The position numbers were made by a program, and so were the translations under genes. A stretch of DNA of 64,000 nt, from sequence record MW879341.1. The stretch is one strand, 5' to 3'. A model generated the notes under the pieces. The model ran no database searches and was not told the origin of the DNA. It saw only the letters and a program-made list of their open reading frames with translations. Each line of letters begins with the position of its first letter. The first letter of the stretch is position 1. This document shows, one piece after another, positions 1 to 64,000 of this stretch.

Positions 1-1
1 T

Positions 2-646
2 ACGTGTTGGCAGCGTGCAGCCGAACTGTTAAATTCGATCTATTACGATTATCGTGTAGGTCCGTGGGGTAACGATAAAGACGTAACCACCAATAACGAG
101 CGTTTCTTCCGCTGGTTGAACTACTACTCCAACGAACGTGAAGTGGAAAAACCGGTAGTTGATCAAACTGTAGAGCAATACTACCACACCATGTTCGAGA
201 TCATCCCTCCACAGGTACTCCCTGAGATTAATGGGTTCAATGGTCGCGTACAGGCACCCTCCAAAGACAATCCACATCGTCTGGGTAGTCGTGGAAGTTC
301 TTATGGTAGTTATGTTCAAACCTACGGTACCAAGTGGCCAGGGTTTGAGTTCTTTGTCGGTGAAGAAGACGGTCGTGTCTTCATTGACTTCGATACGGCA
401 TGGTCACCACCTAACGAAGAGTACTACGATGCTCTGAGCGAACACGTCAAACAACTTGACCGTATCTACTTTGCCGAGCAGGGGATGGGTTTCTGTGGGT
501 CTGGTGTAGTTCTGGCTCCAGGAACCACCCTGTGGAAACAAAGTGAGATGACTACTATTTACGATGAGTCTAAAGACGACGAGCTTGTAGTTGATAGTAT
601 TCAGCCTGAATGGATCGTAGGTAAGGTGGGTAGTTATGGTGGGTGA
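2..646 (+). CDS. YubB/DUF1281-like ferredoxin-fold protein, 5'-truncated by the window edge
   Basis: The frame is open from base 2, so the track's TTG at 116 is probably not the start. Motifs YGTKW, FDTAWSPP and FAEQGMGFCG are typical of this family. Confidence 0.65.
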   Translation, partial: TCWQRAAELLNSIYYDYRVGPWGNDKDVTTNNERFFRWLNYYSNEREVEKPVVDQTVEQYYHTMFEIIPPQVLPEINGFNGRVQAPSKDNPHRLGSRGSSYGSYVQTYGTKWPGFEFFVGEEDGRVFIDFDTAWSPPNEEYYDALSEHVKQLDRIYFAEQGMGFCGSGVVLAPGTTLWKQSEMTTIYDESKDDELVVDSIQPEWIVGKVGSYGG

Positions 647-866
647 GCAGATCGTGCAGTTTACATTCGAAGAAGTTGAACGTGAGAAACAACTTCGCAC
701 CAATAAAACTCTGGTTAGTCTAGGGTTAGTGGGTGAGGCGCATTCCGTCAGTGATGTTTGCTATGGCAAAGATTGCGGCGTGGTTACCAATAGCCTCATT
801 GATCAAATTTCAACGTTCGGTACACACACCGAACCAGCTGAGGTAGAAGATGGCAAAGCGCAATAA
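636..866 (+). CDS. small hypothetical protein
   Basis: 76-aa ORF packed between neighbours with short overlaps. Confidence 0.45.
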   Translation: MVGEQIVQFTFEEVEREKQLRTNKTLVSLGLVGEAHSVSDVCYGKDCGVVTNSLIDQISTFGTHTEPAEVEDGKAQ

Positions 867-1614
867 AACAAAGACCGCACCAGTGGAAGGTAAGCAGGCT
901 AACGACCAGATGCTCGGCCGTTTGAACTCAGACCGTGAAACCGCTGCTGCGAAAGAACCTACCCTTAACTTCGGTAGCTTCCCAGGCGAATCTCGCAGTG
1001 CTGCCGGGAGCTTACTGCCTACCCCTAAGCCAGGGGAACCGGTACTCACTGAGACCATCAGTCCTCAGGAAGCTCGTGCTGAAATGGCGGCATTGTTCGG
1101 TGAGTCTGAAACCAACCAAGACTTATCCACCGACAATATCGAACTACTGGACGAACAGTTGAAGGCTAAAGGTACAACTCTGTCTGAGTTACTGGCAGAG
1201 CCAACCAAGGCTACAATCGGTGAGGTAGTCACAGCGTTGGGTGATGAGGAACAACCCGCTGATGTCTTCAATCCTGGTGAAGGTCGTCTGGTGTTGGTTC
1301 AGTACGACCCGGTACGCATTACGGCCGAAGCTGTGGAAGCGTTGATTAGACCCAAATACGAACCCATTGGTGCTGGCATTGTGCGGATGACCATTATGGC
1401 TACTCGTAGTGATGTCCGCGATGCTCGCATTGAAGCCATCAAAGAGTGGGATGTCATTGTACTGATTATTCCAGCGCTGTCCGTTACCCATGCCCATCAG
1501 TTCTATCCGCTGGCCGCTGAAGCCGATATCTTACTGGTTGTCAACGAGTTGGGCTATGAGACCCATAAGTTCCGTGGCGTGCTCAATTTTAACAAAGCCC
1601 CACAGGCGTTCTAA
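850..1614 (+). CDS. hypothetical protein (disordered N-terminus, alpha/beta C-terminal domain)
   Basis: 254-aa ORF with GAGG SD and phage-typical codons, followed by a hairpin. Confidence 0.75.
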   Translation: MAKRNKTKTAPVEGKQANDQMLGRLNSDRETAAAKEPTLNFGSFPGESRSAAGSLLPTPKPGEPVLTETISPQEARAEMAALFGESETNQDLSTDNIELLDEQLKAKGTTLSELLAEPTKATIGEVVTALGDEEQPADVFNPGEGRLVLVQYDPVRITAEAVEALIRPKYEPIGAGIVRMTIMATRSDVRDARIEAIKEWDVIVLIIPALSVTHAHQFYPLAAEADILLVVNELGYETHKFRGVLNFNKAPQAF

Positions 1615-1666
1615 GTTATAGGGGGTAGGCAACTACCCCTCAACCCTCTTTAATAAGGTTTACGAC

Positions 1667-2521
1667 ATGGTTGAAGTAAATAGCGTACCTACTATCGGTA
1701 TGCCAGAAATACACGCGATGATTCAACACGCACAGTTCTCAATGTTTGATACCGAAGACCCACATGCCAGTGTACCATTTATGCAAGTGGATATTGCACC
1801 TAAGGCAATCTGGGACCTGATGTTGAGCATTATGCCACGCGGTGAAGACTACGATCATTATCGTAAGTGTAATACCTGCCGTGAAGCTGTACTCTCTATG
1901 GGTAACTGGGTAGTGGTGAATTACGACGGTAGTTTGGACAGTGTTCTTTTCCCAGCACTTGACGTGCCTGAAGAGTACGACAATGAGTGGACCCGTTGGT
2001 TGCGTGCTATGAACTATCACGTCACTATGGATTCCCGCACTGAAGACTGTCGTGTGGTGACCTGTGGTATTACTCGACCATTAGATGGTGCGCACTTACC
2101 TAAGTCGGCTCGTCTGGATACTGAACGTTTACACTTCGGTGTGTTCGCTACTCCACGTCAAGTCCTTTCTTCTCGCACTCTGGTAAAACGTACCGTCAAA
2201 GCGTTTAGTTTGGCCGACGACATTCTGAACTGTCGTGGATTCAATTCAGAGAACCTTGCTGGGTTGATTCATGCTCACGGCGAAGATGTTGAGTACAAGC
2301 AGAACGTATTCAGTGCGCTTAACTCAGCAGCTGCGGTACTGATGTCCATCGAACAGTATGCCGACTCTCCAGTGAAGAAAGTCAACATCATTAACGTGGC
2401 CTGTGGCTATGAAGACGGTTTGGCTAATTTCCCCGCTGAGTTGTTGCCCGCACTCGCGCAGTTTGAGAGTGACGGTGATTACGATGCCCTGCTGTTGGCG
2501 TTAGAACCTGTCTGCGAATAA
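1667..2521 (+). CDS. hypothetical protein with CxxC motif (KCNTCR)
   Basis: 284-aa ORF with AAGG SD, followed by a terminator hairpin. Confidence 0.75.
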   Translation: MVEVNSVPTIGMPEIHAMIQHAQFSMFDTEDPHASVPFMQVDIAPKAIWDLMLSIMPRGEDYDHYRKCNTCREAVLSMGNWVVVNYDGSLDSVLFPALDVPEEYDNEWTRWLRAMNYHVTMDSRTEDCRVVTCGITRPLDGAHLPKSARLDTERLHFGVFATPRQVLSSRTLVKRTVKAFSLADDILNCRGFNSENLAGLIHAHGEDVEYKQNVFSALNSAAAVLMSIEQYADSPVKKVNIINVACGYEDGLANFPAELLPALAQFESDGDYDALLLALEPVCE

Positions 2522-2530
2522 CAACCAACT

Positions 2531-2559
2531 CCTAACCTACCCGCAATGAGTAGGTTAGG
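2531..2559 (+). terminator. hairpin terminator
   Basis: cctaacctac...gtaggttagg inverted repeat right after a stop codon. Confidence 0.6.
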
Positions 2560-2569
2560 GTTAGTATGC

Positions 2570-2586
2570 TTTCAGATATATATTAC
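2570..2586 (+). promoter_or_regulatory. early (virion RNAP) promoter, TATATTAC type
   Basis: tttcagatatatattac. TATATTAC is the phiKZ early-promoter core, and the motif recurs at 5262, 15967, 23102, 30379 and 35432. Confidence 0.75.
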
Positions 2587-2589
2587 TGT

Positions 2590-2830
2590 AGTGAGGGCAT
2601 AAAACGAGACATCCATTCGGACGTCTCACATTTGTGTCTTTTATAGGCGCGGCGAACTACCCTACAAGCGATCGCTGTTTATCTGGGTAGTTCGCCGCCA
2701 CCGACCCTCAAGTGCTCATCGTCGATCGAGTGTGTATAAGGCAGCAGGTCTCCGCGTATCTGCACGACCAAGGCTCGCCACACGTTCTCGTCACACTATT
2801 AACCTAACTGAGTATTTTATTACAAGTGAG
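2590..2830 (+). ncRNA. candidate structured leader or ncRNA
   Basis: About 250 nt with no convincing ORF after an early promoter. Contains a 14-bp stem (2649-2662/2685-2698), gagac/gtctc and ataaaa/ttttat stems, and agtgtg/cacact. Confidence 0.4.
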
Positions 2831-2836
2831 TACATT

Positions 2837-3259
2837 ATGGAATTTTTAGATCCTGTAACCGGGAAGTGGATTAATTCAAACCGCATTCCCGAAGAGGTCC
2901 GTGAACGTATTGCCGATACCGTGGACTGGGACAGTGAAGAAGCTCGTCACAAAATCACCGGTGACGTAGATATCTTTCACGATTGGGTAAACAACAACTT
3001 CGGGATGCGTGAGTTGAACGAAATGTTGGAACCCGCTGACGGTTCTGAACCGGTAATGCCGGAGGAACCCTTCAAGATCGACCCAGACAACCCTGGATAC
3101 AAGTACCATCAGAAACTCGTGCGTCTCTATCCAGATGCTGAGATTCGTGCCCAGGTTGTTAACGATGCGTTAGAACGCGCTATGGACGGCTCAAAGCATC
3201 TCCCGCCAGATGAGCTGTATGATCCAGACGACGAGGTGGACGACTATCATCAATGGTAA
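2837..3259 (+). CDS. acidic hypothetical protein
   Basis: The ATG at 2837 (MEFLDP) is preferred over the track's GTG at 2732, which lies inside the structured leader. Confidence 0.7.
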   Translation: MEFLDPVTGKWINSNRIPEEVRERIADTVDWDSEEARHKITGDVDIFHDWVNNNFGMRELNEMLEPADGSEPVMPEEPFKIDPDNPGYKYHQKLVRLYPDAEIRAQVVNDALERAMDGSKHLPPDELYDPDDEVDDYHQW

Positions 3260-3621
3260 AGATCTATACGGCCCAAATCGCGAAGTGGCGTAAGTGTAAG
3301 GAACTAGGTGTACCACTCATCGATACAACGGTGAAGTCGGGTATCAAGACCTTTGCGCCTTCGTGGGATATCGTTAGTCGTGTTAAGGCAGGTACTCTCA
3401 GTGAGGTAGGTTATACTGAGCAGTACCTTGCCATGATGCGTGTGAGTTTCTCAAATAACAAAGAGGAATGGTTAGCACTGCTTCGTGATAACGAAGCTAT
3501 AGCAATAGCGTGTTACTGTACGGCAGGGAAGTTCTGCCACCGATATCTTTTGGTCGATTACCTAGTTAAAGTGTGTGAGCACTTCGGTATTGCTTACGAA
3601 CTCTGCGGAGAGATCCAGTAA
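3253..3621 (+). CDS. DUF488/YeaO-like protein
   Basis: FAPSWDIV and IACYC...FCHR motifs. Confidence 0.65.
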   Translation: MVKIYTAQIAKWRKCKELGVPLIDTTVKSGIKTFAPSWDIVSRVKAGTLSEVGYTEQYLAMMRVSFSNNKEEWLALLRDNEAIAIACYCTAGKFCHRYLLVDYLVKVCEHFGIAYELCGEIQ

Positions 3622-3649
3622 ATAAATACTGAGCAGGATTATCTTGTAG

Positions 3650-3846
3650 TTGAAATATACTATCGCAATCACTCGAAAGGGTGATGCAAAAAGAATTCTG
3701 TAAATCAAAGGAAAGATTTATTAACTAATAAACTAGATACGTAGTATCTACCCTTTAAGTTGTATTCACTAAGAATACAACGGTATGTTTGGACTTGGGT
3801 TTATTAGAGTAACTTTTCCAACTAGGGGACGTTTAGTCCCCCTTGT
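3650..3846 (+). ncRNA. candidate multi-stem ncRNA or attenuator
   Basis: ORF-free 240-nt gap containing a GAAA-capped hairpin, a multiway junction closed by a 9-bp stem, and a terminal aggggac/gtcccct hairpin. Confidence 0.45.
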
Positions 3847-3862
3847 TTAAAGGATGTGAGTT

Positions 3863-4255
3863 ATGTCGAGAGAGTCAGTTATTGGTATGCGCATGCGTAT
3901 CAACGTTATACAGAACATCTTCCGCTATATCGATACTACTGGTGATTATACAGTCGGTCGGTTAGAGGACGCACTCTATCTTTTAAAGGCTGCGATAGAC
4001 GCCGGTGGTGAGTTTACCCTACCGCCCAAAATCCCACACATTAACGTATTGTTTCAGTACAACGAGTACCCGATGGATTTAGTCTACGGGAAAATACTGA
4101 AGCTGTTTGGCATGGATGGCGACACTAACGATCGCCGTATCGCGATGGCTGTCTTAATTGGCACCACGGTTAGAATCGAAACACTGATTAAATTCACCGA
4201 AAAGGTGAAATTGGCTGAAGCTGCGGGTATGGGGTTTGTTGTATGGAAACCATAG
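3863..4255 (+). CDS. hypothetical protein, paralog of 4243-4578
   Basis: Shared blocks GDYTVGRL/GGFTLSEL and FQYNEYPMDL/VQYDGYTIDM. Confidence 0.7.
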   Translation: MSRESVIGMRMRINVIQNIFRYIDTTGDYTVGRLEDALYLLKAAIDAGGEFTLPPKIPHINVLFQYNEYPMDLVYGKILKLFGMDGDTNDRRIAMAVLIGTTVRIETLIKFTEKVKLAEAAGMGFVVWKP

Positions 4256-4578
4256 AGGTACTAGAGAAGTTAACGATTATCTGCCAGGAGGTAGACTTAC
4301 GTGGTGGCTTCACATTGTCAGAACTGATGACAGTGCATGACATCGTTAAGTTTGTCCAACTGAACTACCCAGGGTATCCGAATAGCTTAACGCCGGAGAT
4401 TCTTCGCATGCGTGTGCAGTACGACGGATACACTATCGACATGTTATCCTTTGCCGCATTGGATGTAGCAAAGACTGTCGCCCCTAAACGGTTACACGCA
4501 GTGCTGGGAATTATTGGCGCACGCGCTGCACTCTGCTTACGTAACCACTTTTACATTGCAACAAATTTAAGGAATTAA
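4243..4578 (+). CDS. hypothetical protein, paralog of 3863-4255
   Basis: Overlapping start/stop with the upstream ORF, and shared motifs. Confidence 0.7.
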   Translation: METIEVLEKLTIICQEVDLRGGFTLSELMTVHDIVKFVQLNYPGYPNSLTPEILRMRVQYDGYTIDMLSFAALDVAKTVAPKRLHAVLGIIGARAALCLRNHFYIATNLRN

Positions 4579-4582
4579 GCTA

Positions 4583-5251
4583 ATGCGTTCACATATGATG
4601 CTTTCCCCAATGAGCCTGTCTGGTATGGGTATGTTCGATAGTTCACGTATCTCTATTCCGGCGGTGGGTCAGCGTTTACCGGTAGTTGAAGGCTACGTTG
4701 TTATTCAGGATGACGCACGTCCTGAGTTGGCTGTCGTTATGTTTGATGGTGGGGTCGTAGCTACTGCCACTTTGGGCGTACCGCAGCAAGCGCACGAGTA
4801 TGGCTTTATGTCCGAGTACCACACAAAGTACGAAGTGGTGTTGAAAATCAACATCGCTGCTGACGAGTGGGATATCTCCATTAAGACAGAAGACCTCAGC
4901 TACGTACGCGGGTTGGTAGTGGCATGCAAGGAAAGTGAAATCGCACCACTGCTTCGTCTGTGTCTGGACGATGAAGTAAATGAAGAAGGGTTCACCATCG
5001 ATACTGACTACGTGGATAATCTGATCACCCGTCTGGAGAATCACTTCCCAGAACACGGGCTGGACTTCTACCCGAGCGATGCCTTCTTTAGCCACACCTC
5101 AGGCGACGAACCAGATAACCACCTGGTCGCTATCGTAGACCGCGTAACTAGCCGCCTGATCGGCTATGTGCAGAAATCCACTGGTGGGGAACTGACTCAC
5201 CAGCTGTTCCTTTCCACCGGTCGTAGTGACTTGATCTCAGCTTTACTCTAA
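4583..5251 (+). CDS. hypothetical protein
   Basis: 222-aa ORF with typical codon usage. Confidence 0.7.
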   Translation: MRSHMMLSPMSLSGMGMFDSSRISIPAVGQRLPVVEGYVVIQDDARPELAVVMFDGGVVATATLGVPQQAHEYGFMSEYHTKYEVVLKINIAADEWDISIKTEDLSYVRGLVVACKESEIAPLLRLCLDDEVNEEGFTIDTDYVDNLITRLENHFPEHGLDFYPSDAFFSHTSGDEPDNHLVAIVDRVTSRLIGYVQKSTGGELTHQLFLSTGRSDLISALL

Positions 5252-5261
5252 ATCAAAATAA

Positions 5262-5278
5262 TTTCAAATATATATTAC
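5262..5278 (+). promoter_or_regulatory. early promoter
   Basis: tttcaaatatatattac. Confidence 0.75.
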
Positions 5279-5336
5279 CTCTGTGCCAATAAGGGCACAG
5301 AGCTTTTAACTATTACCATTAATAAGGAATACCATT

Positions 5337-5768
5337 ATGTCAAACAAAGCAATGTACGCTGATCAATTCGTAGCTCGCCTGGTTGTCCTGCTGCCTAACG
5401 TGTCAATCGAGCAAGCTCAAAAGTGGGTAAATGCCGCCCGCAATGAAAACTGTGTGGAAGGTTTAGTGCAGCCAGTGGCTCACGCCATGGGTACCAAAGC
5501 TGGAATGATCAAAGAGTGGCGAGTACGTCAGTTGCTTAAAGCATTCCTGGTGCCAGAGAACATGAACACGTTGCCTGCCTTGAACTCACTGATTACTTGG
5601 TGTCAGGATAACTATAGCTGGTCTACTACCTGTACTAACACTGGTTCAGTGGGTGAACACTGGTTTGTTTGTAAGTCACTTGCAGAGTACGTTTCATACG
5701 GTACTCCAGCCAGAAAGATCGGCGAGCGTATGACAATGCGTCTGGCTGTATTATGTAAACCTCTGTAA
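5337..5768 (+). CDS. hypothetical early protein
   Basis: AAGGA SD, directly downstream of an early promoter. Confidence 0.75.
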   Translation: MSNKAMYADQFVARLVVLLPNVSIEQAQKWVNAARNENCVEGLVQPVAHAMGTKAGMIKEWRVRQLLKAFLVPENMNTLPALNSLITWCQDNYSWSTTCTNTGSVGEHWFVCKSLAEYVSYGTPARKIGERMTMRLAVLCKPL

Positions 5769-5866
5769 AAAATTACATAAGTGTCTAATAATGTAGAGAA
5801 AAGTACAGTCCCTCAGCTGAACTTTAGCCGTCCTCCACGCGGTCTCTGCTTCCACTACTTCGTCTA

Positions 5867-5897
5867 AAGGGATACCCTTAATTGGGTATCCCTTATG
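5867..5897. terminator. hairpin terminator followed by TATG
   Basis: aagggataccc-ttaatt-gggtatccctt, a perfect 11-bp stem. Confidence 0.65.
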
Positions 5898-5919
5898 TTC
5901 GCCACTAAGGAAATGAGCT

Positions 5920-6528
5920 ATGTTAGAGAAACAACATTCCAGAATACTGGAGGTTGTCAACGGTCTGATTGCTGAGTCCAAATTGCTGGATGTTAAGTAC
6001 GGTCCAGACGAACTCCCTGAATTAAACACTCGCGAGTATATCTCAGAGTTGTTAACCGGTGTTGGCTTTAAGTCCGATGAGTGTCGCTTCGAGTATATGG
6101 ATAGCTACATCGGCAACATTGTCCGCTTTACTGTGGAAGATGCCATTATCGTTGACCTGCCGGCAAGCGTTGCTATCCGAGCGATGATCTATTCCAAACT
6201 GTTGGTGTTGGGTAGTCAGATACTGGAACAACCTGATGAACTCCTCGACGATAAAGAGATCGAAGAGTGGATGTTGCAGATCGCTCAGTATTTCAAACTG
6301 ACGCGGGTCTATGACTCCAAAGAAGTTGTCACTGCACTGAGTGGCACTAAAGACGTGGCTGATGCCTACATGGCTGCCTTCTTCTTCTGGTCTGATGACA
6401 AGTCACTGTATGACGTGGTTCGTCAGATTGCTACACTTTACTTGCCGTCGAATGGTTTCCGTCGTGAGACTATCCTGAAGCGCGCAATCATTGCTTTTAA
6501 CTTATTAAAGAAAGAGAACGCAAAATGA
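5920..6528 (+). CDS. hypothetical protein
   Basis: 202-aa ORF with AAGGA upstream. Confidence 0.7.
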   Translation: MLEKQHSRILEVVNGLIAESKLLDVKYGPDELPELNTREYISELLTGVGFKSDECRFEYMDSYIGNIVRFTVEDAIIVDLPASVAIRAMIYSKLLVLGSQILEQPDELLDDKEIEEWMLQIAQYFKLTRVYDSKEVVTALSGTKDVADAYMAAFFFWSDDKSLYDVVRQIATLYLPSNGFRRETILKRAIIAFNLLKKENAK

Positions 6529-7187
6529 TCGTAGATAACGTAACTATCGAAACCCTCACCCCGCTGTGTATCGTTGCCCAACTGGATGGCGGTAAAGGTA
6601 AAGTCGAAATTATCGAAGCGGCGCAGGGTGAAGCGTTCATGCGTTTCGGCGACAGTCCGGTAGAGCGTTATACCGCACTGATGGAACACGAAGACCTTTC
6701 CAATGAGAAAGTCGACGATAACGATAAGCTCTATCGTTTCATGTCAGACTTCTGGGAAGCCTTCTACAAACCAGAAGGTCACCAACTGATCGTTGAGCGT
6801 GCAGATTCTCCGCTGGGTTACGGTCAGATTGGATTGTTCCTGTTCGGCGTTCTGTCTAAGGTAGCTGACTACCCTGGCAACCTGCGTGTATCTGGTGTAA
6901 GTGTAGAACACACCTACGCGTCTCGCGCAACACAGCCGTCTATGCGTAAAGACCTGAAGGTTGAATGGCGTGCCAATGAGCAGCCTGCTAAAGCGGACTA
7001 TTACTTCGCTGACCTGATGGCGTACCTGAACGGTCTGTCCGAACCGTACAACTGCCAGTTCTTACTGAGCCAGTCTTACGGTAATTTCACCATCACACCG
7101 AAGTACAAAGGTTACAACGACAAACGTCACCTGCGTATGAACGAAGATCTGGATCGTGTGTTGGGTGTACGGCATGAGAAAGCGTAA
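6525..7187 (+). CDS. hypothetical protein
   Basis: ATGA start/stop overlap with the upstream ORF; high-expression codon bias. Confidence 0.75.
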   Translation: MIVDNVTIETLTPLCIVAQLDGGKGKVEIIEAAQGEAFMRFGDSPVERYTALMEHEDLSNEKVDDNDKLYRFMSDFWEAFYKPEGHQLIVERADSPLGYGQIGLFLFGVLSKVADYPGNLRVSGVSVEHTYASRATQPSMRKDLKVEWRANEQPAKADYYFADLMAYLNGLSEPYNCQFLLSQSYGNFTITPKYKGYNDKRHLRMNEDLDRVLGVRHEKA

Positions 7188-7446
7188 GCCACAGAAAACA
7201 AAACCTCGCCTGGGCTATGAAGAAACCGTAGCTCAAGTAAACGAGTTGGGTGATGCGCTGAATGTATTCAGTCTAGCCCTGCACGGTGATATAACGGAAG
7301 ATCGCCTCAAAGCGTTAATCCAAAAGAAACTAGGTAGTTCAATCTACCCTCAGTCTAGAAAGATCGGTTATCAGCTGGTAGCGTCAAATGACCCAGTTGC
7401 TTTAATAAACGCTTTAAGACAAAAACTGCATAACGCAATTAATTAA
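7174..7446 (+). CDS. small basic hypothetical protein
   Basis: ATG at 7174 overlaps the upstream stop region. Confidence 0.6.
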   Translation: MRKRKPQKTKPRLGYEETVAQVNELGDALNVFSLALHGDITEDRLKALIQKKLGSSIYPQSRKIGYQLVASNDPVALINALRQKLHNAIN

Positions 7447-7451
7447 GGATT

Positions 7452-7883
7452 ATGATGAAACGCACTTTACTCGCACTGGCTTTACTGGTTCCTGCAATCG
7501 CTCACGCTAACTGGCATGGCAAAGACGCCAGCACCATTGGTGTTGATAGCGGGAAAGCTCAGTTGGACCTTACCGTCGTAACCAACGAAGATAACCCAAC
7601 TGACGAAGGTATCGCTCTGTATTACTATCCGGCCGCACAGCCAAAGACCTGCGACTACACCACGGGGGTCTTTGAGATCTTCGATGTCAACGGTGAGAAA
7701 GTAGAGTTTAAGAAGTTCTGCATTAATGGTGGTAAATCTCCAGTAGCGTATACTCCTTCTACTTTCCAGGAAGCGGGTAAAGTGATCGATCTCCTTACCA
7801 AAGAGCCTAACGTGGTCATCCAAGGCGTAGCATTCACCACGCGTGGATTTGCTGAGCAGGTTGAAGTCTTAATGGGTCAGTAA
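7452..7883 (+). CDS. predicted exported/periplasmic protein
   Basis: Classical signal peptide (MKRTLLALALLVPAIAHA, AxA cleavage site) and two Cys residues. Confidence 0.7.
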   Translation: MMKRTLLALALLVPAIAHANWHGKDASTIGVDSGKAQLDLTVVTNEDNPTDEGIALYYYPAAQPKTCDYTTGVFEIFDVNGEKVEFKKFCINGGKSPVAYTPSTFQEAGKVIDLLTKEPNVVIQGVAFTTRGFAEQVEVLMGQ

Positions 7884-7972
7884 TAGAAACGGGACCTTAG
7901 GGTCCCTTTCATTACTCTTTTCTTTTTACCCCTATCATACGACACTATCTATTCAAACTCTGAGGGGGTTTT

Positions 7973-8197
7973 ATGTTATTCTGTTGTGACGAATGTAACT
8001 GTGTGGACGATAGCGATTTTGCACATCCTAACGCATTGGCACAAAAGCCGGGTGTATGGTTATGTTCAGCATGTCGTCCGATTTCTATTAACGGTCGCGT
8101 TGTAGACGGAGAGTGGCATAACGCCTTCCCTAAGGAAGAGTACGATCCTCAACAGGATGTCGTGTGTAACCGTCCCTCAGGACTAGGGTTGAGCTGA
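7973..8197 (+). CDS. small Cys-rich (Zn-ribbon-like) protein
   Basis: CCDECNC and LCSAC motifs; GAGGGG SD. Confidence 0.65.
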   Translation: MLFCCDECNCVDDSDFAHPNALAQKPGVWLCSACRPISINGRVVDGEWHNAFPKEEYDPQQDVVCNRPSGLGLS

Positions 8198-8676
8198 TGT
8201 ATGTAGTCGTTCGTGGCAATGCCATCGACATCGCTATTCAAAACGAAGTACATTTCGGTCATGGTTGTAATTGCTTTAACCGCATTAAGTCTGGCGTAGC
8301 TAAAGAAGTGCGTGACAGGCTCTATCCGATGGTTGAAGCTGATGATCGTACTGTGCGTGGAGATCGTTATAAGCTCGGGTCGTACAGCTACCACAAATTC
8401 CCATGGGGTATTGGGTTTAACTTCTACACCCAGTACACGTACTCCCGTGAGGGTATAGTGGCTGACTACGATGCTATCCGCCGTTCGATTGGTGGTGCAA
8501 TCCAGCGTATCCAGATACAGGACAACAGACCTTTGGTTATTCCGAAGATCGGTTCTGGTCTAGCAGGTGGTGATTGGGCAACTATTGAAGATATCCTTCA
8601 AAACATCACACCTCGCGATTTCAAGCTGGTTGTCGTAGAGTACGACAAAACGGTCTCTAAGCAACCGATTGTCTAA
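8197..8676 (+). CDS. macrodomain (ADP-ribose binding/hydrolase) protein
   Basis: GNAID, HGCNC...SGVAK, and IPKIGSGLAGGDW motifs. Confidence 0.9.
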   Translation: MYVVVRGNAIDIAIQNEVHFGHGCNCFNRIKSGVAKEVRDRLYPMVEADDRTVRGDRYKLGSYSYHKFPWGIGFNFYTQYTYSREGIVADYDAIRRSIGGAIQRIQIQDNRPLVIPKIGSGLAGGDWATIEDILQNITPRDFKLVVVEYDKTVSKQPIV

Positions 8677-8699
8677 ATCGTAGTTAGGTCAGTGAAACA

Positions 8700-8738
8700 C
8701 ATAAAAATCGCTCTCAGTGTTTCTGAGGGCGTTTTATG
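8700..8738. terminator. hairpin terminator with CATAAAA/TTTTATG flanks
   Basis: cgctctcag/ctgagggcg stem extended by cataaaa/ttttatg. Confidence 0.65.
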
Positions 8739-8806
8739 CTGTATTTAAATACATTCCTCCCCAAATTTATGACGAAGTAGCTTTTTTACAACTGGGAGCG
8801 GTTTAG

Positions 8807-9283
8807 ATGAGTCAGGCAAATAAACAACTGAAGGTATTGATTCTTTCAGTTCAAACAATGCAACGTGAAGTTATCTCACGAGCAACACAATGGGCTATTG
8901 CAAACCGTGTGGAGAATTTAACGGAAGAACAGTGGTGTCATTGGTGTTCGTTGATTATTGACGACACGCTCAATGGGTTGATGAAGTGGGTGGAAGGGAA
9001 ACATGAGGATGCCTTCAACTTTCTGTTAGAAAACCTACCGTGGTTTACGTTAGACGACGATAGCGGTTTACGTACATCGTTTGAAGACTACGTGTCATTA
9101 GACGTGACCCGCAAGTACGTTACCAACCCACTGTGTGAATACGTAGGCGTTACGTGGAAGGTGTGGACTACTCGTCCTTTCGATGACGATCTTGCCGTCG
9201 AAGAGGGTATGGACTACCGTGTGCTAGAATGGTATCGCATCACTGGGAAGGAGCTACCTGCCGGACATGAAGCTGGAGTATAA
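8807..9283 (+). CDS. conserved-type hypothetical protein, first of the small-ORF array
   Basis: GGAG SD; 158 aa. Confidence 0.7.
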   Translation: MSQANKQLKVLILSVQTMQREVISRATQWAIANRVENLTEEQWCHWCSLIIDDTLNGLMKWVEGKHEDAFNFLLENLPWFTLDDDSGLRTSFEDYVSLDVTRKYVTNPLCEYVGVTWKVWTTRPFDDDLAVEEGMDYRVLEWYRITGKELPAGHEAGV

Positions 9284-9626
9284 GCAAGCATTTGTTTACG
9301 ACACCGAGCGAGTAGTTAATGAATTCTACAAATTGTTAGACAGCGTGAATTGTCCCGCCGCAATGACCATACCGGATACCGTGTTAGTGCAAGCGGTTAT
9401 GAACCAGGTTATGGGGTATTCCCCACATCGTGGTACAGCATCGCGGAGAGTATTGCATGATCTCCAACTGTTCGGTATACCGCCATTGGTCGCCGAGGAC
9501 TTATTCAATCAACTGTGTACAATAATAAGCCAGAGACTACAGTCATTGTTAGGTAGAGCTCCTTTCAGAACTGAGCATCAATGGCGACATGTAGACGACA
9601 CAAGCATTTTAATAATGGAGCAATAG
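9267..9626 (+). CDS. hypothetical protein (array member)
   Basis: Overlap-coupled ORF; helical body with a C-terminal beta-hairpin pattern. Confidence 0.65.
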   Translation: MKLEYKQAFVYDTERVVNEFYKLLDSVNCPAAMTIPDTVLVQAVMNQVMGYSPHRGTASRRVLHDLQLFGIPPLVAEDLFNQLCTIISQRLQSLLGRAPFRTEHQWRHVDDTSILIMEQ

Positions 9627-10217
9627 ATGCACGACTCAGTCATTATCGTAATTGACGATACTGTACTGTGCGACTATCTGAGCATCCAACCCGCCACTTC
9701 TGCTTTCGAGCAGGAGTGGTTGATTATGCTCGCAATCGCACTATGGGATAATTCCCAAAGTAATGGGGACGCTGGGGAAGACTTAGGTCAGTGGTTAATG
9801 CGTTATTTACCAGCACACCATAACGAGACACTGTGCTTTATGTCAAGTTATACGAATGCGAACTACAGTGTGACGCTGTTGAATGTGGTTCGAATTATCA
9901 TCGATGTCGTTAATGATCTTGTAGAGTTGATTAACCGCCACTTTGATCGTGCGTTGTCAGGTTACGTGTATGCTGGAGGTTGGACTATCACCAGTATCCA
10001 CTTTGCAGACGGAGTGTACATTCGTTATGACAGGACCTATATCAATGAACTCCAAAGCGCCGCTGACAGCTTACTGCCTAGACTTGACCTCATACAGCGA
10101 AACGTTCAAGGCACATCTCGGGGTACTTTGGGATTCCGCACACAAAGAGTGTCTGGAGGCGATCGCCATCCTCTCACATCGCAGGTGGATAACCAATACC
10201 CATCTCGATTCCGTTAG
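9627..10217 (+). CDS. hypothetical protein (array member)
   Basis: GGAG SD. The last ~57 codons overlap the next ORF. Confidence 0.6.
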   Translation: MHDSVIIVIDDTVLCDYLSIQPATSAFEQEWLIMLAIALWDNSQSNGDAGEDLGQWLMRYLPAHHNETLCFMSSYTNANYSVTLLNVVRIIIDVVNDLVELINRHFDRALSGYVYAGGWTITSIHFADGVYIRYDRTYINELQSAADSLLPRLDLIQRNVQGTSRGTLGFRTQRVSGGDRHPLTSQVDNQYPSRFR

Positions 10218-10434
10218 TTTAATCGCAGTGTCCTCCACCCTGACCAAACATTGGGGGTATTTAGAGCCCCCGGAATCTGGAAAGGTATACGACATCTTAG
10301 GGAACATGTTGATCTGTTGTTCTAATGAATGTTGGTTGTTGTTCCAAGACGTGTTTGACGATCGTACTCGCCACTCACGACTTACGGATGTAAAGGTTGA
10401 CGATTTATACACGATAGTTATGATTTTTGAGTGA
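10045..10434 (+). CDS. hypothetical protein (array member)
   Basis: ATG at 10045 (MNSKAP) with AGGA upstream, inside track ORF 9943-10434. Confidence 0.55.
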   Translation: MNSKAPLTAYCLDLTSYSETFKAHLGVLWDSAHKECLEAIAILSHRRWITNTHLDSVSLIAVSSTLTKHWGYLEPPESGKVYDILGNMLICCSNECWLLFQDVFDDRTRHSRLTDVKVDDLYTIVMIFE

Positions 10435-10441
10435 GGTATGT

Positions 10442-10855
10442 ATGGCTTCCCCGGTTTTCTGTATGGCGTACGATTTGCGGTTTCTGGGGAGCGGCCCACA
10501 CTTTGATGAATTAGCACGCTATTTCAGTTTCGAGCAAATCGTCCACTACGCTGTCGATGGGTACTACAGTTCTTTTGATTCCGAGGCAACTGAAGAGTGG
10601 AAAGATATCATCGATTGTAACCTGACTGAGTTGCTGGATTCAGATTACTCGCTCCCACTCACAATCGACAAACGTGCCATAGTTGAGTACTACATAAGTC
10701 AAATGAGTATGTACGTTGGGTGGTTAGGTAAGTATATCGCCTTTCCTAAAGAAGGATACCACACAGTAGTACATAACGTCATCGTTAACCATTACGATGT
10801 CTATGTTGTGTGTGATAATTTGGAGGGACCGGTGTATGCATGGCAATTACAATAA
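10442..10855 (+). CDS. hypothetical protein (array member)
   Basis: GAGGT SD before ATG 10442. Confidence 0.65.
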   Translation: MASPVFCMAYDLRFLGSGPHFDELARYFSFEQIVHYAVDGYYSSFDSEATEEWKDIIDCNLTELLDSDYSLPLTIDKRAIVEYYISQMSMYVGWLGKYIAFPKEGYHTVVHNVIVNHYDVYVVCDNLEGPVYAWQLQ

Positions 10856-11255
10856 CCCACGGTACAATAGCAGCACTGCTTTATGGTGCGCTTATAACCT
10901 ACCTGACCAGGACAATAGTTTCAGGTTAGTAGCGAGCAGCATGAATATAGAGGTGACCAGCTTTAGTTGGTTGTGTCTTCATATCGCCGTATTGAGACTC
11001 AGGGGTGTTGGTACGTCTGAGCAAGATCGCGAGGTTGCTGTTTGGTTAGAACAGAGCTTGGGGACGACAGTGGAGGAGGACATTAATTTCTACAATATCT
11101 TAATACAGAATGTAGACATATTAGCAGACCTCCTCTGTGCAATCGTTGCCAAAACTATCAACGTATCAGCGTACGAGTGGATCTCAGCGAATCAGGTAAT
11201 CCTTTCACCTGACTCAATGTTAATCGGCTTAAACGTCGTCGAGAGCTTAGTATGA
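10836..11255 (+). CDS. hypothetical protein (array member)
   Basis: GGAGGG SD before ATG 10836. Confidence 0.65.
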   Translation: MHGNYNNPRYNSSTALWCAYNLPDQDNSFRLVASSMNIEVTSFSWLCLHIAVLRLRGVGTSEQDREVAVWLEQSLGTTVEEDINFYNILIQNVDILADLLCAIVAKTINVSAYEWISANQVILSPDSMLIGLNVVESLV

Positions 11256-11614
11256 ATAATAATGAATATGATAATCTCATCGTAGAAACCGATAAGATTT
11301 TCGAATACGTGTTGCAGCGTAATGTAGGGTTCGTACAAATCCTATACACTGCCGAAGAATTATTGTCTATGGGTATCACGACCTTCAATTGTCATCGCAT
11401 GGGACAACTGGACCCATCTGCTAATAACAACCGCTACCTGCGTGAAGCCTATCCTGGTGCTAACGAAGACCTGGAGTTGTTATTCGACCTGTTGGACCAA
11501 ATCCGAATCCGCGTGGAGCAAAACGTCTCTGCTGCCGTTGCACGGTATGGTCAAGGTCGTCCTGTAGCAAACGTCCTGTTCCACGACTTTACCTTGTTGG
11601 TTGTTCTAGGGTAA
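11252..11614 (+). CDS. hypothetical protein (array member)
   Basis: Start overlaps the upstream stop. Confidence 0.7.
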   Translation: MNNNEYDNLIVETDKIFEYVLQRNVGFVQILYTAEELLSMGITTFNCHRMGQLDPSANNNRYLREAYPGANEDLELLFDLLDQIRIRVEQNVSAAVARYGQGRPVANVLFHDFTLLVVLG

Positions 11615-11619
11615 CAGCT

Positions 11620-12015
11620 ATGTATTTAGTCTTCGGTAATCCTGAGTTGGACGAGTTATTACTAACCGTCCAGTCTCATCAATTTATAGACGTGCCACCT
11701 AACCCTTGGATGGCCGCCAATTACGTAACAAGGGCCGTTAGGTTTTTGCTGGGTGAGGATCTTACCGAGGACCAACATTTCGAAGAGTTCGTATTAGACT
11801 CATTGGAGCATTTGATCAATGAGTTCCTACGGAAACTTAATATGCCCTTTGCGAATGTGGACCTTCATGCCGAATCATGTGACCCATTCAACTTTTTCTT
11901 TATACTGGAGTTAAACGATGGATGTACTCGGCAAGGCCAATCTCCGCGACACCGTGAACTTTTCACTTTACAGTCGTACGCAAGCCATAATCAACATCAA
12001 TTTCAACGGATCTAA
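11620..12015 (+). CDS. hypothetical protein (array member)
   Basis: 131 aa; its tail overlaps the next ORF by ~98 nt. Confidence 0.6.
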   Translation: MYLVFGNPELDELLLTVQSHQFIDVPPNPWMAANYVTRAVRFLLGEDLTEDQHFEEFVLDSLEHLINEFLRKLNMPFANVDLHAESCDPFNFFFILELNDGCTRQGQSPRHRELFTLQSYASHNQHQFQRI

Positions 12016-12331
12016 AATCCTTGCGAAGTTAGATGCTGAGTCAGTACCGGCTGGTAGCGTAGATCCATATGCGTTACACGCTAACGTGTTTGGAACACTG
12101 CCTGAAGGAACGCCTTCTTCAGCAGACGACTACAACTGGTTGAAGATTCGACTGGCTAACGGTACTACCACGTACATTGGCGAACCGTACATTCTGGCAT
12201 CAACGTTAACTGTTGTGGATGGGGCTACTGTAGCCTTCTATGTCGACAATGCTAACCAAGATGTCATCAATGCGGTGACAGCAGCAATTGCAACCACAGG
12301 GAACAAAGTTGCAAAAGTTGTGTTTGTATAG
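11918..12331 (+). CDS. conserved phiKZ-like core protein (gp49-like by position)
   Basis: GGAG SD; immediately precedes the DNA polymerase, as in the phiKZ gene order. Confidence 0.6.
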   Translation: MDVLGKANLRDTVNFSLYSRTQAIININFNGSKILAKLDAESVPAGSVDPYALHANVFGTLPEGTPSSADDYNWLKIRLANGTTTYIGEPYILASTLTVVDGATVAFYVDNANQDVINAVTAAIATTGNKVAKVVFV

Positions 12332-12340
12332 CTATTATAT

Positions 12341-12445
12341 GAATTACACTCCGTGTCAGGCTTTCTACGGATGGAGAGTCGGAGTCAGTGGTTCGATTCC
12401 TTAAATAGCGCACATTGAGGCACTCCTTCGGGAGTGCCTTTTATG
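12341..12445 (+). ncRNA. candidate small RNA
   Basis: Lies between TAGCTATTATATG (12329-12341) and a cUUCGg terminator. Has an actccg/cggagt stem, an ACGGAU loop and GGTTCGATTCC. Confidence 0.4.
12418..12445 (+). terminator. intrinsic terminator
   Basis: aggcactcc-TTCG-ggagtgcct followed by TTTATG. Confidence 0.85.
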
Positions 12446-12511
12446 CTGTCTTTCTTTTTTTACAGACCTTGGTGATTGTATGACGAAGTACAAACTGAGG
12501 AATGTAGAAGA

Positions 12512-14632
12512 ATGTTTACACTTGCACGCGAAGAATACACCCGTGACCTGGATATGGTAAAACACTACCTCCACGACGCGGCCACGTATATGGCTACCGT
12601 GAAGGGGTTGCCTTACGACGTCTGTTATGAGCGCATCAAAGAGTCAATTGCTCCAGGCGGTCAGTTTGAAATGAAAGACCCTCGTGTTCTTTACCTGGCA
12701 AAAGAAACCGAAGGGAACCGTGAAGTCTATACCGGTACAATGTCAGACTACCTGAAGACGGTGGCTGAGAAACAATGTATTATGTCGGCTACGATGGCGG
12801 TGTATCTGAACCCAGCTGAGAAACAATCCATGCTGGCACAATACATCATGGGGAACTTACAGAAACGTAAGGACGTTAAGAAGAAAATGTTTGAGTGCGA
12901 TATGAAAGGCGATAAAGCCGGTAAAGCATTCAACAACATCTTGCAGACTACTTATAAGGTAAAGAACAACAGTCTGTCAGGTGCACACGCATCAGCTTCC
13001 ACCCCACTGTTTATTAAGTCAGGTCACTCGACTTTGACCAGTCTGTGTCGTGGTGCCTCTGGTACAGCAAACGCAGCTAACGAACGTTTCATTACAGGTA
13101 ACCGTCACTACTACAACTTGGATATCACGCTTTGGAATATTACGAGCATTATCGCACACAGCGATTATGACAATATCAAAGTGGCTATGGACGAACACGG
13201 TCTAGCCTATCCAACGGTTGAGCAGACTCTGGGTATCATCAAACGTTCTACTGACCTCTACTGGCAGACAGAAGAGAAGATGGAAAGCATTATCCGTCTG
13301 GTTACGGGTATGACTCCTATCCAGCGTGCTGCCTTCTGCTACACTGGCGACTTCTGGCACATGAAAGAGTTCAATGATGCCTTTATGCGTCAGATGATCA
13401 CTACTCTGATTACTAAGCGCGTCTATGATGTCGAAGATGCCAAGTCTGTAATCAAAGCTCTGGATGATGACCAGTTCGCATTGGTTGGTTTGTTCTGTGG
13501 TCCTATCTTGAATGGCTCAACCATTTGGGACGTTGTAGGTGAAGGTGGTGATCGTCTGCGTTATGTGAGTTCAATCGCACACGGCCTGATGGATAACATC
13601 GCGAAGTATGCTTCTATTTATAAAGCATTCTTTGTTACCGCTAACGTACCTGGTTCTCTGGCAGCATTCCCAACGTCTGTTCGCCGTACTGCTATCGTGT
13701 CTGATACAGACTCAACGATCTTTACTGTACAGGACTGGACTACCTGGTTCTCTGGACAGTTAGACTTCTCAGAACAGTCTACTGACGTTGCATCAATCGT
13801 GGTGTACTTTACCTCACAGCTGGTTAAACACTATCTGGCCGTGATGTCTGGTAACATGGGTATTATCCCAGAGAAAATCCACACTGTATCAATGAAGAAC
13901 GAATATATGTTCCCGGTCTTCGCATTAACTCCGCGTGCTAAGCACTACTACGCATGTATGTCAGCGCGTGAAGGTAACGTATACGTCGAGCACGAAACTG
14001 AGATTAAGGGTGTATCCCTGAAGTCTTCTAAAGTACCTGACGAAGTTATGCGTGGGGCTAACGAACTTATCGAACACATCATGGCAACGATTAAGAACTG
14101 TGAAGAGATTGATCTCCAACAGATTCTGAAAGATGTAGCTGATCGTGAGCGTGAGATCGAACGTAGTATCCGTGCCGGTGAAACTCGTTACCTGACTACA
14201 GCACAGGTTAAAGCTCCTGAGTTCTACGCTAAGCCTGAGAGTTCTCCATATGGTCACTACGTCATGTGGCAGGACGTATTTGCTGACAAGTACGGTAATA
14301 CCGAAGCACCTCCGTTCTTCGCAATCAAAGCATCTGTAGCAGCTAACAACAAAACGAAGTTCGCTGATTGGATTGCCAGCATTGAAGATCGTGACCTGGC
14401 ACTGCGTTTAGAAACCTGGTCTCAGAAGTACGGGAAAGAAACCATGACCACGATTATGCTTCCAGCAAGCATCGTCCAGTCCGGTGGTGTACCGAAAGAG
14501 ATCACCGATATCATCGATGTTCGCAAGATTATCTATAACACGATGGAAGCCTACTATCTGATCTTAGAATCGTTGGGTTACTATATCAACGTAGATGACA
14601 GTATTTCAAACCTCATCTCAGATCGCCACTAA
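12512..14632 (+). CDS. family-B DNA polymerase, catalytic (motif B/C) subunit, phiKZ gp50-like
   Basis: YKVKNNSLSG (motif B-like), SDTDS (motif C) and EIKGV. It lacks the exonuclease and motif A, which are encoded at 50896-52593. Start could be the TTG at 12476. Confidence 0.9.
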   Translation: MFTLAREEYTRDLDMVKHYLHDAATYMATVKGLPYDVCYERIKESIAPGGQFEMKDPRVLYLAKETEGNREVYTGTMSDYLKTVAEKQCIMSATMAVYLNPAEKQSMLAQYIMGNLQKRKDVKKKMFECDMKGDKAGKAFNNILQTTYKVKNNSLSGAHASASTPLFIKSGHSTLTSLCRGASGTANAANERFITGNRHYYNLDITLWNITSIIAHSDYDNIKVAMDEHGLAYPTVEQTLGIIKRSTDLYWQTEEKMESIIRLVTGMTPIQRAAFCYTGDFWHMKEFNDAFMRQMITTLITKRVYDVEDAKSVIKALDDDQFALVGLFCGPILNGSTIWDVVGEGGDRLRYVSSIAHGLMDNIAKYASIYKAFFVTANVPGSLAAFPTSVRRTAIVSDTDSTIFTVQDWTTWFSGQLDFSEQSTDVASIVVYFTSQLVKHYLAVMSGNMGIIPEKIHTVSMKNEYMFPVFALTPRAKHYYACMSAREGNVYVEHETEIKGVSLKSSKVPDEVMRGANELIEHIMATIKNCEEIDLQQILKDVADREREIERSIRAGETRYLTTAQVKAPEFYAKPESSPYGHYVMWQDVFADKYGNTEAPPFFAIKASVAANNKTKFADWIASIEDRDLALRLETWSQKYGKETMTTIMLPASIVQSGGVPKEITDIIDVRKIIYNTMEAYYLILESLGYYINVDDSISNLISDRH

Positions 14633-14642
14633 CGGCATACAA

Positions 14643-14672
14643 CACTCTCTACCCCGCAAAGGGTAGAGAGTG
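14643..14672. terminator. bidirectional terminator between convergent genes
   Basis: actctctacc...ggtagagagt, nearly identical to hairpins at 44327 and 56647. Confidence 0.75.
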
Positions 14673-14676
14673 AGTT

Positions 14677-15771
14677 TTACTTTTGTACGTATGCTGCGAC
14701 TTGAGTCTCAAAGTCCAACAGTAACGACTTACGAACCGGTTGAGGTGCCGCATCAAAAAGACGGTCATTCTTGATACGCTGGATAAGTCTCCAGACGTGG
14801 TTACGTTCTTGTTGGTTCTGCACGTTGTCAAACTTAGCTGACGCAGAGAGTGCCAGTGAAGCGTAAGGAACGTAAGCAACCTCTAACACCCATTGGTTCT
14901 GGCGATGTACGACAGTATAAGGAAGTTGGACAAAAGCTAACATACTGCTTTTGGTTGCAGTAGGGATTAGGTCCATTAACTCTTTGTACTCAAACCGGTT
15001 AAGCTTGATACTGTCGACAATCTGCCCTACCACGCGGTCTACGCTTGTGTAGTTGGTGGCAATAGCAATAGGTGTCTGTTTACCCTCACGGGCTACAGGC
15101 GTACCGTTCCAAGTATTCAGGATACGGTTAAACCAAGCCAGGGTTGTTTGACTAACCAGTAGGTTGGGTAAGACATACTGCGCAATGAACTGTTGGTTAC
15201 GTTCACGGTTGCCGGTTTCAATATTCAGCTGAGACTTAACCCACCCGTAGTACTGGACCGCTAATAAAGGAATGTCGATGGCGATAACCACATACCCATC
15301 TGGAACATTGGACTGTTTACCGTCTGGTAACGCCATGTCTAAATCTGTCAGGGTATGTCGAATCACTTTTAGTGCTTCTATATTACGCCAGTCCTTTAAC
15401 GCTTTCTCAGGGTCGATATCAAAGTCGACACTAACTAACCACTCTTGTCCGTCAAGGCCGTAGAACCAACCACGTTCACCCTGTGTGGGTTTCTGGTTAG
15501 TGGGTGCAATGATACCTGCACCCAGACAAAGGTTTGGAACGAAGTCGGTGATAGCGTTAAAGTATTTTCTTACATCGTCGTACAAAGGTATGGAGAAACT
15601 GCCGACCAAACGCGAGAGTATGTGCGCAGAGTCCACCGCTTCACCACTGGCAAACCAATGTCCTTTGAGTCTAGAGATGTTTTCATCCCAGCGACGACGG
15701 ACAGCTTCGAAGGCTTGATAGTGATATCGTGGTGTGCCATTGGTACGGGGCGTTTCAAACAAGCTATACAT
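14677..15771 (-). CDS. conserved phiKZ-like core protein (gp52-like by position)
   Basis: 364-aa ORF on the opposite strand between the polymerase and chimallin, the canonical arrangement. Confidence 0.7.
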   Translation of the reverse strand: MYSLFETPRTNGTPRYHYQAFEAVRRRWDENISRLKGHWFASGEAVDSAHILSRLVGSFSIPLYDDVRKYFNAITDFVPNLCLGAGIIAPTNQKPTQGERGWFYGLDGQEWLVSVDFDIDPEKALKDWRNIEALKVIRHTLTDLDMALPDGKQSNVPDGYVVIAIDIPLLAVQYYGWVKSQLNIETGNRERNQQFIAQYVLPNLLVSQTTLAWFNRILNTWNGTPVAREGKQTPIAIATNYTSVDRVVGQIVDSIKLNRFEYKELMDLIPTATKSSMLAFVQLPYTVVHRQNQWVLEVAYVPYASLALSASAKFDNVQNQQERNHVWRLIQRIKNDRLFDAAPQPVRKSLLLDFETQVAAYVQK

Positions 15772-15966
15772 GAAACCTCCGAGTTAAGTATTTTTTTACT
15801 TTGAATGCTCTATATTATAGAACGAATGACTGCCGCAAGGTGGTCGTCGGGAAAAGGGTTATATAACGTAGTCTAAAAACTTTACCTGCAAATGACACAT
15901 TGTATGTAGAGTAATCTACGGTGCCCTTAACCGGGCATAATACCCTATGGGGTAGTTTCAAGATTA

Positions 15967-15983
15967 TTTCAGATATACATTAC
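15967..15983 (+). promoter_or_regulatory. early promoter of chimallin
   Basis: tttcagatatacattac, preceded by aagatta as at 30372. Confidence 0.75.
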
Positions 15984-16040
15984 CTTTGTGATTAGTAATG
16001 GAACTAATCCAAACATTGCAATGTTTAAGGAATCGCAAAG

Positions 16041-18149
16041 ATGGCACTGAAACGTAACGAGTCAGATAAGGCCGACGGGTCTTCTGGCATGGGGTCATTA
16101 GGGGACGCGCTTTTAGAAGCCGCCGCCAAGAAACCAGACAGCGCCGTAGCTGGCGAATTGTTAGCTGGAGGTGAACGTTCACTGGAGTCGGGTAATGCAC
16201 AGGTAATTAACCCAGAGCCTGTAGCACAACCAATCCCAGCGGCTACACCAGTACAACCAGCGCCTACCGCTCGTCCTGTACAACCAGCAGCACCAACCCA
16301 TAACCACAATTCACAAACTTTCGAAAGCAAGGAACAAAAGATGGAACAAGTTAACGCATACTACGGTCTGGACGATTCTTACTCTGGCCTGAACCGTACT
16401 CTGGGTCTGACCTCTGGCGCTGTAGACGTCAACGAGTTCAAGAAGATCGCAGAGAGCATCCTGGAAAACGATCCGGCTGCATCTAAAAGCTCTTACGGCA
16501 AGCCTTCCTTTATTACTCTGGAAGCTGCTGCCCTGGGTCTGCCGTGCAACGCACTGGCGATCGTAATGAACGCACGTAACGGCGCACAGAACGTGCCGCT
16601 GGTTTACACCCTGCTGATGGAACCATCAGAGCCGCTGGCACCACGCGAATACAATGTAGGCAACTACACTGTTGAGCTGAAAGCTGTAACTGGCGATATC
16701 TACGGTGACGACTTCGCTCGTGCTGTGATGAACCACGTTAAGAAAGTGACCAACTCCGATGCCGATCCAATCGACACCGGCGCTAACGTTGTACCGAACG
16801 GCCTGAGCCTGAAGGACGACGAAAACGCAACTCACGTTCGCAGCATCCTGTTCTTCGCATTCGGCGCACTGAACACCGTTTCCGACGTAATGTTCGGTAC
16901 TCAGAAATTCCTGAGCCTGAAAGTGTCTGGCCAACAGCAGCTGCTGGCTAACATCAACTGGTCTGGCAAACAGCTGGAAACTGCTGCGGGTAACCCTATC
17001 CGTGCAGACATCGTGCTGACCACCACCAAGCGTGCTCGCTTCGACCGTAACCAGACTGCTGCACACGCTGCCGCAACTCGTCCGGTAACTGCGCTGGCTG
17101 CGTACATGGACCTGTTCTACGCACCACCGCGTATCGAAGAGAACCCGAACCAGCAGCAGTACGGCTACAGCAGCTACGGTATCCCTGCGGATGCTAAAGT
17201 AATGTGGTACCCACGTATGGTTATCACTCGCTGCCTGCCACTGGGCAAAGTGATCAACGTTGGTGAACTGCTGCTGACTCTGGCGACTGCTACCGTTATC
17301 GGTACCAAGCACACCTGGATCAACGGCTTCCGTCCGGTGCGTGGTCAGGTTGGTATCCACGACATCGGTGGTCTGGGTTGGGAACATGAGTTCGTGAAAG
17401 GCCAGCTGGCTCCTATCGATTCTCAGGACCCTAAATTCAGCCTGCCTGGTCTGCTGAGCCAGACTGTTGTAGACAACCTGTTCTACAGCATGGACATCGA
17501 CGAAGTTGGTGACCTGACCTGGCTGGAAAGCTCACTGCTGGCAATTGCCCGTGGTGGTGAAGAAGCTGCTGCTGCGAACGATTACATCATCGCCGCTGCA
17601 AACGCACTGACCGATAACAAGTTCTCTGAGTGCTACGACGTGACTCAGCCGATTCTGGTTAACGAAGTCGTGCGCGTACACACTGGCTACTACATGGAAG
17701 GTGACCAGAAAGTTGACCTGCGTAACATCGACCACCTGGCAGTCCTGAACATGACCGGTAAGAACGGTTTTGGTCTGGCACAGAAATGGTCTAACGCGCT
17801 GGTAGACTACCCGAACAACAACGCACTGTCTCAGCAGGAACGTCAGAACATCCTGGGTGAGCTGGCACCGAACGCTGTGATCAACGGCTACGCATCTCGC
17901 GTGACCTTCAACTCCGCGTTCCTGTTCGGTCTGGCGTCTGCGATCTCTAAAGCTGGCACCACTCTGGTTGTCAACGACGATGGCCGTCAGGCTACTCAGG
18001 AAGCTCGCGTGACTGCATCTTACGCGTCCTTCGGTCAGGGTAACGTGTACACCACCTCCCTGGTATCTCAAGGTTACGGCAATGGTCAGAACCGTTCTCC
18101 GCGTGCTGTACAGACTCCTGTGTCTGGCAACATCTGGGGCAACATCTAA
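16041..18149 (+). CDS. chmA: chimallin, the major phage-nucleus shell protein (phiKZ gp54 / 201phi2-1 gp105 family)
   Basis: Blocks GNPIRADIVL, HDIGGLG, GYY...DLRNIDHLAVLN and RVTFNSAF match the chimallin family. Sits directly upstream of the nvRNAP beta' gene, with an early promoter, extreme high-expression codon bias and a flexible C-terminal tail. Confidence 0.9.
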   Translation: MALKRNESDKADGSSGMGSLGDALLEAAAKKPDSAVAGELLAGGERSLESGNAQVINPEPVAQPIPAATPVQPAPTARPVQPAAPTHNHNSQTFESKEQKMEQVNAYYGLDDSYSGLNRTLGLTSGAVDVNEFKKIAESILENDPAASKSSYGKPSFITLEAAALGLPCNALAIVMNARNGAQNVPLVYTLLMEPSEPLAPREYNVGNYTVELKAVTGDIYGDDFARAVMNHVKKVTNSDADPIDTGANVVPNGLSLKDDENATHVRSILFFAFGALNTVSDVMFGTQKFLSLKVSGQQQLLANINWSGKQLETAAGNPIRADIVLTTTKRARFDRNQTAAHAAATRPVTALAAYMDLFYAPPRIEENPNQQQYGYSSYGIPADAKVMWYPRMVITRCLPLGKVINVGELLLTLATATVIGTKHTWINGFRPVRGQVGIHDIGGLGWEHEFVKGQLAPIDSQDPKFSLPGLLSQTVVDNLFYSMDIDEVGDLTWLESSLLAIARGGEEAAAANDYIIAAANALTDNKFSECYDVTQPILVNEVVRVHTGYYMEGDQKVDLRNIDHLAVLNMTGKNGFGLAQKWSNALVDYPNNNALSQQERQNILGELAPNAVINGYASRVTFNSAFLFGLASAISKAGTTLVVNDDGRQATQEARVTASYASFGQGNVYTTSLVSQGYGNGQNRSPRAVQTPVSGNIWGNI

Positions 18150-18174
18150 CTGTTGTTGAGCAGTAAGTGATTTG

Positions 18175-18198
18175 AGGGGAGCTTCGGCTCCCCTTATG
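18175..18198 (+). terminator. intrinsic terminator
   Basis: aggggagc-TTCG-gctcccct followed by TATG. Confidence 0.85.
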
Positions 18199-18218
18199 TC
18201 CCTGTTTCTATTTTTGTA

Positions 18219-19553
18219 GTGGAGTGTAGACAGATGCGAGTAACGGGCATAACGGCCATGATCGATCTGAACGATCTACCTATCGAATACGGTATCTGCC
18301 AAGAGCTGACTGACTTCGATCGTGAGATTGCAGTATTGACATGTTCACCAACCATTGTAAATGACATAGACTCTTCAACTTTAGAGGGAAAGGAGAAGCT
18401 CAATAGTCTACTGATCACGAATTACAAAGGTGATGCTCTACCTATCTTACCAACATGTGACTGCGGTAAATACCAAGGTGAACAGTACGTTGGTACGGTA
18501 TGTGAAGAGTGTAACTTTATGGTTACTTCACCCACTGAGAAACCCATTGAATCGAATGTTTGGATTGCAGCACCAGAAGGCGTACTGGGGTTAATTAACC
18601 CGGCGTTCTGGGCGATGTTCTCTAAACTACTGACAGTGAACAACACCAACATCTTAGAGTGGTGTGTAAACTCCAGTTATCGTGCTCCAGTGGAAAACCT
18701 GCAAGTCTTCGATATCCTGTCCAACTACATCATGCGCGATGGGCAACGATTCAAGCGTGGTCTGAATAATTTCATCGATAACTTCGATGGGATCATTGAA
18801 TTGTTAACTGATGGTAAGACCCTCCGAAACATCGCACCTGCTATGCGCGTTAAGATGCGTGAGTTCTGTGTGATGAACCGTGGGCGTATTTTCTGTCAGT
18901 ATCTACCAATCCCCAACAAGCTGGCAATCGTCATGGAGCATACCCCAACAGGTACATACTCCAACGAAACTGCCGGTGGTACCGCACTGGATGCTGTGCG
19001 TAGTATCGCCAGTATTTATGCAACGGCATTACCCGTAACTGCTACTAAGAAAGAAAACCGCTGCGTATTAGCAACAAAGCAACTAGCGGGCTATTTCTCA
19101 GTACAGTTCACTACCTCGTTAGGTACGAAGAAAGGATGGAACCGTAAACACGGCGTAGGTACACGACAGGACTTTAGTTTCCGTTGTGTTATCGCCAGTA
19201 TCACCGAGCCACACTACTATGAAGAATGTCATCTTCCATGGGGTGTAGCAGTTGGTATCTTTACGGTACACTTGTCTAACTTCTTCCTGAAGCAGGGATT
19301 GGCACCGAATGAGATCGAACGTCGTCTACATTTTGCGGTAACGCATTATGACGAAGAGATCGACGGAATGTTCAAGAAGATCATTGCTGACTCAGATGGA
19401 CTGGGTCCAGCTATCATCCTGAACCGTAACCCAACCCTGTCCAGTAAGTCGATTCAGTTGCTGCAAATCACCAAAGTCAAGACGGATGTCAAAGACGTTA
19501 CTCTTGGTATCTCTGTATTGATTCTTAATAGTTTCAATGCCGACTTTGACGGT
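18219..19553 (+). CDS. non-virion RNAP beta' N-terminal subunit, exon 1 (phiKZ gp55-like)
   Basis: Zn finger CDC...VCEEC, NRNPTL, and NADFDG cut off at the splice site. The start codon is uncertain (18219, 18234 or 18258). Confidence 0.92.
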
Positions 19554-20929
19554 AGAGCGTTGCCGTCGTTAAACGCTTCTAATTGCTGGGAACTCTTGAA
19601 GGTAGCCTAACCACAACGCAATCCGTAAAGGATAATCGTGACGGTTTGAAAATAGGCTATTATGAGACAATCAGCAGCGAAGTCCTTCTTGTATTACCAG
19701 CTGGGTAGGATACTCGGTGAGAGGGATGTGCTCAACGGCCATCGAAAGCACGCAGACGCAATGTCTGTGGAAGCAAGTAGAGTAGGGGAAACCCGAAACG
19801 AAGTGACATGGATGTAAGATATGGTCTAAAGTACGGTGACGTGCGTTGGTGATGTCTGGAAGCATCACCGAAGTCGAAAGACTAAGCTACCAACATGTTC
19901 TATGGAGACACTATGGAGTTAAGAACCATACCCGGTACAGCTGGGTATTCAGCTTCGCGAGACGGTCGGATATTCAACCCTGACGGTATTCAGCGAACTG
20001 AATACACTAACGGGGATGGGTACCTTACCGCATCCGTGAAGTTAACAGATGGTCGATGGCAAACCTTCGGCATACATCGGTTAGTAGCACTAGCATGGAT
20101 AGAATGTCCGGGTAATCCAGACGACTATACCGTCAATCACATCGATACCGATATCACTAATAATGACGTCGATAATCTGGAGTGGGTAACGGCTCAGGTT
20201 AATAACCTACATGCGAGTTTAATGCGGTTAGTTGTGGATAGACCAACAATCTACATGCTCGACGTCGACGGAAGTTATAGCTTCATCGATAACTTGCATA
20301 TGGCAGCACAAGTGTTGTCAGTGGATGTTGGATTGGCTTGGGATATGGTACGTGATGGAATTGAAGTGAATGGGGCTAAGTTATTCCCAATCACTAATCA
20401 CACCGTTCTACCCGACCAACTGAGAAAACCATCAATAGGTAGTGGTGTAGACGCCATACTGGTGGAAGTTCCGGTTAAAGTCAAATCTATCAGCACAGGG
20501 TGCGTTCTGAACTTTAAATCAATGGGAGCGGCAGCAACGCACTTTGGTGTATCTGCTAGCCACATCTATCAGGCAATCTGCAAAGATAGGGTTCGTGTGT
20601 TCAAACGCGACTACGTCGTTGTTAAGTCTGAGGATGAATTCCCAGAAGTGGATGATGCGACAAAAGAGAAAAGTCTGGCAGCTGTGGGTAAGGCTACTTG
20701 GGGATGGAACAGTGTCAGTAAAGTACTGTATGTAACCGATAGCGCTAGCCAACTTATAAAGCTAACTGGCCTCAGTAAGAAAGCGGTAACAACGCGACTC
20801 AAACGCGACGGTTATGGCGAATTGGGTGATTGGATATTTTCATATGAAGATCAGTCCAGTCGAATCTTAGAAAGAATAAAGGGTTCCAGCCCTTCTTGAT
20901 AATGAACAATGTTGGTAGTACATATTCAG
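19554..20929 (+). mobile_element. group I self-splicing intron carrying a homing endonuclease
   Basis: P1: exon GACGGU pairs with GCCGUC (19562-67), with a U-G pair at the splice site. P10: agagcgtt (19554-61) pairs with exon 2 gacgctct. Core elements aattgctgggaa (19581), aatcagcag (19669), P7 ggccat/atggtc and aagatatggtc (19816). Terminal G at 20929. Splicing restores NADFDG|D. Confidence 0.92.
19913..20899 (+). CDS. intron-encoded HNH homing endonuclease (NUMOD4-HNH with C-terminal HTH repeats, I-HmuI-like)
   Basis: IHRLVALAW, VNHIDTDITNNDVDNLEWVT...NNLH. GGAG SD favours ATG 19913 over 19895. Confidence 0.9.
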   Translation: MELRTIPGTAGYSASRDGRIFNPDGIQRTEYTNGDGYLTASVKLTDGRWQTFGIHRLVALAWIECPGNPDDYTVNHIDTDITNNDVDNLEWVTAQVNNLHASLMRLVVDRPTIYMLDVDGSYSFIDNLHMAAQVLSVDVGLAWDMVRDGIEVNGAKLFPITNHTVLPDQLRKPSIGSGVDAILVEVPVKVKSISTGCVLNFKSMGAAATHFGVSASHIYQAICKDRVRVFKRDYVVVKSEDEFPEVDDATKEKSLAAVGKATWGWNSVSKVLYVTDSASQLIKLTGLSKKAVTTRLKRDGYGELGDWIFSYEDQSSRILERIKGSSPS

Positions 20930-21103
20930 GACGCTCTCAATGCGAAACTGATTACTGACCGGTACATGCGTCGTATGTTGGAACCACTCCGTCCACACGT
21001 AGGTGTATTGGATGTAGGTGGTCCGCGTAAGATCTCAGGCAACATCGCATTGCCAGCACCAGTATTAGCAACAGCTGCTAACTGGTTGTACGGCGACGAC
21101 TAA
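20930..21103 (+). CDS. nvRNAP beta' N-terminal subunit, exon 2 (phiKZ gp56.1-like)
   Basis: DALNAKL...NWLYGDD* supplies the third catalytic Asp after splicing. Confidence 0.9.
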   Translation, partial: DALNAKLITDRYMRRMLEPLRPHVGVLDVGGPRKISGNIALPAPVLATAANWLYGDD

Positions 21104-21108
21104 AACTC

Positions 21109-21137
21109 AGGCAGGAGGAAACTCCTGCCTTTTATGC
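21109..21137 (+). terminator. intrinsic terminator
   Basis: aggcaggag-GAAA-ctcctgcct followed by TTTATG. Confidence 0.85.
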
Positions 21138-21153
21138 GCTAAGGAATGAAAGA

Positions 21154-21507
21154 ATGGGAAATGTGGACGGGTTACCTATCGTGACGTATAACTTAGGGTT
21201 ACTTCACAAGGTGCGTGATTGGATGGTGGGGACCAACGCCGTGCGCCTGAATACTATCGATGTACAAAGTAGTGACAGCGTACCCGCTGGTGAAAGTAAT
21301 ATCTTCGAGACTGGTCTGCGTGCCTTTGACAGCGAGTCGTTTCTTGATATTGAGAACATTATCAAAGCCTTCAATCACCCACACGTAGATGATCACGTTT
21401 GCCATGTGCATGTGGATCGCATTTACATGGTCCAAGATGTTCTGGGTATTCGCATCCATGTGCGTAGTATCGTACATTACGTCCCAAAAACAAAAACTAA
21501 GGAATAA
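21154..21507 (+). CDS. hypothetical protein
   Basis: AAGGA upstream; 117 aa. Confidence 0.6.
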   Translation: MGNVDGLPIVTYNLGLLHKVRDWMVGTNAVRLNTIDVQSSDSVPAGESNIFETGLRAFDSESFLDIENIIKAFNHPHVDDHVCHVHVDRIYMVQDVLGIRIHVRSIVHYVPKTKTKE

Positions 21508-21512
21508 AAGAA

Positions 21513-21791
21513 ATGGCATTAGTAAACATCCCCTACCTCCGTGACAACCTGAGTGCGTTAGTGCGTGCTCCGGTAGTAGCTATCACCGCTAACTCTCGCG
21601 ATGCTCGTGGTCTGCGTCCAATTGCTGCAATCACCAAAGTCGTAGACGTTTTCAAAGAAGACCAAGTTGAAGACCTGGTAGAAGAAGTATTAGAAGAAGC
21701 AGCACACTTCGAGACTGATGTGTGGGTAGGTGAGATCAATTACCGCATGGTAGCTGGTCGGGTTCTCATTCTGGTTATCCTCTTCGAATAA
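21513..21791 (+). CDS. hypothetical protein
   Basis: AAGGA SD; high-expression codons. Confidence 0.7.
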   Translation: MALVNIPYLRDNLSALVRAPVVAITANSRDARGLRPIAAITKVVDVFKEDQVEDLVEEVLEEAAHFETDVWVGEINYRMVAGRVLILVILFE

Positions 21792-21800
21792 GGTAAAGTT

Positions 21801-22415
21801 ATGCTGAACGATTTAGTATTACGCAATTTCCGCAGTCAGGTACGTATTGCCATCAAAGAAGGTTGGCCACTACCTGCCAGGGAAAACGAATTCTTATCGC
21901 CGTGCTCAACGCTCAAGACGTACACCCAGTTTGGTAAAGAGTTGTCCCCAGAGTTTATCGACGACATTATCGCCAACGTCGAAGCTCTACCAGCTAAACT
22001 CCCACGCTTTGCAAATAGCGAAGTGACGAACGTCTTGGCACACACCAAACGCGATGGTGTGGAAGTTGTGGTCATTCTTCGTGTGGACGCCATGGTTGAG
22101 CCTGAGCATCATACGGAATTCTCACGCTGGCGTGATTTCTATGCGGAACGCTGGATTCTGGGGCAAGACATTACATTCAAACAGCGTACCATGCGTTTCG
22201 GCGAATGTGTCATCTCTCCTCGTGAATTAGTGTATCGGGAAGCTGATACCATCGAGGAAGCCTTCGACCTACTTCGCACCACAGTCACTGTGATGTCTGA
22301 CGACGCAGGTGAATCTGAAGAGTGGGTGCCGATTGAGTTCGGTGTGTTGAAAACTGCAACCGGTTTCCGTGCTACGTGTCTGGTATTCTTAGACGATACC
22401 GCAGAGGGTGAATAA
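21801..22415 (+). CDS. hypothetical protein
   Basis: AAGGT SD; 204 aa. Confidence 0.7.
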   Translation: MLNDLVLRNFRSQVRIAIKEGWPLPARENEFLSPCSTLKTYTQFGKELSPEFIDDIIANVEALPAKLPRFANSEVTNVLAHTKRDGVEVVVILRVDAMVEPEHHTEFSRWRDFYAERWILGQDITFKQRTMRFGECVISPRELVYREADTIEEAFDLLRTTVTVMSDDAGESEEWVPIEFGVLKTATGFRATCLVFLDDTAEGE

Positions 22416-22417
22416 CG

Positions 22418-22735
22418 ATGGCTTACAACTTTAAACTGCTTGAAGTTTTAGAAGACCTGGCGTTTGAATCAGGTCGCATTAAAACCCGGGTCAGTCTGGA
22501 CATCACAGCCTCCTCAGAAGAGGACATGCCGTCGGATGCTCCGAAGGCGTTTTCCTATAAGTGTGCCCTGCCGGTATTCGGTCTAGATCAGATTAACTTC
22601 CTGAAGCGCAGTGTGCGTAGTTTGGGTGACGAGTATCCTGACCAGTCCGTACATTTCGGCGTATCGCGCGTTGCAGTGAAATACAACGCAGAAGACATTG
22701 ACGTAGTAGTAGAGGTAGTGAAATGGAAAGCGTAA
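22418..22735 (+). CDS. hypothetical protein
   Basis: Closely coupled ORF. Confidence 0.7.
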   Translation: MAYNFKLLEVLEDLAFESGRIKTRVSLDITASSEEDMPSDAPKAFSYKCALPVFGLDQINFLKRSVRSLGDEYPDQSVHFGVSRVAVKYNAEDIDVVVEVVKWKA

Positions 22736-23052
22736 ACGAACAACCTATTGTACCACCAATCATCGACCTGGATGTGCTGCATAGCGCAGCTGTTGGTTTT
22801 ATGCATGCCTGGGATAGCGGTAAACCAGTTACTTACGGTACTGGCAATAACATCGATGATAAATTCGCCACCTTTGTGGGTAGCCGTACGGTCACCACTA
22901 AAGAGTTCAATCGTGATTCGTTTGTCTTCTTAGGTGAGGATTTGAAAGAACACCTCACTGAACCTGGTGCCTACTACTTCATCAGTTACGTCGGTGTGGA
23001 CGTCTCTCGTGACGGCTTCATTATTAAAGCGTCGATCTACAAAAAGCGGTAG
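22723..23052 (+). CDS. hypothetical protein
   Basis: GAGGT SD; overlap-coupled. Confidence 0.7.
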   Translation: MESVNEQPIVPPIIDLDVLHSAAVGFMHAWDSGKPVTYGTGNNIDDKFATFVGSRTVTTKEFNRDSFVFLGEDLKEHLTEPGAYYFISYVGVDVSRDGFIIKASIYKKR

Positions 23053-23101
23053 AGTATTAAAGTACAACGCGCTCCAATACTGTAGCTGAATGAACAACTC
23101 C

Positions 23102-23116
23102 TTAGGTATATATTAC
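23102..23116 (+). promoter_or_regulatory. early promoter inside an 11-bp inverted repeat
   Basis: ttaggtatatattac, flanked by actccttaggt/acctgaggagt. Confidence 0.65.
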
Positions 23117-23145
23117 TTACCTGAGGAGTAAAAGGAGTGTAGAAA

Positions 23146-23484
23146 ATGTTAGCAGTAATGAATATGGCGTCAATCAATGAGAAGTTTCAATCCATCGATA
23201 GCGCAAAGTTGACGTTACCAGCAGGGAGTGAAGTTGGGTACCTGGTGGAACATCAAGAGTCAGACCTACCCGCTATTGCCAACCCAGCTGACGGTAGTAT
23301 TACTATCGAAGAGGTTCCGGGTCGTGGCATTATCGCAGGGACCAGTTTTACAGAGCTGGCCGGTGGGTTGCTGAATACAATGCAGTATTTCGCAGGTCTG
23401 TACACAGCCATGATTCTCGTAGAGGTCGTGCTGAAAGGTCAGATCGGTGGTGTATACGCAACTTACAAATTTAAGGCGGTATAA
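23146..23484 (+). CDS. hypothetical early protein
   Basis: AAGGAG SD. Confidence 0.7.
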   Translation: MLAVMNMASINEKFQSIDSAKLTLPAGSEVGYLVEHQESDLPAIANPADGSITIEEVPGRGIIAGTSFTELAGGLLNTMQYFAGLYTAMILVEVVLKGQIGGVYATYKFKAV

Positions 23485-24107
23485 TGGCAAATTTCGTAGA
23501 AGGAGGCGGCGCAGCCTTTGACTATATGGTGTATGGTGAACGTGACCGTGGTGTGATGGGGTATTTGCAAAACCTCAATAGCCAGGTGATGACTCACTTA
23601 GGCACTGAAGCAAGAGCGATTGCCGAGAATCTACAGAACAGTGTAGAGAAGATGTACAACAGTGAGTCGATGCGTCTGGCTCGTGCTGCGGTTCGTATGG
23701 TGGCCAATGCGTATGGCATGAATGTGATCTATCCGATGACTAACATCGGAGAACTCCAACATGCACCAGATGTCATGATTCCGTTGATTATGGCTCAGCC
23801 CGGTATTCGTGAGAGTTTCCATAAACAGCAGTGTGAAGGTTATGGTGATCGTTACTATGACTTCCAGCCTGGTGTTGTGGGTGAAGACCATCACGATTAT
23901 CAGCGCGTCACTGATGGTATCTTCCTTGAGTCTGAGGATGATCCAGAAGCATGTGTGGCTACGTCGTATCTGCATCTGGATGAAGAGGACCAGCTGGACC
24001 ACGATCAGCAAGACGGTATCATCTATATCACCTGGGAGCAAGTTAAGATTGCCCAGGCTAAAGGTGTCGAAGATCCGACTTCTCAGTTCAACGGTACACT
24101 TGGTTAA
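23484..24107 (+). CDS. conserved phiKZ-like core protein
   Basis: 207 aa in the conserved block upstream of the SbcD-like gene. Confidence 0.7.
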   Translation: MANFVEGGGAAFDYMVYGERDRGVMGYLQNLNSQVMTHLGTEARAIAENLQNSVEKMYNSESMRLARAAVRMVANAYGMNVIYPMTNIGELQHAPDVMIPLIMAQPGIRESFHKQQCEGYGDRYYDFQPGVVGEDHHDYQRVTDGIFLESEDDPEACVATSYLHLDEEDQLDHDQQDGIIYITWEQVKIAQAKGVEDPTSQFNGTLG

Positions 24108-24113
24108 ACAACT

Positions 24114-24140
24114 CCCACTCACCCTAATCGGTGAGTGGGG
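24114..24140 (+). terminator. hairpin terminator
   Basis: cccactcac/gtgagtggg stem followed by a T-rich tract. Confidence 0.7.
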
Positions 24141-24222
24141 TTACTTTAGACTTTTCTTTTTTACATGCTCGGTCAATATTCTGTCGTAATTGTATGGAAC
24201 CCACCCTTTTGGAGTCGTCGTA

Positions 24223-24624
24223 ATGGAAAGACCCTACCCTAGTCTCAGCACGAAAGGCTGGCTAGAAGATGTACCGGGTGTGTTGGATGCAGTTATGACT
24301 AACTTCTTCCTGACACATCCCTCACTTAGCGTTGAGTTCAAAAACGCTATCTATTCGTTACCCGACCTTATCCAGAAGTACGGTAACAATGAGACTGATA
24401 TCAAGCGTGAAGTCCGTGATGCTATGGAAACACTCTTCAGTCGTTGGTTTGATAAGGTGACAGCAGAATGTAGCGTCACGTACCCAGACCCCGACGATGA
24501 TATCAGGATGAATGTGTCTGTGTATCTCACCATAGACCATAAAGGCGAAACGTATAACGTGGCCCGTGAGTTATCAATGTCCGGGTCTAAGCTAATGAAG
24601 GTCATGGAGATTAATAATGGCTAA
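24223..24624 (+). CDS. conserved phiKZ-like core protein (possibly gp25/baseplate-wedge-like fold)
   Basis: GGAG SD before ATG 24223. The fold guess comes from the alpha-beta pattern only. Confidence 0.55.
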   Translation: MERPYPSLSTKGWLEDVPGVLDAVMTNFFLTHPSLSVEFKNAIYSLPDLIQKYGNNETDIKREVRDAMETLFSRWFDKVTAECSVTYPDPDDDIRMNVSVYLTIDHKGETYNVARELSMSGSKLMKVMEINNG

Positions 24625-25210
24625 GAAACCAGCCGACATGGTGGTCGATAAACAAACGATGGATGCATTGAAGTTCATCGTGGAAGAGACCAAAAAGGAT
24701 ATTCCTCAGATTGGGTATGATCTGTTTGTTCGTGATTACCTCCCACTGTTGGCAGCCCCACCTGAAAGAAACTCAGCGGGTGATATCGTACCGCGCAATC
24801 TGTCATTGTGGATGGAAATCTGTAAGCACGCCTCTAACTCAGTTCAAGTATTGAACCGGGATGGTACAGTGCGCTTCACAGTACCGCCATTGGTAGGTAC
24901 GATTCCAACGTACTACCCGATGCCCCGCACTGGCTTAGCGGCAATTGCCACCGAAGCTCAGTTTAAGAACAGCCAACATCCTGTATTAGGTGAGCGGTTC
25001 CTAAACAACGCCTTGTCCACGTCATTAACGGACCAAGCTCTTGCTAACAAAGCACAGACACTGGAATGGAATAACGTTCTGGTTGAACACGGCTATGAAC
25101 CACTTCCTGGTTACGGCACCTCCATAGTAAAAGCGGGGGAGTCTGTAGCTGCACCAGCGCCGCAAGAACCTCAGCGCGTTATTACGGACGACGATTACGA
25201 TGACCTGTAG
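24617..25210 (+). CDS. conserved phiKZ-like core protein with acidic tail
   Basis: GGAG SD; FTVPPL motif. Confidence 0.7.
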   Translation: MAKKPADMVVDKQTMDALKFIVEETKKDIPQIGYDLFVRDYLPLLAAPPERNSAGDIVPRNLSLWMEICKHASNSVQVLNRDGTVRFTVPPLVGTIPTYYPMPRTGLAAIATEAQFKNSQHPVLGERFLNNALSTSLTDQALANKAQTLEWNNVLVEHGYEPLPGYGTSIVKAGESVAAPAPQEPQRVITDDDYDDL

Positions 25211-26363
25211 ATTCACAAACACCAAAAACCCAAACTACCTGAACATTGCAGAGTTTGCTGATGTTCACTTAGGTCACAATAGAACCACGGCTGAGCACGT
25301 CATTACGTCGATGCATCATGCCCTACCCGATAACCCAGAGACCGCTGCTTTAGACATGATCGTCTACGCGGGTGACGTATTCGACAGACTGATTACGTTG
25401 CCCACGAAAGACGTAGTGACTGAGATCGAAATCTGGGGTATTGATTATCTCAAGCTGTGTAAGAAACATGACATTGTGACTGTTATTGTAGAGGGCACTC
25501 CTCGACATGACCGTAAACAGTGTTACCTGTTCGAGCACCTGAATGATCTTTACAACATCGGTGCTGAGATACTCTATGTTCAGAGGCTATCGGTTGTTAA
25601 GCTGGATAAATTCAACCTGAGCATTCTGTTTGTACCAGACGAATGGCATCCTGATCATCAGGAGACTTATCGTCAAGCAGTACAGGCTATCGCTCAGGCG
25701 GGTATAGACAAGCCGGACATTGCAGTCATGCACGGTGCGTTCGATTTCCAGTTCCCAGCTAACCTCGATATCCCAACCCACGACTCAGACCTGTACTTAC
25801 AGTTAGTGCGTGAATGGATCTTCATTGGTCACGTACACGTACATTCTCGTAAGGAACGTATTCTGGTCTCTGGGTCACTGGACAGACTGACGTTTGGGGA
25901 AGAAGCACCTAAAGGGCACATGCGCGTTAAATGTCGCGGTAATGGTCCAGACGGTGACGAAGTGGTGTTTGTGGAAAACCCGTTGGCGTTGCGTTACGAC
26001 ACGATTGACGTTGAAGGGTTAACGATTGAACAGGCCGTAGAAGATATCCGTGCTAAAGAGATGCCAAAGGGTTCTAACTTACGTTTACTCTGTGCTAAGA
26101 CAGATCCGTCGTTTTTCGCAGAGAAGCAACTCCAGGCATCTTTCCCTAACTTCCGTATCGTAGTTTCTGCTAAGAAGGTAAAAGCTGCTGTAAGTACGCA
26201 AGTCGACCCACTGACACCGCGTCGTCGTGTTACACCAGTGGATATCTCACCAAGCAACGTCAAACGTTTGATGGCTGCCCGTTTAGCTGAACGCGATCTG
26301 TTACCCGACTCACACGCCACTGAGCGTGTGCTGACGCTAATGGACGGTGTAATCAATGGATAA
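25200..26363 (+). CDS. SbcD/Mre11-like metallophosphoesterase nuclease (phiKZ gp65-like)
   Basis: DVHLG, AGDVFD, GTPRHD, MHG and GHVH metal-binding motifs. Confidence 0.9.
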   Translation: MTCRFTNTKNPNYLNIAEFADVHLGHNRTTAEHVITSMHHALPDNPETAALDMIVYAGDVFDRLITLPTKDVVTEIEIWGIDYLKLCKKHDIVTVIVEGTPRHDRKQCYLFEHLNDLYNIGAEILYVQRLSVVKLDKFNLSILFVPDEWHPDHQETYRQAVQAIAQAGIDKPDIAVMHGAFDFQFPANLDIPTHDSDLYLQLVREWIFIGHVHVHSRKERILVSGSLDRLTFGEEAPKGHMRVKCRGNGPDGDEVVFVENPLALRYDTIDVEGLTIEQAVEDIRAKEMPKGSNLRLLCAKTDPSFFAEKQLQASFPNFRIVVSAKKVKAAVSTQVDPLTPRRRVTPVDISPSNVKRLMAARLAERDLLPDSHATERVLTLMDGVING

Positions 26364-27171
26364 CATCCAATATGCTTTGGAGCGTGAGACGGGCGAACTG
26401 CCCGTCTCTATCGGAACGGCGTTGGCCTTTGAACCTGTGTTTATCGCTAAGACATTGGCCCACTACGACATCGTACTGATTAACATCCGAACGATTATCC
26501 GAAACTACTACGCGAGTGTTGCTTCTGCTCGCGTGGATAGTGTGAATCACTCTGCCGCTGCTTACGTGATAGCGGAAGAACTACGCACACTGAGTGAACA
26601 CTTCACCAATGTTACGCCAATCATCTATTATTCCGAGTACGAAGACTTGGGTAAGTATTTACCGGGTTGTCTCGTGAAGACCGACTTTACGGAGAAAGCA
26701 CTGGTTGCTAGAGACCGGGAAGCGCACACGTTGAACTGTTTAGTTACAGAACAGCAAGTCGCTATCCGTGGTTTCAAAGAATGCGCTTTAACCTTTAAAG
26801 AGAAAGGGCGAGCCTTGCTATTTTCCCACATCGCCGTGGACCTGTTACTACGTTATAACTTTACGAAATTTGAACTTCTCGAATCGTATACAGCTGCTAT
26901 CAAACAACGCGAACAATGGAACTCTAAACTTACCAACGGTAAGGCTCTGACACGTATGCCGTTTAATCGGTTCACATTGACACTCTACGGAGATAATGGA
27001 TTGTTGTTGAGACCACAACTAATCCAACTTCGTCGTGCGTTGATGTTGTTGTCTGAGGAACAGGGATGGACCACGGTTACCACGATGGATAAGATAAAGG
27101 CTGACATTCAGAAGATCCCTAACGTAGAATACCGCACGTTGCTGGCAGGGTTGGCTCGACCGTATCTGTAA
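26356..27171 (+). CDS. conserved core protein (phiKZ gp66-like), possible PIN/FEN-like fold
   Basis: Position, plus LPVSIGTALA and NIRTIIRN motifs. Confidence 0.6.
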   Translation: MDNIQYALERETGELPVSIGTALAFEPVFIAKTLAHYDIVLINIRTIIRNYYASVASARVDSVNHSAAAYVIAEELRTLSEHFTNVTPIIYYSEYEDLGKYLPGCLVKTDFTEKALVARDREAHTLNCLVTEQQVAIRGFKECALTFKEKGRALLFSHIAVDLLLRYNFTKFELLESYTAAIKQREQWNSKLTNGKALTRMPFNRFTLTLYGDNGLLLRPQLIQLRRALMLLSEEQGWTTVTTMDKIKADIQKIPNVEYRTLLAGLARPYL

Positions 27172-27230
27172 AAAATCACATGACGGGTCTATGATATAGA
27201 CAAAGTATGGGCCCAAAACCGGAGTGGAAA

Positions 27231-28643
27231 ATGTCCGATAACAATCAACAAAACGGCGAGCGCGCGCCCGCTAAACGTACCATCCTCAGTGAGTTTAAAA
27301 CTCGTCTGATTGGCCGACCTGTAGATGGTGCTAAGAAATCTCCAACCTTCGCTTTCAGTATTAATGAAAAGAACGAAGTGAGCATCACCGTTTACTCGAA
27401 CATCGAAGGTGATCGTGGTAATGGTCTGATTAAAGGTAAGGGTGATATTGGTGTCCTGTTCATGGTCACTACTCTCATTCGTGCCGCAATTGCAACCAAC
27501 GGACCTTTCCGTCGTGTAATCAAACATGAAGATCATGTCTTCATGCGTGGTCAGCGCAGTGAACGTCCGATGTGGATTTTCGATCTGATTATCCAACGTG
27601 ACTCAGGCGATTCAGATGTCCGTATGATTCTGAAGTCGTACAATCGTCCTGACCTGGAGTTCTACTTCCGTCCTACTGACTATCATCGTCTGTACGATGG
27701 TGAAGGTCGTGAACTCAACAGTAAAGAGATTGCTGACTCGTACGCAATCGGTTATTGTGAGATGCTGGAAGACCTGGCCTCTGACCTGCTGAACGATTAC
27801 CAAATCCGTCTGTACGCTGAGACTACTCAGAAGACTGTGGAAGGGCGTCAACCATCTATGGTCTGGGGTAGTATCGCCAACAACCCACGCGGCACTGTCT
27901 TCACTAACGTTGAAGCAGACCAGCACATTAACAAAGGGATGATTGCTGCTAAGATCGATCCACCGACGTTCTACATGTTCTGTGAACTGATGGGTCAAGC
28001 AGTAACTGCACCTCCGGGTTGGCGTCGGGGTATCAAGAACTACGGTCACCAGAAATCTCAAGGTGGCGGTCGTGGTGAGAAAGTCCATGAGACCACTCTG
28101 TGCGTAGGTAAGAACGAGGAAGGTGTGATTTATATCGCAGTCCTCGACCAGGACAAATCGCGTCCTAACCTACAGTTCATTCTGGACTCACACCGTCGCT
28201 TCGCTGTACTGGATGAGAACGAACAACCGTTGGCTCGTTCTCGTGTGACTTCTCTGATGGCTGCTAGCTATAAGAAAGTCTTCGGTCGTGCTGTAGCGAA
28301 ACACCTGAACGCACACTACACTCCGCCAGACCCGTCAACCTGGCAGAACAACAACCAGCAAGGCGGTAATCGTCAAGGTGGTTGGAACAACAATCGCCAG
28401 CAAGGTGGTGGCGGTGGTCAGCGTCAGGGTAATTGGAATAACAATAACCAGGGCGGTGGTCAGCAGCGTTCGCAGGGAAACTGGAACAACAACAACCGTC
28501 AACAGGGCGGCGGAAATACGCAGTACCAGGGTGGTTCTCAGCAGGGTTCAGGCGGCGGTAGTCAGTATAATGAACCTCAGCAGCCGTCTGTACCACCGCG
28601 TAACGATGCGCCTCCTGCATTCGACACCGATATTCCTTTCTGA
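27231..28643 (+). CDS. chmC: ChmC-like phage-nucleus nucleic-acid-binding protein: two tandem domains, N/Q/G-rich tail and SSB-like tip
   Basis: Occupies the gp67 position between the gp66-like and gp68-like genes. Shows internal duplication and a low-complexity tail. The assignment relies on synteny and architecture. Confidence 0.7.
   Translation: MSDNNQQNGERAPAKRTILSEFKTRLIGRPVDGAKKSPTFAFSINEKNEVSITVYSNIEGDRGNGLIKGKGDIGVLFMVTTLIRAAIATNGPFRRVIKHEDHVFMRGQRSERPMWIFDLIIQRDSGDSDVRMILKSYNRPDLEFYFRPTDYHRLYDGEGRELNSKEIADSYAIGYCEMLEDLASDLLNDYQIRLYAETTQKTVEGRQPSMVWGSIANNPRGTVFTNVEADQHINKGMIAAKIDPPTFYMFCELMGQAVTAPPGWRRGIKNYGHQKSQGGGRGEKVHETTLCVGKNEEGVIYIAVLDQDKSRPNLQFILDSHRRFAVLDENEQPLARSRVTSLMAASYKKVFGRAVAKHLNAHYTPPDPSTWQNNNQQGGNRQGGWNNNRQQGGGGGQRQGNWNNNNQGGGQQRSQGNWNNNNRQQGGGNTQYQGGSQQGSGGGSQYNEPQQPSVPPRNDAPPAFDTDIPF
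28335..28570 (+). repeat. coding low-complexity repeat (W-N4-x-Q-GG units)
   Basis: TWQNNNQQGG, GWNNNRQQGGG, GNWNNNNQGGG and GNWNNNNRQQGGG. Confidence 0.85.
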
Positions 28644-28743
28644 TGTAACTAACCGTGTGGCTTCGGCCACACACCTTCCCAACTAAGCGCAAGCACACCC
28701 CAAAACAGAGAGGGTGGTTGAGCACGCTACGAGGAAATTGAAA

Positions 28744-29208
28744 ATGAGTGACGCAGTTGTATTAAAAGCAGTTAAGATGGGTGACGGCAGTTTAATCTTT
28801 AAGTTGCAAGACGACACTGCTGACGGAATGACTTTACATCAATCCGTTAAGACAGCCATCGGTCACCTTATCGCGGGTACCGGCATGCAATTAGGCGGTA
28901 TGACACTTACCACTAAGCTGTACGGTAAGACTGTAGATCCAACCCGCCCTGACGAACCGGTAGAATACATTACACCGGTTGGTCGTACGTGTGATGCCAG
29001 CGCTACTTTCTATACGTTGGCGGGTAGTTTACGTGGTCGCGTTAAACACGGTGCTGAGATTCATTTCATGGTAGATGATCTTACACGCAGTGGTCCCCGT
29101 ATCTTAGATATGGAAGACGTATTCGCGTTCATGAAGAGTCCAGACAATAACAATCTGGTTCTTCGGTCGTTCCTGCATCATCCCGAAGGCTTAAAGTCTC
29201 TGTCTTAA
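28744..29208 (+). CDS. hypothetical protein
   Basis: GAGGA SD before ATG 28744. Confidence 0.65.
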   Translation: MSDAVVLKAVKMGDGSLIFKLQDDTADGMTLHQSVKTAIGHLIAGTGMQLGGMTLTTKLYGKTVDPTRPDEPVEYITPVGRTCDASATFYTLAGSLRGRVKHGAEIHFMVDDLTRSGPRILDMEDVFAFMKSPDNNNLVLRSFLHHPEGLKSLS

Positions 29209-29213
29209 TTGTT

Positions 29214-29239
29214 AGGAGGACTTCGGTCCTCCTTTTATG
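29214..29239 (+). terminator. intrinsic terminator
   Basis: aggaggac-TTCG-gtcctcct followed by TTTATG. Confidence 0.85.
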
Positions 29240-29253
29240 TTGGAGTAACTGTA

Positions 29254-29634
29254 ATGAATGAGTACGATCCCACTACTGCGGTACTGTCCTTTAAGATACC
29301 GTACCATCCTTTGACAGGCACACTGCTACTGAATAAGGTTCAGCCATACACTGAGAAAATCATACGTTCTTATCTGGGTAGACTTTCCAGTCGCGTTGTA
29401 CAAGATGCCATGGTTGCTAACCACACTGGTTTCGCTAGGGCTGTACCTACGTCAGCCGGAACTGAACTACACTACCCGTACGTATTCACGATGGTCTCTC
29501 GTGAGTCGGGTGAACCAATGACACTCAGCGATATCGTTAGATCAGTTCGTGAGTCTTGGACTGTGAACTCAGATAAGTGGCAATTGGTTGCAACACTGGC
29601 AGACGGGGTGCTACGTGCAGATACTACTGAGTGA
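29254..29634 (+). CDS. hypothetical protein
   Basis: GGAG SD before ATG 29254. Confidence 0.65.
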   Translation: MNEYDPTTAVLSFKIPYHPLTGTLLLNKVQPYTEKIIRSYLGRLSSRVVQDAMVANHTGFARAVPTSAGTELHYPYVFTMVSRESGEPMTLSDIVRSVRESWTVNSDKWQLVATLADGVLRADTTE

Positions 29635-29938
29635 AAGGGCTGATACGGGACAGGTACGTAACTCAGCGGCAATCATCGACATTGCCTGTAACTCTCTCGT
29701 GTACAAGATCCCAAACCAAAGTCACCGCTGGTTGTCCTTTGAACAGGTTCAGGCTTTGCATGAGATCGATAAGAAGATAGACGATCGTTTAAAGAAGCGT
29801 CTTTGTATAGAGGTTCCCACAATCGGTGAACCAGATAACCGTAAGGATATCGCCAGATTCATTACTGCTGTGTGTAAGCAAGAAGTAAATAAATACACAG
29901 TAGACGGATATTATAGAAGGCAACAGCAGGGAAAATGA
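29588..29938 (+). CDS. hypothetical protein (start uncertain)
   Basis: Fills the gap and is followed by a hairpin at 29972-30001. Confidence 0.45.
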   Translation: MQHWQTGCYVQILLSERADTGQVRNSAAIIDIACNSLVYKIPNQSHRWLSFEQVQALHEIDKKIDDRLKKRLCIEVPTIGEPDNRKDIARFITAVCKQEVNKYTVDGYYRRQQQGK

Positions 29939-30028
29939 GTTATCTGAAGTCATGGATAACCGCACAAACGATACTCCATCCTCCTAACCGGGGATGGAGT
30001 ATTCATTATTTTCATAGAGGGTTCACGA

Positions 30029-30373
30029 ATGTCTGAAGTCATCGGTGTATTGAAAGTTTCTACAGTCGAATGGGTTGGCAGTCCAGAAGGAACGGTGCCT
30101 GAATGTAGCCCACTGTCACGCGTATGGTCTCGTGAGAATACAGAGGAATCTCGTGCTCAGCTGTTCGATGCAATTGAGAAAGCTAAGATTGAGATTGATT
30201 ACTCGTCTAGCAGTAACGATTGGGTGGATGTTATCCGCACTATTGATGACCGTGTTTCGTACATTCATGGTGGCGATTATCTGGTTATTACAGCTGATAT
30301 GAGGGTCTCCATTCTCTCTGGCGTAAGAGCACTGACCGTGAGCGAAGACGGCGTAGTGAGCGTAGAGTTCTAA
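30029..30373 (+). CDS. hypothetical protein
   Basis: GAGGG SD. Confidence 0.65.
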   Translation: MSEVIGVLKVSTVEWVGSPEGTVPECSPLSRVWSRENTEESRAQLFDAIEKAKIEIDYSSSSNDWVDVIRTIDDRVSYIHGGDYLVITADMRVSILSGVRALTVSEDGVVSVEF

Positions 30374-30378
30374 GATTA

Positions 30379-30395
30379 TTTCAGATATATATTAT
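30379..30395 (+). promoter_or_regulatory. early promoter of the gp68/PicA operon
   Basis: tttcagatatatattat, preceded by aagatta. Confidence 0.75.
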
Positions 30396-30432
30396 CTTAG
30401 TGTAGTAATAGTGGAATGACATTGGAGCCGGT

Positions 30433-32004
30433 ATGAGAATTTATCCTCTCGATAATTCGAACAAACTTTCAGGCATCGTGTTGGAGCATAATGGTGAGCG
30501 TATAGTCTCTGAGGGGAGCATTTACGACCGCACACCATTTCCTTCTACAGGTGAGCTGTTCATGGACATTAACGCATTCTGGGCAACCTTGAGTGCGGAA
30601 CGTCAGCAGGGTATCTGGAACACGTATAAGGAGATTGAAGAAGCCTTCCTTAATACGTACAACGATTCTCGATTGCACGAGAACGTCACGGCATTAGTGG
30701 CTAAGCTCTATTCGCACTGGTCATATGAAGAACTGTGTAGTTGGGTGAGACTGTATGGTCGAACTGTCATTCCGGTAGAGGTTCAGGATGACATTGGTGG
30801 TTACTCGTCACAAGCGAGAACATACCTGCGTGCAGATTATCAGGGATTAATTTGTCTGGTAGTAGCACTGCGTCCAATGATTCCAATCTGGAACCAGTAC
30901 GTTCGTGAGTCTAAGAAAACAGTAGGTACTCACTTCAAAGAGTATATGGCAATGGGTCTGTTGAATCAGACTACTATGCTGGACACTCCAGAGTTTGACC
31001 AACTGCGTACTTACGTCAGACTGAACGTAGATACAAACAAGATTACGATGTCTGCTATTGTAGCGGGTATCGGTAGTGCGGATTTAGAAGACTGGGTATT
31101 CTCAGTGGTCTTAATTCGTAAGGTGTGCGTGGGTGTGATTATGCACGCAACGCCAGATGGTGAGTTACTGTCGAACTACAGCACGAGTGCAAACATCGTG
31201 TCTAACGTGTACCGACAGATTGAAACTGCGATTGCAAGTCTTGACCGTAAGTTCGATGGTCAGATTCGTAAGAAGCCGGACGGTATGGAGTTCCGTGATG
31301 ATGATAAAGAATCACAAGCGGAGAAGATCATTGTCAAGCAAAAGATCAATGATTATAAATTCATTCTGGCACACGAGTATGCTAAGTTCATTATGCGTGC
31401 GCGTGACCTGATTGATCCCTCCATTCCAAAAGGGTTGATTGACCAATGCATTCGTACTCTGAATGCAAACAAGTCATTCCAACCTACCCAGGCACAAACT
31501 ACACTGGCACAATGGGTTATCCACCCAGCACTGTCAGCACGGTTTGTACCGGCGTTAGAGCAACCAGAGCGTATTAACGTAATGGGCTTTGCGCAAGCAG
31601 CTTATTGGCATTGGGGTTATTACGATCTCGCACTGCTGATGACTGCGGATGCATTAGAGTTAGACCAGGACCAAGTCTTTGGTAATGAGTCACGCTCTCG
31701 TGTAACCAATGAGCAGTTCCGTATTCTGAAAGAGCAGTATCCGCATTACCATCGTCGTGCTGGGAATAAAGGTGAACCCCAGCAGCGCAATGAGAACTTG
31801 GCAACCAATGCGATTGAGTTGATGTATGGAATGTTCGACGGGAAACCGTGGCAGTTCAATGCACCGCAAGATCTGGTAGCACAAACTACAATGCGTCCAT
31901 ACGGTAGTGGTGGTTGGATTATCCCATCCGACATCAAACTCCAACTGGCCGACTTCATTATCACCCTGAACAATAGAAAGAAAGGATTAAAAGATGCTAA
32001 TTAA
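30433..32004 (+). CDS. nvRNAP sigma-like promoter-specificity subunit (phiKZ gp68-like)
   Basis: 523 aa, matching the expected size, in the canonical position before PicA and the nvRNAP beta gene. No sigma motif is directly recognisable. Confidence 0.75.
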   Translation: MRIYPLDNSNKLSGIVLEHNGERIVSEGSIYDRTPFPSTGELFMDINAFWATLSAERQQGIWNTYKEIEEAFLNTYNDSRLHENVTALVAKLYSHWSYEELCSWVRLYGRTVIPVEVQDDIGGYSSQARTYLRADYQGLICLVVALRPMIPIWNQYVRESKKTVGTHFKEYMAMGLLNQTTMLDTPEFDQLRTYVRLNVDTNKITMSAIVAGIGSADLEDWVFSVVLIRKVCVGVIMHATPDGELLSNYSTSANIVSNVYRQIETAIASLDRKFDGQIRKKPDGMEFRDDDKESQAEKIIVKQKINDYKFILAHEYAKFIMRARDLIDPSIPKGLIDQCIRTLNANKSFQPTQAQTTLAQWVIHPALSARFVPALEQPERINVMGFAQAAYWHWGYYDLALLMTADALELDQDQVFGNESRSRVTNEQFRILKEQYPHYHRRAGNKGEPQQRNENLATNAIELMYGMFDGKPWQFNAPQDLVAQTTMRPYGSGGWIIPSDIKLQLADFIITLNNRKKGLKDAN

Positions 32005-33445
32005 ACGCGTTATACTCACCGAGACCGGCACCTACAACGACGTATACAACCGTCCGCATACGACGACTGTTAAAGGTGACACACTCAGCCGCATGCAGCG
32101 ACTCACTGACTCTGGTACTAACTACAGCACTGATGCGCTGTCTGGTGTAGCGGGTGAACTGATGCGTCCGTCGGCTCACGTTGAATCAGCAGTGTTGATT
32201 CCAAACGGTTATGGTGAGGCCCGCTTCCGCTTCATGATGGAAGTTGAATGGCCTATGGTAGGTGGTAATACTCAGGTAGATGTTATCTGTGGTTATACTA
32301 ACTATTGTGGTGTATCGCAGAACAGCAACAACATGGACCCTAACATGCTGTTGAATCTGAATAGCGTCACGAGCATCACCTCATACACTCGCCTGGATAG
32401 CATGAATCGTCCGTATCGTGATATTCACGTACGTGAGTCGAATCAGATCCTGACCAGTTATTTCAATCCACAGCAACAGTACAACCAGTTCTATCTGGCA
32501 CCACAAGACGTGTTCGATGGTATCACGCTGAACAACACGCTGGGTGGTCTGCAAGATGGTCGTAACATCCGTACAGTAGATACTCGCGGTGCATCTATGG
32601 AAGCGCCACGACTGTCACGCCGTAGTAACAACCACGGTGGCTCGTACATGTCACGTACACTGAGTGCGTATCACACGGCATTGCAGAAAGCGTCTGTCTC
32701 TGATGACAACTACGCTAACGTAATGCGCAGTGCGAAAGCGGCAGTAGTCGATACCAATGCGTACGACAACCTCAGTCTGTCTAATCTGTTGCACCACACC
32801 GACATGCAGTACACCCAGACTATCCGTTGGGCTGAACTGCTGCAAATCTGTCCAGACCTGGAGCAGCGTACTACCGTAGCATTCAACCGTGGTGCTCTGG
32901 TTCGTTCTCGTGGTCCAGGCGATGCATTGCCAACTCGTGGTGAAACTGAGCAGTGGGATACAGCAACCAATGAAACGGTTGTTGCAACCATGATCGTTAA
33001 CACCATTCCGACTCTGATGTCTGAAGCCAAGCTGACGCAGATTGCATTCAGTGCAACTAACCAGACCATGGGGACTAACAACGGTACACCGTATGCAGTC
33101 ACTGTGAACGATGCACGTAGTGTGTCTCAGATGTTGGAGATCCAATCGCCATACATGCAGGATAACATCCATGCTATGGTGATGCGCATCGCTACTGAGT
33201 TGATGCCTGCTATCACATTCAACAACCAGATGGCTGCAACCATCACCTGTCGTTGTGATATCATGGGTAATACCCATATCGAAGTTTCACTTAACGGCGG
33301 TCCGTTGATTCCATACGACAACCCACAGTGGAGCGATTCAGCAAGCGCACCAGTTGTTACCATCAATCAGGATAACCGTAAGACGCTGGCTCGTGATATC
33401 AGCAGCATCATGGAAAACCTGAACACCGAAAACTGGGCACAATAA
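31994..33445 (+). CDS. picA: PicA/Imp1 phage-nucleus protein import factor (phiKZ gp69-like)
   Basis: Directly follows the gp68-like gene; N-terminal ETGTYNDVYNRP block; 483 aa. Confidence 0.72.
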   Translation: MLIKRVILTETGTYNDVYNRPHTTTVKGDTLSRMQRLTDSGTNYSTDALSGVAGELMRPSAHVESAVLIPNGYGEARFRFMMEVEWPMVGGNTQVDVICGYTNYCGVSQNSNNMDPNMLLNLNSVTSITSYTRLDSMNRPYRDIHVRESNQILTSYFNPQQQYNQFYLAPQDVFDGITLNNTLGGLQDGRNIRTVDTRGASMEAPRLSRRSNNHGGSYMSRTLSAYHTALQKASVSDDNYANVMRSAKAAVVDTNAYDNLSLSNLLHHTDMQYTQTIRWAELLQICPDLEQRTTVAFNRGALVRSRGPGDALPTRGETEQWDTATNETVVATMIVNTIPTLMSEAKLTQIAFSATNQTMGTNNGTPYAVTVNDARSVSQMLEIQSPYMQDNIHAMVMRIATELMPAITFNNQMAATITCRCDIMGNTHIEVSLNGGPLIPYDNPQWSDSASAPVVTINQDNRKTLARDISSIMENLNTENWAQ

Positions 33446-33454
33446 GGAAAGAGA

Positions 33455-35005
33455 ATGAACATTAATGATAAGTTGTATCGGCCGTTCATCGCGTCCGCAG
33501 GTATGGTCGTGGACGACGAAGGCGTAATCCGCTACAAGGTGGGTGACGTGGCTGTGAACATCGCTTTCGATGGTAAGCCGATGGTACTGCCAACTGCTGA
33601 GCGACTGCGTGGTGGTGCACTGACTGGCTCAGTAGCATTCCATCCCTTGTCTGAGAACATCATTCGTGGTGAATCTCCAGTACTGCGTAAGCTGCGTACC
33701 GTTCTGGTAACTCGCCTGTCTAACGTTGCGTCGATGTTGATGCTGCGTATGGTAGAGATCGCGGTGGACGTTGACTATCAGTCTAAACTGAAAGCATCGG
33801 AAGCTGACTTCCTGACCACCCTGCCAAAAGCAGACGTCAAGCTGTTCAACACGATGGTGAAAATCGTCAACGCAATTACCCCGGATAAAGATTATCGCTT
33901 CCTGCGTATCTTCTTTAAACGCGGTGGGATGTATCAGGGTGACAAATACGCTCGCGTAGCAATCACCACCTTCCCAATCGTAGATGCGCTGTTCGATGAC
34001 AGTTCTGAACTGTTCGGCTGCAAGTTGCGTAAAACGGATAAGACTCAGCTGCAAGACCTGCTGACCTTCCTGGTTCCAGATTCTAAAGAACCAACCGAAG
34101 CATACAACTGCGGTTCTAACTCTAAGACTGCACCGTACTTCGATGCACTGGTGGGTACGTTCGTTAAAGTGGCAACTGCACTGAACAAACACACCAAAGC
34201 GCTGAAGAAGCATCTCGAAGATTACGACGAACTGTATATCGATACCAGTTGGGTAGAGCAGTTGAAGAACCTGGACTCACTGAGTCTGGAGATTCCAGCC
34301 CTGCCAGGTAACGAAGGTGACGTCGGTATCGAAGAGAAACATCAGGTTGAACTGGAAGCTGCGAACACTGCTGCTACCGCCGCGCCATCTGCACCAGTTA
34401 CTGAAGCACGCGCCGCCATGCCTACTCGTCTGGGTGCTGGCTTTGCGAACGCGTTGGAAACTGGCCATGTAGGTAGTGTGGCTGATGCCGTAGTACCACG
34501 CGGAGCACCACCGGCAGCAGTGGCACCACAACCACAACCTACCACTGCACCACGTATGGCTGGTATGCCTAACGGTCACGTAGCACCAGCCACTCACGTA
34601 CCGCACTATGCACAGACAGCACAGGCACAAGCTCCAGCCGCAGCTGCTACTGAGACTGGTGGTAAACTGTCATGGGATTCCGTAGTCGCTGCTAACCCGC
34701 CGCGTCAACCGGTTCAACCACAACCTCAGTACGGTGCTCCACAGCAACAGCCGCAGTATGGTTATCCGCAGCAAGCTCCACAGCAGCCGCAATACGGGTA
34801 TCCGCAACAGCAGCCGCAGCAACCTCAGTATGGCTATGGCCAACCGCAACAGCCACAGTACGGGTATGGTCAACCTCAGCAACCTCAACAGGGTTACGGG
34901 TACGGCCAGCCACAAGGTCAAGGCTATGGTCGCCCACAAGGCAACGGTTACGGTTCTCCACAACTGTACCCAGACCAAGGTCGTAAAATGCCCAACTACG
35001 GGTAA
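33455..35005 (+). CDS. conserved core protein (phiKZ gp70-like) with P/A linker and Q/P/Y/G tail
   Basis: Position after the PicA-like gene; FHPLSENIIRGES block. Confidence 0.7.
   Translation: MNINDKLYRPFIASAGMVVDDEGVIRYKVGDVAVNIAFDGKPMVLPTAERLRGGALTGSVAFHPLSENIIRGESPVLRKLRTVLVTRLSNVASMLMLRMVEIAVDVDYQSKLKASEADFLTTLPKADVKLFNTMVKIVNAITPDKDYRFLRIFFKRGGMYQGDKYARVAITTFPIVDALFDDSSELFGCKLRKTDKTQLQDLLTFLVPDSKEPTEAYNCGSNSKTAPYFDALVGTFVKVATALNKHTKALKKHLEDYDELYIDTSWVEQLKNLDSLSLEIPALPGNEGDVGIEEKHQVELEAANTAATAAPSAPVTEARAAMPTRLGAGFANALETGHVGSVADAVVPRGAPPAAVAPQPQPTTAPRMAGMPNGHVAPATHVPHYAQTAQAQAPAAAATETGGKLSWDSVVAANPPRQPVQPQPQYGAPQQQPQYGYPQQAPQQPQYGYPQQQPQQPQYGYGQPQQPQYGYGQPQQPQQGYGYGQPQGQGYGRPQGNGYGSPQLYPDQGRKMPNYG
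34710..34975 (+). repeat. coding prion-like repeat (PQQPQYGY units)
   Basis: About 7 imperfect QPQYG(Y/A) units with varied synonymous codons. Confidence 0.9.
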
Positions 35006-35016
35006 GTAGAGTAACG

Positions 35017-35050
35017 GCATAATAGGCAGGGGTAATTCCCTGCCTTTATG
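35017..35050. terminator. bidirectional terminator
   Basis: cataa-t-aggcaggg/ccctgcct-ttatg between convergent genes. Confidence 0.8.
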
Positions 35051-35064
35051 TTCTTTCTTTTTTC

Positions 35065-35409
35065 TTATCCAGTCCGATACTGGTTTGAGAATATCGCGGA
35101 GAGACTCTGGATGGCAGTATACGATGGAATCATGATCGTCGTTTTAAGACCATCGTACTCTTCGGTGGACATCAGATCATTACAACGTAGATAGATCCAA
35201 CGAAGGTGCTCGGGGATATCGAGGTAACGTAACATACCGTAGAAGTCAAAACGCCACCGCCATGCTTCGGCTGGAGTAAGGTCTCGCCAGTCAGTGCCGT
35301 CGGCATTCTGTAAATAAATACGGTGTTCCTCTATCATACGACGAAAGTCTTCATCGTAGAAAATACTATCACCCTGATCTTCTCTCAACGAGGTAATTGA
35401 TAATGCCAT
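35065..35409 (-). CDS. small conserved phiKZ-like protein (LysM/tail-X-like pattern)
   Basis: GAGG SD; FDFYGML...IYLRCN block; canonical antisense position before nvRNAP beta. Confidence 0.6.
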   Translation of the reverse strand: MALSITSLREDQGDSIFYDEDFRRMIEEHRIYLQNADGTDWRDLTPAEAWRWRFDFYGMLRYLDIPEHLRWIYLRCNDLMSTEEYDGLKTTIMIPSYTAIQSLSAIFSNQYRTG

Positions 35410-35431
35410 AAACCCTCCTAACCTCTTTAGT

Positions 35432-35449
35432 TTTTGAGATACATATTAT
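35432..35449 (+). promoter_or_regulatory. early-type promoter of the nvRNAP beta/beta'/helicase operon
   Basis: ttttgagatacatattat, a degenerate copy of the motif. Confidence 0.55.
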
Positions 35450-35485
35450 TAAAAGAGAGTGGCTGTAAGTAGTGTGGAATAAGGA

Positions 35486-37630
35486 GTGAAAGTGGAATTA
35501 CACAGTGATCTTTTCGGTATCGAGAATATCTACGGAAAGACTAACCAGTTGCACGTCATGAACTTGGGCATGGGTGCTAACTTGAACAGTTGGGCAGGTA
35601 ATGACTCAGCGTCTCGCGCGCAGATGTTTACTAGCCATCTGGCTCAGGTTCCGGTTATTGCTAATCCGAGTATTCGTCGTACCTTGACTGGTACTGAACG
35701 TGAGTATGGACATTACACGTTTAAGCAGCGTATTACAGAAGAAGGTTTGTTCTATCGTATTCTGGATAAATACCCACTGCATCAGTTCCGCACCAACCCG
35801 CAGAAATTAGCGGTCTATCGTGCAACCGGTCATGGTCATAACACAGCCTATTATGGTGTGGTTGACATCTCGACCTATAACATCCGACATCAGTACTTTG
35901 GGTTCATGTTTAAACCTAAAGGAAACAACCTGAACCACGTTCGTGAAAACGAACCAGCGGTAGAAGGTATGGTAATCTCCCAATCGCCATCTATTGACGA
36001 GCAGGGTAACCACCGTATGGGTGTCTCCAGTAACATGCTCTATATGTCATTGCATACAACGATTGAGGACGGGGTATTTGCAAGACGTAAATGGTTGGAG
36101 CGTTTCAAGTCCACAGGCATTGAAGGTCGTACAGCAATTACAGGCGATCGTTGCTACCTGATTAACCTTTATGGTGACGACGTACATTATCGTGGTCATC
36201 CTGAGTTGGGTGGTAAGATTGCACAACACGGTATCGCGATGGCAGTTCGTGATTTCGATCCGTTGTTAGCTGTAGTTGAGATGACGCCAGAAGCACTGCG
36301 TGAACCAGACTTCGTTTTCGATAAACTGATCTATGGTAAGCCAGGCGCTGAACTCATCGACATTACCGTGTATCATGACCACAATCTTGATCGCGTTAAT
36401 AATGAAGAGAAAACCCCCGTTGGGATTGACCAGCAGTCTAAGCGCTATTATGAGGCACTGCACTCCCAGCAGATGAAGTTGATTTCACTCTATGAAGAAC
36501 TCAAGCGTAAGCATGGGGACTCTCTGGTGTTGGAGCCTAACTTCCACCGTATGATTACGTGGGCGTATGCATTCACGAATCACAGTACGGTACAGCAACC
36601 ACAAGGCAGTCGTGTAAACTTAACTTATCGTAGAGCGCCCGTTGGGGACTTCCGCACCGATCTGGTGTTCAAGTATGACATTATGCCGTCGGTAGGTTCT
36701 AAAGTCACCACAATGCATGGAGGCAAAGGCGTCGTAGTACGTATTGGTGAAGACCACGAAATGCCACAGTGGGAAGACGGTACCATTGCAGACTTGGTGA
36801 TGGATAATGACTCCAACATCAAACGTATGAACTTAGGTGGTGTATTTGAGCAAGCAACGAATGCTTTCTCTCGACAGGTAACTAAGTTAGTGCGTAATGT
36901 GATGTCCGATGCCACACTGATTCAAGCTCAGCGTTACGAACAGGCTTATGCTATCCTCGAAGAGTATTACAGCATCGGCAGTCCGTTAATGCATGAGTTC
37001 ATGAATCGCACCATGACAGAACCCCAACGCCGTGTGGGTCACGTCGACGCCGTAGTGAAGGATGGTATCTATCTCTGGTTACCACCGAACACGGAAGATA
37101 TTGGTGCTGTATTGATTGACCGGTTAGAACGTCGTTATGGTCTGGAGATGCACCCAGTGCGTTATCTGGATTCTCGCGGTGAGTACGTTTGGACCAAGCA
37201 GAAGATGTTGATTGCGGAAACGTATATCATCATGCTTGAGAAGAATGGCTTTGACTGGAGTAGTGTAGCGTCACCAAAACGCCAGCACTATGGTATCCTT
37301 GCCCGTATGACTAATATGGACAAGCACTCCACTCCGGGTCGTGAGAACGCGGTACGTAGTACGGGTGAAGCAGAGATTCGTCTGTTGTTGGCACTGCTGC
37401 CAGATTATATTGTGGCAGATATCCTCGACCGTCCGAATAACCCTGCGGCACACAAAGCAGAAGTCCGTGCTATTATCGGCGCAGCTAACCCAGCACAGAT
37501 CGACATGGCGGTTGACCGTCGTAAGATCCCACTGGGTGGTAACCGTGCAATCCAATTCATTCGCCACGTCATGTGGTGTTGTGGTATCGCACTGTCTCGT
37601 ATGAAATCTAAAGTTGGGGGTAAACGGTAA
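35486..37630 (+). CDS. nvRNAP beta C-terminal subunit (phiKZ gp71-73-like), uninterrupted
   Basis: DSASRAQM, GSKVTTMHGGKGVV and RSTGEAE correspond to conserved beta motifs. Confidence 0.92.
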   Translation: MKVELHSDLFGIENIYGKTNQLHVMNLGMGANLNSWAGNDSASRAQMFTSHLAQVPVIANPSIRRTLTGTEREYGHYTFKQRITEEGLFYRILDKYPLHQFRTNPQKLAVYRATGHGHNTAYYGVVDISTYNIRHQYFGFMFKPKGNNLNHVRENEPAVEGMVISQSPSIDEQGNHRMGVSSNMLYMSLHTTIEDGVFARRKWLERFKSTGIEGRTAITGDRCYLINLYGDDVHYRGHPELGGKIAQHGIAMAVRDFDPLLAVVEMTPEALREPDFVFDKLIYGKPGAELIDITVYHDHNLDRVNNEEKTPVGIDQQSKRYYEALHSQQMKLISLYEELKRKHGDSLVLEPNFHRMITWAYAFTNHSTVQQPQGSRVNLTYRRAPVGDFRTDLVFKYDIMPSVGSKVTTMHGGKGVVVRIGEDHEMPQWEDGTIADLVMDNDSNIKRMNLGGVFEQATNAFSRQVTKLVRNVMSDATLIQAQRYEQAYAILEEYYSIGSPLMHEFMNRTMTEPQRRVGHVDAVVKDGIYLWLPPNTEDIGAVLIDRLERRYGLEMHPVRYLDSRGEYVWTKQKMLIAETYIIMLEKNGFDWSSVASPKRQHYGILARMTNMDKHSTPGRENAVRSTGEAEIRLLLALLPDYIVADILDRPNNPAAHKAEVRAIIGAANPAQIDMAVDRRKIPLGGNRAIQFIRHVMWCCGIALSRMKSKVGGKR

Positions 37631-39597
37631 TGGTGGCAGTTGCAGTCAATGCGATTAATGCGAGAGAGATCCTCTCGCAGCCCATCGATCATCTGTGGGA
37701 AGTCTACAATCGACCTAAGTGTAAAATCGCCGTAGCGTTTGATAACGGCGTGGTTGAGACAACCGCAAGGGAACTACTGTTCTCTCAATACTTCTGGGAG
37801 TTCCACCGCCAGTATCCAGAAACACCTTTATTGGTGGAGCACATGATGGACCCTAAGCGTCGTCTGAATAAGAAGACGTCTCTGGAACTCATCGGTGCAG
37901 CTTTCTGGTCGGTCTGGGATCGTTACGGTGGACAGGTATCGTTAGACACGCTCCAACGCATGAGTTATGAAATCACCAACCGGGTATACAATGACATTGT
38001 TCTGCGTATGTCTGAGTATGTGACCAGTATCTCTGCGAAAGACTTCATTGATGTATTGCGACATCCTGAACTGATTGAAGCATTGGCTAAAGCCGTGCCT
38101 ACTCAGAACAGTATCGCAAACGTGGGTCGTACGGTTCAAGAGATCTTGACACGCGAAGGTGAGTTGGTAGGTAACCGACCTGCCGAGTCTGCTAAGTCTG
38201 GATTGGTATCAGCGGGACAACAGAACCAGATCTTTGGTCTTCGTGGTTTCGTAACAGATATCGATTCTAACGTATTCCCAACACCAATGATGACTAACTA
38301 CGCATTGGGCATGCATCGTCTGTACGACTATGCTATCGAATCGCGTTCAGCGTCTAAAGCTCTGTTCTTTGCAAAAGATCCACTTGCAGACGTTGAGTAC
38401 CTGAACCGTCAGCTTCAGCTGCTGGCACAGACTCTGAAACATCTGTTCAAAGGCGATTGTGGTTCAACCATGATGCTCCCTCTGACAATCAATACGTCGA
38501 GTGAGTTGAAGACCTACGCTGGTAAGTACTATTACGGCGAAGGTAATGAACTGTATCGCATTACCCCAGAAGATAAACATCTGGTTGGTAAGTCGGTGTT
38601 GGTACGTTCACCGATGGGTTGTCGATGCTTACCTCACCAGGGTGTGTGTCAAGCCTGTCTGGGTGAGATCTCCTTGCAGATTCCTGATGGTGGTAACTTA
38701 GGTCACCTGTCTGTCATTGAGCTCTGTTCTGGTGTATCTCAGAACGTACTGTCTACCAAACACCTTGATGGTAGTTCTACCATTGAGAAATTCCACATCG
38801 CCGATGGTGATCGTGCATTCTTATCAGCCGGCAAAGCTGATCATTTGATTGCACTGACGGAATCTCTGAAAGCTAAACATGCTGTGTTGACTGTACCGCA
38901 GTCTGCTGCATTTAACCTGACAGAGCTGCACCACGTACGTGACTTGACTGTACTGCCAATCACTCGTGTATCTGACATCGAATTCGTAACAGTAACCTGT
39001 GACGACATTAACGGTGAACGTGTCACGATGCCATTGTCTGTAGCTATTGGTTCTCGTCACTCTAGTTTCACCACGCCATTCCTTGCCTATATTAAACGTG
39101 TAGGTTGGGTAGCCACAGAAGACCGTGGTTATGAGATTGATCTCAGTGGTTGGGACTTCAGTAAACCTGTCTTTGAGTTGCCGCTGAAGAACATCAACAC
39201 GATGGAGTTCATGTCAGAAGTTGCAGACATCATCAAGTTCAAACGCCTGCGTCGTCGTCGTACGAAGCGTGCTAAAGAAATGGCAATGTCTGAAATTGAA
39301 TTGGCTGCACTGGTGGTGGAACTGCACGATACCGTTAACAAACGTTTCGAGTATAACATCGCTCACTGTGAACTGATTCTGGCACTGTGTCTGATTCGTG
39401 ATGCTAAGTCTGGTGATTTCCGATTCCCGGCACCAGATGAACCTCGTGAGTTCGCACCCTTCAAAGAGTTGATGTCTAACCGCAGTATGGGTCAGGCTTA
39501 TGCCTTTGAGAAACACGGACAAGTTATCCTGAATATCGATAGCTTCTTCAACCCACAAAGGCCATCCCACCCTATGGACCGTATTTACGTACCGTAA
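37630..39597 (+). CDS. nvRNAP beta' C-terminal subunit (phiKZ gp74-like)
   Basis: Bridge helix (SRSASKAL...EYLNRQLQL), Zn motif RSPMGC...GVCQACLG and QNVLSTKH. Confidence 0.92.
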   Translation: MVAVAVNAINAREILSQPIDHLWEVYNRPKCKIAVAFDNGVVETTARELLFSQYFWEFHRQYPETPLLVEHMMDPKRRLNKKTSLELIGAAFWSVWDRYGGQVSLDTLQRMSYEITNRVYNDIVLRMSEYVTSISAKDFIDVLRHPELIEALAKAVPTQNSIANVGRTVQEILTREGELVGNRPAESAKSGLVSAGQQNQIFGLRGFVTDIDSNVFPTPMMTNYALGMHRLYDYAIESRSASKALFFAKDPLADVEYLNRQLQLLAQTLKHLFKGDCGSTMMLPLTINTSSELKTYAGKYYYGEGNELYRITPEDKHLVGKSVLVRSPMGCRCLPHQGVCQACLGEISLQIPDGGNLGHLSVIELCSGVSQNVLSTKHLDGSSTIEKFHIADGDRAFLSAGKADHLIALTESLKAKHAVLTVPQSAAFNLTELHHVRDLTVLPITRVSDIEFVTVTCDDINGERVTMPLSVAIGSRHSSFTTPFLAYIKRVGWVATEDRGYEIDLSGWDFSKPVFELPLKNINTMEFMSEVADIIKFKRLRRRRTKRAKEMAMSEIELAALVVELHDTVNKRFEYNIAHCELILALCLIRDAKSGDFRFPAPDEPREFAPFKELMSNRSMGQAYAFEKHGQVILNIDSFFNPQRPSHPMDRIYVP

Positions 39598-39654
39598 GGG
39601 TAAATAGTATGTTGATGGGGACTTCGGTCCCCTTAGTACTGCTATGGAGGCTGT

Positions 39655-41196
39655 ATGGCCATAATGACCTTAGAGATCTACGGACAGAGTATTAAAGTGC
39701 TCTCCAAAGATAACTACGGTATTGCGTGCGCGCTTGAGTTTTGTCGTAGCATGATAAAGTACAAGATGGAAAACGTGGTAGACACCAGTCGACCCGGATA
39801 TCATGCCCAGATGGTGCGTGTGCCTGACTGTACCTATGCAGCTTCGCCGCTCAACCGAGCATTCTTTTGTATTCACATTGGACAGAGACAGGAGTTTCTT
39901 GCTTACCTGCAACGCTGTGGTATTCCGCAGGACCAGATAAAGATTGTAGAAGTCCCTAAGTATAAGGCTACACCGGCCAAGTTGAAGATGAAAGATTTCT
40001 GGGTGGATAAACCACACCAGACGCCAATCATCGAATACGTAATTGATGGTGAGTCTTTGAAGATCCTACCCGTTCAGACAGGTGGGGGAAAGACGTATAT
40101 GGCATTGAAAGCCGCCAGTATCTTTGGTGAGCGATTCATGCTTGTTACGCGCGGTGGTTATATTGATAAGTGGATTGAAGACGTTAAGAAAACGTACGAT
40201 ATCGACGACTCAAGAATCATCGTTATCAAAGGCGAGAAAGCCTTGATGCGGGCAATCGAACTTGCTAAGGCTGGCGATTTCGATTACGACGTACTGTTAG
40301 TATCGACCGGTGGGTTAGCCGACTATATCAAACACTACGAGCAGTATCTAGGAACAGAACTGGGCGACCTGTATCTGGACCCTCGTGCGCTCGGTATGTT
40401 GTTTGGTGTTGGCCTGCGTATCGTGGATGAAGCTCACCAGATGCTTCACATGTACTATCGCATCGACTTGTACAGCCACTTCAACAAAGTGTTGTTCTTG
40501 TCAGCGACCATCATCGGTAACGATGCTATGGAGAAACGTATCCACGAGATTATCTACCCTACAGCGAAACGCTATACTGGGGCAGAGTGGAAGTGTTACA
40601 TTGTGGCAACTGCATTACGCTACAATCTGAACGAACCACACAAAGCACGCTTCAAAGACCACCGGAAGAACTATTCGCATGTAGTGTATGAACAGTACCT
40701 CATGCGTAATAAGGAGAAGCTCAAGAACTACCTGAATATGGTGGGGAACTTAGCCTACGACTTCTTTAAGAATCGTAAGCCGGGTCAAAAGTATCTGATC
40801 TTTGCTTCAACCGTTGACATGTGTAATGTGATGGTTGCAGATTTAAAGAAACGATTCCCTCATCTTAAAGTGGGTCGCTACGTTGCCGAGGATAACCTTG
40901 AGGATATCTACGAATACGATTTAACAGTGACTACTCCGGGTTCAGGTGGTACGGGCATCGACATCCCAGATCTGGCAGCAGCCCTCGCTACGTCGAGTGT
41001 CAGTTCAGGGAAGTTGAACATCCAGATGCTTGGTCGTCTGCGTGAACTCAAGAACTACCCGGGTGAGTTCCCAGAGTATCAGTATCTGGTCTGCTCCGAC
41101 ATTCCTAAGCAGGTTGAGTACCATAAACAAAAGTACGAACTGTTCCAAGGAAAAGTAAAAACGCATCGGGAACAAATGACCGGCGCGTCAGTGTAA
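39655..41196 (+). CDS. superfamily 2 (DEAH) helicase (phiKZ gp75/UvsW-like)
   Basis: QTGGGKT, IVDEAH, SAT and QMLGRLR motifs. Confidence 0.92.
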   Translation: MAIMTLEIYGQSIKVLSKDNYGIACALEFCRSMIKYKMENVVDTSRPGYHAQMVRVPDCTYAASPLNRAFFCIHIGQRQEFLAYLQRCGIPQDQIKIVEVPKYKATPAKLKMKDFWVDKPHQTPIIEYVIDGESLKILPVQTGGGKTYMALKAASIFGERFMLVTRGGYIDKWIEDVKKTYDIDDSRIIVIKGEKALMRAIELAKAGDFDYDVLLVSTGGLADYIKHYEQYLGTELGDLYLDPRALGMLFGVGLRIVDEAHQMLHMYYRIDLYSHFNKVLFLSATIIGNDAMEKRIHEIIYPTAKRYTGAEWKCYIVATALRYNLNEPHKARFKDHRKNYSHVVYEQYLMRNKEKLKNYLNMVGNLAYDFFKNRKPGQKYLIFASTVDMCNVMVADLKKRFPHLKVGRYVAEDNLEDIYEYDLTVTTPGSGGTGIDIPDLAAALATSSVSSGKLNIQMLGRLRELKNYPGEFPEYQYLVCSDIPKQVEYHKQKYELFQGKVKTHREQMTGASV

Positions 41197-41259
41197 TAGA
41201 GCCCACTCCGTCCTGTCCGGCGGAGTGGGTATTTATGTCTTTAATAAGGAAATACAGTT

Positions 41260-41763
41260 ATGTCAGATTTAATGAAAAGCATTACACGTCTTTGCAACAA
41301 ACAGAACTTAGACAAGCGCCTGAAGAAGATCGATCCGTACGATTCCACACTAAGCTCTGAAGATAAAGCGTTGGTGTTCTCAGCGTGTCGTATTAGTGAG
41401 GAGTACTTTTGCCTTATTGTTCGCAATGCACCTTCCACGATGCGTTTGGTGACGCCTGAGTTAGTATCTGGCGGTGTTAAGCAGCTTGTTTTAGAAGGCA
41501 GTGAGTTTGAACGCGTATTGTTGGACGTTCTGCGCGAATCTGAAATACAAGTAGCTAGCCTCAGCGCTCCTTCTATTAAAGCGTGGCTCTTTGACTCGGG
41601 CGATTTGGCCGTTCTGTTGAAGCAGTCAACGCGTCGTCGGGGAGTTAAGGTCTTTATAAAGACAGACCCTGTTGTGATTACACGCAACGGTGCCACGTTC
41701 ACAGATTCTGAACTGACCAGTTTGGACATCGCTACACTGTTTGATTGTGATTGGGTGGAGTAA
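41260..41763 (+). CDS. hypothetical protein
   Basis: AAGGA SD; first gene of the inserted cassette. Confidence 0.7.
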   Translation: MSDLMKSITRLCNKQNLDKRLKKIDPYDSTLSSEDKALVFSACRISEEYFCLIVRNAPSTMRLVTPELVSGGVKQLVLEGSEFERVLLDVLRESEIQVASLSAPSIKAWLFDSGDLAVLLKQSTRRRGVKVFIKTDPVVITRNGATFTDSELTSLDIATLFDCDWVE

Positions 41764-42290
41764 TGGCTTTTACACCGAATAACATGTTCGCCTATGAAAT
41801 CCTAATAGGTTTGATAGATGGGCAACAACCCTCGGACATCGAGCATCGTCACGGTATAACGGGCCGAACGAGTATCAGTAACTGGACGTCACGTCAATTT
41901 GGCTTGACGCCAAAGCAACTGGTAAGCAAAGTTCTGCGTAATGAACTCGGTGTTGCTAAAGGTGATGTCTCATACGTCTCAGGAAGCTCTGAGAATAGAC
42001 ATCTCCTAGCTGTAATACTAGAGGGTGAATTTATGCGTGAGCACCGTAGCGCGCTTCCTAGAGGTGAGTATCACATCTGGGCGTTCTCGGGTCTTATCTG
42101 CGTTCAATGTTCTACGCACTATCCTGAAACAAGGAAAGTGTATCGTCGTATTTATCAGACGAAGAAACCAATCGGAGAACTCTCCGATATCCGAATCCGT
42201 AAAATCTCACCAAGCTGGACTGAGTACCAAGTTACACCTCAGGATATCGCAGCACAGTTTGGTATTATCTGGTTCCCTAACGAGGATTAA
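41763..42290 (+). CDS. array protein A1: HTH-like N-terminus plus CxxCxxH domain
   Basis: SISNWTSRQFGLTPKQL and GEYHIWAFSGLICVQCSTHY; paralog of 43291-43845. Confidence 0.75.
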   Translation: MAFTPNNMFAYEILIGLIDGQQPSDIEHRHGITGRTSISNWTSRQFGLTPKQLVSKVLRNELGVAKGDVSYVSGSSENRHLLAVILEGEFMREHRSALPRGEYHIWAFSGLICVQCSTHYPETRKVYRRIYQTKKPIGELSDIRIRKISPSWTEYQVTPQDIAAQFGIIWFPNED

Positions 42291-42294
42291 AAGA

Positions 42295-42783
42295 ATGAGC
42301 TTTAACAACATTGCAATCTCCCCTATTAAAGAGCACGTAGACGGCGTGTGTGAAACGACACCTATCGGTAATGCTAACTTCTGGACAGTCTACGGCGTGG
42401 GCGCTGATGGTCTCTCAGAGGCTCTGGTGGACGTTGTTAACCAGCAGGCGGCAGTTGACTATGCTCAAAGACATTACCCACGTCTTCCAATCATGCAGTT
42501 GGTACCAGACCGACTCCCAGCCGTCGTCAACGCACCACCACTCAACTACATGGGTTATGAAGTGGTTCCGTTCGCGACTAACGCTGCAAGTGGTGACGAG
42601 CATCCAGTAAGCGACGAACAGTGGGCTGAGTTCTGGGGTCTGTGCGCAGTACATCAGAACGATGCATACACCATTCTGGCTAAACACGACACACGCATGG
42701 GTAGCGAACTGCTGTTGCGTGAGTTGGTGCGTCCTCGCGTTGATCTGCCTGTGGATAATCTGGAGTCTGACTTTACCGACTAA
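42295..42783 (+). CDS. array protein B1, ending LPVDNLESDFTD
   Basis: ATG at 42295 with GAGGA upstream; two internal EQ/xW modules. Confidence 0.75.
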   Translation: MSFNNIAISPIKEHVDGVCETTPIGNANFWTVYGVGADGLSEALVDVVNQQAAVDYAQRHYPRLPIMQLVPDRLPAVVNAPPLNYMGYEVVPFATNAASGDEHPVSDEQWAEFWGLCAVHQNDAYTILAKHDTRMGSELLLRELVRPRVDLPVDNLESDFTD

Positions 42784-42793
42784 GGGGCGTTGC

Positions 42794-43291
42794 GTGGAAT
42801 TTACCAACATTATCATAGAGCCCGTTAAGTGGAACCCTAGAGGTTTCTTTAATGAGGTTTGTGAGTTAGGTCAGCAGGACGCTTGGGAAGTGGTGGGTAT
42901 CACTAAACATAATCGTCGTGTGATACTGGGTGAGGCCGCTACGCAAAAGTCAGCATTGGCATTTGCGGCAGGTCACTCTACCGAGGTCACTCACGGTGTG
43001 TGGAATCACTTCAATAAAGGAAGTACTATCACACAGCGTGTCCCGTCCGATACTCAATTGATCTACGGTTCGCACTCAGACTTCCCACCCACTAAGGCTT
43101 ACGGCATTAGAAGGGTCTCTGACGAACAGTGGGACGTTATTCAGGTTGATGAGAATAAACGTGGGGAGAGTAACGAGCCGGTTGTTATTTCCACGCACCC
43201 TGAGTGGGGACAGGCAAACGGTGCAGCAGTATTGAAAATGGACGGCGTAGTTTTGCCGTCTGATAATCTGGATTCGGAGTATACGGACTAA
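42794..43291 (+). CDS. array protein B2, ending LPSDNLDSEYTD
   Basis: GTG at 42794 with AAGGGG SD; N-terminus aligns with B1 and B3. Confidence 0.75.
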   Translation: MEFTNIIIEPVKWNPRGFFNEVCELGQQDAWEVVGITKHNRRVILGEAATQKSALAFAAGHSTEVTHGVWNHFNKGSTITQRVPSDTQLIYGSHSDFPPTKAYGIRRVSDEQWDVIQVDENKRGESNEPVVISTHPEWGQANGAAVLKMDGVVLPSDNLDSEYTD

Positions 43292-43845
43292 TGGCTGTTG
43301 TTAAAGATATCTATGCTAATCTGAACGTTCGCAAGATAGACATACTGATGGCATTGCGCGACGGGTGGAAACTCACTGACATTGAGTCTCGTTATGACAT
43401 GGGTCGTAGCGCTAGAATCTCTAAGTGGTTGAAACTCTGCTACGGTCGAACGTTTGCAGAACTGCGTAAAGAGTTAGAGAATAACACCACTGCAATTACG
43501 TTTGGTGAAGTCTACTACGCTATGGCTACGCCTGAGCTTATCAATGACATCGCCATGAACCTTGAACTCAAGTCTAACCCGGCCGGTGTGAAAGAAATGC
43601 CAACCGGGCAGTACCACATCTGGTTGTTTGACGATCTGGTCTGTGTGCAGTGTAATAGACACTACGGTAGTCCAATCGGTACATACAAACGTATCTATCG
43701 GACTCGGTTGAATACTGATGACTATCCACCGGGTGCATTGGCTATCCGTAGTCCAACTAACACCAACATCCCAATGATGGCTGAAGACGTCGCTGATATC
43801 TTTGGCTTACTCTGGGTTCCAAGGGGATCGCATGTTAAATATTAG
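43291..43845 (+). CDS. array protein A2: HTH-like N-terminus plus CxxCxxH domain
   Basis: ARISKWLKLCYGRTFAEL and GQYHIWLFDDLVCVQCNRHY. Confidence 0.75.
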   Translation: MAVVKDIYANLNVRKIDILMALRDGWKLTDIESRYDMGRSARISKWLKLCYGRTFAELRKELENNTTAITFGEVYYAMATPELINDIAMNLELKSNPAGVKEMPTGQYHIWLFDDLVCVQCNRHYGSPIGTYKRIYRTRLNTDDYPPGALAIRSPTNTNIPMMAEDVADIFGLLWVPRGSHVKY

Positions 43846-44311
43846 TAAGGTGGTTATCTCACCCTCTAAACTCAATGTGCCGTCTGCGACATTTCTTCCA
43901 TGTTCTCCTGAACAGGCTGAACAGTGGGACGTCGTTGCGCACACGGATAAGGGTGTGATACTGCTTAACAACTGCCCAACGCAGTACTCAGCAATTGCAG
44001 TGGCCACGGCATATCAAACGCCTGACCAGACGCCCGCTATTCGTATGGTGGACAGTATCGGTGTGGAACGAACCATACCGAACGATTGTTTGCCACCGCA
44101 TCAGGAAGCACACTTCGTTGTGTTCAAAGAGGGTGACTATCAGGTAAGGTCGCAGCGGCAGTACGCCACAGCGGCAGTAAGGCAACAACCTGAATCTAAG
44201 GTGTTGTGTAGTCATGGTGGTTTTGATGCCATGGATTTGTGTCAGTTCGAATTAATCGATCGAACGTTAGCCTTACCTCTCGACAACTTAGAGTCGGAGT
44301 ACACTGACTAG
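43832..44311 (+). CDS. array protein B3, ending LPLDNLESEYTD
   Basis: ATG at 43832 with AAGGGG SD. Confidence 0.75.
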   Translation: MLNISKVVISPSKLNVPSATFLPCSPEQAEQWDVVAHTDKGVILLNNCPTQYSAIAVATAYQTPDQTPAIRMVDSIGVERTIPNDCLPPHQEAHFVVFKEGDYQVRSQRQYATAAVRQQPESKVLCSHGGFDAMDLCQFELIDRTLALPLDNLESEYTD

Positions 44312-44318
44312 ATAGACG

Positions 44319-44362
44319 GCATAAAAGCCCCTCTACCTTTTCGGGTAGAGGGGCAGCTATGT
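44319..44362. terminator. bidirectional terminator
   Basis: gcccctctacc/ggtagaggggc with gcata and tatgt flanks. Confidence 0.8.
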
Positions 44363-44375
44363 GCGTCTTTATTTT

Positions 44376-44852
44376 TTATCCTTCTCGAAGTTTCCTTTCT
44401 AACTCTCGAAGGTCTGCATCAGATGCCCCTTGCTTACCCACACCTAAAGCGCTGAGTCGTATAAGTTCTTCCGTGAACTCTCTGGGGAGATGCATGAATT
44501 GTATCAAGTCTAAGCCGAATCGATCTTTGATCGAGTGCTTAATATAACGACCTATCAGATTGTACAGCCCGCTGCCTTCGGTGTATCGTTCAGTGGGATG
44601 CATCGCCACTATACTGAGTGGGTTCGCATTTGGAGAGTTATGGTTAAAGATCCCGTAACTCTGTTCGTACGACTCCAACAGTAGAATGTCTAAGTCAACC
44701 CCACTGATGACATGGTCAACGTGAAACAGTAACGTACCTATTTCTGTACGTGATCGGTCTATATGACTGCCGAAGGTTGGGTCCGCAACGTGTCTGGCTA
44801 GATTGCGTTCAGGTCCTTCAGAGCCTGGTCGATCTTGTGGCGCTGAAGGGTC
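44376..44852 (-). CDS. gp76-like -1 frame extension of the gp77-like protein (tail-chaperone 'T' part)
   Basis: The frame is open from 44870 but has no start codon or SD until a TTG at 44678. It opens just before the slippery site. Confidence 0.65.
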   Translation of the reverse strand, partial: DPSAPQDRPGSEGPERNLARHVADPTFGSHIDRSRTEIGTLLFHVDHVISGVDLDILLLESYEQSYGIFNHNSPNANPLSIVAMHPTERYTEGSGLYNLIGRYIKHSIKDRFGLDLIQFMHLPREFTEELIRLSALGVGKQGASDADLRELERKLREG

Positions 44853-46384
44853 AAAAAAACTGACATCATGTCAAGCGGCACGATGCGAGACTTAGGACCA
44901 TTGCCCTTCATCTGTAATGCACCGCACTTCGGACATGCGTAGTTTACATAACCCACGATCGCGATAGTAACCGCGTCGATATATTCACCGATGGCTTTAA
45001 GGAAAGTTGCCTTGATAGACTCTTTCGAACTGATACGTACGATTGAGGCTTCGATGGACACACGGTCTTCAATGCGAGTGGTGATACCCTTCTCATCCGT
45101 GATCTCAATGGCTTTAACCCAATGAGAATACTGACGACCTGCTGTGGTACGCGCAACGTCAGAGATGTGATCGTTACGTTCTTTACCGATCAGCGTTTGA
45201 CCGAAGGCTTCATCCGTATTACGAACAATAGTTTCAACCCAGCTGTAACCAGAGTTTTCATACTGTTCGATGTTCGGCGTTTCCAGTTCAACGGTAACGC
45301 GCTCGTTCAGCTTACGTACACGACCTTCAGTGTACAGGTCAAACTCAGACTGATATTCATCAATCTGTTCCTGACGAGTACGGCTGTTACGCAACGACAT
45401 CATGCGCTTCTGCTTGTCTGACAGTGAGGTACGATCTACCCACAGCAGTTTACCCAGGTCGATCATTGCTTCTACAACGTGGGTACACTTAGTCAGGTCG
45501 GCAACGCACGGCTGACGGTATGGATAACCGCCCGGATAGGTTGCAGTAACCATCGCCCAGATAATGGTCGGCAGGTCAGTGACACGGATGATTTTCTTCA
45601 GTGTCTCTGGGTTGTCGTTCGGTGCAGTCGTTGAATAAACGTGACGCATAATAAAGTTAACCAGATGGCCAACGATATACACAGACGTGTTGGAGAACAC
45701 CAGACCTTTAGTCATACGACCCAGGCTGACTTTCTCCTGAGCAATCTGACGTTCCAGTTCGTACAGGTCTACGTCATCCGCAGCCTTTACAGAGAACCAG
45801 ATGCCAGAGTGCCACAACGGAACCTGGATAACCGCACCCATACCGATAGCGCTGGTCACACGGTTCAGTGCGTCTTCACCCGTTAACAGTTCACCGCCAG
45901 TAACTGGCAGGCGTTGAGAGCGTGCGCCTAATGTAGCGTCATCGACTTGGAGTCTCTGAGTCCACTCACGCGTACCCGCAGTTACAGTAGACTCAAAGCG
46001 GTCGTGAATATCGCCAGTACGGAAATAGTTACCGTAGGCGTCTTCTACCGCTTCAATCCATTTGGACTGGTCTTGCGGGTTATCAAATTTACCGTCCTGC
46101 TGGTTTGTCAGCTTAGCTACGGTATCACGAATGGTACCGAACAGCAGATTCAGTGGTGGCAATTTACGAACTTCGTCATCAGTGCGCTTGAATCCACGGA
46201 ACTGATCCTGAGGCTCCACAACCGATGAAGTCACAGGAGTCTCAGCGTACAACTCCTCATCTGCTACTTCGTCAGTAGGAACCAGAGGCTGCTGAGCAAC
46301 CTCTTCAAATTGTGGTGGAATCACAGCATCTTGGTCATCGTCTTTAAACGAATCAGGAGCCTGTGCATTCTCTTCGTTAACCAT
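44798..46384 (-). CDS. phiKZ gp77-like conserved protein, putative tail/baseplate assembly chaperone ('G' part; T4 gp26-like Zn motif)
   Basis: Acidic N-terminus; PCVADLTKC and YACPKCG Cys pairs; GGAG SD. Confidence 0.7.
   Translation of the reverse strand: MVNEENAQAPDSFKDDDQDAVIPPQFEEVAQQPLVPTDEVADEELYAETPVTSSVVEPQDQFRGFKRTDDEVRKLPPLNLLFGTIRDTVAKLTNQQDGKFDNPQDQSKWIEAVEDAYGNYFRTGDIHDRFESTVTAGTREWTQRLQVDDATLGARSQRLPVTGGELLTGEDALNRVTSAIGMGAVIQVPLWHSGIWFSVKAADDVDLYELERQIAQEKVSLGRMTKGLVFSNTSVYIVGHLVNFIMRHVYSTTAPNDNPETLKKIIRVTDLPTIIWAMVTATYPGGYPYRQPCVADLTKCTHVVEAMIDLGKLLWVDRTSLSDKQKRMMSLRNSRTRQEQIDEYQSEFDLYTEGRVRKLNERVTVELETPNIEQYENSGYSWVETIVRNTDEAFGQTLIGKERNDHISDVARTTAGRQYSHWVKAIEITDEKGITTRIEDRVSIEASIVRISSKESIKATFLKAIGEYIDAVTIAIVGYVNYACPKCGALQMKGNGPKSRIVPLDMMSVFLTLQRHKIDQALKDLNAI
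44852..44858 (-). promoter_or_regulatory. predicted -1 ribosomal frameshift heptamer T TTT TTG
   Basis: In the correct reading phase (Phe-Leu codons) near the end of the upstream ORF; same heptamer as phage P2 E/E'. Confidence 0.65.
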
Positions 46385-46387
46385 GCG

Positions 46388-46846
46388 TTACTCCTGGGGT
46401 GCTTTCAAACGCTCGCGGGCAGCAGCCAGCTGCTCCAAGGCGGGATTAATGTAATTGCCGACTTCACGGGTAAATGACTGAAGCCACTCCTCATACTCGC
46501 GACTGGTCGCCAGTACTTGCATAATATTGTTGCCATCGATGCGCTTGGTACGTGCGGCTTTGTCACGCTGCACCACACCGTCCAGACGTTTAGTTAAACG
46601 TTCCAGGTTAGCGGCGACTTTCATGCAGCGATCTGTGAAGGAGGAGAGGTCGTCGATTTGTTTCATCAACTCGACATTACGAATCTCAACTCCTAATTGT
46701 GTGCAAGTTGCTATAAGTGAAAGACAATGTTGGTGCATGCGATCCAGTTCGTGATACGACTGGGTGGTGTCCGCTTTAGACATGCGGGGCATTGTGTTGT
46801 TCTGGCGTGACATCTGCGTTTCCTTTGTTATAGCAATTTTAGTCAT
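46388..46846 (-). CDS. helical/coiled-coil hypothetical protein
   Basis: 152 aa, co-oriented with the gp77-like gene. Confidence 0.65.
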   Translation of the reverse strand: MTKIAITKETQMSRQNNTMPRMSKADTTQSYHELDRMHQHCLSLIATCTQLGVEIRNVELMKQIDDLSSFTDRCMKVAANLERLTKRLDGVVQRDKAARTKRIDGNNIMQVLATSREYEEWLQSFTREVGNYINPALEQLAAARERLKAPQE

Positions 46847-46888
46847 AGATTTTAATACCCCAGTAAGAAAATACTTTAAGGAGTACCT

Positions 46889-47746
46889 ATGTTCGACGAG
46901 CTTGACTTCTTTCTAAGTCAACGCACCAACGAGTATAGGACGGGCTTTTTGATCGAAGCAGTGCAGAAATGTTTCGATGCAAGAGGAACGTCCATTCTCG
47001 ATGCGGTGACTGACTTAGTACACGGTATGGTGGAAACACCCACTGATGATGCTCTGGACCGTATCACGCATTTTGTCCTAGATAACCTGGATGCTTCTCT
47101 GAAAGAATTCAGTGTGGTCATCGTAGACAGTGCGTTGGTCGGTGAGCAGATCCCACTCCTGACTGAGATCTTAGATACACTCTTGATCGCTGACCGCTAT
47201 GAAGACCCAGAAGCTCTGATTGCGATTGTCGACAGTGCTGAGTCTACAGAAGATGCGTTGGCTGAGATTGTTGAAGAGATCTCAGGTCCTGTGGCTGAGT
47301 TGGTATTGGATGTAGTCGAGTCCGTCCAACCTGAGTTACTGGAGCGCGTGGTTATCGAGAACACCAAACGCATGGCCTCGTTCGAATCTATGCAACCAAT
47401 GGATACCAGTATCGATAAGCGTCGTGCTGTTGTTGAGCGCGTTAAGCACTCAGAACATTACGATCGCGAAGGTCCGGTGGAATCGAAATTAGCCATCAGC
47501 GGTTTGTTCAACCAAGAACCACTGACTATCGTTCAATCGTTGGGTGACACCCTGGATGAAGTCCGTGGTGAACTATTGGCTAAAGCCTGTTATCAAATTG
47601 CTATGTGTTCTAACGTAGCTTCAAACGCTGTCGTTGGTACCGCCAAAATCGTCGCAGAATCACTCCTGCGCGAAGCTGATCCCGTTGAGCTACAGAAGGT
47701 CGCTTTCTTACTCAATCGCTTCCCAGCGCCTTCTGTGGAGGTTTAA
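46889..47746 (+). CDS. acidic conserved core protein (gp79-like by position)
   Basis: AAGGAG SD; precedes the virion RNAP subunit. Confidence 0.65.
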   Translation: MFDELDFFLSQRTNEYRTGFLIEAVQKCFDARGTSILDAVTDLVHGMVETPTDDALDRITHFVLDNLDASLKEFSVVIVDSALVGEQIPLLTEILDTLLIADRYEDPEALIAIVDSAESTEDALAEIVEEISGPVAELVLDVVESVQPELLERVVIENTKRMASFESMQPMDTSIDKRRAVVERVKHSEHYDREGPVESKLAISGLFNQEPLTIVQSLGDTLDEVRGELLAKACYQIAMCSNVASNAVVGTAKIVAESLLREADPVELQKVAFLLNRFPAPSVEV

Positions 47747-47749
47747 TAG

Positions 47750-49066
47750 ATGAAACCGTTAGAGTTCTTTAAGGCGGCTTGTAAAGCAGGTCGCTATCGT
47801 GAGAAAGCCTGGGTGTTCTCAGTCTTTGGTTGCCAGCTTACTAAAGATGAAGCGCTACTCACCGGTAAGGAATGGGATATCCATCGTATTGATGGTGTTC
47901 CTTATTGGGTCGACGCCGATGGAGAACATCAGGAGTTCACAGATTTCACCGAAGAGAAAAATATCCCACTGTTGGACCCACGGGAAGATATCTCTTTGGA
48001 GCCAGGAGATATCCCTAACCTGGCTGAGGCAGTGGAGACCACCGTTGGTAACTACTTCCTTAACTGGTACTGTCTGGTTCACTCGATGGGTAACAAAGTT
48101 CCGTTCCAATTGGGTGAGATCTCTGTTAAGAAGATCCTCAAGGTAATCAAACCCCTGTTCACCAACGACATCGTCAACCCTGATGGTAGTCTAAACATCG
48201 ATGCACAAGACCCAACGCTGATCTATGTGCATGAGTACGTTGCCTTCGTACGTAACACTGCTGCAACGGCAGGCTTTGTAGAAGTCAGCGTACCGTCTGC
48301 TACGCCATTTACGGCAACCGTGTCTCCAACGATCAAACCACTGCGTGAGAAATTGTTCAAGCAATACGAAGGACAACTCAACGATCCAACAGTGATTGCA
48401 AAGATCGAGAAAGAACTGATCGCTGAAGATAAGAAATGGATTGAGCAAGATCCAGACCGTGGATTCTACATCAAAGGTAAGTCCTTTAACGTTAACCGTA
48501 AGAAACTCTTCCTGATGGGTGGTATCGAAGAGAGCTTCAACGGTGACGGCACTTACACACTGGTTAAGACCAGTCTAAGTGAAGGGATGCGTGTCGAGAA
48601 TATGCCGGCTATGATCAACACCATGCGTGGTGGTGCCTACTCTCGTGGTGCACTGACGGCGCTAGGTGGTGAGGCGGTTAAGTTCTTCCAGCGTGTACTA
48701 CAGAACGCCACAGTTGCTGCGGAAGATTGCGGTGTGACTTACGGTATCCCGTATCCAGTTAACGCGGATAACCACGAAACACTGAAAGGTCGTTACCACA
48801 CCGTTAGTGGTGAAACCGTCGCTATTGGGGAAGACACCAAAGCGTTTATCGGTAAAATCATTAACCTGCGCTCGCCGATGGTTTGTAAGTTAGGTCACAC
48901 TGACTACTGTGCGAAGTGTATGGGTGATGAAGTTGCACGCTCACCAACTGGTCTGTCTGCGATGGGTAGTATCATGGGTAGTATCTTTATGGATTCCATG
49001 ATGCAGGCAACTCACGGTTCAGCACTGACGGTAGTAGACTACGACGCATTAGAACTGATTGCGTAA
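47750..49066 (+). CDS. virion RNAP beta' middle subunit (phiKZ gp80-like)
   Basis: Bridge-helix-like RGGAYSRGALTALGGEAVKFFQR, AEDCG, and Zn motif RSPMVC...YCAKCMG. Confidence 0.88.
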   Translation: MKPLEFFKAACKAGRYREKAWVFSVFGCQLTKDEALLTGKEWDIHRIDGVPYWVDADGEHQEFTDFTEEKNIPLLDPREDISLEPGDIPNLAEAVETTVGNYFLNWYCLVHSMGNKVPFQLGEISVKKILKVIKPLFTNDIVNPDGSLNIDAQDPTLIYVHEYVAFVRNTAATAGFVEVSVPSATPFTATVSPTIKPLREKLFKQYEGQLNDPTVIAKIEKELIAEDKKWIEQDPDRGFYIKGKSFNVNRKKLFLMGGIEESFNGDGTYTLVKTSLSEGMRVENMPAMINTMRGGAYSRGALTALGGEAVKFFQRVLQNATVAAEDCGVTYGIPYPVNADNHETLKGRYHTVSGETVAIGEDTKAFIGKIINLRSPMVCKLGHTDYCAKCMGDEVARSPTGLSAMGSIMGSIFMDSMMQATHGSALTVVDYDALELIA

Positions 49067-49078
49067 TAGCTATTATAT

Positions 49079-49150
49079 GTAAAAGTTATCATCGTAATAC
49101 ACGTATTCGTGGGAGAGTCGTTGCTTACCGACCTCCCACACTTTTTTCTT
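49079..49150 (+). ncRNA. candidate small RNA or terminator element
   Basis: Follows TAGCTATTATATG (49067-79). Hairpin gtgggag-a-gtcg/cgac-ctcccac followed by a T run. Confidence 0.35.
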
Positions 49151-49211
49151 ATGCCGTGTGTAATGTTATGGAAGTACTTTATTTCATATCCCACGTTGGA
49201 GTTAAACCGAA

Positions 49212-49679
49212 ATGTCAGAATCAGTTGAAGAAGTTAGTCTCGGTGTAAGCTCCCTGCTCGCACAGATCGAAAGCTACTGTGCTCAGATGGCCCCAGGCAA
49301 ACGCCTGACCGAAGATCAGATCAACATGCAGCAGAAAGGTCTCTACCTTCTGTTGTCTCAGGTCTTGAAGCAAGAGTCCTACAAAGACTTCACTGATGCC
49401 TTCTTAGGTACTGTGGATCTCTTTAAACGCTACCGTGAAGGTGCGTTGTCGACTTCCCTGGTATCACGCAACCATTACAGCGTTCGTCTGTCTACAGACC
49501 AGCGTCGTGATTTCTCTGCGTGGGTTAACGTGTTTGTTATTATGGCCAACGACCAACTGCGTCGTAACCTGATTAAACAGACCGACCCATACAAAGCGTT
49601 TCGTGCACTGGATGAAGTTCAGCAGGAACGTGCGGTAGGTTTTATCAAATCATTACTGGTAGCAGAGCAACAGGCATAA
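49212..49679 (+). CDS. conserved helical hypothetical protein
   Basis: GGAG SD; high-expression codons. Confidence 0.7.
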   Translation: MSESVEEVSLGVSSLLAQIESYCAQMAPGKRLTEDQINMQQKGLYLLLSQVLKQESYKDFTDAFLGTVDLFKRYREGALSTSLVSRNHYSVRLSTDQRRDFSAWVNVFVIMANDQLRRNLIKQTDPYKAFRALDEVQQERAVGFIKSLLVAEQQA

Positions 49680-49724
49680 CTACCCCTACCCTCCACCGTT
49701 TGGTGAGGGGTAGGAGTTTATGCC
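49673..49724. terminator. bidirectional terminator with GGCATAA/TTATGCC flanks
   Basis: Long imperfect inverted repeat between convergent genes. Confidence 0.8.
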
Positions 49725-49740
49725 GTAATGTTAGAAACGA

Positions 49741-50739
49741 TTACAGGTCAGGTGTGGTTGCACCTTGAGATGCGTAGACTTCGTCGAGTGCCGCTTTACC
49801 TACAGCGCAAGCATCGTCCAGTGCGTTGTTAGGCACTACACCTAACTCATCCACGATCTGTACGTGTGGAGTCTGACCGCGCTCGAAACCACCGGCAGCT
49901 TCAACCACTGCTACCGCTTCTGGTGAGTGTGCTTCTTTAAAAGCCTGAGTCAGTTCAGAAACCGTCTGTTCTGGATTGTCGTTGTTCTCATCCAGTTCGA
50001 TACGCAGTGTTTTATCTTCAGCGGTAGGCTCAGCGTTGAAGCCTTTCACAATGCCAGTACCCGCAGACTTATCGAGTGCGAGTTGACCGACTTCCTGTTC
50101 TGCTGCTTCCAGTGGATCTACAGGCAGTTCGTAGTAGGTCAGCCAATAACCCTGGCAACCAATGTGGATCATGTCTTTGGTGAAGTTAGGTTTCACCGCC
50201 TGGCCAGTACGCAGGTTGATACCCATAACTGCCAAAGGCTGTGTAATGGCGAATGGATAGCTAACAGCACCACCGGTTGTGAAGCCCCACACTACACCGC
50301 GTTTGGTAACGGGGTTGAATGCGAAGTCAGTATCGATCTTACCACCGTGTGCACCCACTGCTGCCAACACCATACCACCCAGACGAGGTTCGAACCCACA
50401 GTCTTTCAGAGTACGACCCAGCGTGGACAGTAAACGTTCTGCTGCTAACTTACGGTTAGCTTTCAACTTGGCTTTGTCACGGGCAGCTTGCTCACGATCT
50501 GAAACCTTCGGCGTGACTGGGGTGGAGTCAGAGATAGGCTTACCCTCTTCATCAACCAGGAGTGTGTAACCAACACCGGTTGGTCCGATGATAGGTGGTA
50601 CGCTACCGTCCTTATCAAACGCCGTATCCGCTTTAGCAGCGACATCACCAATGATTGGAGTTACTGCCATCGCTTTGGCGACGTCTGGGATGAATGGAGC
50701 TTCGTCGATGAAAGTCAGTTTGTTTTCTTGCTGTTCCAT
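49741..50739 (-). CDS. hypothetical protein with low-complexity termini
   Basis: ATG at 50739 (MEQQENK) with AGGT SD is preferred over the track's TTG at 50895. Confidence 0.65.
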   Translation of the reverse strand: MEQQENKLTFIDEAPFIPDVAKAMAVTPIIGDVAAKADTAFDKDGSVPPIIGPTGVGYTLLVDEEGKPISDSTPVTPKVSDREQAARDKAKLKANRKLAAERLLSTLGRTLKDCGFEPRLGGMVLAAVGAHGGKIDTDFAFNPVTKRGVVWGFTTGGAVSYPFAITQPLAVMGINLRTGQAVKPNFTKDMIHIGCQGYWLTYYELPVDPLEAAEQEVGQLALDKSAGTGIVKGFNAEPTAEDKTLRIELDENNDNPEQTVSELTQAFKEAHSPEAVAVVEAAGGFERGQTPHVQIVDELGVVPNNALDDACAVGKAALDEVYASQGATTPDL

Positions 50740-50895
50740 TGTTTCAATACCTAGTGGTGAATGTCTCCAAGGTTGGAGTACATTTTTGTATGGATTACTG
50801 ACAGCGATCGTAAAGTCGTTGTCACGCTTTAAAGGCAATTTGGGTAACTCATCGATCATAATCAGTCCTAGGGGTGTCACCACCCCGTTGAGCAA

Positions 50896-52593
50896 TTAGA
50901 ACAACGCTTCGAGTTCACGGAAGTTAGGTAAACCGTAAATCTCATTGCAGAACTGTGCCGCATTAACATAACCGCCGATGATATTAATACCATTAGCACG
51001 CTGTACTGTTTCTGGAATACCCTCAATGCGAGAGAGTTCACGATACGTTGTCTCTTTGGACAAGTTCATTACCAGTTCACCGTTTGGATAACTACCCTCT
51101 ACGTCTAAGTCGGCTACGTGAGCACGAATCAGCGTGATGTGGTTAGGCATACCTTTAATGCAGCGTAAGCCGTTATCGATAACCAGGTGTGATGGTAAGG
51201 TCACGATCCAGTCATTCATGCCGAGCACGAGTTTATCCAGTGGGTCATCACCCATCTGGTCTGACGTCGTACCAAACACACGACCATGCTCCTGTGCAAA
51301 GAACTCCAAGTCATCTGACAGACGGCGTGGGGTAGACGGGAACCTGGCGTACTCTGAGTGACCACAGAGTAAAGAGATCGTTTGTGAGAGATCGTGAGTT
51401 TTGGCGTCGAGTTCTTCCAGAGAGACTGTATCGAATAAGTTATATACCGAGTATTCGATAGGATACTCTTTCTGAAGGAATTGGTGCCAACGAAGTCCGC
51501 TGAGGTGATCTGCCTCTTCGAACTTCAACTTACGAATACCCAGTTCTTTATTCAGAATGTAGTCAAGTGCATAACTACGTTCGTTACCACCTACCACACG
51601 GATACGCTTGTAAACACACATCGCATCTACAAAGTAGAAGCTGGAGAAACACTCCATCGTGTGCCACTGTTCAGCAGGGTGTAAGGCCATCGTCTTACCA
51701 GAAGCTGTGACCTTCTGTGATTTCCCTGGTTTCCAACGAGCGTGTCGATACTTAGCAGGTACGCATGGGTCGCTAAAGACATCAGCTGGATCTTTGCCCG
51801 CATCCTGAATACAACGGATGATTTTGGGCAAGTCGAACGCAATGTTCCAGATACTTACAAAGTCAGGTTTCCAGAGATGCAGTAGTTTAAAGGCAGCGTC
51901 AATACATTCAAACGCAGTATCGAATACGGCGAAGATAACCTCAGCGTCCCACTTCTTAATGTAGTCACCAACTAACACAGTGGTTTTCTTGTGGAACTTC
52001 TCTTCCAGGTTCTGTGTGGTTCCGTAGAAGCTACGAACACCAAACACAGCTTTGTGCTTACCGTGACTCACCGAGATCATTACTGGCTTTGATCCATCAC
52101 CATTAACAACGTCGGTCTCTATATCGAGTGGTGCCACAGAGTTTTCTGTAACGGCATCTGGCCACTGTTGCTGATACCAGTTCTTAACCAATACCGGTGT
52201 AGTGGTGTCACACCCGTAGATATACTGGTTACGCAGAATCTGACGTAAAGGTAAGTGCGCATTGCCGTAGCCTAACGCACGTACAATACTGCGACCTAAA
52301 CGAATCTGTGTAGACGTATAGCGCTGTACTTTATTCAGGTCTTCGAACTCTTTCTTATCCTTGTGATTGCGAAAACCTTCTTTGGTAATAAAGAACGGAC
52401 GCTTGTAGTTCTCACGTAAATACACGTTATTACGGAACGTGTCGTCAACCAGGTGAATACGTTCCTTTACAAACAACGCATCATCCAGTTCACCCGTCAC
52501 AGCCTCTGAATAAAGGATATGCTTCGCCTCACGTCCTTTAATCATGGCAGATGGGATAAACTCACCTGACGATAATGTAATGCCCTCACTCAT
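50896..52593 (-). CDS. family-B DNA polymerase exonuclease/motif-A subunit (phiKZ gp82-like)
   Basis: ExoI DIET, ExoII WNIAFD, ExoIII YNLFD, and polB motif A DVEGSYPN. Confidence 0.9.
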   Translation of the reverse strand: MSEGITLSSGEFIPSAMIKGREAKHILYSEAVTGELDDALFVKERIHLVDDTFRNNVYLRENYKRPFFITKEGFRNHKDKKEFEDLNKVQRYTSTQIRLGRSIVRALGYGNAHLPLRQILRNQYIYGCDTTTPVLVKNWYQQQWPDAVTENSVAPLDIETDVVNGDGSKPVMISVSHGKHKAVFGVRSFYGTTQNLEEKFHKKTTVLVGDYIKKWDAEVIFAVFDTAFECIDAAFKLLHLWKPDFVSIWNIAFDLPKIIRCIQDAGKDPADVFSDPCVPAKYRHARWKPGKSQKVTASGKTMALHPAEQWHTMECFSSFYFVDAMCVYKRIRVVGGNERSYALDYILNKELGIRKLKFEEADHLSGLRWHQFLQKEYPIEYSVYNLFDTVSLEELDAKTHDLSQTISLLCGHSEYARFPSTPRRLSDDLEFFAQEHGRVFGTTSDQMGDDPLDKLVLGMNDWIVTLPSHLVIDNGLRCIKGMPNHITLIRAHVADLDVEGSYPNGELVMNLSKETTYRELSRIEGIPETVQRANGINIIGGYVNAAQFCNEIYGLPNFRELEALF

Positions 52594-52670
52594 GCTGGTT
52601 CCTCTCCACTTTCAGCGTATGTCTCTAAATGATATGGACTCGCTGTAATTTATTATTAAGAGGTGTTGTG

Positions 52671-53942
52671 ATGAGCAAACCAAGCTCTCTTTTGAATATC
52701 TCTGTCGAAGCGTTGTACGGCTACAACAACAAACTGCTGGCCAGCAACCTGACAGAATGCATCAATAGCTTTAAAGAAGACGGTAACGGCGTTGCCTTGA
52801 TTGAAGAACTCTCACGCATCGCTGTTGTATTCTTCAATATCAACGCGGTGACTGAGATCGTTGATTCTCGTATACCGGCGCAAGTCGTTCACGGTCAAAT
52901 TGAGATTCCTTCCCTTGTTACCTACAAGGCTAAGAAATACTCAGACTCCGAGCACACTCAACAGAAAGCAGTTGCTGAGATTCTGAAGATTGCTAACGGT
53001 TGGTTTGATCGTAAGACTCTGAAGTGTGGTGGCGTATTTGCTGAACTGCCGGTCTATGTCCTGATTTCCCGTGACATGTCTGGCTACACTACTGATGAAA
53101 TCGCAGTAGCGTGGTTGCATGAGATTGGACACTATCTCGGTTACGCCGACATCGTCACTAGCCAGTTCACTATGTTCGGTGTGATGGATTCACTGGTACG
53201 TGGTGTTCGTGGCGCTGGTAGCAATATCGCTGCTGTCGATTTCGTACAGTCTGTCTCTGGTAAGTTCGGTATCCAGATTTCTGATGCTGAAGAACTGAAG
53301 GCAATGTCTGATGACGACGCGATGCGTCTGAAACTCTACGACGACATTCGTGGTAGTGCAAACTCAGCGTTCGCTAACGTGACCAACCCGAAACAGTTGG
53401 AGTATATCGCTGACGAATTACCGGCAGCTGTGCTCGGTCCTCGTGTTGCTGCTGTAGCGTTGTCTAAGATTCTGTCTAAGACATCCCACCCCGCCTATCA
53501 GAGTTCCGCTGTGTTCTATGGTCGCACCGTGCTGTCACTCTGTGTCATCATCTTTGGTGCCGCCACGGCTATCGCCCCTATCGCAGGTGTTGGCGCTGTG
53601 TTGTTTGCCATCAATGCCATCCGTGGCACGCAGCCCGATACCCACCCGTCGCCAGTTCAACGTTTACAGCGTTTCCGTTCGCTGTTGTTGAGCGACGCTA
53701 AGTCACCTGAGCTTACTCGTCAGCAGGCGTTAGACATCGCCGCAGACGTGGACCTCATCGATGGTGAGTTGTCCAAACTGTCCACATGCAATAAAAGTCT
53801 ACTGGACTTCATGATGGATATGTTTAGCGACACGCGTAAAAGTAACCGTAAGGTCGAAGCATACGAAAGTATCACTACCGACCTGCAAAACAATCCACTG
53901 TATCTCCGTGCCGCACAACTCCGCGCCACTAAGGATTATTAA
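52671..53942 (+). CDS. virion head protein with M48-like zinc-metalloprotease motifs
   Basis: HEIGH, EYIAD and THPSPVQRL motifs; hydrophobic segments; SVE prohead-protease-type site near the N-terminus; AGAGGTG SD before ATG 52671. Confidence 0.65.
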   Translation: MSKPSSLLNISVEALYGYNNKLLASNLTECINSFKEDGNGVALIEELSRIAVVFFNINAVTEIVDSRIPAQVVHGQIEIPSLVTYKAKKYSDSEHTQQKAVAEILKIANGWFDRKTLKCGGVFAELPVYVLISRDMSGYTTDEIAVAWLHEIGHYLGYADIVTSQFTMFGVMDSLVRGVRGAGSNIAAVDFVQSVSGKFGIQISDAEELKAMSDDDAMRLKLYDDIRGSANSAFANVTNPKQLEYIADELPAAVLGPRVAAVALSKILSKTSHPAYQSSAVFYGRTVLSLCVIIFGAATAIAPIAGVGAVLFAINAIRGTQPDTHPSPVQRLQRFRSLLLSDAKSPELTRQQALDIAADVDLIDGELSKLSTCNKSLLDFMMDMFSDTRKSNRKVEAYESITTDLQNNPLYLRAAQLRATKDY

Positions 53943-54349
53943 TGTCACTGTCAGTTGTAGAAAAAGCCCAGTCCGTTATTGTTGAGTCTGCACCAGACTG
54001 CGAGACCGAACTGGTACTGTCGAAAGCGGTAGGTATCGCTATTGCCATGGCAACTCCGATGGACCTCGGTGAGATCACTGAACTGAACCTGTTCAACCGT
54101 TCAGAACTGATCAACAAGATCAACAGCTATGAGAAATCATTCCAGTTGATCTCTGCCTGTAACGATGTCTGCCTGCTGTGTGTAGAAACCGCAGTACGTG
54201 CATTCACTCAGGCAATGCAATTCCGCATGCAGTTGGTTAAAGGTGACTCTCGCGCACTCGTTGGTGTTAACGCCTATATGTTCGATAACACTGTGTCAAC
54301 CGCTGCCGGCTTGATGGTCGATGACTTCAAAGCCTATTTCAAAAACTAA
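53942..54349 (+). CDS. hypothetical (likely virion) protein
   Basis: AAGGA SD; coupled to the upstream gene. Confidence 0.6.
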   Translation: MSLSVVEKAQSVIVESAPDCETELVLSKAVGIAIAMATPMDLGEITELNLFNRSELINKINSYEKSFQLISACNDVCLLCVETAVRAFTQAMQFRMQLVKGDSRALVGVNAYMFDNTVSTAAGLMVDDFKAYFKN

Positions 54350-54392
54350 CACTTGGGGGAGTTAGCTCCCCCGCCTATTCGGTATAACGATA

Positions 54393-55370
54393 ATGATTAA
54401 ATCTTTCACAGCAAACCCATTCAGCTTAACCCTCAATACCACTGAGTTGTTAGGCGCGTTCGTATCCCGCATCCGTGACATCAAAGACGGAACCATTGCT
54501 CGCTATCCAGGAATCGCTGCGCGCTTTTCTGACCTGGTTGCTGAGTTAGGAAGCGATGAAATATCAGACTTACGTACACTGGCCACAGAGCGTTATCAGA
54601 GCTCTCTCTGTATTGCACGCGCCGAGTCTGTAGAGGCATTTGTTGGTCAACTGACAAAGCTTCTGGAAACCGTAGTTCGCAATAACGAGACTGCTGTAGA
54701 TATCGCCAATCCAAAAGTCAAGTTTGTTCGTCGTCCAAGCATCAAAGACAATGAACACCCAGACCTGATGTATCGTCTGTTACTCCAACCGGGTGCACGC
54801 CGTACTTATTCTCGTCTGGACGAGCACTGTTTATTACTTACCCGTGAACTGCGTCAGAAGACTACCCGTTTCACTGCTGAGTTGGCCCGTGTTAAGACCG
54901 ACTCCCCAGAAGACGTGTTGTCAGAAGTGCGTGACTCTCTGAATGAAGCTGTCGATACGCCTATGTTGCGTGCAATCGACGCGTGGGTGAACAATTCAAG
55001 CGACTGTAGTGGTGGGCGTACTCACCTCCGTACCGTAGCTATGCTTGATCGCCTCCGTATCCAATCAGAACGCACTCAACTGGTTGACTGGTACCCTAAC
55101 TGGTTTGACATGATTGCGACTCTCCCAGAAGCTCCTACGCTGTTTGGTCCGCACCGCCGTGAACTTAACGATGAGTTCCTGCGTGTCCAAGCTGCGCTGT
55201 TAGCACTGGGTCAGTTAGATGTTGTTAAACTACCAGGCTTCGCAAGTGAAGCACTGACTGAATACCTACACCAAATCAATGAAACAATGATTGCACTGAC
55301 TGCTATGGTCGAGATGCGTTCATTGTTTATTAATGGCTACCACGACATCGTGGAATTTACTAAAGGGTAA
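54393..55370 (+). CDS. hypothetical (likely virion) protein
   Basis: 325-aa ORF in the head-gene region. Confidence 0.65.
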   Translation: MIKSFTANPFSLTLNTTELLGAFVSRIRDIKDGTIARYPGIAARFSDLVAELGSDEISDLRTLATERYQSSLCIARAESVEAFVGQLTKLLETVVRNNETAVDIANPKVKFVRRPSIKDNEHPDLMYRLLLQPGARRTYSRLDEHCLLLTRELRQKTTRFTAELARVKTDSPEDVLSEVRDSLNEAVDTPMLRAIDAWVNNSSDCSGGRTHLRTVAMLDRLRIQSERTQLVDWYPNWFDMIATLPEAPTLFGPHRRELNDEFLRVQAALLALGQLDVVKLPGFASEALTEYLHQINETMIALTAMVEMRSLFINGYHDIVEFTKG

Positions 55371-55375
55371 GAACT

Positions 55376-56638
55376 ATGTCTGCGAACGATCTCATGCTAA
55401 CCGTAGGGTCAGCAGTTAACGGAGCACGCGATAACTTCGCGATGCTGAGGGGTGTTACTGTAGCCCTGGAAAACATCCGTGATGAAATTGAAACGGAAGG
55501 GATGAGTCGTTCTATGGCTGAACTCATCGAGCAACAAGTCCCAGGCTCCGTAGCTCAGCGACCTAACGCTTTCACGCAGTACCCGTCACAGGTTAACTAT
55601 GCGGCTGGTATGGAGGCGTTGGGTGTTGCGGGTAGTAAGACACTGAAAGGTATTATCCTCGCTATTATCGGTGCGTGTGTTGCCGCTATCGGTGCTTTCC
55701 TGGGTTGGATTGTTAAGAAGTACAAAGGTCGTGATGCAGACGCATTGAAACGTCGTGCTAAAGACAAACGCGTACAGAAAACAAACCCGCCTGAGCGTGG
55801 ACAGATGCGACCCGAATGGCGCGATGATTTGGAATACGCTGCCTCCGTGGAAAACTTCCGTGCATCTATCACCGTTGGTCTCATTGAAACCGGCGCTGGT
55901 AAACACGGTAAGATGTTGAACTCCATTATGTTCGGTCGTGACGGTGGACTGTTGGCTGTCCTGACTAAACACATTGACAGTTCAATGAAGTCTATCGTTA
56001 CTACCACGAAAGCGATGGAAGGTAATCCTGCGGTGTACGATCGTCACTCAGGGAATCCTGCTGTGGTTGCAGAACTCAAGAACCTCGCAGAAGCAACGAT
56101 GAATCAGTACCTTTTACTCCAACGGGTTCAACCTGAAGGTATTAAAGGTAACGGTGTGTTGTCTGACCGTGTTCTGGAACTGCGTGCACGCATTGAGAAA
56201 GAAGCCCAGACTCCGGGACTCACTGCCGACGTTGATCTGAACACGCTGTACAATACACGCCAGGTTATTGATGAAGCTATCAATAATATCCTGGACATCG
56301 ACGTTACGCCGATGGGTCGTGAATGTACTGCTGCTGGTAAGTCACTACAGCAGTTGATGGACCGTCTTGATCTGACCTTCCGTGCGGGTTCCAGTGCTGC
56401 TACTGAAGCGTTGTTGGATTCTATCCAATCGGTGCAGCTGATGATTGACATGCAGGCAGACCTGATCGGTATTATAAACACGATCTTTGCCAGCACGATC
56501 GCAGCTGATGATAACTACACCTTCATGCTCCGTCGTCAGATTGAAGCAATGGAACGTGTGGGTATTGTTCCTGGTAGTGAGTTCATGACCAAGGACGATC
56601 AAGAGTTCTACCGTTACGCCAAAGAGTATTTAGACTAA
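55376..56638 (+). CDS. internal head/ejection protein with propeptide and TM helix
   Basis: ALE and GME cleavage-type sites, followed by GIILAIIGACVAAIGAFLGWIVKK. Confidence 0.7.
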   Translation: MSANDLMLTVGSAVNGARDNFAMLRGVTVALENIRDEIETEGMSRSMAELIEQQVPGSVAQRPNAFTQYPSQVNYAAGMEALGVAGSKTLKGIILAIIGACVAAIGAFLGWIVKKYKGRDADALKRRAKDKRVQKTNPPERGQMRPEWRDDLEYAASVENFRASITVGLIETGAGKHGKMLNSIMFGRDGGLLAVLTKHIDSSMKSIVTTTKAMEGNPAVYDRHSGNPAVVAELKNLAEATMNQYLLLQRVQPEGIKGNGVLSDRVLELRARIEKEAQTPGLTADVDLNTLYNTRQVIDEAINNILDIDVTPMGRECTAAGKSLQQLMDRLDLTFRAGSSAATEALLDSIQSVQLMIDMQADLIGIINTIFASTIAADDNYTFMLRRQIEAMERVGIVPGSEFMTKDDQEFYRYAKEYLD

Positions 56639-56640
56639 CG

Positions 56641-56689
56641 ACATAACTACCCTCTACCCCGCAAAAGGGTAGAGGGTAGGTTTTATGCC
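56641..56689. terminator. bidirectional terminator
   Basis: ctaccctctacc/ggtagagggtag with cataa and ttatg flanks. Confidence 0.8.
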
Positions 56690-59616
56690 TTATCGACAGT
56701 TTTGGTCTGGTGATTAACGTAGTCAAACGCCAGGTCTTCAGCAACACTCAAGACGCCCTCAGGCATCGCAGTCAACTTACGACCAATTGCACAACGAGTA
56801 GAGTCGTCTAACGCCGTGTAGGTCGAGATGTCTTCGTTTGGTCCAATGTCATCGATCTTAATACCGATGATATCGTTTCCGCCTGAAGCTGTTAACTGTG
56901 AGATCATATCCGACACAGCGACTGTACTGCGGTCCAAGATAGCACTGATGATCTTAGACGCATTCTTAGCCAACGTAGCACGCAGTTCGGTATCGACGTA
57001 ACTCACCAGAGACATGTGGTAAGTGACGTGAATACGCAGACCAGCAGGGATACTGACTTCACGACCATCGTTCACGATAATCCGACTGTTGCCCAGAGTA
57101 CGTTTCGGATAGAAGTACACCTTCGTGTTCTCCAGTAACCCTTTAGTGATCTCAGCCATATCGGTCTGAATCCACTCAACGATATTCTTAGGTACCAGCT
57201 TCGCGTACTCGACGTCTTCCTCATCCGTTGCGAAGAAATACGTACCGTCCAACATGAACAAATCGAACTGACGTTCAGTCTTACGGGTTTCGATACGAAT
57301 CGGTTTACCTTGAGCGTCAAGTTTAGCAGCACCTGCAACTGCCAGGACTTTCTGCTTACCAGTAGCAGGGTCAATGACTGGGTCACCGGCCTTGTGTTCC
57401 CAATGATAAACTACCTTACCATTAGCAACGGTATACACCGGGTTGTTATTGGAATCGCGCTTAGGAACGTTCTGTGTGTAGTAGGCTAACTGATCCTCTG
57501 TCCACACGGAGTAACGCTCACTACCTGGTACGTTACGTGCACGACTCCACAGACCGTAGTTTGTATTGTCGAGTGTGTCGCCCATGGTTGCGCTGAAACG
57601 GTGACGTGAAACAGCTACGCTTCCGTTAGGCAGAATCATACTACCCATCCACAGATCCAACGCACGTTTCTCTAACTGATAGACGTCGTAGTTGGCTGCC
57701 ACGTAGAGCAAGTCCCAATTACCAGCCAGTGGCATATTGAACTTACGCGGCGAACTGTTGAACATAAAGAACGTATCGACAACCAGACTGTGTTTAGGCG
57801 TGATGTCCCATTCACAGGTAATGTCGAACTCGTACACACGCTCGTTGTTAACCTTATTAGGCAACAGTTTCCCGTTCATAAAGGCGTAGCCAGTATCGTC
57901 TTCCGGTTGGAAGGCTAACTGAAGCATCGCCTGTGAATCTGGTAGTGCTTTCCAGGAATCACCGGAACGAGTAACGACAGTGAGTTTATACCCAGTGTCT
58001 GTTTTCTCCAACGTGTACGTGTCTGGTGCAACCTCCAACAGCGCCGTCTCATTCTCTTCAATGAACTGACGGTTTGTGATGCGTGGGTTCTCCAGGTAAT
58101 ACGGTCGAGTGGCGAACTGATTATTCGACGTGTCCAGAACATAGTGGAATGGACTGTACATGTAGTGATTGTCATTGACCTGGTTCACCAGTACGTCTGG
58201 AGTCATTGCGAGAATCATTGCTTTCTCAGCATCGCTCACAATACGTAGACCACCATCCTCTAAACTAAACAGCGTAGTAGGTTTGATCGTCGTACGGTCA
58301 CCATTTGATGCAACTGTGGCATAACCGGACAGACTGTCAATACTGGTTTGGAATAACTCCACACTACAACCAATACCTGTTGCGAATTTACCAGTCTCCG
58401 GTGCCGGCATAGGCTTAGTAGCCAAGTAGGTACGGGAGTTGATATCTTCGATGGCTTTCAGAATATCAAAGCCACGGCGTTGTAACGAACCACGCAGCTG
58501 AGCATCGGTGATTGGTGTGTCACGGAAGTTAGCATTGTGAATGCGGCGTTCACGCAACTGCTCAAACGTCAGACCGTTGTTACCACCCTGAACCTTATTA
58601 CTGCAATAGTAGAAGATGGCATTGAATGCACCCAGTGGTGCACTGTACACACTGTCGGCTGCGGTCTCTTCTGGGTCTGAGAACGTCATGGTGTAGTTAG
58701 ACGGTGCAAACCCAGAGAGGTCTACGTTCACTGCGCCTTTACTGGTGTAGATATCCACACGCAGTTCACTGGCAATCAACTTGTTCGTGATATAGATCTG
58801 AGGGATAGACACTTCCAGCGTGTTATCCGTGACCTTCAGTAAAGCAGTGACGCTATTGACATCGAAGACCTGCTGACTGTGGGTGGTGTTATACTCAACC
58901 CAACTGCCGTCAGACTGCTTACCCCAAACACGACAATAGTAATAGCTGTCGTTCAGCGTGTATTTCTGAGTTACCATAGACCCGTAGGTTACTGGGACAG
59001 AAACGCTGGTGAGTACCAGCTGCTGTACAGGCACAGACATGATAATGAAGTCGACATTATCCTGAGTAGCCGTAACGTACTCAACGAGGTTAGACTCGAT
59101 AGTACTGATTGGGGAAGGGATGGTATTGTCGTACGTGATCTCTAACCCGCCGTATGGCATCAGACGGATGACGATAGGGTAAAGTGTAGAGAACGTATAA
59201 CCGTTGATACTCCACGCAGTGTTACGCGGAATAACCATCTTCTTGATACGTGTCCCTGGCACTTGCACGATACGCTGGAGAATCTCTTCTTTAGAGAGAG
59301 CCAACTGGAATTGTGTCAGTGCTGGGGTACAGAAACGATCCAGGTAATCTACGTTGGCCATGTGGTAGTACAGGTCTTCGTAGGTCTGAGCCAATTCTGG
59401 ATATTGACGACGCACGCCAGTTTCGAACTGTTCCATGCTCGCCATGTGCAAGGCAATACCCGTACCCATCAGTAAGCTGAATGGAGTAGAAGGGTCTACG
59501 ATATCCAACTCGCCGTTGGTTGCCTTTTCAATCGCAGAGTAAACCTGGTCTTGTACCAGACTGGGGTTCAGACGAGCCTGCCCGATAGCAGTACTCAGTT
59601 CTGTAATCTTAACCAT
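56683..59616 (-). CDS. large virion structural protein, baseplate-wedge-like (phiKZ gp87-like)
   Basis: 977 aa, beta-rich, with GGxxGLTFEQLRER (baseplate J/gp6-like motif). Canonical antisense pair with the next gene. Confidence 0.7.
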   Translation of the reverse strand: MVKITELSTAIGQARLNPSLVQDQVYSAIEKATNGELDIVDPSTPFSLLMGTGIALHMASMEQFETGVRRQYPELAQTYEDLYYHMANVDYLDRFCTPALTQFQLALSKEEILQRIVQVPGTRIKKMVIPRNTAWSINGYTFSTLYPIVIRLMPYGGLEITYDNTIPSPISTIESNLVEYVTATQDNVDFIIMSVPVQQLVLTSVSVPVTYGSMVTQKYTLNDSYYYCRVWGKQSDGSWVEYNTTHSQQVFDVNSVTALLKVTDNTLEVSIPQIYITNKLIASELRVDIYTSKGAVNVDLSGFAPSNYTMTFSDPEETAADSVYSAPLGAFNAIFYYCSNKVQGGNNGLTFEQLRERRIHNANFRDTPITDAQLRGSLQRRGFDILKAIEDINSRTYLATKPMPAPETGKFATGIGCSVELFQTSIDSLSGYATVASNGDRTTIKPTTLFSLEDGGLRIVSDAEKAMILAMTPDVLVNQVNDNHYMYSPFHYVLDTSNNQFATRPYYLENPRITNRQFIEENETALLEVAPDTYTLEKTDTGYKLTVVTRSGDSWKALPDSQAMLQLAFQPEDDTGYAFMNGKLLPNKVNNERVYEFDITCEWDITPKHSLVVDTFFMFNSSPRKFNMPLAGNWDLLYVAANYDVYQLEKRALDLWMGSMILPNGSVAVSRHRFSATMGDTLDNTNYGLWSRARNVPGSERYSVWTEDQLAYYTQNVPKRDSNNNPVYTVANGKVVYHWEHKAGDPVIDPATGKQKVLAVAGAAKLDAQGKPIRIETRKTERQFDLFMLDGTYFFATDEEDVEYAKLVPKNIVEWIQTDMAEITKGLLENTKVYFYPKRTLGNSRIIVNDGREVSIPAGLRIHVTYHMSLVSYVDTELRATLAKNASKIISAILDRSTVAVSDMISQLTASGGNDIIGIKIDDIGPNEDISTYTALDDSTRCAIGRKLTAMPEGVLSVAEDLAFDYVNHQTKTVDKA

Positions 59617-60764
59617 TAGAAATCACCTCGGAATGAACTAAACTGCCGTTGTCCGGTCGTTGTGGTCGTAGTATCCGTCTGAGCATCCGCGCCTTTCAGT
59701 GCGTTGAAATACTGCTGCTCTGCCACAGGCAACCACCACTCTAATTCCAAGGTCTCTTCATTGATATGAGGAAGACCACGGTAGTTGTAGTCATTGCTTG
59801 AATCGAACGGCATCTTAACGTATGCCTGGGAACGACCTGCTACTGATTCTTTTAATAGAGGGCAGAAATTAAAAGTTACCTTATTAAACCAGTAGATAAT
59901 GATCGGGTCATTGTACAGAGCGCCAGTCGCACGGAAGGGTACGGTAATTTGTGCCGTGTCATCCATGTATGGCTTTTCAGCATTGAAGTTCATTGATGCG
60001 CCAATACTGATTGCTGTTGGGTAGCTCACGCCGCAACACGCGATCTTCTGGACATAACGTCGAGAAGGGTCCAACACCAGTCTGTAGATTCGAGTGTTAG
60101 AATCGGCTTCTTCTTCTAAGGCTGATTCTGGGTATGGCATTAAGTCACCACGATACACCCAGCCGCTGTAAAGCAGCCACACTAAAATCATCAATGATAT
60201 AGGGTCACCTGGCACGTTTCGGAAATTCGCCGTAAGCGTAAAACTGTCCAGAATCTCGCCGATACTGTCGATCTGACTGAACGTCTGTCGAGCTTTACCT
60301 TCGGGTGACGTGTAGCTATCCATATCGATATCTTTCCAACCGTTCAATGACAGTAGGTTGTTTGTCAATAATGGAATAAACGGAGAGTTACGGTCAACCA
60401 GAGGGGTCGTGCATAGCGCGCCCTCATTGTGCCGTTTTGCGCCCCTTGGAATATCCGGTGTACCGTTCCCTCTCGGGTCGAGGTATGCACGAATCATTCT
60501 TGGGATGCTGTATTCGTTTGTGGTTGCCAACACACTCAATACACGTTTAGTAAGTAGGTTAGCCTCACTAAGGTTCAAATTGGGGCGTGTGAAAAACACC
60601 ATCCCGTTGTTATCAAGGTTTGTTGTCACTGGGTTGCCTAACCCGCGATGGTTAAACCCCCTTGCCATCAGACTGTTAGCGATACTTAGTTCGCCTAGCC
60701 CATTCTGCCGAGAGATCAGATTGATCTGACGCTGAAGCTCGACAATATCATTCGGGTTGAACAT
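59616..60764 (-). CDS. virion structural protein (phiKZ gp88-like, baseplate/tube-initiator-like)
   Basis: FFTRPNLNLS block; position. Confidence 0.7.
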   Translation of the reverse strand: MFNPNDIVELQRQINLISRQNGLGELSIANSLMARGFNHRGLGNPVTTNLDNNGMVFFTRPNLNLSEANLLTKRVLSVLATTNEYSIPRMIRAYLDPRGNGTPDIPRGAKRHNEGALCTTPLVDRNSPFIPLLTNNLLSLNGWKDIDMDSYTSPEGKARQTFSQIDSIGEILDSFTLTANFRNVPGDPISLMILVWLLYSGWVYRGDLMPYPESALEEEADSNTRIYRLVLDPSRRYVQKIACCGVSYPTAISIGASMNFNAEKPYMDDTAQITVPFRATGALYNDPIIIYWFNKVTFNFCPLLKESVAGRSQAYVKMPFDSSNDYNYRGLPHINEETLELEWWLPVAEQQYFNALKGADAQTDTTTTTTGQRQFSSFRGDF

Positions 60765-60808
60765 AATGACCGCCCTTTCTAAATAAACACATTACGAGGT
60801 AGAATATC

Positions 60809-61888
60809 ATGTTAGATCCTCTCGTTAGCACAGCGGTTGGTGTTGCAACCAACATTGCTAAGCGTACTTTTGGAGCGCTGACTGGCCGAGAAAAATCACT
60901 GCTGGACTTTACGCGTGTGGGTCAGGTTACACCGATGGTTATTGTGGATAGCGACATTCGCTTTAACCCACTGACCAAAGATATCCTGCACTGCCTGTCA
61001 ACAATGTTTACCGGCTACTACATGCAAGCGCTGGCTTACGAAGACCTGATCGATGACGTAAAAATCACCGACCGTCTGGATAAGTTTAACCCATCGGCGT
61101 CTAAGCCGTTCTTCAAGTCGTTTTCCTTTGAGAGCAATGGCGGGTTCGGATTACCGGCTACCACCGTTGCTTCTATGGAAGCATATGATAAGGCGACTCC
61201 TGGCCGCTCTGAGGTTGTCAGTAAAGACAACATCAATGAGATGTTCGAAGATCGTTCTCTGGCTGTAGGTAAGATGATTACTGTTAAACTGCACGATCGT
61301 GCGGGTCAGTCTCGCCCTGTGCCGGTGACCATTCGTCTTATCCCGATGATCATGGACACACAGCCGCTGTTGACTGCTTACTCCATCGGTTCTCGCTGGA
61401 ACACCCAGACCGAACGTAAGTTCCGTATGGAAACGGGAGAACTGTCTAAGGTAGCCGACTACCTGTTCAAATCGGACATGATCGAAGAACATCGTCAGGC
61501 ACTGCTGAAAGACAAATCTGGCGTTTACGGTGCACTGGCTCAACGTCGTACCGATAAACTCCTGGGTCAAATCGCTGACGGTAAAGAGTCCCTGGCTGCC
61601 GCTGCGGCTATGACTATCATCTCGGCTAAAACAGCGAAAGAGCTGGAACGTCGCCTGGGTGGTAAACTCTCTAACTATAAAACTCGTGAGCAGTTGTTCG
61701 ATGAACACGCTCTGATGATTATGGTTGTGTATGATCCAGGTTACGACCAGGCAGTGTTCTACTTCCGTGGCTCTCCTGACGCTTCTGAACTCAGTGCGAA
61801 CGAGATCAAAGTCAGCAGCAAAAAGCAGGACGTGAACATGATGGAACTGATCAACACGTTCATGAACAAAGGCGCACCGAGCTTCTAA
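60809..61888 (+). CDS. internal head protein (phiKZ gp89-like)
   Basis: SFE and SME cleavage-type sites; position. Confidence 0.7.
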   Translation: MLDPLVSTAVGVATNIAKRTFGALTGREKSLLDFTRVGQVTPMVIVDSDIRFNPLTKDILHCLSTMFTGYYMQALAYEDLIDDVKITDRLDKFNPSASKPFFKSFSFESNGGFGLPATTVASMEAYDKATPGRSEVVSKDNINEMFEDRSLAVGKMITVKLHDRAGQSRPVPVTIRLIPMIMDTQPLLTAYSIGSRWNTQTERKFRMETGELSKVADYLFKSDMIEEHRQALLKDKSGVYGALAQRRTDKLLGQIADGKESLAAAAAMTIISAKTAKELERRLGGKLSNYKTREQLFDEHALMIMVVYDPGYDQAVFYFRGSPDASELSANEIKVSSKKQDVNMMELINTFMNKGAPSF

Positions 61889-61898
61889 GAGGGCTACA

Positions 61899-62801
61899 AT
61901 GAATACCAACGATTTTATCCAACTGTTGCCTGTCACGATTGACCGCGCTACCGTACTCGGTCAGCTGCGCAATCAGACGCTGGATATGACAGACAACTTA
62001 ATCCCAGCCTACCAACAGGCTGGTGAACTGCTGGGCGACGACTACGAGTCTAAATCGCAGACTGGTCGTAACATCGCTCGCGCATTCTCCCTGCGTCGCA
62101 TGAGTGGTAAGCGTGTGATGTGGTATAATGACGTACAGCGTGCTCTGGAAAACGCCGCCAGTCTGATGGCTACCTTTACTAGCGATGTTGAGAAACTCAA
62201 AACCTCAATCATTGCTCGTGACGGTATTTCTCTGCGCCTGGCTAACGTACTGCAACTGGCTGAGATGAATAACTTCATGACCAGCTACGCACCGAAACTG
62301 TTGCTGTGGTACTACGCTCAGGAAAACGCCGCGTCTAACAGTCACATCAACGGCGACGCATTACCGCCAGACGAGCGCAAGTGGATCACTGAGAATCTGA
62401 TGGGCTTCGCTGCTGTCGTCGATCTGTATCTGACCTCGCCGGACGAGTTCCTGCGTAAGTTGAACAGCGTGACTACACTGCCCGCTTCAGGCATTGACTA
62501 CGCTACCGCGATGGCAACTACCCCGGCTAAAGTTGACCCACTGAAGTTGAACTTCATTGGTGAAGACCTGCTGGTTGGTATGATCTCCGGCATCAGCTAC
62601 CGCCTGGGTAAACTCTGGGTTGAGTGGAGTGTTAAGAAACATCTGGAGCGTAAAGAACTCCGCACTGCACTGGAACTGCGTCTGCTGGAAATGAAGATGG
62701 TGCGCGATGGTACTATGGATGCAAGCCTGTCCAAGCGTATCAAGATGACCGAAGACCGTCTGAGCAAACTGTCCCGCCAGATCGCCGAATACGAGGGCTA
62801 A
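61899..62801 (+). CDS. internal head/inner-body protein (phiKZ gp90-like)
   Basis: Position; C-terminal coiled coil. Confidence 0.7.
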   Translation: MNTNDFIQLLPVTIDRATVLGQLRNQTLDMTDNLIPAYQQAGELLGDDYESKSQTGRNIARAFSLRRMSGKRVMWYNDVQRALENAASLMATFTSDVEKLKTSIIARDGISLRLANVLQLAEMNNFMTSYAPKLLLWYYAQENAASNSHINGDALPPDERKWITENLMGFAAVVDLYLTSPDEFLRKLNSVTTLPASGIDYATAMATTPAKVDPLKLNFIGEDLLVGMISGISYRLGKLWVEWSVKKHLERKELRTALELRLLEMKMVRDGTMDASLSKRIKMTEDRLSKLSRQIAEYEG

Positions 62802-62804
62802 TCA

Positions 62805-63332
62805 ATGTACACGAAAGTCTATGGTCATTACCCTCTAGGCTTTCGTCGGGTCTTACGGCCTGGCGAACGCAAACTCGATTCAGATCCAGACGGTGCAGTC
62901 GTCAACCAGTATCTGAAATGGCAGCAAGACCGCGCAGGCATCCGTAGCTGGGCATCATACGAAGAAGGCATCAAACTTGCCATTCAACTCTTCGGCGATT
63001 TCCATAAATGGGTAGTCGAGCAACAGTCTAACCCTGAACTCGGACGACACGCCTTCGACTTTATCCAAGAAACCATTCGTTTCATTAATACGGGTAAACG
63101 TCAGGTTAACCTGCACACTCACGCCAGCTTAATTCTGATGGACGTTGAGAGCTTTGCAACCTATCCACCGGCAGACCGTAAGGTTCGACTGGTAGATCTG
63201 CTGGAAGCTTCCTCTGAAACAGTCATTGCGCACTGGTTACGTCAGGACGGCGGCTACAGCGATATGTTATGTAGCCTCAATGTCTTTTTCGGCAATACGC
63301 GAGCCACGGGTGCACTCACCTGGGGTAGTTAA
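62805..63332 (+). CDS. conserved virion-region protein
   Basis: 175 aa, between the gp90-like and gp93-like genes. Confidence 0.65.
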   Translation: MYTKVYGHYPLGFRRVLRPGERKLDSDPDGAVVNQYLKWQQDRAGIRSWASYEEGIKLAIQLFGDFHKWVVEQQSNPELGRHAFDFIQETIRFINTGKRQVNLHTHASLILMDVESFATYPPADRKVRLVDLLEASSETVIAHWLRQDGGYSDMLCSLNVFFGNTRATGALTWGS

Positions 63333-63354
63333 CTCTTAGGAGCTTTGTTTAAAA

Positions 63355-64000
63355 ATGAAAAAATCGATTCGTAAGCTGGGTCTTGAATCCCTGGCGGAAG
63401 AACTGGCAGTCGTCCCTGCTCAGACCGTAGAGGTCGTAGCCGACGTTGTGCCTGAAACTGTTGTCGTTCTGGATAACACCGATAATGAACTGCTGGCTGT
63501 TGCTGCTGCACAGACTGCTGCCGCTGACACCTCTGACGCAATCGACGAACTGGCTGCTGCCGCAACCCGTCTGTCCGATATTCGTTCTAACATCGAAGCC
63601 ACCCTGCCTAACGGCGGTCTGACTCAGGGCGAAGCTGTTGCGTATCAGTGCGCAACTGATGCCGTTGTTGCTGACCTGGGTGTTCAGCAGGTACTGCCGG
63701 CTATGGAACACTTCGGTGGTTCTAAGTCTCGCGTGCAAGCGACTACCGCTTCTATGGAAGCGCTGGATGGCGTGATCGGCAAAGTAATGAAGCGCGCCGG
63801 TGAGTTGCTTGATTCACTGTTCAAACGCATCGGTGAGCTGGCTGGTCGTGTCGTCGAGTACTTCACTTCTAACGAATCTCGTCTGAAGAAATTACGCGAC
63901 GCTCTGCGTGGTAAGAGTAGCAGCAAAGGTACCGTTGCTATTGGTAAAGATGAAGCCGCGATGGTTTCTAAAGGTGGTCGTTTCGAAGCCAGCGTCATTC
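63355..64000 (+). CDS. inner-body/ejection head protein (phiKZ gp93 family), 3'-truncated by the window
   Basis: Absent from the ORF track because it has no stop in the window. AGGAG SD; MKKSIRKLGLESL...; GLE, AME and SME cleavage-type sites. Confidence 0.8.
   Translation, partial: MKKSIRKLGLESLAEELAVVPAQTVEVVADVVPETVVVLDNTDNELLAVAAAQTAAADTSDAIDELAAAATRLSDIRSNIEATLPNGGLTQGEAVAYQCATDAVVADLGVQQVLPAMEHFGGSKSRVQATTASMEALDGVIGKVMKRAGELLDSLFKRIGELAGRVVEYFTSNESRLKKLRDALRGKSSSKGTVAIGKDEAAMVSKGGRFEASVI

Follow-up and report, generated by a model that had tools for sequence, protein, structure and literature searches.

What kind of information is carried by the 241-nt gap between gp250 and gp251 of Erwinia phage pEa_SNUABM_54 (positions 3622-3862), in which an earlier reading of the letters alone (hereafter the sequence-only reading) had seen a structured noncoding RNA of about 200 nt or an attenuator? 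Positions refer throughout to the window, the whole stretch of 64,000 nucleotides that was analyzed, which corresponds to bases 208636-272635 of record MW879341.1 (genome 272,635 bp) and in whose parent annotation 320 of 320 genes are hypothetical. A gene for chimallin, the nuclear-shell protein, lies at 16041-18149, and its product is only 28% identical to RAY/Ea35-70-type chimallins, indicating that pEa_SNUABM_54 is a deep-branching nucleus-forming jumbo phage. Such phages transcribe with RNA polymerases of their own and have to transport and shield their messages, and to our knowledge almost nothing is known about their RNA signals. Searches of GenBank phages, IMG/VR and GTDB genomes returned no close relatives of the phage or of the element described here.

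The gap separates gp250, a DUF488 gene (3253-3621, plus strand; Pfam PF22751), from gp251 (3863-4255, plus strand), and the element has the same strand as every neighbouring gene. Its G+C content is 34%, compared with 48% for the genome, which makes it the fourth most AT-rich among 13,620 windows of 241 nt and bears out its earlier description as AT-rich. The most AT-rich 241-nt stretch of the genome (record 69300-69580, 30% G+C) lies outside the window, between divergently oriented genes. Downstream, gp251 belongs to a clade-restricted family, for which an exhaustive profile search found homologues in this clade and no family outside it, while Pfam, PHROGs and the ESM Atlas gave no informative match. 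The gene had been read as the first of a paralog pair, a suggestion that found no support, as gp251 and gp252 are not detectable paralogues (BLASTP E = 0.46).

We then asked which transcription signals surround the gap. Early promoters of the phage share a 24-nt motif, TTTCAGATATATATTAYCTYTGTG, of which the genome has 22 clear copies, every one on the plus strand; five of these are in the window (2570, 5262, 15967, 23100 and 30379) and the other 17 elsewhere in the genome. One copy stands upstream of chimallin, and those closest to the gap are at 2570 and 5262. A position weight matrix built from the 22 sites scored -2.1 at best in the gap, compared with 18.8-41.6 at real sites, so an early promoter in the gap was rejected; the promoter-like sequence that had been noted at about 3637-49, gattatcttgtag, resembles only the 3' half of the consensus. 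A second intergenic signal emerged from k-mer enrichment: TTTTATGCC placed directly 3' of a GC-rich hairpin whose loop is often UUCG or GNRA. We take this GC-rich hairpin with TTATGCC to be a phiKZ-type intrinsic terminator. Units of this kind, with a TATG core inside, are found in the window at 8734, 12441, 21132, 49718 and 56683. Genome-wide, 38 TTATGC sites were listed in gaps, most of them after a GC-rich hairpin, and none falls in the gap between gp250 and gp251, where the terminator unit is absent. The main terminator motif of phage 201phi2-1 likewise resembles that of phiKZ (PMC11512511). With neither an early promoter nor a TTATGCC terminator, the gap is by position an intercistronic spacer of an apparent early operon.

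The folding potential of the gap was evaluated against shuffled sequences and against the rest of the genome. The 197-nt stretch that had been marked as an RNA candidate folds at -53.7 kcal/mol (z -4.27), better than all of 200 shuffles, and direct reading of the sequence placed hairpins H1-H5 and the complementarity of a closing stem, P1, exactly where they had been reported. Taken singly, the hairpins have energies of -11.3 (H1), -3.5 (H2), -4.5 (H3), -8.9 (H4) and -12.1 kcal/mol (H5), and about 1% of shuffled versions of the gap contain a perfect 9-bp hairpin. By the standard of this genome the fold is unremarkable: z values of -3 to -6 were found for other intergenic gaps in the window, and perfect hairpins of at least 7 bp occur at 7.06 per kb in intergenic DNA versus 0.43 elsewhere, a 16-fold higher density. 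On the plus strand the fold of the gap is 10.5 kcal/mol more stable than on the minus strand. In keeping with the sequence-only reading, which did not recognize it as a known family, the gap matched no known RNA family in Rfam 15 at E values up to 10; the whole window gave no match at gathering scores, and relatives L063 and L023 gave nothing relevant. ARAGORN predicted no tRNA or tmRNA genes in the window, and BLAST and nhmmer found no second copy of the element in the 272,635-bp genome.

Since the fold does not set this gap apart, we turned to sequence conservation. Protein look-ups led to six Logan/JGI metagenome sequences with the same gene order, representing four or five lineages, among which L024-L027 are near-identical to the window, L023 and L028/L029 share 88% amino-acid identity in gp251, and L063/L064 share 57%. 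The noncoding DNA adjoining gp251 is 86% identical at this last distance, compared with the 57% identity of the fast-evolving protein. Relative to L023 and L028 the gap differs by 5.4-5.8%, whereas thirteen flanking genes differ by 11-27% and their third codon positions by 24-49%; relative to L063 the gap differs by 13.8%, coding sequences by 18-39% and third codon positions by 43-64%, which is near saturation. Within the core (3640-3840), the difference from L063 is 2-15% per 40-nt window. Silent positions of the neighbouring genes thus change 3-10 times more than the element, and most second positions in those genes are likewise less well kept. From about 15 nt 3' of the DUF488 stop codon to about 18 nt 5' of the next ATG the sequence is conserved, beyond which only the Shine-Dalgarno sequence is kept, and this defines an element of 209 nt on the plus strand (about 3637-3845). 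Both edges of the conservation fall no more than about 40 nt from the gene boundaries. Over these 209 columns 27 vary. The changes are unevenly placed: the stems of H1, H3, H4 and H5 comprise 58 bases, of which 2 vary, namely the two sides of pair 3668-3685, versus 25 of 151 bases elsewhere. About 85% of the positions of the element are constrained, linkers included, and in the linkers and in the H3-H5 stems the sequence itself is kept invariant, beyond what pairing alone would need. A JGI metagenome scan with the H4 pattern recovered chance palindromes only, and in another DUF488 context, that of L061/L062 (DUF488 65% identical), a different 90-nt gap without the element follows the gene.

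The 5' end of the element is a block, GATTATCTTGTAGTTGAAATATACTA (3637-3662), that is near-invariant in the six sequences and in which conservation sets in after the diverged 15 nt 3' of the DUF488 stop codon. It is followed by H1 (3664-3688), whose core atcactc-GAAA-gggtgat (3668-3685) forms a helix of 7-9 bp with a GAAA tetraloop and one U.G pair (folding z -4.9). H1 is the only helix of the element with compensatory changes, and has two such double changes, both in L063/L064: the A-U pair 3668-3685 became U-A, and in the lower stem GCA/UGC with a bulged A became UCU/AGA without a bulge, giving a continuous 9-bp helix. The U.G pair and the GAAA loop are kept in all sequences, and these features, together with the better fold of the plus strand, indicate that at least H1 is an RNA helix on the coding strand. 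H2 (taaatc/gattta, arms 3701-3720 within 3700-3721) is a weak A/U hairpin of the window's own sub-lineage only; its pair 3705-3716 is U.U in 4 of the 6 sequences, its loop there has a G insertion and its predicted probability there is 0, so H2 does not belong to the conserved structure into which it had been drawn.

Further downstream come the parts whose sequence is most strictly kept. P1 (ctaataaac/gtttattag) would pair 3725-3733 with 3799-3807 over 9 bp and close a candidate junction domain at 3725-3807. Inside it, H3 (tagatac/gtatcta, 3734-3750) is a perfect 7-bp hairpin with a GUA loop, invariant in the six sequences; the linker A(C/U)CCUUUAA (3750-3758) is complementary to the Shine-Dalgarno region of gp251 (3847-3855); and H4 (gttgtattc/gaatacaac, 3759-3781) combines a perfect, invariant 9-bp stem with a hypervariable 5-nt loop. 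The linkers GGUAUGUUUGGACUUGG and AGAGUAAC...CCAACUA (3782-3824) flank the 3' arm of P1; 3785-3810 is invariant, with few changes at 3784 and 3811-3822. H5 (GGGGAC-GTTTA-GTCCCC, 3825-3841, with a U-rich tail to 3850) is G+C-rich, with an invariant 6-bp stem and a loop that reads GUUUA, GGUAA or GAUAA; a G insertion in L028 lengthens the stem. An outer a...t pair that had been added to this stem does not form, the base after GTCCCC being C. Ten nucleotides downstream of H5 lies the Shine-Dalgarno AAGGA of gp251, which is kept in all lineages (3851-3865 with the ATG). These comparisons upheld the expectation that structure would be conserved in relatives, by compensatory change in H1. Being invariant, H3, H4, H5 and P1 give no covariation signal, for or against their helices.

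H5 was flagged by a terminator consensus scan, and it shares with phiKZ-type terminators a G+C-rich hairpin and a short U-rich tail on the coding strand. Many of the canonical hairpins carry a UUCG or GNRA tetraloop, and the listed sites of this genome have the TTATGC tail in common, whereas the loop of H5 is a pentaloop and its stem leads into CTTGTTTAAAGG, without TTATGCC. In the tail 3' of H5, 5 of 8 bases are U, with an interruption in L063/L064; the U-tract is poor and unconserved. H1, H3 and H4 are not terminator-like.

The loop of H4 changes in an unusual manner. It reads ACTAA in the window, TTAGT in L024-L027, ATCAA in L023, ATTAA in L028 and L064, and TTAAT in L063. TTAGT is the exact reverse complement of ACTAA, between near-identical genomes, and TTAAT is the reverse complement of the ATTAA found in the near-identical L064, so that H4 has inverted twice. 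Such flips imply that, during replication, the two arms interact as DNA, and that the orientation of the loop is irrelevant, so that it is neither a seed nor a recognition site; recurrent loop flips in this way serve as a natural marker that function rests in stems rather than loops. Small hairpin-loop inversions are known from chloroplast noncoding DNA, and the likeness is close, with an exact reverse-complement loop between perfect repeats and recurrence (twice in H4, and probably also at 5871-5894); here they occur in a phage genome, and the likeness concerns the mode of mutation and not the function of the element. The arms of H3 recur as well: 10.7 kb 5' of the window, at record 197938-197958 (17938-17958 of locus L021), the identical arms TAGATAC/GTATCTA are followed by TGTATTC in a very AT-rich, multi-hairpin gap of 316 nt. 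An exact match of the 14 arm nucleotides is expected by chance about 0.01 times.

We further examined how the hairpins might be assembled. P1 is invariant in all six sequences and never broken, and it shows no covariation. Its predicted probability is 0.97-0.99 in the isolated domain, 0.28-0.56 in an RNA from H1 to H5 (3662-3848) and 0.00-0.16 in the full gap, and the junction domain folds equally well on either strand. The top choice of RNAfold and RNAalifold for the full gap, a long-range stem 3653-61/3782-90, carries two independent disruptive changes and was rejected. No long-range helix other than P1 agrees with all lineages, which makes a junction plausible and unproven; H3 and H4 may be closed by P1 in this way. 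The complement between linker and Shine-Dalgarno region (3750-58/3847-55) is 9 nt long in three lineages, a length reached in 18-19 of 2000 shuffles (about 0.9%), 7 nt in the window (19% of shuffles) and 6 nt in L063/L064 (63%), neither of the latter being significant. This pairing is the predicted closing helix in L023 and L028. It would cross P1, as would suit a switch; the evidence for such a switch is thin and was noticed post hoc.

Conservation of this kind is not confined to one gap. Between 1600 and 8000, 5 of 6 intergenic gaps (2522-2836, 3622-3862, 5252-5336, 5769-5919 and 7884-7972) have changed 3-10 times less than the early genes beside them have at third codon positions, and often also less than these genes have at second positions. 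The conserved gaps differ from L023 by 2.4-7.8%, against 24-49% at third positions, and those covered by L063 differ by 6-15%, against 43-64%; the exception is a short gap at 1615-1666, which is 33% diverged in L063. The promoter-less gap 5769-5919 differs by 4.6-6.0%, and its 9-bp hairpin at 5871-5894 (GGGATACCC-TTAATT-GGGTATCCC) shows two compensatory stem pairs in L063, while its loop, TTAATT, reads AATTAC in L023, an inversion with one change. A conserved, strongly folded leader of about 240 nt also runs from promoter 2570 to gp249 (2594-2836; gap z -5.4), and relatives show compensatory changes as well as mismatches in its 14-bp hairpin (about 2649-2697).

These gaps bear on the question whether the element has any function of its own. 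Recent recombination of intergenic linker DNA, with hairpins as by-products, could leave noncoding stretches with low divergence, and there is a hint of mosaicism in that gp255 is 20-21% diverged from both L023 and L063, and gp254 16% versus 38%. However, the 3-10-fold shortage of changes is common to 5 of 6 gaps and has its edges where gene and gap meet, and such edges in several independent gaps favour purifying selection over recombination tracts; moreover, substitutions avoid stems or are compensated, and the element occurs once in the genome, whereas the shuffling cassettes of T4-type phages are repeated. We consider a functionless linker very improbable. Still less credit is due to a small protein gene. 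The gap had been described as free of open reading frames, which is correct apart from one frame of 21 codons (3785-3850, MFGLGFIRVTFPTRGRLVPLV), and its short frames are not conserved. In that frame the ATG and the first 10 codons are invariant, and 3 of 8 changes fall at synonymous third positions, but it lacks a Shine-Dalgarno sequence, shrinks to 16 codons in both L023 and L063 and is frameshifted by a G insertion in L028/L029. A 14-codon frame from 3684 has no ATG in L063, and conservation spans the whole 209 nt, beyond the 21 codons. A function at the DNA level, through protein-binding sites or an unwinding or cruciform region such as a replication-initiation zone or an operator, would account for the extreme A+T content, for perfect Watson-Crick repeats (H3, H4, H5 and P1) that fold equally on both strands and are invariant beyond pairing, for H4 arms that interact as DNA and for the TAGATAC/GTATCTA arms in a second AT-rich gap. 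Against it, the U.G pair of H1 would be a C.A mismatch on the other strand, and the GNRA loop and compensatory changes are typical of RNA; no iterons or repeated boxes were found, and similarity to the record 197938 locus over the whole gap falls short of significance (28 of 300 shuffles score as high). The absence of a GC-skew switch nearby led us to reject a replication origin, and we regard action as DNA as unlikely overall.

A more serious contender, to which we would give perhaps a minor share of belief, is a small RNA of about 190 nt that would act in trans or bind protein, run from H1 to H5 and be made either from an unrecognized promoter in 3637-3662 or by processing of the gp249-gp250 3' UTR with its end at H5. 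Its conserved edges are sharp, 15 nt past the upstream stop and about 18 nt before the next start; a stable 5' hairpin stands at the beginning and a G+C-rich hairpin with a U-rich tail at the end; the constraint on about 85% of positions is more what one would expect of an RNA with partners than of a passive spacer; and, were the RNA to start at 3662, a fold with P1 enforced would lie within 0.1 kcal/mol of the optimum in every lineage. Small RNAs of this sort have been mapped in 201phi2-1 and phiKZ (PMC11512511). What weighs against it is the promoter: the early-promoter matrix scores below 0 over the 5' block, and no similar block exists elsewhere in the genome. A phiKZ-like middle TACT box at 3658-3661 was likewise discarded, being mutated in L023 and L028 and placing the start inside H1, as was a late TATG start at 3784-3787, whose T is lost in L063. 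As the middle and late promoters of the phage are undefined, 3637-3662 may still contain a promoter that we do not recognize. Phage translation start regions pair no better with the element than with shuffled controls, and the freely flipping H4 loop offers no seed. Of the noncoding RNA of about 200 nt that had been proposed, the selected, structured, noncoding element thus stands, and the promoter that a stand-alone RNA would need was not found in the gap.

In sum, the element is a selected, structured noncoding stretch, in which substitutions avoid stems and those in H1 are compensatory as in an RNA, and the explanation that we tentatively prefer is a cis-acting structured RNA spacer or leader inside an early operon. 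An early polycistronic transcript would run from the promoter at 2570 through gp249, gp250 (DUF488) and the element to gp251-gp253, an operon that we infer from the arrangement of genes and signals. Within it, four independently folding hairpins, H1, H3, H4 and H5, would be joined by the conserved A/U-rich linkers. The element could act as a processing and stability module that sets apart the cistrons on its two sides, by halting part of the transcription at H5 and so lowering read-through, or as a leader that sets gp251 translation, the last because H5 lies just ahead of the Shine-Dalgarno sequence and a linker is able to pair with it. The attenuator that had been offered as an alternative would be one form of such a leader, with the shrinking of the anti-Shine-Dalgarno pairing to 6 nt in the most distant lineage as a point against it. 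The sequence-level invariance of the linkers and of H3-H5 exceeds what simple stabilizer or terminator hairpins would require. Given that silent sites are saturated, this invariance suggests specific partners and argues against a purely passive role. A bolder variant, to which we assign a rather low probability, would make the element one of a set of ultra-conserved, promoter-less structured early RNAs, in the form of a junction RNA or a protein-RNA particle with a dedicated role that would account for the constraint on about 85% of its bases, and constituting a new RNA family; marking early transcripts for handling, export or localization, or binding a phage or host factor, would be examples of such a role.

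Known systems offer partial parallels to the spacer or leader that we prefer. PeSL (promoter-early stem-loop) cassettes of T4-type phages are present in many copies per genome and contain an early promoter. The element resembles them as conserved, hairpin-bearing intergenic DNA between fast-evolving early genes, and differs from them in being single-copy and without an early promoter, for which reason we rejected a shuffling cassette of this type. Closer to hand, transcriptomes of phiKZ and 201phi2-1 contain 5'UTR-derived and intergenic small RNAs shorter than 250 nt (PMC11512511), and ONT-cappable-seq mapped sRNA001-011 in 201phi2-1 and an sRNA upstream of gp182 in phiKZ (PMC11512511, PMC10914365). 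Like these Chimalliviridae sRNAs, the element is a short (<250 nt), structured, noncoding stretch beside a gene start in a nucleus-forming jumbo phage, conserved among relatives and with a hairpin end just 5' of a coding sequence. It has no sequence similarity to them and no promoter motif upstream, and it lies between two cistrons of an apparent early operon rather than behind a mapped start. Most likely, then, the element represents a new sequence family among the structured leader or intergenic RNAs, which are already known from jumbo phages.

A wider pattern emerges, in which intergenic islands without a promoter have diverged far less than the surrounding early genes, so that in these "hypothetical" early regions the most constrained information sits between genes. 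With several neighbouring gaps alike, such islands are concrete, testable candidates for RNA-level control in nucleus-forming phages.

Three further observations concern the relatives. pEa_SNUABM_54 is a soil isolate, and its relatives, near-identical or 5-15% diverged, come from food, fermentation, animal-gut, air and "money" metagenomes and also appear in several organism-labelled sequencing runs. The four sequencing runs examined contained the L028-like haplotype only and yielded no usable sign of transcription, and a lone run labelled "RNA?" yielded a single 151-nt contig over 3610-3754 at low depth, from a library that may contain DNA. Finally, L063/L064 carry an 8-nt insertion just 5' of the DUF488 stop codon (3362-3372, versus 3614-3621 of the window), and the C-terminus and stop of the protein differ there.

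Follow-up and report, generated by a model that had tools for sequence, protein, structure and literature searches.

In Erwinia phage pEa_SNUABM_54, the SH3DP gene and the gene for the divergent family-B DNA polymerase are separated by a gap that holds a conserved non-coding unit of ~105 nt, in which a predicted promoter core is followed by a hairpin, a single-stranded linker and a terminator (from G12341 to a U-tract near 12442-12445). Our analysis finds in it conserved sequence blocks, a plus-strand structure with covariation, the promoter-like ATTATATG, a member of a terminator family and complementarity to ribosome-binding sites (RBSs). The element is almost certainly a real, conserved and strand-specific structured RNA. 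Judged from sequence, it stands at about even odds of being a phage small-RNA gene of ~105 nt, present in a clade of jumbo phages that encode chimallin, and we infer, with a confidence that lies between even and somewhat better, that a promoter of its own may give rise to a separate small RNA of ~105 nt. Most likely, the element would be a further example of the short promoter-to-terminator RNAs of jumbo phages, which are a known class.

Genomic setting and layout of the element

The window, which is the whole stretch of DNA that was analysed, comprises the last 64 kb (64,000 nucleotides) of pEa_SNUABM_54 (MW879341.1, 272,635 bp), and its positions are obtained by subtracting 208,635 from those of the record. 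Annotation of the phage offers little guidance, with 320 of 320 features among those listed given as "hypothetical protein". Besides chimallin, the protein of the nuclear shell, the window also codes for a piece of a phage RNA polymerase beta subunit, and the presence of both indicates a jumbo phage that forms a nucleus and should rely on polymerases of its own for transcription. The features discussed below are the following.

11918-12331, plus strand: SH3DP gene (SH3-fold protein associated with phage DNA polymerases), an annotated CDS; Pfam PF20287, E = 5e-24
12334-12341, plus strand: predicted promoter core ATTATATG, with G12341 as the predicted transcription start
12341-12394, plus strand: 5' hairpin, with the same MFE fold in all five versions
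12341-12347 with 12388-12394, plus strand: stem P1a of the hairpin, in which GUGGUUC pairs with GAAUUAC
12348-12353 with 12380-12385, plus strand: stem P1b (actccg/cggagt)
12354-12359, plus strand: unpaired and conserved UGUCAG between P1b and P2
12360-12367 with 12372-12379, plus strand: stem P2
12368-12371, plus strand: apical loop, within the conserved CUACGG
12386-12387, plus strand: CA bulge of the 5' hairpin
12395-12418, plus strand: single-stranded linker GAUUCCUUAAAUAGCGCACAUUGA, whose core UUCCUUAAAUAGC is a putative seed, antisense to an extended RBS motif
12419-12446, plus strand: intrinsic terminator with an 8-bp stem and a UUCG loop, then UUUUAUGC; as RNA, GGCACUCC-UUCG-GGAGUGCC
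12442-12445, plus strand: a further TATG, within the terminator entry
12451-12482, plus strand: predicted middle-type promoter of the polymerase gene itself, made of TTTCTTTTTTTAC, 15 nt and TATG (12479-12482)
12512-14632, plus strand: gene for the divergent family-B DNA polymerase of phiKZ-like phages, downstream of the element; Pfam PF20286, E = 4e-243
16041-18149: chimallin gene (nuclear shell); PF25677

The preliminary description had proposed a phage sRNA between a TATG-type promoter and a strong terminator, and this proposal is supported by our results, since ATTATATG is invariant in five of five versions, occurs only in intergenic and sense positions, and has the hairpin starting at its G. 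All of the sequence features on which the description relied are present, namely the 13-mer TAGCTATTATATG (12329-12341), the actccg/cggagt stem, the inner hairpin (P2), whose loop can be read as a CGGA tetraloop or an ACGGAU hexaloop, the string GGTTCGATTCC (12390-12400) and the cUUCGg terminator (GGCACTCC-TTCG-GGAGTGCC at 12419-12438, then TTTTATGC). The region had also been called free of open reading frames, and indeed no plus-strand ORF of at least 40 aa lies between 12332 and 12475. A peptide-coding reading was ruled out by frame-breaking indels among the versions, and the 21-aa ORF that begins at the ATG inside TATG varies among them in both frame and length.

Relatives and the covarying hairpin

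Searches of GenBank phages in near and distant modes returned no DNA relatives, and the closest protein relatives of pEa_SNUABM_54 in that collection are 35-40% identical. A related polymerase is encoded by four IMG/VR contigs, one with 92% amino acid identity (L006) and three with ~75% (L007, L008 and L009), while L010-L012 carry more distant polymerase relatives (43% amino acid identity for L010). A read-derived variant from a food metagenome contig, X6v, is ~86% identical; its sequence was rebuilt by script from the listed differences of public runs mapped on the region. The comparison set therefore consists of five versions (the window, X6v and three metagenomic relatives), which represent essentially two clades. 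Pattern scans of IMG/VR and JGI metagenomes recovered the same four contigs plus chance matches and no more relatives, and neither a scan for the chimallin protein nor two further pattern scans added any; one hit, L079, was set aside as a chance match within a coding region.

Conservation upstream of the polymerase gene had been suggested as a check, and the element is kept in L006, L007, L008, L009 and X6v. One architecture, made of ATTATATG, the hairpin, the linker AUUCCUUAAAUAGC and the cUUCGg terminator, is common to all five versions. In alignment A1, the blocks that stay unchanged are ATTATATG, UUACA, GUGUCAG, CUACGG, UUCCUUAAAUAGC, the UUCG loop of the terminator and UUUUAUGC, followed downstream by TTTCTTTTTTTAC and TGATnGTATG. 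The GTGTCAG and CTACGGA motifs are not shared with other intergenic regions. Outside this group, a homologous RNA is absent from 201phi2-1, where the gap between the SH3DP and polymerase genes contains a protein-coding ORF and the covariance model matches terminators only.

Each version was folded from the last G of ATTATATG through the end of the terminator, and in all five the MFE hairpin is 52-56 nt long and starts at exactly that G. Compared with shuffles, the whole unit is unusually stable (z = -3.75 to -4.2), mostly owing to the terminator, whereas the 5' hairpin alone is thermodynamically ordinary (z = -1.2), so that support for the hairpin rests on covariation instead. One P1a pair is A-U in the clade of the window and U-A in the other clade, and a second passes from A-U (window and L006) through G-U (X6v) to G-C (L007 and L008). 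Within P1b, changes from C-G to G-C and from C-G to U-A separate the versions. X6v has lost both U12350 and A12383, which are partners of one pair, and L006 has matching insertions on both strands of the hairpin. A covariance model built from the window and L006 finds L007 and L008 at E ~1e-6 to 1e-5.

The alignment used for covariation (A5), with four rows from two clades, was fitted to the structure model, and 95.6% of its cells are paired. Of the 29 pairs, 12 have changed on both sides; six of these are in the terminator, and P1a, P1b and P2 have two each. The covariation score of 0.632 compares with 0.311 with shuffled partners (0.632 was reached by none of 500 shuffles) and at most 0.115 with slid partners, although versions that come from essentially two clades make this covariation a matter of few independent events. 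The changes in X6v, both its place in the A-U, G-U, G-C series and its paired deletion, are evidence from an independent, read-derived variant. Because the hairpin contains many G-U pairs, the minus strand cannot form it, and it is therefore an RNA feature of the plus strand. Two other pairings were considered and rejected. A base-of-hairpin pairing of GCUAUU with AAUAGC, seen in one MFE fold, is broken in L006 and L007, and an alternative CCGUG/UACGG pairing, which RNAalifold proposed from a MAFFT alignment of poor quality, lacks compensatory changes and clashes with P1b, which does covary.

The composition of the hairpin had led to two functional suggestions in the preliminary description. 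The first was that the RNA titrates host CsrA/RsmA through the ACGGAU loop and further GGA motifs. The apical UCU-ACGGAU-GGA may resemble the A(N)GGA hexaloop of ligands that RsmE/CsrA binds with high affinity, such as the hcnA ligand, and the window version has three GGA between 12369 and 12383. Only one of them is in a loop, however, the other GGA motifs being inside P2, P1b and the stem of the terminator. In L007, L008 and L009 the loop has become ACGGGU, with GGG in place of GGA, and the third GGA is missing in L006 and X6v. Known CsrA sponges expose many GGA sites, and the likeness of the element to CsrB and RsmZ is limited to the one ACGGAU hairpin loop; unlike them it has a single exposed GGA, which is not kept in relatives, and no match to their family, as no CsrB/RsmY/RsmZ-type Rfam model matched it even at E up to 10. 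Titration of CsrA is thus not supported by our results and seems very improbable.

The second suggestion was mimicry of a tRNA through a T-arm or T-loop, as in tmRNA or YrlA-type RNAs, to which the possibility of a decayed tRNA gene can be added. The exact string GGTTCGATTCC at 12390-12400 is a common tRNA T-arm sequence. Still, the flanks that would have to form the T-stem (AGUGG and CCUUA) allow no more than 2-3 pairs where a stem of 5 bp around the 7-nt T-loop would be required, and GGTTCGATTCC is made of the 3' strand of the covarying P1a and the first bases of the linker. It does not figure among the conserved blocks of alignment A1; the clade with 75% identity has GUACACAUUCC there (GTACAC(A/G)TTCC), the replacement being GTACACATTCC in L007 and L009 and GTACACGTTCC in L008. 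ARAGORN reported 0 tRNA or tmRNA genes in the window, the Rfam tRNA model RF00005 had no match in the whole genome, and no tRNA, tmRNA or Y-RNA-like Rfam match was found in the window at E up to 10. More generally, the Rfam covariance-model check that had been called for gave nothing at gathering score and only chance-level matches at E up to 10. The genome contains one copy of GGTTCGATTCC, against ~0.13 chance matches expected (twice the genome length divided by 4^11), which alone is not significant. Without a T-stem, a detector match or conservation in relatives, tRNA mimicry is hardly credible, and, within the reach of sequence analysis, it can be regarded as refuted.

Predicted promoter core, terminator and flanking genes

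In phiKZ, late promoters have the motif TATG with G as +1, and middle promoters have AAanTTACc centred near -24 (PMC4666361). The exact 13-mer TAGCTATTATATG has two copies in the window (12329 and 49067), and its core ATTATATG has six in the 272,635-bp genome. All six copies are intergenic, where 6% would be expected, and all six are in sense orientation, pointing at the next gene. Three of them lie 30-40 nt before a Shine-Dalgarno sequence and ATG, one of the genes being that of a virion structural protein (phrog_3293), and downstream of the other three comes non-coding sequence that leads to a terminator (the element, window position 49072 and record position 197834). The intergenic share rises with the length of the motif, from 11% for TATG to 18% for TATATG, 39% for TTATATG and six of six for ATTATATG, as counted on a genome assembled from loci with a crude coding mask (94% coding). 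Enrichment is a property of the 8-nt core, and a 10-nt version of the promoter motif showed none genome-wide. Moreover, ATTATATG is invariant in five of five versions though X6v differs strongly in the bases immediately before it. Among the relatives, TATTATATG sites have AAAATTAC or TTAATTACC at -20 to -24, and the region near -24 upstream of ATTATATG is only a partial match to the middle-promoter motif. Being intergenic, in sense orientation and, in three copies, near start codons, ATTATATG behaves like a phiKZ-type TATG promoter and, at the level of the motif and by analogy with phiKZ, like the core of a phage promoter at its start site.

The position of this core also invites another reading. 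The SH3DP stop codon TAG (12329-12331) provides the first three letters of the 13-mer TAGCTATTATATG, and since the unit begins directly after this codon, the SH3DP mRNA ends in this very sequence. It is conceivable that the element is a structured 3' untranslated end that protects this mRNA from exonucleases and has no promoter of its own, with ATTATATG conserved for another reason. The unit does begin 2 nt past the stop codon and uses the only terminator of the gene, and the second copy of the 13-mer (49067) likewise abuts a stop codon and precedes a terminator. On the other hand, the six ATTATATG sites are promoter-like, and no gene ends shortly upstream of the three that lie a 5'UTR's length from a start codon. 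The hairpin begins at the predicted +1 in all versions, and the pairing that would draw in the upstream GCUAUU is the one broken in L006 and L007. In other genes of the phage the terminator directly follows the stop codon, with no conserved structure of ~90 nt in between, and a protective end has no need of an invariant single-stranded 13-mer. We consider this reading unlikely.

A small-RNA gene and an mRNA 3' end may nevertheless share one sequence, as in the bacterial sRNAs of the DapZ/MicL type, which arise from the 3' end of a gene with a promoter of their own and the terminator of the mRNA. The element resembles them in its promoter at the very end of the upstream ORF, its terminator shared with the mRNA, its order of 5' structure, single-stranded seed and terminator hairpin, and the proposed occlusion of RBSs. 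It differs in that a multisubunit phage polymerase and a TATG start would replace the sigma-70 polymerase, in its short U-tail, and in its candidate targets, which are phage mRNAs and not host mRNAs.

The terminator is found 78-98 nt downstream of the predicted +1, with no conserved ORF between them, and six of its eight pairs covary. Its module of a cUUCGg-type hairpin plus TTTTATGC has dozens of copies genome-wide. The U-tail is short (4-5 U). Downstream of it, TTTCTTTTTTTAC-N15-TATG is kept in L006-L010 and upstream of the polymerase gene of 201phi2-1, and it matches the middle-promoter architecture described for phiKZ (PMC4666361). Its retention in L010 and 201phi2-1 suggests that the polymerase gene has its own promoter downstream of the element.

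This arrangement bears on a further alternative, in which the element acts in cis as a leader of the polymerase gene, transcripts from ATTATATG either terminating or reading through into the gene, and the short RNA being a by-product. The hairpin could then be an attenuator or riboswitch-like sensor, or a put-like RNA that confers resistance to terminators on the phage polymerase. The order of promoter, structured RNA, terminator and gene is that of an attenuator, and products of premature termination in 5'UTRs account for 8 of 11 short RNAs in 201phi2-1 and for many in phiKZ (PMC11512511, PMC10914365). The unpaired, conserved UGUCAG and CUACGG of the hairpin suggest a specific contact with a ligand or protein, and the more distant relative L010 has a promoter-structure-terminator unit of unrelated sequence at the same locus.

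Against a leader speaks the absence of a conserved antiterminator pairing, the 5-7 nt copy of the terminator 3' strand (GGAGU) being lost in X6v and L006, for which reason an antiterminator model was rejected, and no Rfam riboswitch matched the element even at E up to 10. The terminator is also very stable, with 8 bp and a UUCG loop, the conserved promoter of the polymerase gene lies beyond it and is found as well in 201phi2-1, which lacks the RNA element, and an element acting in cis leaves the invariant single-stranded anti-RBS linker unexplained. The put RNA of HK022 is a cis-acting antitermination RNA, with which the element shares a promoter-proximal conserved hairpin, conserved unpaired bases and a location directly upstream of a terminator; it differs in having one hairpin instead of two and in lying before a gene with its own promoter. 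Overall, a cis-acting leader is a minority reading, to which we give roughly one chance in five.

The linker and its candidate targets

The linker, 5'-GAUUCCUUAAAUAGCGC-3', is unpaired in all MFE folds, which leave ~15-20 bases free between hairpin and terminator, and it holds an anti-Shine-Dalgarno core. This core, UUCCUUAAAUAGC, is invariant in the window, L006, L007 and L009, with an extra A in L008 and the change A12405U in X6v. The typical RBS of pEa_SNUABM_54 is UAAGGAA, and a scan of all translation-initiation regions showed that the linker is antisense to a recurrent, extended form of it, (C)TATT(T)AAGGAAT. Besides the RNA gene, CTATT(T)AAGGAAT has four occurrences, each just upstream of a start codon.

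Runs of at least 11 Watson-Crick pairs between linker and RBS were found for 4 genes, against a control mean of 0.20 (p ~0.03), the control having the UUCCUU core fixed and the linker flanks shuffled. In the 166-kb relative G003, 2 genes have such runs against a control mean of 0.09 (p = 0.005), a count that excludes chimallin, which is cut by the contig end. Duplex energies are ordinary when set against fully shuffled linkers, with 1 of 40 and 7 of 40 shuffles equalling them. In co-folding, the RNA keeps its two hairpins while the linker pairs with the RBS, for a gain of -11 to -21 kcal/mol. The strongest match (record position 143738, 17 bp with one bulge) is retained in the orthologue only as a split duplex of 8 + 5 bp, and for the other matches outside chimallin the orthologues have not retained the complementarity.

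The one mRNA whose complementarity persists in both clades is that of chimallin, through the following segment.

16022-16034, plus strand: chimallin 5'UTR/Shine-Dalgarno segment UGUUUAAGGAAUC, a candidate trans target, complementary to linker positions 12395-12407

Linker and chimallin RBS can form 12-13 consecutive base pairs in both clades (window and L006, L007 and L009). A 22-nt block of the chimallin 5'UTR, AACAUUGCAAUGUUUAAGGAAU, is identical in the two clades, in which the protein is only 53% identical. A pair that flanks the duplex is G:C in the clade of the window and C:G in L007 and L009, where it needs the terminal pair of the hairpin to be opened. With the A12405U change of X6v, only 10 bp of this duplex would be left, barring a matching change in the target. 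The RBS of a proposed second in-frame start of chimallin, GCAAGGAACAAAAGAUG, has no complementarity to the linker beyond AAGGAA.

An anti-Shine-Dalgarno sequence is expected to match many RBSs, and the linker and the chimallin UTR may each be conserved independently.

Taken as a small-RNA gene, the element would work as follows. The non-virion RNA polymerase of the phage would use the G of ATTATATG as its start, nucleotides 1-54 of the transcript would fold into the conserved hairpin that caps the 5' end, a linker of ~24 nt would be left single-stranded, and the RNA would be ended by the standard cUUCGg terminator. The linker, through AUUCCUUAAAUAG, could then pair with RBS regions of phage mRNAs that bear (C)UAUU(U)AAGGAAU and thus occlude the Shine-Dalgarno sequence. 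Such a base-pairing, RBS-masking action is the likeliest mode of action and is plausible, though we hold it to be less probable than not. That chimallin is the true target of the predicted RNA is a good deal more doubtful. Equally doubtful is the broader scheme, for which we infer both the time of expression and the binding partner, that a late small RNA would mask the RBSs of early messages, with chimallin foremost, and so provide an RNA-based early-to-late switch in nucleus-forming phages.

Long-read 5'-end sequencing has shown that phiKZ and 201phi2-1 contain many transcription units with a terminator only a short way past the promoter, and that these units yield abundant RNAs of <250 nt, two of them confirmed by northern blot and one conserved across genera, none having a known function (PMC10914365, PMC11512511). 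A study of early phiKZ infection expected phage small RNAs, if any, to be late (PMC8244752). The ncRNA candidates from ONT-cappable-seq include a 71-nt RNA upstream of PHIKZ221, a 141-nt RNA upstream of PHIKZ302 and sRNA005 of 201phi2-1. Like these, the element belongs to a jumbo phage of the same family, lacks an ORF, has an intrinsic terminator less than 250 nt from a predicted phage-polymerase promoter, sits before a core gene, and has a secondary structure conserved among relatives. Unlike them, it is unrelated in sequence, lies at another locus and is a predicted RNA where the others were seen as transcripts, and it has a conserved single-stranded anti-RBS stretch with a candidate target.

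The transcriptomes of phiKZ-like phages thus contain short non-coding RNAs, none with an assigned function or target, and the element described here adds a small-RNA candidate backed by comparative evidence, in the form of structure covariation and a conserved seed. Our analysis also yields a working promoter and terminator grammar for an Erwinia jumbo phage that has so far been unannotated. If the link to chimallin were true, synthesis of the phage nucleus shell would be under RNA control.

Additional candidate promoter-to-terminator units

The small RNA predicted between the SH3DP and DNA polymerase genes shares its promoter motif with a second locus: another exact copy of TAGCTATTATATG is located at window position 49067, directly 3' of the stop codon of the RNA polymerase beta-subunit gene. 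It is followed by approximately 70 nt of non-coding sequence that end in a terminator (GUGGGAG...CUCCCAC plus a U-run), after which comes TTATGCC. This stretch counts as another small-RNA candidate, with a promoter of the same subtype, and a nucleotide match to it was looked for in the 166-kb relative G003 but none was found.

47750-49066, RNA polymerase beta-subunit gene (phrog_2962)
49067-49150, candidate small RNA
5762-5919, non-coding unit with a middle-promoter motif

A third copy of the promoter core, ATTATATG, lies outside the window, within record MW879341.1 197834-198090, with TTAC at -24; the ~250 nt after it lack an ORF and contain the purine-rich GGGGGAGGAUAAAGGAGGGGG. The first 75 nt of this stretch are 83% identical to G003, and the match is likewise seen at loci L045 and L046. 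The region at 5762-5919 is another promoter-to-terminator non-coding unit, in which the phiKZ middle-promoter motif AAAAATTACA precedes a non-coding stretch of ~120 nt that leads to a terminator and then to TATG; the unit is kept in the 75% clade (L042/L043), there with GTATTATATG.

Regions upstream of the polymerase, chimallin and other genes

Just 3' of a terminator, the polymerase gene carries a promoter-like block made of TTTCTTTTTTTAC, ~15 nt and TATG, which is kept from pEa_SNUABM_54 to 201phi2-1 despite a polymerase identity of only ~37%. Further copies of its T-rich block are found at window 7915-7927 and 24150-24163.

12451-12482 (window), polymerase promoter-like block
2434-2470 (distant relative L010), same block
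1095-1136 (201phi2-1 locus L054), same block

The gap between gp81 and polymerase gp83 of 201phi2-1 (NC_010821.1 42560-42997) is annotated with the minus-strand ORF082, but it also holds a plus-strand ORF of ~107 aa with an SD, and a terminator and the conserved polymerase promoter lie behind it. Judged by eye, the plus-strand ORF would be the more natural reading of this gap.

The chimallin 5'UTR block AACATTGCAATGTTTAAGGAAT (window 16010-16034; L007 ~6000-6030) shows no change between the clades, despite a chimallin protein identity of only 53%, and it includes the palindrome ACATTGCAATGT immediately 5' of the SD. The AT-rich, early-promoter-like repeat ATTTCAGATATATATTAC(C) has four copies, one of them upstream of chimallin.

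2557-2593, 5249-5285, 15954-15990 and 30366-30402, ATTTCAGATATATATTAC(C) repeat

Several unrelated genes are preceded by copies of (C)TATT(T)AAGGAAT(A/C), which is an extended form of the ribosome-binding motif, and three of these genes have CTATTAAGGAATACCAT in common.

Record 143721, 157584, 183016, 202583 and 114567 (outside the window), extended ribosome-binding motif

Terminators followed by TATG

Throughout the genome, TTTTATGC(C/T)G comes directly after nearly every terminator hairpin, many of which have a cUUCGg loop, and 27 of the 42 TTTTATG copies in the whole genome are intergenic.

8709-8740, 18195-18215, 21110-21136, 29215-29239 and 41200-41237 (examples in the window), terminator with TTTTATGC(C/T)G

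The terminator and a TATG start-site motif appear to be fused into a single stop-and-restart module.

Follow-up and report, generated by a model that had tools for sequence, protein, structure and literature searches.

The ChmC/Imp6 protein of chimalliviruses is essential and abundant and has been tied to mRNA export, protein import, nuclear growth and DNA content. In phage PhiPA3 it is a tetramer that binds ssRNA at 58 nM and ssDNA at 184 nM, and deletion of its C-terminal region abolishes both condensates and localisation to the shell (PMC11077065). The published data stress mRNA, with ssRNA bound about 3-fold better, which speaks against placing the emphasis on ssDNA. The phiKZ orthologue gp67 is Imp6, a direct binder of the import factor Imp1/PicA (bioRxiv 10.1101/2024.03.27.586873). 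In the ChmC literature the C-terminal region is described as an 'electronegative cluster', without mention of SSB. C-terminal deletion of Goslar ChmC gives no rescue of titre, and the nuclei formed upon knockdown contain less DNA. Since such deletions take out the disordered linker and the acidic tip together, their phenotypes are not assignable to the tip.

Several described proteins offer precedents for a tail of this kind. T4 gp32 is a phage SSB with an acidic tail. T7 gp2.5 uses its acidic tail, with an essential Phe at the end, to bind the DNA polymerase at a basic patch (PMC12339929). Both proteins resemble the one described here in having acidic tails but are OB-fold monomers or dimers with neither a Pro-Phe end nor a long G/N/Q linker, and they bear no sequence relationship to ChmC. 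The C-terminus of bacterial SSB (SSB-Ct), given as DDDIPF, engages about 20 partners as well as the protein's own OB fold (PMC8509808), and papers on E. coli SSB describe phase separation through its linker, as has likewise been described for ChmC. In StWHIRLY1 a C-terminal Glu-Trp pair touches a Lys residue within the Whirly domain, with reduced binding of ssDNA as the result (PMC9070903). Plant WHIRLY proteins combine a Whirly-class fold, binding of ssDNA or RNA as tetramers and an acidic-aromatic pair near the C-terminus, but, unlike in ChmC, this motif is not placed at the very end of the chain behind a long low-complexity linker; no sequence similarity to them is detectable, and there is no plant WHIRLY entry among the 50 Foldseek matches listed for the second folded unit of the protein considered below.

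A ChmC orthologue with a duplicated core

We have analysed a 64,000-nucleotide stretch of sequence record MW879341.1, from Erwinia phage pEa_SNUABM_54 (hereafter the window), in which the open reading frame at 27231..28643 (+) encodes 470 amino acids plus stop. The product is 100% identical to that of locus_tag pEaSNUABM54_00286, annotated 'hypothetical protein', and the start at 27231 is backed by the MSD... N-terminus found in homologues as well as by a GGAG that precedes it by 8-9 nt. An earlier note on this DNA had called the protein ChmC-like, and this assignment is borne out by tblastn homology to PhiPA3 gp061 (E 6e-11) and phiKZ gp067 (E 3e-9), with Goslar gp176 at E 7e-12. The protein also matches phrog_3284 (E 2e-51, with the best stretch over residues 185-415), and a Pfam search with all 470 residues returned no family at E <= 1 and no PF00436.

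The gene lies in the conserved block near ChmA, the nvRNAP subunits and PicA/Imp1. The Chimallin (ChmA) nuclear-shell protein is encoded at 16041..18149 (+; phrog_4795 'nuclear shell protein', E 9.5e-85), so that the phage is a chimallivirus, with DNAP close by at 12476-14632; on the contig of a 200-kb relative, where the gene order is the same, the syntenic gene is a match to Pfam PF25677 Chimallin. Directly upstream of chmC a phrog_3229 gene (26356..27171, +; E 2.9e-60) would correspond, from its place in the gene order and its comparable size alone, to phiKZ gp66 and PhiPA3 gp60. Downstream are found the orthologues of phiKZ gp68, a non-virion RNA polymerase subunit (30433..32004, +; BLASTP E 2e-51, phrog_3209) that together with the phrog_3229 gene serves as a synteny marker, of gp69, which is Imp1/PicA (31994..33445, +; BLASTP E 6e-45, phrog_3141), and of gp70. 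The arrangement of gp66-position gene, chmC, gp68-like gene and PicA, near ChmA and nvRNAP, is shared with the ChmC loci of chimalliviruses, with the difference that here four small genes separate chmC from the gp68-like gene. On the grounds of homology, of the Whirly/PUR-like fold described below and of synteny with ChmA, nvRNAP and PicA, the 470-aa protein is a true ChmC/Imp6 orthologue.

It departs from an ordinary ChmC in its length, 470 aa against about 250, and in having a tandemly duplicated core, with two units per chain instead of one. The two tandem domains noticed earlier appear in the AlphaFold2 (AF2) model as two folded units, one at residues ~17-186 and the other at ~190-372, with most pLDDT values over 80; BLASTP shows their mutual homology (E 3e-8). 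Unit 1 (residues 17-186; 27279..27788, +; AF2 pLDDT mostly 79-94) is the more diverged copy and can be aligned to the single core of the PhiPA3, phiKZ and 201phi2-1 ChmC proteins; relative to PhiPA3 ChmC it is acidic (pI 5.9) and most of the Kmut/Rmut basic residues are gone, the equivalents of K30 and R63 being the only ones still basic. Unit 2 (residues 190-372; 27798..28346, +; pI 9.4) is the canonical ChmC-like copy, and the equivalents of PhiPA3 K30, R44 and R63 are all basic.

A single-unit model was needed for structural comparison, as Foldseek with the full-length model produced noise only (best probability 0.75, to PURA). The AF2 fragment model of unit 2 (27771-28355 of the window, residues 181-375; pLDDT 86.7) matched Pur-alpha repeat I-II (5fgp_A, probability 0.94) and T. 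brucei MRP1/MRP2 (2gia_B, probability 0.97, TM 0.50) in the PDB, the top matches having probabilities of 0.87-0.97 but E-values of just 8e-3 to 6e-2; MRP1/MRP2 (PDB 2GJE) is the reference complex in the ChmC paper as well. Matches in BFVD to chimallivirus proteins of ChmC size have E-values from 1.6e-12 to 1.9e-7, with ORF067 of Klebsiella phage Eowyn at E 1.6e-12 and TM 0.72. A homologous core with the Whirly/PUR-like fold, an N/G-rich disordered region and an acidic end are all shared with PhiPA3 gp61, phiKZ gp67, Goslar gp176 and 201phi2-1 gp123, and the 470-aa protein is an architectural variant that is still within the ChmC family.

The duplicated core occurs in 4 of 150 ChmC representatives (about 11 proteins in all) and is an arrangement new to the family. 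A dimer of such chains would offer four units, like the ordinary ChmC tetramer, with two tails instead of four. Deinococcus-Thermus SSBs have two OB folds per chain and are dimeric, the dimer replacing the usual tetramer and carrying two tails. The duplicated ChmC clade would have made the same architectural move in parallel to these proteins, with the OB fold of the latter making this an analogy only.

The tail and its conservation

Translation of 27231-28643 gives a C-terminus that reads ...PSVPPRNDAPPAFDTDIPF*, confirming the FDTDIPF ending reported previously for this product. AF2 assigns pLDDT < 50 to residues 374-470 (25-44 in the linker, about 30 in the tip) and the last 90 residues contain 21 G, 18 Q, 16 N, 7 P, 6 R and 3 W, in agreement with the earlier description of a G/Q/N linker ahead of the tip. 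The tail starts with a disordered N/Q/G-rich linker (residues 374-447; 28350..28571, +) that includes W/Y and R residues, 5 K+R and no D/E. It is equivalent to the N/G-rich condensate-driving region of PhiPA3 ChmC (PMC11077065) and, as expected of a ChmC protein, the disordered region gives way to an acidic segment; compared with other ChmC linkers it is longer and rich in Q and W. Tandem Repeats Finder detected no array in the linker DNA, so that the peptide repeats do not stem from recent repeats in the DNA. The linker is followed by a proline-rich pre-tip, EPQQPSVPPRNDAPPA (residues 448-463; 28572..28619, +), colinear with the pre-tip of enterobacterial-type SSBs. Between positions -20 and -8 the double-domain clade has a mean of 3.0 prolines, versus 0.7 in single-domain ChmC.

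The acidic/hydrophobic, SSB-Ct-like tip FDTDIPF (residues 464-470; 28620..28640, +) completes the chain. Because AF2 gives the tip no position, no stable intramolecular docking is predicted. An acidic hydrophobic-Pro-aromatic end of this sort is found in one of the 302 stop-to-stop segments of the window and in one of 1353 in the whole phage record, and no second SSB-like tail was found among those 1353.

The survey of C-termini across ChmC orthologues that the earlier note had called for was carried out on 150 of ~1,277 family representatives, one per 50%-identity cluster, following an exhaustive profile search, and it bears out conservation of the tip. An acidic run followed by a hydrophobic-Pro-hydrophobic end is present in 82% of the 150, and the SSB-like end is kept in 11/11 double-domain relatives. 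The last residue is F in 64% and M in 13% of the representatives (F, M, L or W in 91%), position -2 is P in 83% and position -3 is I in 53%, L in 23% and F in 13% (I, L or F in 89%); on the acidic side D accounts for 72% at -4, 65% at -5 (with E a further 17%) and 56% at -6. The last 10 residues have a mean of 3.4 D/E and of 0.05 K+R. A bias arising from the query is ruled out, as an HMM of the domain only finds 150/150 representatives with the last 70 residues removed and hence the tip did not drive the family search; the share of tips is flat across score ranks. The tip is under purifying selection and is strongly conserved family-wide, which proves the SSB-like ending to be a hallmark of the whole ChmC family, one that was previously unremarked. 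The SSB C-terminal layout of the original reading stands; the feature belongs to ChmC at large and is not peculiar to the 470-aa protein.

Compared with the near-canonical SSB end of the 470-aa protein, the model phages either have one inserted residue (...IPNF, ...MPSF) or end in degenerate sequences. ChmC of the E. coli phage Goslar terminates in ...AFDGLAF, that of the Klebsiella phage Eowyn in ...DDDVWG and that of 201phi2-1 in ...ELASFDW, the Pro and/or the terminal Phe being lost in each case, and in RSF1 the Pro is replaced by Ser. The exact motif is therefore dispensable in some lineages. The atypical tips in phiKZ, PhiPA3, Goslar and 201phi2-1 may explain why the likeness to SSB was missed, and they speak for the study of a member with a canonical tip.

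Likeness to bacterial SSBs

With bacterial SSBs ChmC shares its nature as an oligomeric binder of single-stranded nucleic acid, the disordered linker, the acidic I-P-F tip and the proline-rich pre-tip; it differs in its Whirly/PUR-like core, in an N-rich linker with W/R and in the published preference of ChmC for RNA. The tip, D-T-D-I-P-F preceded by F, fits the acidic SSB-Ct pattern, and the linker is disordered and G/Q/P-rich as in SSBs, though N-rich with W/R unlike E. coli-type linkers. In place of an N-terminal OB-fold domain there is a Whirly/PUR-like fold that has no Pfam match at E <= 1. With neither an OB fold nor a match to PF00436, the 470-aa protein falls outside the SSB family.

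The comparison with an SSB tail made at the outset is upheld, given a disordered G/Q/N-rich linker, an acidic I-P-F tip and 6/7 last residues of FDTDIPF identical to the end of Klebsiella SSB chain 7F2N. Over the double-domain clade 5-6/7 of the last residues are identical to Klebsiella SSB, and in P0008 and P0082 the likeness amounts to 10/14. Sequence searches of the PDB with the whole protein or with its last 40 aa picked out 7F2N, with non-significant E-values of 0.39-1.9. One of the three PDB matches is a low-complexity match to a prion-protein chain. When the tail was run by tblastn against 50,697 phage records, 9/9 non-self matches fell on annotated SSB C-termini (E 0.9-5), the best of them a bona fide PF00436 SSB. 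Local alignment of the pre-tip to the SSB of Klebsiella phage F14 scores 53, against 28.9 +/- 5.3 for shuffles, of which 4/5000 reach this value; 0/155 single-domain ChmC proteins examined do so. Tail to tail the score versus SSB is 83, about 10 sd above shuffles (27.8 +/- 5.4), and in the duplicated clade the SSB likeness extends over some 25-35 residues of the tail. The possibility that the tail was recently acquired from an ssb gene was considered and rejected, with the DNA just 44/62 identical to the 3' end of the phage F14 ssb. As this is the identity expected from protein likeness alone, ancient capture and convergence are both compatible with it.

This extended likeness in the double-domain clade, with a pre-tip that is colinear with SSB tails and outscores both shuffles and every single-domain ChmC examined, together with SSB ends as the only non-self phage-database matches and a host, Erwinia, that like Klebsiella belongs to the Enterobacterales, argues for mimicry of host SSB. 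The tail would then capture RecQ, ExoI, PriA, Topo III, RNase HI, UNG and Pol III chi, and the captured enzymes would be brought to or into the phage nucleus or titrated off host DNA. We consider this unlikely. At least one host genome-maintenance enzyme, TopA, does enter the phiKZ nucleus and ChmC/Imp6 is within the import complex (bioRxiv 10.1101/2024.03.27.586873), but TopA import has been assigned to Imp1 and Imp3 and not to gp67. Among the proteins that the main text lists for the pull-down of PhiPA3 ChmC (ribosomal proteins, RNAP, ChmB and phage RNAP subunits) there is no host SSB partner. The tips of Goslar, Eowyn and 201phi2-1, the last a phage of P. chlororaphis, that are devoid of Pro and/or terminal Phe, and the Ser of RSF1, also weigh against mimicry. 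In E. coli ssb-113 a Pro-to-Ser change at the same position of the tip cripples partner binding. In addition, Phe is not the last residue in 36% of the 150 representatives, whereas the tips of bacterial SSBs are described as highly conserved (PMC8509808). Such drift of the tip is hard to reconcile with an obligatory hold on near-invariant host pockets and favours co-evolving phage partners or self-regulation, so that phage partners for the tip are more likely than host ones.

A proposed tethered docking motif on a Whirly-fold hub

On balance, the tail of ChmC is probably an SSB-style tethered docking and autoregulatory motif carried on a Whirly-fold hub. The C-terminal ~95 residues are built in the manner of an SSB C-terminal domain, with a sticky disordered linker and then a short linear motif in which an acidic run precedes a hydrophobic-Pro-aromatic end with a free carboxylate. 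This motif would dock into a basic/hydrophobic pocket on partner proteins, most likely components of the phage nuclear machinery such as PicA/Imp1, polymerases or Rhc, and would also vie with nucleic acid for the basic surface of ChmC itself, mainly that of unit 2. We propose that its action may be analogous to that of SSB tails, of the T7 gp2.5 tail and of the plant WHIRLY C-terminus. An SSB-type docking motif on most of the family would provide a structure-testable handle, namely the pocket that it enters and the origin, phage or host, of the protein bearing it.

The PicA/Imp1 orthologue encoded at 31994..33445 is a candidate receptor for the tail. The 'import licensing' idea of the earlier note finds an independent echo in the literature, in the reported direct binding of gp67 to Imp1/PicA. 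Pull-down of Goslar Rhc (RNase H-clamp) brings down ChmC together with polymerase subunits and PicA. Taken with the fact that RNase HI of E. coli is one of the partners of SSB, this makes Rhc attractive as a receptor. However, gp67 was not flagged when, in published work, phiKZ Rhc was screened by AF2 against the full set of phiKZ proteins, so that the co-purification of Rhc and ChmC may be bridged by nucleic acid. With this result and the degenerate Goslar tip, Rhc was set aside as the tip receptor, although it is still one candidate.

On this view ChmC would act as a hub for single-stranded nucleic acid, much as SSB does, in a phage family in which no OB-fold SSB is recognisable. The nucleic acid bound at this hub certainly includes mRNA, and ssDNA is plausible as well. 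A search of the phage genome with one bacterial-type SSB query, which gp32-type, gp2.5-type and novel SSBs would escape, turned up no OB-fold SSB, and the survey of Iyer et al. lists no SSB for phiKZ-like phages (PMC7824862). It is plausible that ChmC is the phage's own SSB, and the protein could fill the single-strand-binding role for which comparative genomics has named no protein in phiKZ-like phages. The broader proposition that ChmC is the missing single-strand-binding hub and that, in addition, the duplicated, Enterobacterales-associated clade plugs into the host SSB interactome appears doubtful. If true, ChmC would be a non-OB, Whirly-fold analogue of SSB, and its SSB-Ct-like tip would arrange the machineries of replication, transcription and import around the nuclear shell, with the duplicated clade selecting host genome-maintenance enzymes for recruitment or import.

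A further possibility, and a rather improbable one, is that the end of ChmC is a non-specific 'electronegative cluster', its charge tuning solubility, RNA-binding specificity and condensates with no docking site involved. In PMC11077065 a ~15-residue S/D/E-rich segment follows the N/G-rich region, and electronegative clusters that suppress non-specific RNA binding are cited there. The near absence of K/R from the last 10 residues, with their mean of 3.4 D/E, and the degenerate tips of several cultured phages, which are acidic still in the absence of Pro-Phe, fit this picture, but the uncharged positions at the C-terminus are conserved too (Pro 83% at -2; I/L/F 89% at -3; F/M/L/W 91% at -1), and charge does not account for the placement of the motif, in almost every member, right at the free carboxyl end. 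That a low-complexity tail has come to end in an SSB-like manner by accident is scarcely credible even though the tail searches are non-significant (E 0.39-1.9 in the PDB, 0.9-5 in phages), with a chance origin of the tip refuted by a survey in which 82% of 150 diverged representatives have an end seen in just 1/1353 segments of the phage, a share that does not vary with score rank or depend on the tail of the query, and with the tail-to-tail score about 10 sd over shuffles.

A ChmC protein with a duplicated core

The window is the final 64 kb (208636-272635) of the 272,635 bp record of pEa_SNUABM_54 (MW879341.1), a phage of Erwinia amylovora, and contains at 27231-28643 (plus strand) a 470-codon ORF whose translation ends in ...PSVPPRNDAPPAFDTDIPF*, exactly as the earlier note had claimed. 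The start at 27231 is preferred over an in-frame ATG at 27207 because a GGAG lies 8-9 nt 5' of it and homologues begin MSD.... GenBank lists the gene as pEaSNUABM54_00286, 'hypothetical protein', the label carried by every feature but one (thymidylate synthase) in the stretches of the record covered by the analysis, including clear ChmA, DNA polymerase, non-virion RNA polymerase (nvRNAP) subunits, PicA/Imp1 and SbcD. About 10 metagenomic relatives of the gene were found, and a megablast search with this gene against 50,697 phage records, at roughly at least 85% identity, returned no close relative.

No Pfam family was found for the product, which matches phrog_3284 (E 2e-51) and, by tblastn, PhiPA3 gene 061 (E 6e-11), phiKZ PHIKZ067 (E 3e-9) and Goslar gp176 (E 7e-12), the proteins named ChmC by Enustun et al. 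2024 (PMC11077065). Searching with a fragment model of the second of its two folded units (window 27771-28355, residues 181-375, pLDDT 86.7) gave Pur-alpha repeat I-II and the T. brucei MRP1/MRP2 guide-RNA-binding complex as best PDB matches, with probabilities of 0.87-0.97, TM up to 0.50 and E-values of just 8e-3 to 6e-2; predicted viral structures matched were ChmC-sized proteins of Klebsiella phages Eowyn and Miami and Pseudomonas phage EL (E 1.6e-12 to 1.9e-7). The same likeness to the Whirly/PUR class and to MRP1/MRP2 (PDB 2GJE) has been reported for PhiPA3 ChmC. Since an OB fold is absent, the protein is not an SSB.

The surroundings are a conserved chimallivirus block, with DNA polymerase (12476-14632), chimallin/ChmA (16041-18149; phrog 'nuclear shell protein', E 9.5e-85), nvRNAP subunits (one at 18219-19610), an SbcD/Mre11-like nuclease two genes upstream of chmC (25200-26363, plus strand; phrog_100, E 3.3e-48), a phrog_3229 gene directly upstream in the position of phiKZ gp66 (26356-27171) and, downstream, orthologues of phiKZ gp68 (E 2e-51), gp69, that is Imp1/PicA (E 6e-45), and gp70 (E 9e-36). 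In phiKZ, PhiPA3, Goslar and 201phi2-1 chmC adjoins the gp68-like gene, whereas here four small plus-strand ORFs intervene (28714-30373); neither of the two that were scanned matches a PHROG or Pfam family. Gene order is the same in L012, a 200-kb metagenomic relative with a Pfam Chimallin match. There, genes of 387 and 271 aa precede a 464-aa ChmC, matching the SbcD-like/phrog_3229/chmC order, and six small genes stand in place of the four. Just past the nvRNAP gene at 18219-19610 lies a gene for a 334-aa HNH endonuclease (19895-20899, plus strand; phrog_59, E 3.7e-32) that looks like a mobile homing-endonuclease insertion; no gene of this size is present in the syntenic L012 stretch. Homology to three named ChmC proteins, fold and neighborhood together bear out the ChmC-like identity proposed earlier, and the protein is a ChmC/Imp6 member with all testable defining features of the family except a single-unit architecture.

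An AlphaFold2 model built with 19 homologues shows two folded units (residues ~17-186, window 27279-27788, and ~190-372, window 27798-28346; pLDDT mostly 80-96) and a structureless tail (374-470, pLDDT 25-44), made up of an N/Q/G-rich stretch that contains W, Y and R and is free of acidic residues (374-447), a proline-rich stretch (448-463) and the tip FDTDIPF (464-470). Because a single ~180-residue region of several single-core relatives (PhiPA3 and phiKZ among them) aligns with both halves of the query in tblastn, and the halves match one another (E 3e-8), the core is tandemly duplicated, in agreement with the two tandem domains noticed previously. This architecture is rare, occurring in 4 of the best 150 of 1,277 family representatives and in 11 proteins overall. 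The SSBs of Deinococcus-Thermus are dimeric with two OB folds per chain, a layout that the ChmC core duplication parallels. Of the two units, the second is basic (pI 9.4), with equivalents of PhiPA3 K30, R44 and R63 retained; the first, acidic at pI 5.9, retains only those of K30 and R63. Unit 1 has also lost the V-G-[RK]...I-Y-I-A-V-like strand signature of other ChmC cores, and may have shifted from nucleic-acid binding toward another role. Across the family, ChmC linkers that are otherwise very divergent share a repeated unit of the type aromatic-N-N-N-R-Q-G-G-G, the aromatic being W or Y, that recalls the 'stickers' built on aromatic residues and arginine in phase-separating proteins; in the window, the chmC linker units are not backed by a tandem repeat at the DNA level.

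Conservation of the tip in the ChmC family

An SSB-like acidic end is found in one of 302 stop-to-stop segments of the window and in one of 1353 for the whole phage record, scanned as six pieces. All eight double-domain homologues of the first search keep F/Y-D-x-x-I-P-F, and single-domain homologues have close variants. Searching 1.84 billion cluster representatives exhaustively with a profile yielded 1,277 members at E <= 1e-3 (1,027 at E <= 1e-10), and in the best 150 of these 1,277 the tip columns are F 64%, M 13%, L 7% and W 7% at position -1, P 83% at -2, I 53%, L 23% and F 13% at -3, D 72% at -4, D 65% and E 17% at -5, D 56% at -6 and F 19% at -7; the final ten residues contain on average 3.4 D/E and 0.05 K/R. 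A hydrophobic-Pro-hydrophobic end is present in 82% of the 150, so that the survey of orthologue C-termini suggested in the earlier note finds the tip conserved. This conservation is no echo of the query, since a domain-only HMM recovers all 150 representatives trimmed of their last 70 residues (worst E 6.5e-28) and the tip is no less frequent at lower ranks (38, 47 and 38 per 50 representatives). The SSB-like tip is family-wide in ChmC and no peculiarity of pEa_SNUABM_54.

The canonical end is less frequent in cultured phages (5 of 11 examined, pEa_SNUABM_54 included) than in metagenomic representatives. PhiPA3 ChmC ends in ...FDDEIPNF, phiKZ in ...FDEDMPSF, with one additional residue ahead of the final Phe, Goslar in ...AFDGLAF, 201phi2-1 in ...ELASFDW, Eowyn in ...DDDVWG, RSF1 in ...DFDDISF, RP12 in ...SSDDIPW, LucasX in ...GDDDIPM, FLC9 in ...GSEDLPF and the Bacillus phage AgentSmith in ...FDTDVPM. 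The atypical ends of the characterized proteins may be the reason that the likeness to SSB went unnoticed: the ChmC paper, which calls a ~15-residue S/D/E-rich segment an 'electronegative cluster' (PMC11077065), does not mention SSB, recent reviews are likewise silent, and a full-text search for literature joining ChmC with SSB gave nothing relevant. New here are the SSB-Ct-type tip as the family norm, the duplicated-core clade, and a tail in that clade resembling enterobacterial SSB over ~25-35 residues.

Likeness of the tail to SSB tails

Searched against the PDB with phmmer, the full protein and its last 40 aa (there among three matches) both hit Klebsiella pneumoniae SSB (7F2N; PMC8509808), at non-significant E-values of 0.72 and 0.84. 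With the last 34 aa, tblastn against the 50,697 phage records gave 9 non-self matches (E 0.9-5), all nine on the C-terminus of SSB-annotated genes, from five phages and one SSB lineage. The top match, gene 73 of Klebsiella phage F14, is a genuine SSB by its match to PF00436 (E 3e-39), and its tail is colinear with that of ChmC across ~35 residues. The local score is 83, and 5000 shuffles that preserve composition score 27.8 +/- 5.4, none of them reaching 83; without the last seven residues the score is 53 (shuffles 28.9 +/- 5.3, 4 of 5000 reach 53). These shuffle figures overstate significance because F14 SSB was picked as the best database match. Among single-domain ChmC proteins, 155 were examined and all score below 53. 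Firm support for the likeness lies in the fact that the matches are SSB ends without exception, with both alignments anchored to the free C-terminus. Double-domain members share 5-6 of their last 7 residues with Klebsiella SSB, and the two most divergent share 10 of the last 14. Identity between the chmC tail and the F14 ssb 3' end is only 44/62 at the DNA level, giving no sign of recent transfer from an ssb gene, and ancient capture and convergence are therefore not separable.

Possible roles of the tip

By analogy, the tip would serve as a tethered docking and autoregulatory motif, alike in working principle to the tails of SSB, gp2.5 and WHIRLY1. SSB-Ct has about 20 partners as well as SSB's own OB fold (PMC8509808); the acidic tail of T7 gp2.5, whose terminal Phe is essential, attaches to a basic patch on the phage polymerase (PMC12339929); and the plant protein WHIRLY1 has a C-terminal Glu-Trp pair that touches a Whirly-domain Lys and lowers ssDNA binding (PMC9070903). 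PhiPA3 ChmC is tetrameric, binds ssRNA at 58 nM and ssDNA at 184 nM, and without residues 204-251 loses condensates and shell localization and keeps RNA binding (PMC11077065). The equivalent Goslar deletion still allows the nucleus to grow but does not sustain phage yield, and knockdown of Goslar ChmC leaves small nuclei of lower DNA content. Candidate partners are at hand, as phiKZ gp67 (Imp6) associates stably with Imp1/PicA, an import factor, at a ratio of ~2:1 (bioRxiv 10.1101/2024.03.27.586873) and pull-downs of Goslar Rhc (RNase H-clamp) include ChmC, polymerase subunits and PicA. The simple docking picture is weakened because AlphaFold2 docks the tip nowhere on the studied ChmC, gp67 did not come up as a partner of phiKZ Rhc in a published AF2 screen, and every tail phenotype so far comes from joint removal of linker and tip.

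A role as general single-strand-binding hub is plausible but unproven, since one SSB query detected no bacterial-type SSB in pEa_SNUABM_54 (best E 0.7; divergent or non-bacterial-type SSBs would escape) and a comparative survey of jumbo phages, which lists an OB-fold SSB solely among T4-like groups, lists none for the phiKZ-like group (PMC7824862). Mimicry of host SSB by the tail of the duplicated clade, kept alive by its extended likeness to enterobacterial SSB, seems unlikely to us; as a general scheme it is opposed by the way the tip has drifted in E. coli, Klebsiella and Pseudomonas phages, a pattern that favors the ChmC core, or a phage receptor that co-evolves with the docking motif, over invariant host pockets as its partner. 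A purely electrostatic role is disfavored because uncharged residues at the free end are conserved position by position. The sequence facts are solid, and the hypothesis they yield for this essential but poorly understood protein is precise and can be tested by structure.

Two further tails in the window may be recorded. A 197-aa ORF (24617-25210, plus strand; phrog_34423/phrog_5171, function unassigned) that overlaps the start of the SbcD-like gene has a strongly acidic tail, ...ITDDDYDDL, and may be a further acidic-tail protein of the replication/recombination block; a 140-aa ORF (2837-3259, plus strand) ends in the acidic/aromatic tail ...DDEVDDYHQW.

Follow-up and report, generated by a model that had tools for sequence, protein, structure and literature searches.

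Jumbo phage genomes hold hundreds of unannotated genes, and the gene cassette described here is among the rare cases in which comparative data lend those unknowns some structure. The question raised by this locus is what a run of small, tightly packed genes behind a helicase gene of Erwinia phage pEa_SNUABM_54 does, and whether the protein families encoded in it act together. The window (the whole 64,000-nucleotide stretch that was analyzed) is the final 64 kb of the 272-kb genome of this phiKZ-like jumbo phage (MW879341.1), which has no close sequenced relative, and in whose record 319 of the 320 CDS are labelled 'hypothetical'. An original prediction had singled out five genes in the order A-B-B-A-B as HTH/Zn proteins interleaved with diverged paralogs, and had proposed a duplicated two-component module (regulator/effector, toxin/antitoxin or anti-defense pair) diversifying by tandem duplication.

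Organization of the operon and its borders

Positions 41260-44311 of the plus strand form a single six-gene operon with the order U-A1-B1-B2-A2-B3. Just two protein families make it up, U/A and B, each with three members (U, A1 and A2 are the A-type ones). The operon and its neighbors are laid out as follows:

39655..41196, plus strand: upstream neighbor, SF2/DEAD-type helicase, 513 aa; marks the conserved left edge of the variable slot
41201..41230, plus strand: terminator-like hairpin with T-rich tail, after the helicase and directly before the cassette; 12-bp stem, 8 GC pairs
41260..41763, plus strand: U, 167 aa; annotated CDS, first gene of the operon
41763..42290, plus strand: A1, 175 aa, pI 8.6; matches the GenBank CDS
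42295..42783, plus strand: B1, 162 aa, pI 4.5; matches the GenBank CDS
42794..43291, plus strand: B2, 165 aa, GTG start, pI 5.1; annotated CDS, paralog of B1 and B3
43291..43845, plus strand: A2, 184 aa, pI 8.4; annotated CDS, paralog of A1
43832..44311, plus strand: B3, 159 aa, pI 4.7; annotated CDS
44327..44354, no strand assigned: GC-rich hairpin separating the cassette from the convergent minus-strand gene; 11-bp stem
44376..44678, minus strand: downstream neighbor, small conserved gene, 100 aa from a TTG at 44678; right border, phrog_12109

The predicted A-B-B-A-B order of five plus-strand genes is real and agrees with the CDS calls of MW879341.1, and so is their tight coupling, with gaps of 4 nt (A1-B1) and 10 nt (B1-B2), overlaps of 1 nt (B2/A2) and 14 nt (A2/B3), and a Shine-Dalgarno-like motif before each start (A1, B1, B2, A2, B3). 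The extent of the cassette had to be revised: the genes at 41763-44311 stand, but 41763 is not where the operon begins, because U, a distant A paralog, overlaps the A1 start by one base (its stop with the A1 start), which moves the beginning to 41260. The 272-kb genome holds this single locus only, with no additional copy of either family and no additional B tail.

Directly upstream, on the same strand, lie two RNA-polymerase subunit genes and the helicase gene, whose product matches phrog_16 (DNA helicase, E=3e-29), is 75-77% identical to its counterparts in the distant loci L013, L014 and L017, and is found in synteny also in phages Eowyn, DT01 and PhiEaH1. The hairpin at 41201-41230 is kept in eight loci, where the stem changes are compensatory and TTTATG invariably follows. 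At the right border, the downstream neighbor retains 59-64% identity in distant loci. The cassette had been placed between two terminators, the second of them bidirectional; both hairpins exist, but the second has a minus-strand terminator score and a TTTTAT tail, and the T-run is absent on its plus-strand side. Since the T-run lies on the minus strand only, this hairpin is supported as the terminator of the convergent gene, and is an assumed one for the cassette.

The U/A family

The U/A proteins are about 175 aa long and neutral to basic, and the B proteins about 160 aa and acidic, a charge split that is also seen in the ranges of pI (A 7.1-9.4; U 5.4-9.7; B 4.5-5.7). A1 and A2 are paralogs, as had been claimed, with 31% identity over 166 aa ungapped (E = 3e-30). 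U, which occurs in every related locus, is a more distant A paralog (hhalign of the A against the U profile, prob 85%, E=6.5e-6, 121 columns). The A motifs noted earlier, i.e. the blocks around YHIW, YxRIY and the terminal FG(I/L)(I/L)W, were all found. An AlphaFold2 model of A1 (pLDDT 88.6, pTM 0.81) divides the protein into two domains:

41781..41936, plus strand: A1 N-terminal domain, residues 7-58; four-helix, HTH-like in the model
41949..42275, plus strand: A1 C-terminal alpha/beta domain, residues 63-171, with YHIW, CxxC, YxRIY and FG(I/L)(I/L)W; from the model and conserved columns

The C-terminal domain is the region that aligns to U. Searches of Pfam, NCBIfam, PADLOC, PHROGs and PDB did not recognize the A family, and the best match of the A1 model to the PDB was no better than E=0.44. 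In the N-terminal domain the modeled helices span residues 7-18, 23-29, 37-46 and 50-58 (pLDDT 84-95), single family members give weak matches to Pfam HTH models (HTH_18 0.01, GerE 0.14, HTH_38 0.27), and the fold search gave a weak, local match to the small terminase of Sf6 (56 columns, E=1.9). This domain is thus called HTH-like from the model and from sub-threshold matches. The suggested AraC-type likeness is marginal, with one of the 11 A-family members matching PF12833 (HTH_18) at E=0.01, below the family threshold; the other ten, A1 and A2 among them, give no match (E<=1 for A1 and A2). The AraC/XylS domain has about 100 residues and two HTH units, for which the four helices in residues 7-58 of A1 are too short, and the remainder of the A protein is unrelated; in phage Eowyn, an AraC-type protein is a weak fold match to A (E=1.1). 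The best BFVD fold matches of the A1 model are two uncharacterized PhiEaH1 proteins of similar size, W8CZM9 and W8CZY2 (198 and 180 aa; UniProt), which align over the full length at E about 6e-3 and prob 0.82-0.89, but with low TM-scores of 0.25-0.29, and no sequence similarity was detected in the 60 kb of PhiEaH1 that were scanned.

The description of A as an HTH/Zn protein was therefore half wrong: an HTH-like N-terminal domain is present in the model, but the zinc ligands are not conserved. A Zn-binding module would require three to four conserved Cys/His ligands, and only C113 is invariant, distant members having Asn in place of the second CxxC Cys and Glu or Gln in place of His104; with one Cys alone invariant, the zinc reading fails. 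Conservation in A falls mostly on aromatic or hydrophobic residues, not on catalytic-looking ones.

The B family and its DUF2188-like module

B1, B2 and B3 are diverged paralogs, as predicted, with 25-35% identity (E = 5e-8 to 3e-7). B1 is the copy nearest to the B genes of distant loci, and its orthologs are matched by the distal-B profile at E=2e-9 to 1e-6 (profile versus profile prob 97%, E=2e-10). L003 and L004 have B3 orthologs with 75-77% identity. The B1 model has pLDDT values of 81-93 at residues 1-70 and below 50 elsewhere, which delimits one domain:

42295..42504, plus strand: B1 N-terminal domain, residues 1-70; four strands, one helix; DUF2188-like/RisingSun gp31-like module

A relative of this module is RisingSun gp31 (phrog_23974; 80 aa, hypothetical), which the B profile matches at E about 1e-5. 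B1 residues 16-59 match phrog_23974 at E=4.6e-8, and two of the six B proteins reach this family, B2 and B3 not among them. Like B, gp31 is encoded by an Erwinia jumbo phage near RNA-polymerase genes, just after the RNA-polymerase beta' gene; it differs in being a single module, without the second domain or the tail of B, and its neighborhood yielded no U/A-type gene. Each half of B1 can be aligned to gp31 (E = 3e-8 and 0.012), and half-versus-half B profiles reach E = 2e-3. These alignments lend weak support to the partial internal duplication claimed for B, and the N-terminal module is probably duplicated, with the second copy the weaker.

The connection to DUF2188 runs through a distant locus. 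B1, B2 and B3 have no match to PF09954 (DUF2188) at E<=1, and the family cut-off of 22 bits is passed by the L013 B-type protein only (28.2 bits). This protein has the two-module architecture of the window's B proteins and an ..EDFTD ending; its module 2 matches RisingSun gp31 at E=5e-5, and the B profile aligns to it at E=0.009 over 147 columns, with a probability of just 4.5%. The relation of B1-B3 to DUF2188 is hence transitive (L013 module 2 to gp31 to B1), and we call them DUF2188-like. A preprint places DUF2188 genes in bacterial operons with HTH and metallopeptidase regulators and gives them a predicted role in phage defense (bioRxiv 10.1101/2022.04.27.489752, citing Burroughs & Aravind 2020). 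The reported position beside HTH-type regulators parallels that of B beside the HTH-like A. The B proteins differ in being phage-encoded tandem-module proteins of ~160 aa with a conserved C-terminal peptide, and in having the U/A family as partner, not a CapH/CapP-type pair of HTH protein and metallopeptidase.

An invariant C-terminal peptide in diverged B proteins

While their bodies are only 25-35% identical, the B proteins of this clade, all three of the window's among them, end in an invariant acidic-aromatic peptide, LPxDNL(E/D)S(E/D)(Y/F)TD:

42745..42780, plus strand: B1 C-terminal peptide, LPxDNLESDFTD, invariant
43253..43288, plus strand: B2 C-terminal peptide, invariant
44273..44308, plus strand: B3 C-terminal peptide, invariant

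No other ORF of the 272-kb genome carries a B-type ending, and a related ending, ..NNEDFTD, is found on B-type proteins of L013 and L021. The second CxxC Cys of A is present in the three lineages with a tailed B (the window clade, L013 and L021) and absent in L014 and L017, the two complete slots without one, a pattern over five lineages only that chance would give about 1 time in 10.

Distribution and divergence of the cassette

At least five phage lineages, all of them known from metagenomes alone, carry both U/A and B at this position behind the RNA-polymerase/helicase block. The gene orders in the related loci are:

L004: U-A-B-B-A-B
L002: U-A-B-B-A; A2 present without B3
L003: U, one broken A, B; B3 adjoins the broken A
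L013: B(tail)-U-A-B
L014: U-U'-U''-A-B
L017: U-A-B
L021: A-U-U'-U''-B(tail)-B-B

Searched exhaustively by profile, 1.84 billion representative proteins contain only seven A-family clusters, and every cluster whose location could be established belongs to this slot. The gene-neighborhood comparison thus found A and B together in several lineages, even though cassette proteins of distant loci are 16-31% identical (flanking proteins 42-77%). Lineage-specific duplication, loss and reordering of each family support the proposed multi-component module that diversifies by duplication. What does not hold is a duplicated A:B pair: three A-type and three B genes stand here, and ratio and order differ in every lineage (L002, L003 and L014 among them), the U/A:B ratios of seven loci being 3:3, 3:2, 2:1, 2:2, 4:1, 2:1 and 4:3. 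Stoichiometry is not kept (A2 lacks B3 in L002, and B3 stands by a broken A in L003), an observation that speaks against partnership.

The cassette genes are the least conserved of the region also among close relatives (56-87% identity versus 87-99% for the flanks). They evolve under purifying selection (dN/dS 0.04-0.25), with dS running from 0.9 to saturated, versus 0.4-1.2 in the flanks; the elevated dS suggests allele exchange, as is typical of accessory islands.

Interpretation and alternative explanations

Their constant co-travel in related phages makes U/A and B probable partners. At slightly under an even chance, we favor reading the operon as an accessory module in which basic and acidic proteins act as partners and diversify; it would most likely be a set for regulation/antagonism or host interaction and not a toxin-antitoxin system. 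U/A and B would act together as binding partners, with the diversifying B bodies recognizing varying targets or varying U/A partners, and the constant C-terminal peptide docking every B copy onto one common site. For that site, the conserved C-terminal domain common to U and A would be the most economical candidate; alternatively, a hub protein of the host or the phage could serve. Through its HTH-like domain, A may place the complex on nucleic acid. Partnership, common docking and HTH placement, taken together, would make a regulator/antagonist or host-interaction (possibly counter-defense) accessory set the most likely role, and the module would evolve by duplication and allele exchange between related phages.

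An anti-defense role is conceivable, and no named inhibitor appears among the PHROGs, Pfam, PDB and BFVD matches. Anti-CRISPR operons with Aca proteins are phage accessory or anti-defense islands with an HTH regulator. The cassette resembles them in its small, fast-changing, copy-number-variable genes, gathered in one operon with an HTH-like protein at a fixed slot flanked by conserved genes; it differs in that its HTH-like family has been duplicated too and varies as much as the neighboring genes, and in that A matches no canonical HTH model. Bolder, and unlikely in this full form, is the idea that U/A and B are an undescribed phage system, in which duplicating, diversifying acidic proteins made of DUF2188-like modules would be docked via the peptide on HTH-bearing partners of a new fold, as a modular, exchangeable device for counter-defense or host reprogramming. 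The earlier statement that no described system is recognizable agrees with our searches, which found no match to any.

Being a hot-spot, the slot is occupied by unrelated genes in other genera (Eowyn, pPa_SNUABM_DT01, PhiEaH1), so the co-location of A and B could partly reflect where accessory genes are tolerated. Independent accessory genes (e.g. host-defense inhibitors or host-takeover factors) in such an insertion- and duplication-tolerant site, without any A-B partnership, would also fit the free variation in copy number and order of each family, the small, acidic, fast-changing proteins and the allele exchange suggested by dS. However, both families recur in every complete slot of the clade in spite of their low identity and shuffled order, translational coupling is kept, and the invariant B tail implies a shared partner; we consider independence doubtful, with a real chance of being right.

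Lying directly downstream of the helicase and two RNA-polymerase subunit genes and sharing their strand, the cassette could instead hold accessory factors of the neighboring replication/transcription machinery, with the B peptide docking helicase, polymerase or phage RNA polymerase and U/A as DNA-binding cofactors. Acidic tips of single-strand-binding proteins recruit partners in this manner, the B tail is acidic-aromatic, the N-terminal domain of A is HTH-like in the model, and gp31 also directly follows a beta' gene. Yet such cofactors are expected to be conserved, and the cassette is the least conserved part of the region and varies in copy number, is absent from other genera that have the same helicase and polymerase, and lacks any tailed B in the complete slots of L014 and L017, all of which makes this role distinctly improbable.

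Tandem-duplicated toxin-antitoxin or abortive-type A/B pairs are very improbable. The likeness to type II systems lies in small, adjacent, translationally coupled genes, with one product HTH-like and the other acidic. However, the toxin that had been suggested found no counterpart, as no toxin, nuclease or defense family was matched in Pfam, NCBIfam or PADLOC, all seven proteins gave zero PADLOC-DB families at E<=1, and no toxin domain emerged from PDB sequence or fold matches. Pairing is not 1:1 (U/A:B is 3:3 here, 4:3 in L021 and 4:1 in L014), either member is dispensable in relatives, one being lost or broken while the other is intact (L002, L003), and the genes are carried by a lytic jumbo phage without a close sequenced relative and not by a mobile island in a host genome. 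Selfish genes of a free-standing, homing-endonuclease-like type, whose HTH would target DNA, would suit insertion between conserved genes, the HTH-like domain modeled in A and the selfish elements active nearby (the helicase intein of close relatives), but are scarcely credible given that no nuclease family or motif and no PDB fold match was detected, that the conserved residues of A do not look catalytic, and that the genomic slot is fixed.

The cassette stands out for families that are linked across lineages while each expands, contracts and reorders alone, for a constant short peptide, and for a confident A model without a solved counterpart. If the favored partnership is true, it would offer a tractable entry to two matters: what role is played by DUF2188-like modules, a recurrent feature of bacterial defense loci, and how the accessory repertoire of phiKZ-like phages comes to vary at fixed hot-spots; if untrue, the region is just another variable island of orphan genes. 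Should the set prove to be a counter-defense or host-reprogramming device, it would also offer the first clue to function for DUF2188, a domain that turns up again and again in the immune operons of bacteria.

Two minor observations concern the borders of the slot. The helicase of close relatives carries an intein, and the GenBank call for the downstream neighbor (44376-44603) omits its N-terminus, which relatives conserve.

The cassette as an operon

pEa_SNUABM_54 is a phiKZ-like phage of Erwinia amylovora, and the window covers bases 208,636-272,635 of its record MW879341.1 (272,635 bp), in which 319 of the 320 CDS carry the label "hypothetical protein". No close sequenced relative was found among 50,697 phage records, where the top helicase match reached 35% identity, and the literature on the phage merely names it in lists. 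Two multisubunit RNA-polymerase beta-type genes and an SF2 helicase gene lie 5' of the cassette, and a further RNA-polymerase subunit gene follows a few kb 3' of it. The six genes, whose coordinates all match the deposited CDS calls, are as follows:

Genes of the cassette (window coordinates)
U: 41260-41763, + strand, 167 aa
A1: 41763-42290, + strand, 175 aa
B1: 42295-42783, + strand, 162 aa
B2: 42794-43291, + strand, 165 aa, GTG start
A2: 43291-43845, + strand, 184 aa
B3: 43832-44311, + strand, 159 aa

The A-B-B-A-B order seen in the original prediction is real, with A1/A2 and B1/B2/B3 aligning as two sets of paralogs, and so is the tight coupling, with gaps of 4 and 10 nt followed by overlaps of 1 and 14 nt from A1 onwards. 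The start that had been placed at 41763 has to move one gene earlier, to U at 41260; the stop of U overlaps the start of A1, and the operon comprises three U/A-type and three B-type genes, each start preceded by a Shine-Dalgarno-like motif. The helicase gene is followed by a strong hairpin that has a T-rich tail (41201-41230). When this site was compared with its equivalents in the loci L002, L003, L004, L013, L014, L017 and L021, the hairpin was found to persist in eight related loci through compensatory changes of the stem between clades, with TTTATG always 3' of it; as a conserved RNA or terminator element, it could set the amount of transcription that reaches the cassette. Another hairpin, rich in GC, is located at 44327-44354. 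Because its T-run is found solely on the minus-strand side, the bidirectional terminator proposed at this position is shown as a terminator for the convergent gene, and its use by the cassette is an assumption.

Distribution and gene content of the slot

Both families have a very narrow distribution: tblastn of A1 and B1 against the 50,697 phage records returned pEa_SNUABM_54 itself only, and pattern scans of IMG/VR (A and B profiles) and of JGI metagenomes (A profile) gave no match. When 1.84 billion representative proteins were searched exhaustively by profile, only seven A-family clusters came up, and every match that could be placed on a contig occupies the same slot, from the helicase gene to a convergent gene that is conserved and encodes about 100 aa. 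B proteins from the distant loci and the B family of the window are homologous (hhalign probability 97%, E = 2e-10), B1 being the window copy nearest to the distant proteins. Within the 272-kb genome, no further copies of the three profiles or of the C-terminal peptide shared by the B proteins (the tail) were found outside the cassette locus.

Gene order in the slot of related loci (L002-L004, close relatives; L013, L014 and L017, distant)
L004: U-A-B-B-A-B
L002: U-A-B-B-A
L003: U, one A gene disrupted by one frameshift, B3 as the only B gene
L013: B (tailed)-U-A-B (untailed)
L014: U-U'-U''-A-B
L017: U-A-B (B longer than usual, 264 aa)
L021: A-U-U'-U''-tailed B-B-B

The composition of the slot differs in every locus. 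Of the A/B module that had been proposed, co-occurrence stands, homologs of both being found together elsewhere, but they do not occur as fixed pairs. The triplicated U genes (181, 127 and 183 aa) lie at 6563-8004 in L014 and 4001-5442 in L021; the middle copy is shortened N-terminally in this sub-clade, and the arrangement is common to at least five contigs.

The U/A family

A gapless alignment of A1 with A2 shows 31% identity (E = 3e-30), and the distance between the two equals that of either to any distant A (about 30% identity). In a profile-profile comparison, U and A matched over 121 aligned columns with a probability of 85% (E = 6.5e-6), which shows U to be a distant paralog of A. A zinc-binding reading of A was considered and rejected, and the original "Zn" label with it, because the ligands are not conserved: in distant members the second Cys of the CxxC motif is replaced by Asn and the His by Glu or Gln, leaving a single Cys invariant across the family. 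The likeness to AraC-type regulators is marginal, since PF12833 is matched by one of 11 family members (E = 0.01) and by neither A1 nor A2; the matches of two further members, to GerE or HTH_38, have E above 0.1. When every cassette protein was scanned against Pfam, NCBIfam, PADLOC and PHROGs, the sole match was phrog_23974 for B1, and the sequences of the PDB, searched with the L013 protein and with profiles of A, B and U, gave none.

The structure of A1, modelled from an 11-sequence alignment (mean pLDDT 88.6, pTM 0.81), consists of four helices at residues 7-58, followed by an alpha/beta domain that runs from a hairpin through a long helix and four strands to a further helix and strand. Foldseek comparison of the model with the PDB gave a best E of 0.44, and the only sensible local fold match was to a small terminase, in its helical, DNA-binding part (56 columns, E = 1.9). 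Against BFVD, the top matches were two uncharacterised PhiEaH1 proteins, W8CZM9 and W8CZY2 (E about 6e-3, probability 0.82-0.89, low TM). In PhiEaH1, neither gp005, encoded 3' of the helicase gene, nor gp018 (198 aa) is similar to U or A, and a profile scan of 60 kb of that genome returned zero matches. The U/A family is new in sequence and, to the extent that a predicted model can tell, in fold as well.

The B family

B1, B2 and B3 share 25-35% identity (E = 5e-8 to 3e-7) and end in the invariant LPxDNL(E/D)S(E/D)(Y/F)TD. This tail is still recognisable as ..EDFTD in lineages where the remaining B sequence nears the detection limit. All B proteins are acidic, with pI values of 4.5-5.7 and a net charge of -4 to -15; the pI of the A proteins, neutral to basic, is 7.1-9.4, and that of the U proteins ranges from 5.4 to 9.7. 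Residues 16-59 of B1 match phrog_23974 (E = 4.6e-8), and most matches of a tblastn run with relaxed settings, queried with the N-terminus of B1, were due to chance (such as mycobacteriophage polymerases and a wrong-strand Rhizobium phage match), RisingSun gp31 being the only one that held up. This protein of 80 aa resembles the members of phrog_23974 and is encoded just after an RNA-polymerase beta' gene. Both halves of B1 align to gp31 (E = 3e-8 and 0.012), and half-against-half profile comparisons gave E = 2e-3 in the window clade and 4e-4 in the distant clade; the internal duplication that had been noticed in B is plausible, these alignments and profiles lending it weak support.

Among the B-type proteins, the tailed one of L013 scores 28.2 bits for DUF2188, above the Pfam threshold of 22, and gp31 aligns with the second module of that protein (E = 5e-5); for these reasons we take B to consist of a pair of DUF2188-like modules followed by a tail. 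DUF2188 membership of the window proteins is transitive and unproven, since they do not themselves reach PF09954. B would be divergently related to a domain family that is itself uncharacterised. The B1 model is confident for residues 1-70 only (four strands and one helix), and Foldseek, hampered by the low confidence of the C-terminal half, gave it no PDB match (best E = 0.53).

The 264-aa B-type protein of L017 (3164-3958) has an extra 100 C-terminal residues that resemble a third copy of the small module. In RisingSun (L011), the single-module gp31 gene (2935-3177) sits in the block between an RNA-polymerase beta' gene and the SbcD gene. The same block is present in PhiEaH1 (L020, 8801-11893), a phage with a nuclear shell protein and PhuZ, and no B-type gene was detected there.

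Divergence and selection

In the close relatives L004, L002 and L003, flanking proteins are 87-99% identical to those of the window and cassette proteins 56-87%; in the distant loci L013, L014 and L017 the figures are 42-77% (63-77% for polymerase subunits and helicase) and 16-31%. With respect to L004 and L002, dN/dS of the cassette is 0.04-0.25, and its genes are therefore real coding genes under purifying selection. Between close relatives, dS runs from 0.9 to saturation in the cassette, versus 0.4-1.2 in the flanks. This excess points to alleles that are older than the surrounding genome, or that have been exchanged between related phages independently of it, and not only to fast local change.

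Possible function of the cassette

No described system matches the cassette, as had been noted from the outset. Its general kind, a variable island of small orphan genes in a fixed slot of a large phage, is familiar, and jumbo phages often carry such cassettes; here the pattern across relatives is unusually clean, and it yields testable structural predictions. Both families co-occur faithfully across lineages, and each duplicates, drops out and reorders independently. We tentatively regard the cassette as an interacting two-family accessory module, a reading to which we give slightly less than an even chance. The constant B peptide would be a docking element for a common partner, with the variable B bodies supplying specificity, and the cheapest candidate for that partner may be the C-terminal domain common to U and A. 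The second Cys of the A-family CxxC is present in the three lineages with a tailed B and absent from the two complete slots without one, a pattern that would arise among five lineages by chance alone about one time in ten; as a small lead, this co-variation would fit docking of the tail on the U/A C-terminal domain. The HTH-like domain of A suggests that such a complex could act on nucleic acid.

A preprint (bioRxiv 10.1101/2022.04.27.489752, citing Burroughs & Aravind 2020) notes DUF2188 genes in operons of bacteria, together with regulators of the HTH and metallopeptidase types, and a role in phage defence is predicted for them. Such genes have been seen next to CBASS and Thoeris loci as well. 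Because of these contexts, a role of the cassette in phage-host conflict may be a reasonable guess and no more, and a specifically counter-defence function for the module is in our view unlikely.

The slot holds unrelated genes in Eowyn, pPa_SNUABM_DT01 and PhiEaH1, which have the same flanking synteny, and so does its equivalent in RisingSun. Such unrelated content in other genera would be expected if the genes were independent accessories sharing a permissive hot-spot, an explanation that we hold to be somewhat doubtful, as both families are recurrently present together. The position of the cassette and its tail would also fit cofactors that serve the neighbouring helicase or polymerases through an SSB-like acidic tip; the extreme variability of the cassette and its absence from genera sharing those enzymes make this improbable. 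The toxin/antitoxin pair suggested in the original prediction is highly improbable, with no toxin domain, no fixed pairing and loss of either member tolerated, and a homing-endonuclease-like gene, for which nuclease features are lacking, is scarcely credible.

Genes surrounding the cassette

The helicase of the window (39655-41196) has 513 aa, and otherwise near-identical or close relatives have a helicase of 858-862 aa with a LAGLIDADG_3 match (L003, 6457-9033; L005 and L006, each 1815-4403); the difference is an intein-type insertion, present or absent within one phage clade. On the other side of the cassette, the small convergent gene (44376-44678, minus strand) has a GenBank start at 44603 (75 aa), and an ORF from a TTG at 44678 encodes 100 aa. 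This deposited start is probably too short, because the added N-terminus (..ESYEQSYGIF..) is kept in all relatives (102-121 aa). Directly 5' of the RNA-polymerase genes, three successive + strand genes of about 480-520 aa (30433-35005) match PHROGs 3209, 3141 and 3520, each of unknown function, and may be another paralogous set. G+C content reaches 0.54 at 16001-18000, versus 0.45-0.50 elsewhere in the window, and this peak coincides with a 702-aa ORF (16041-18149).
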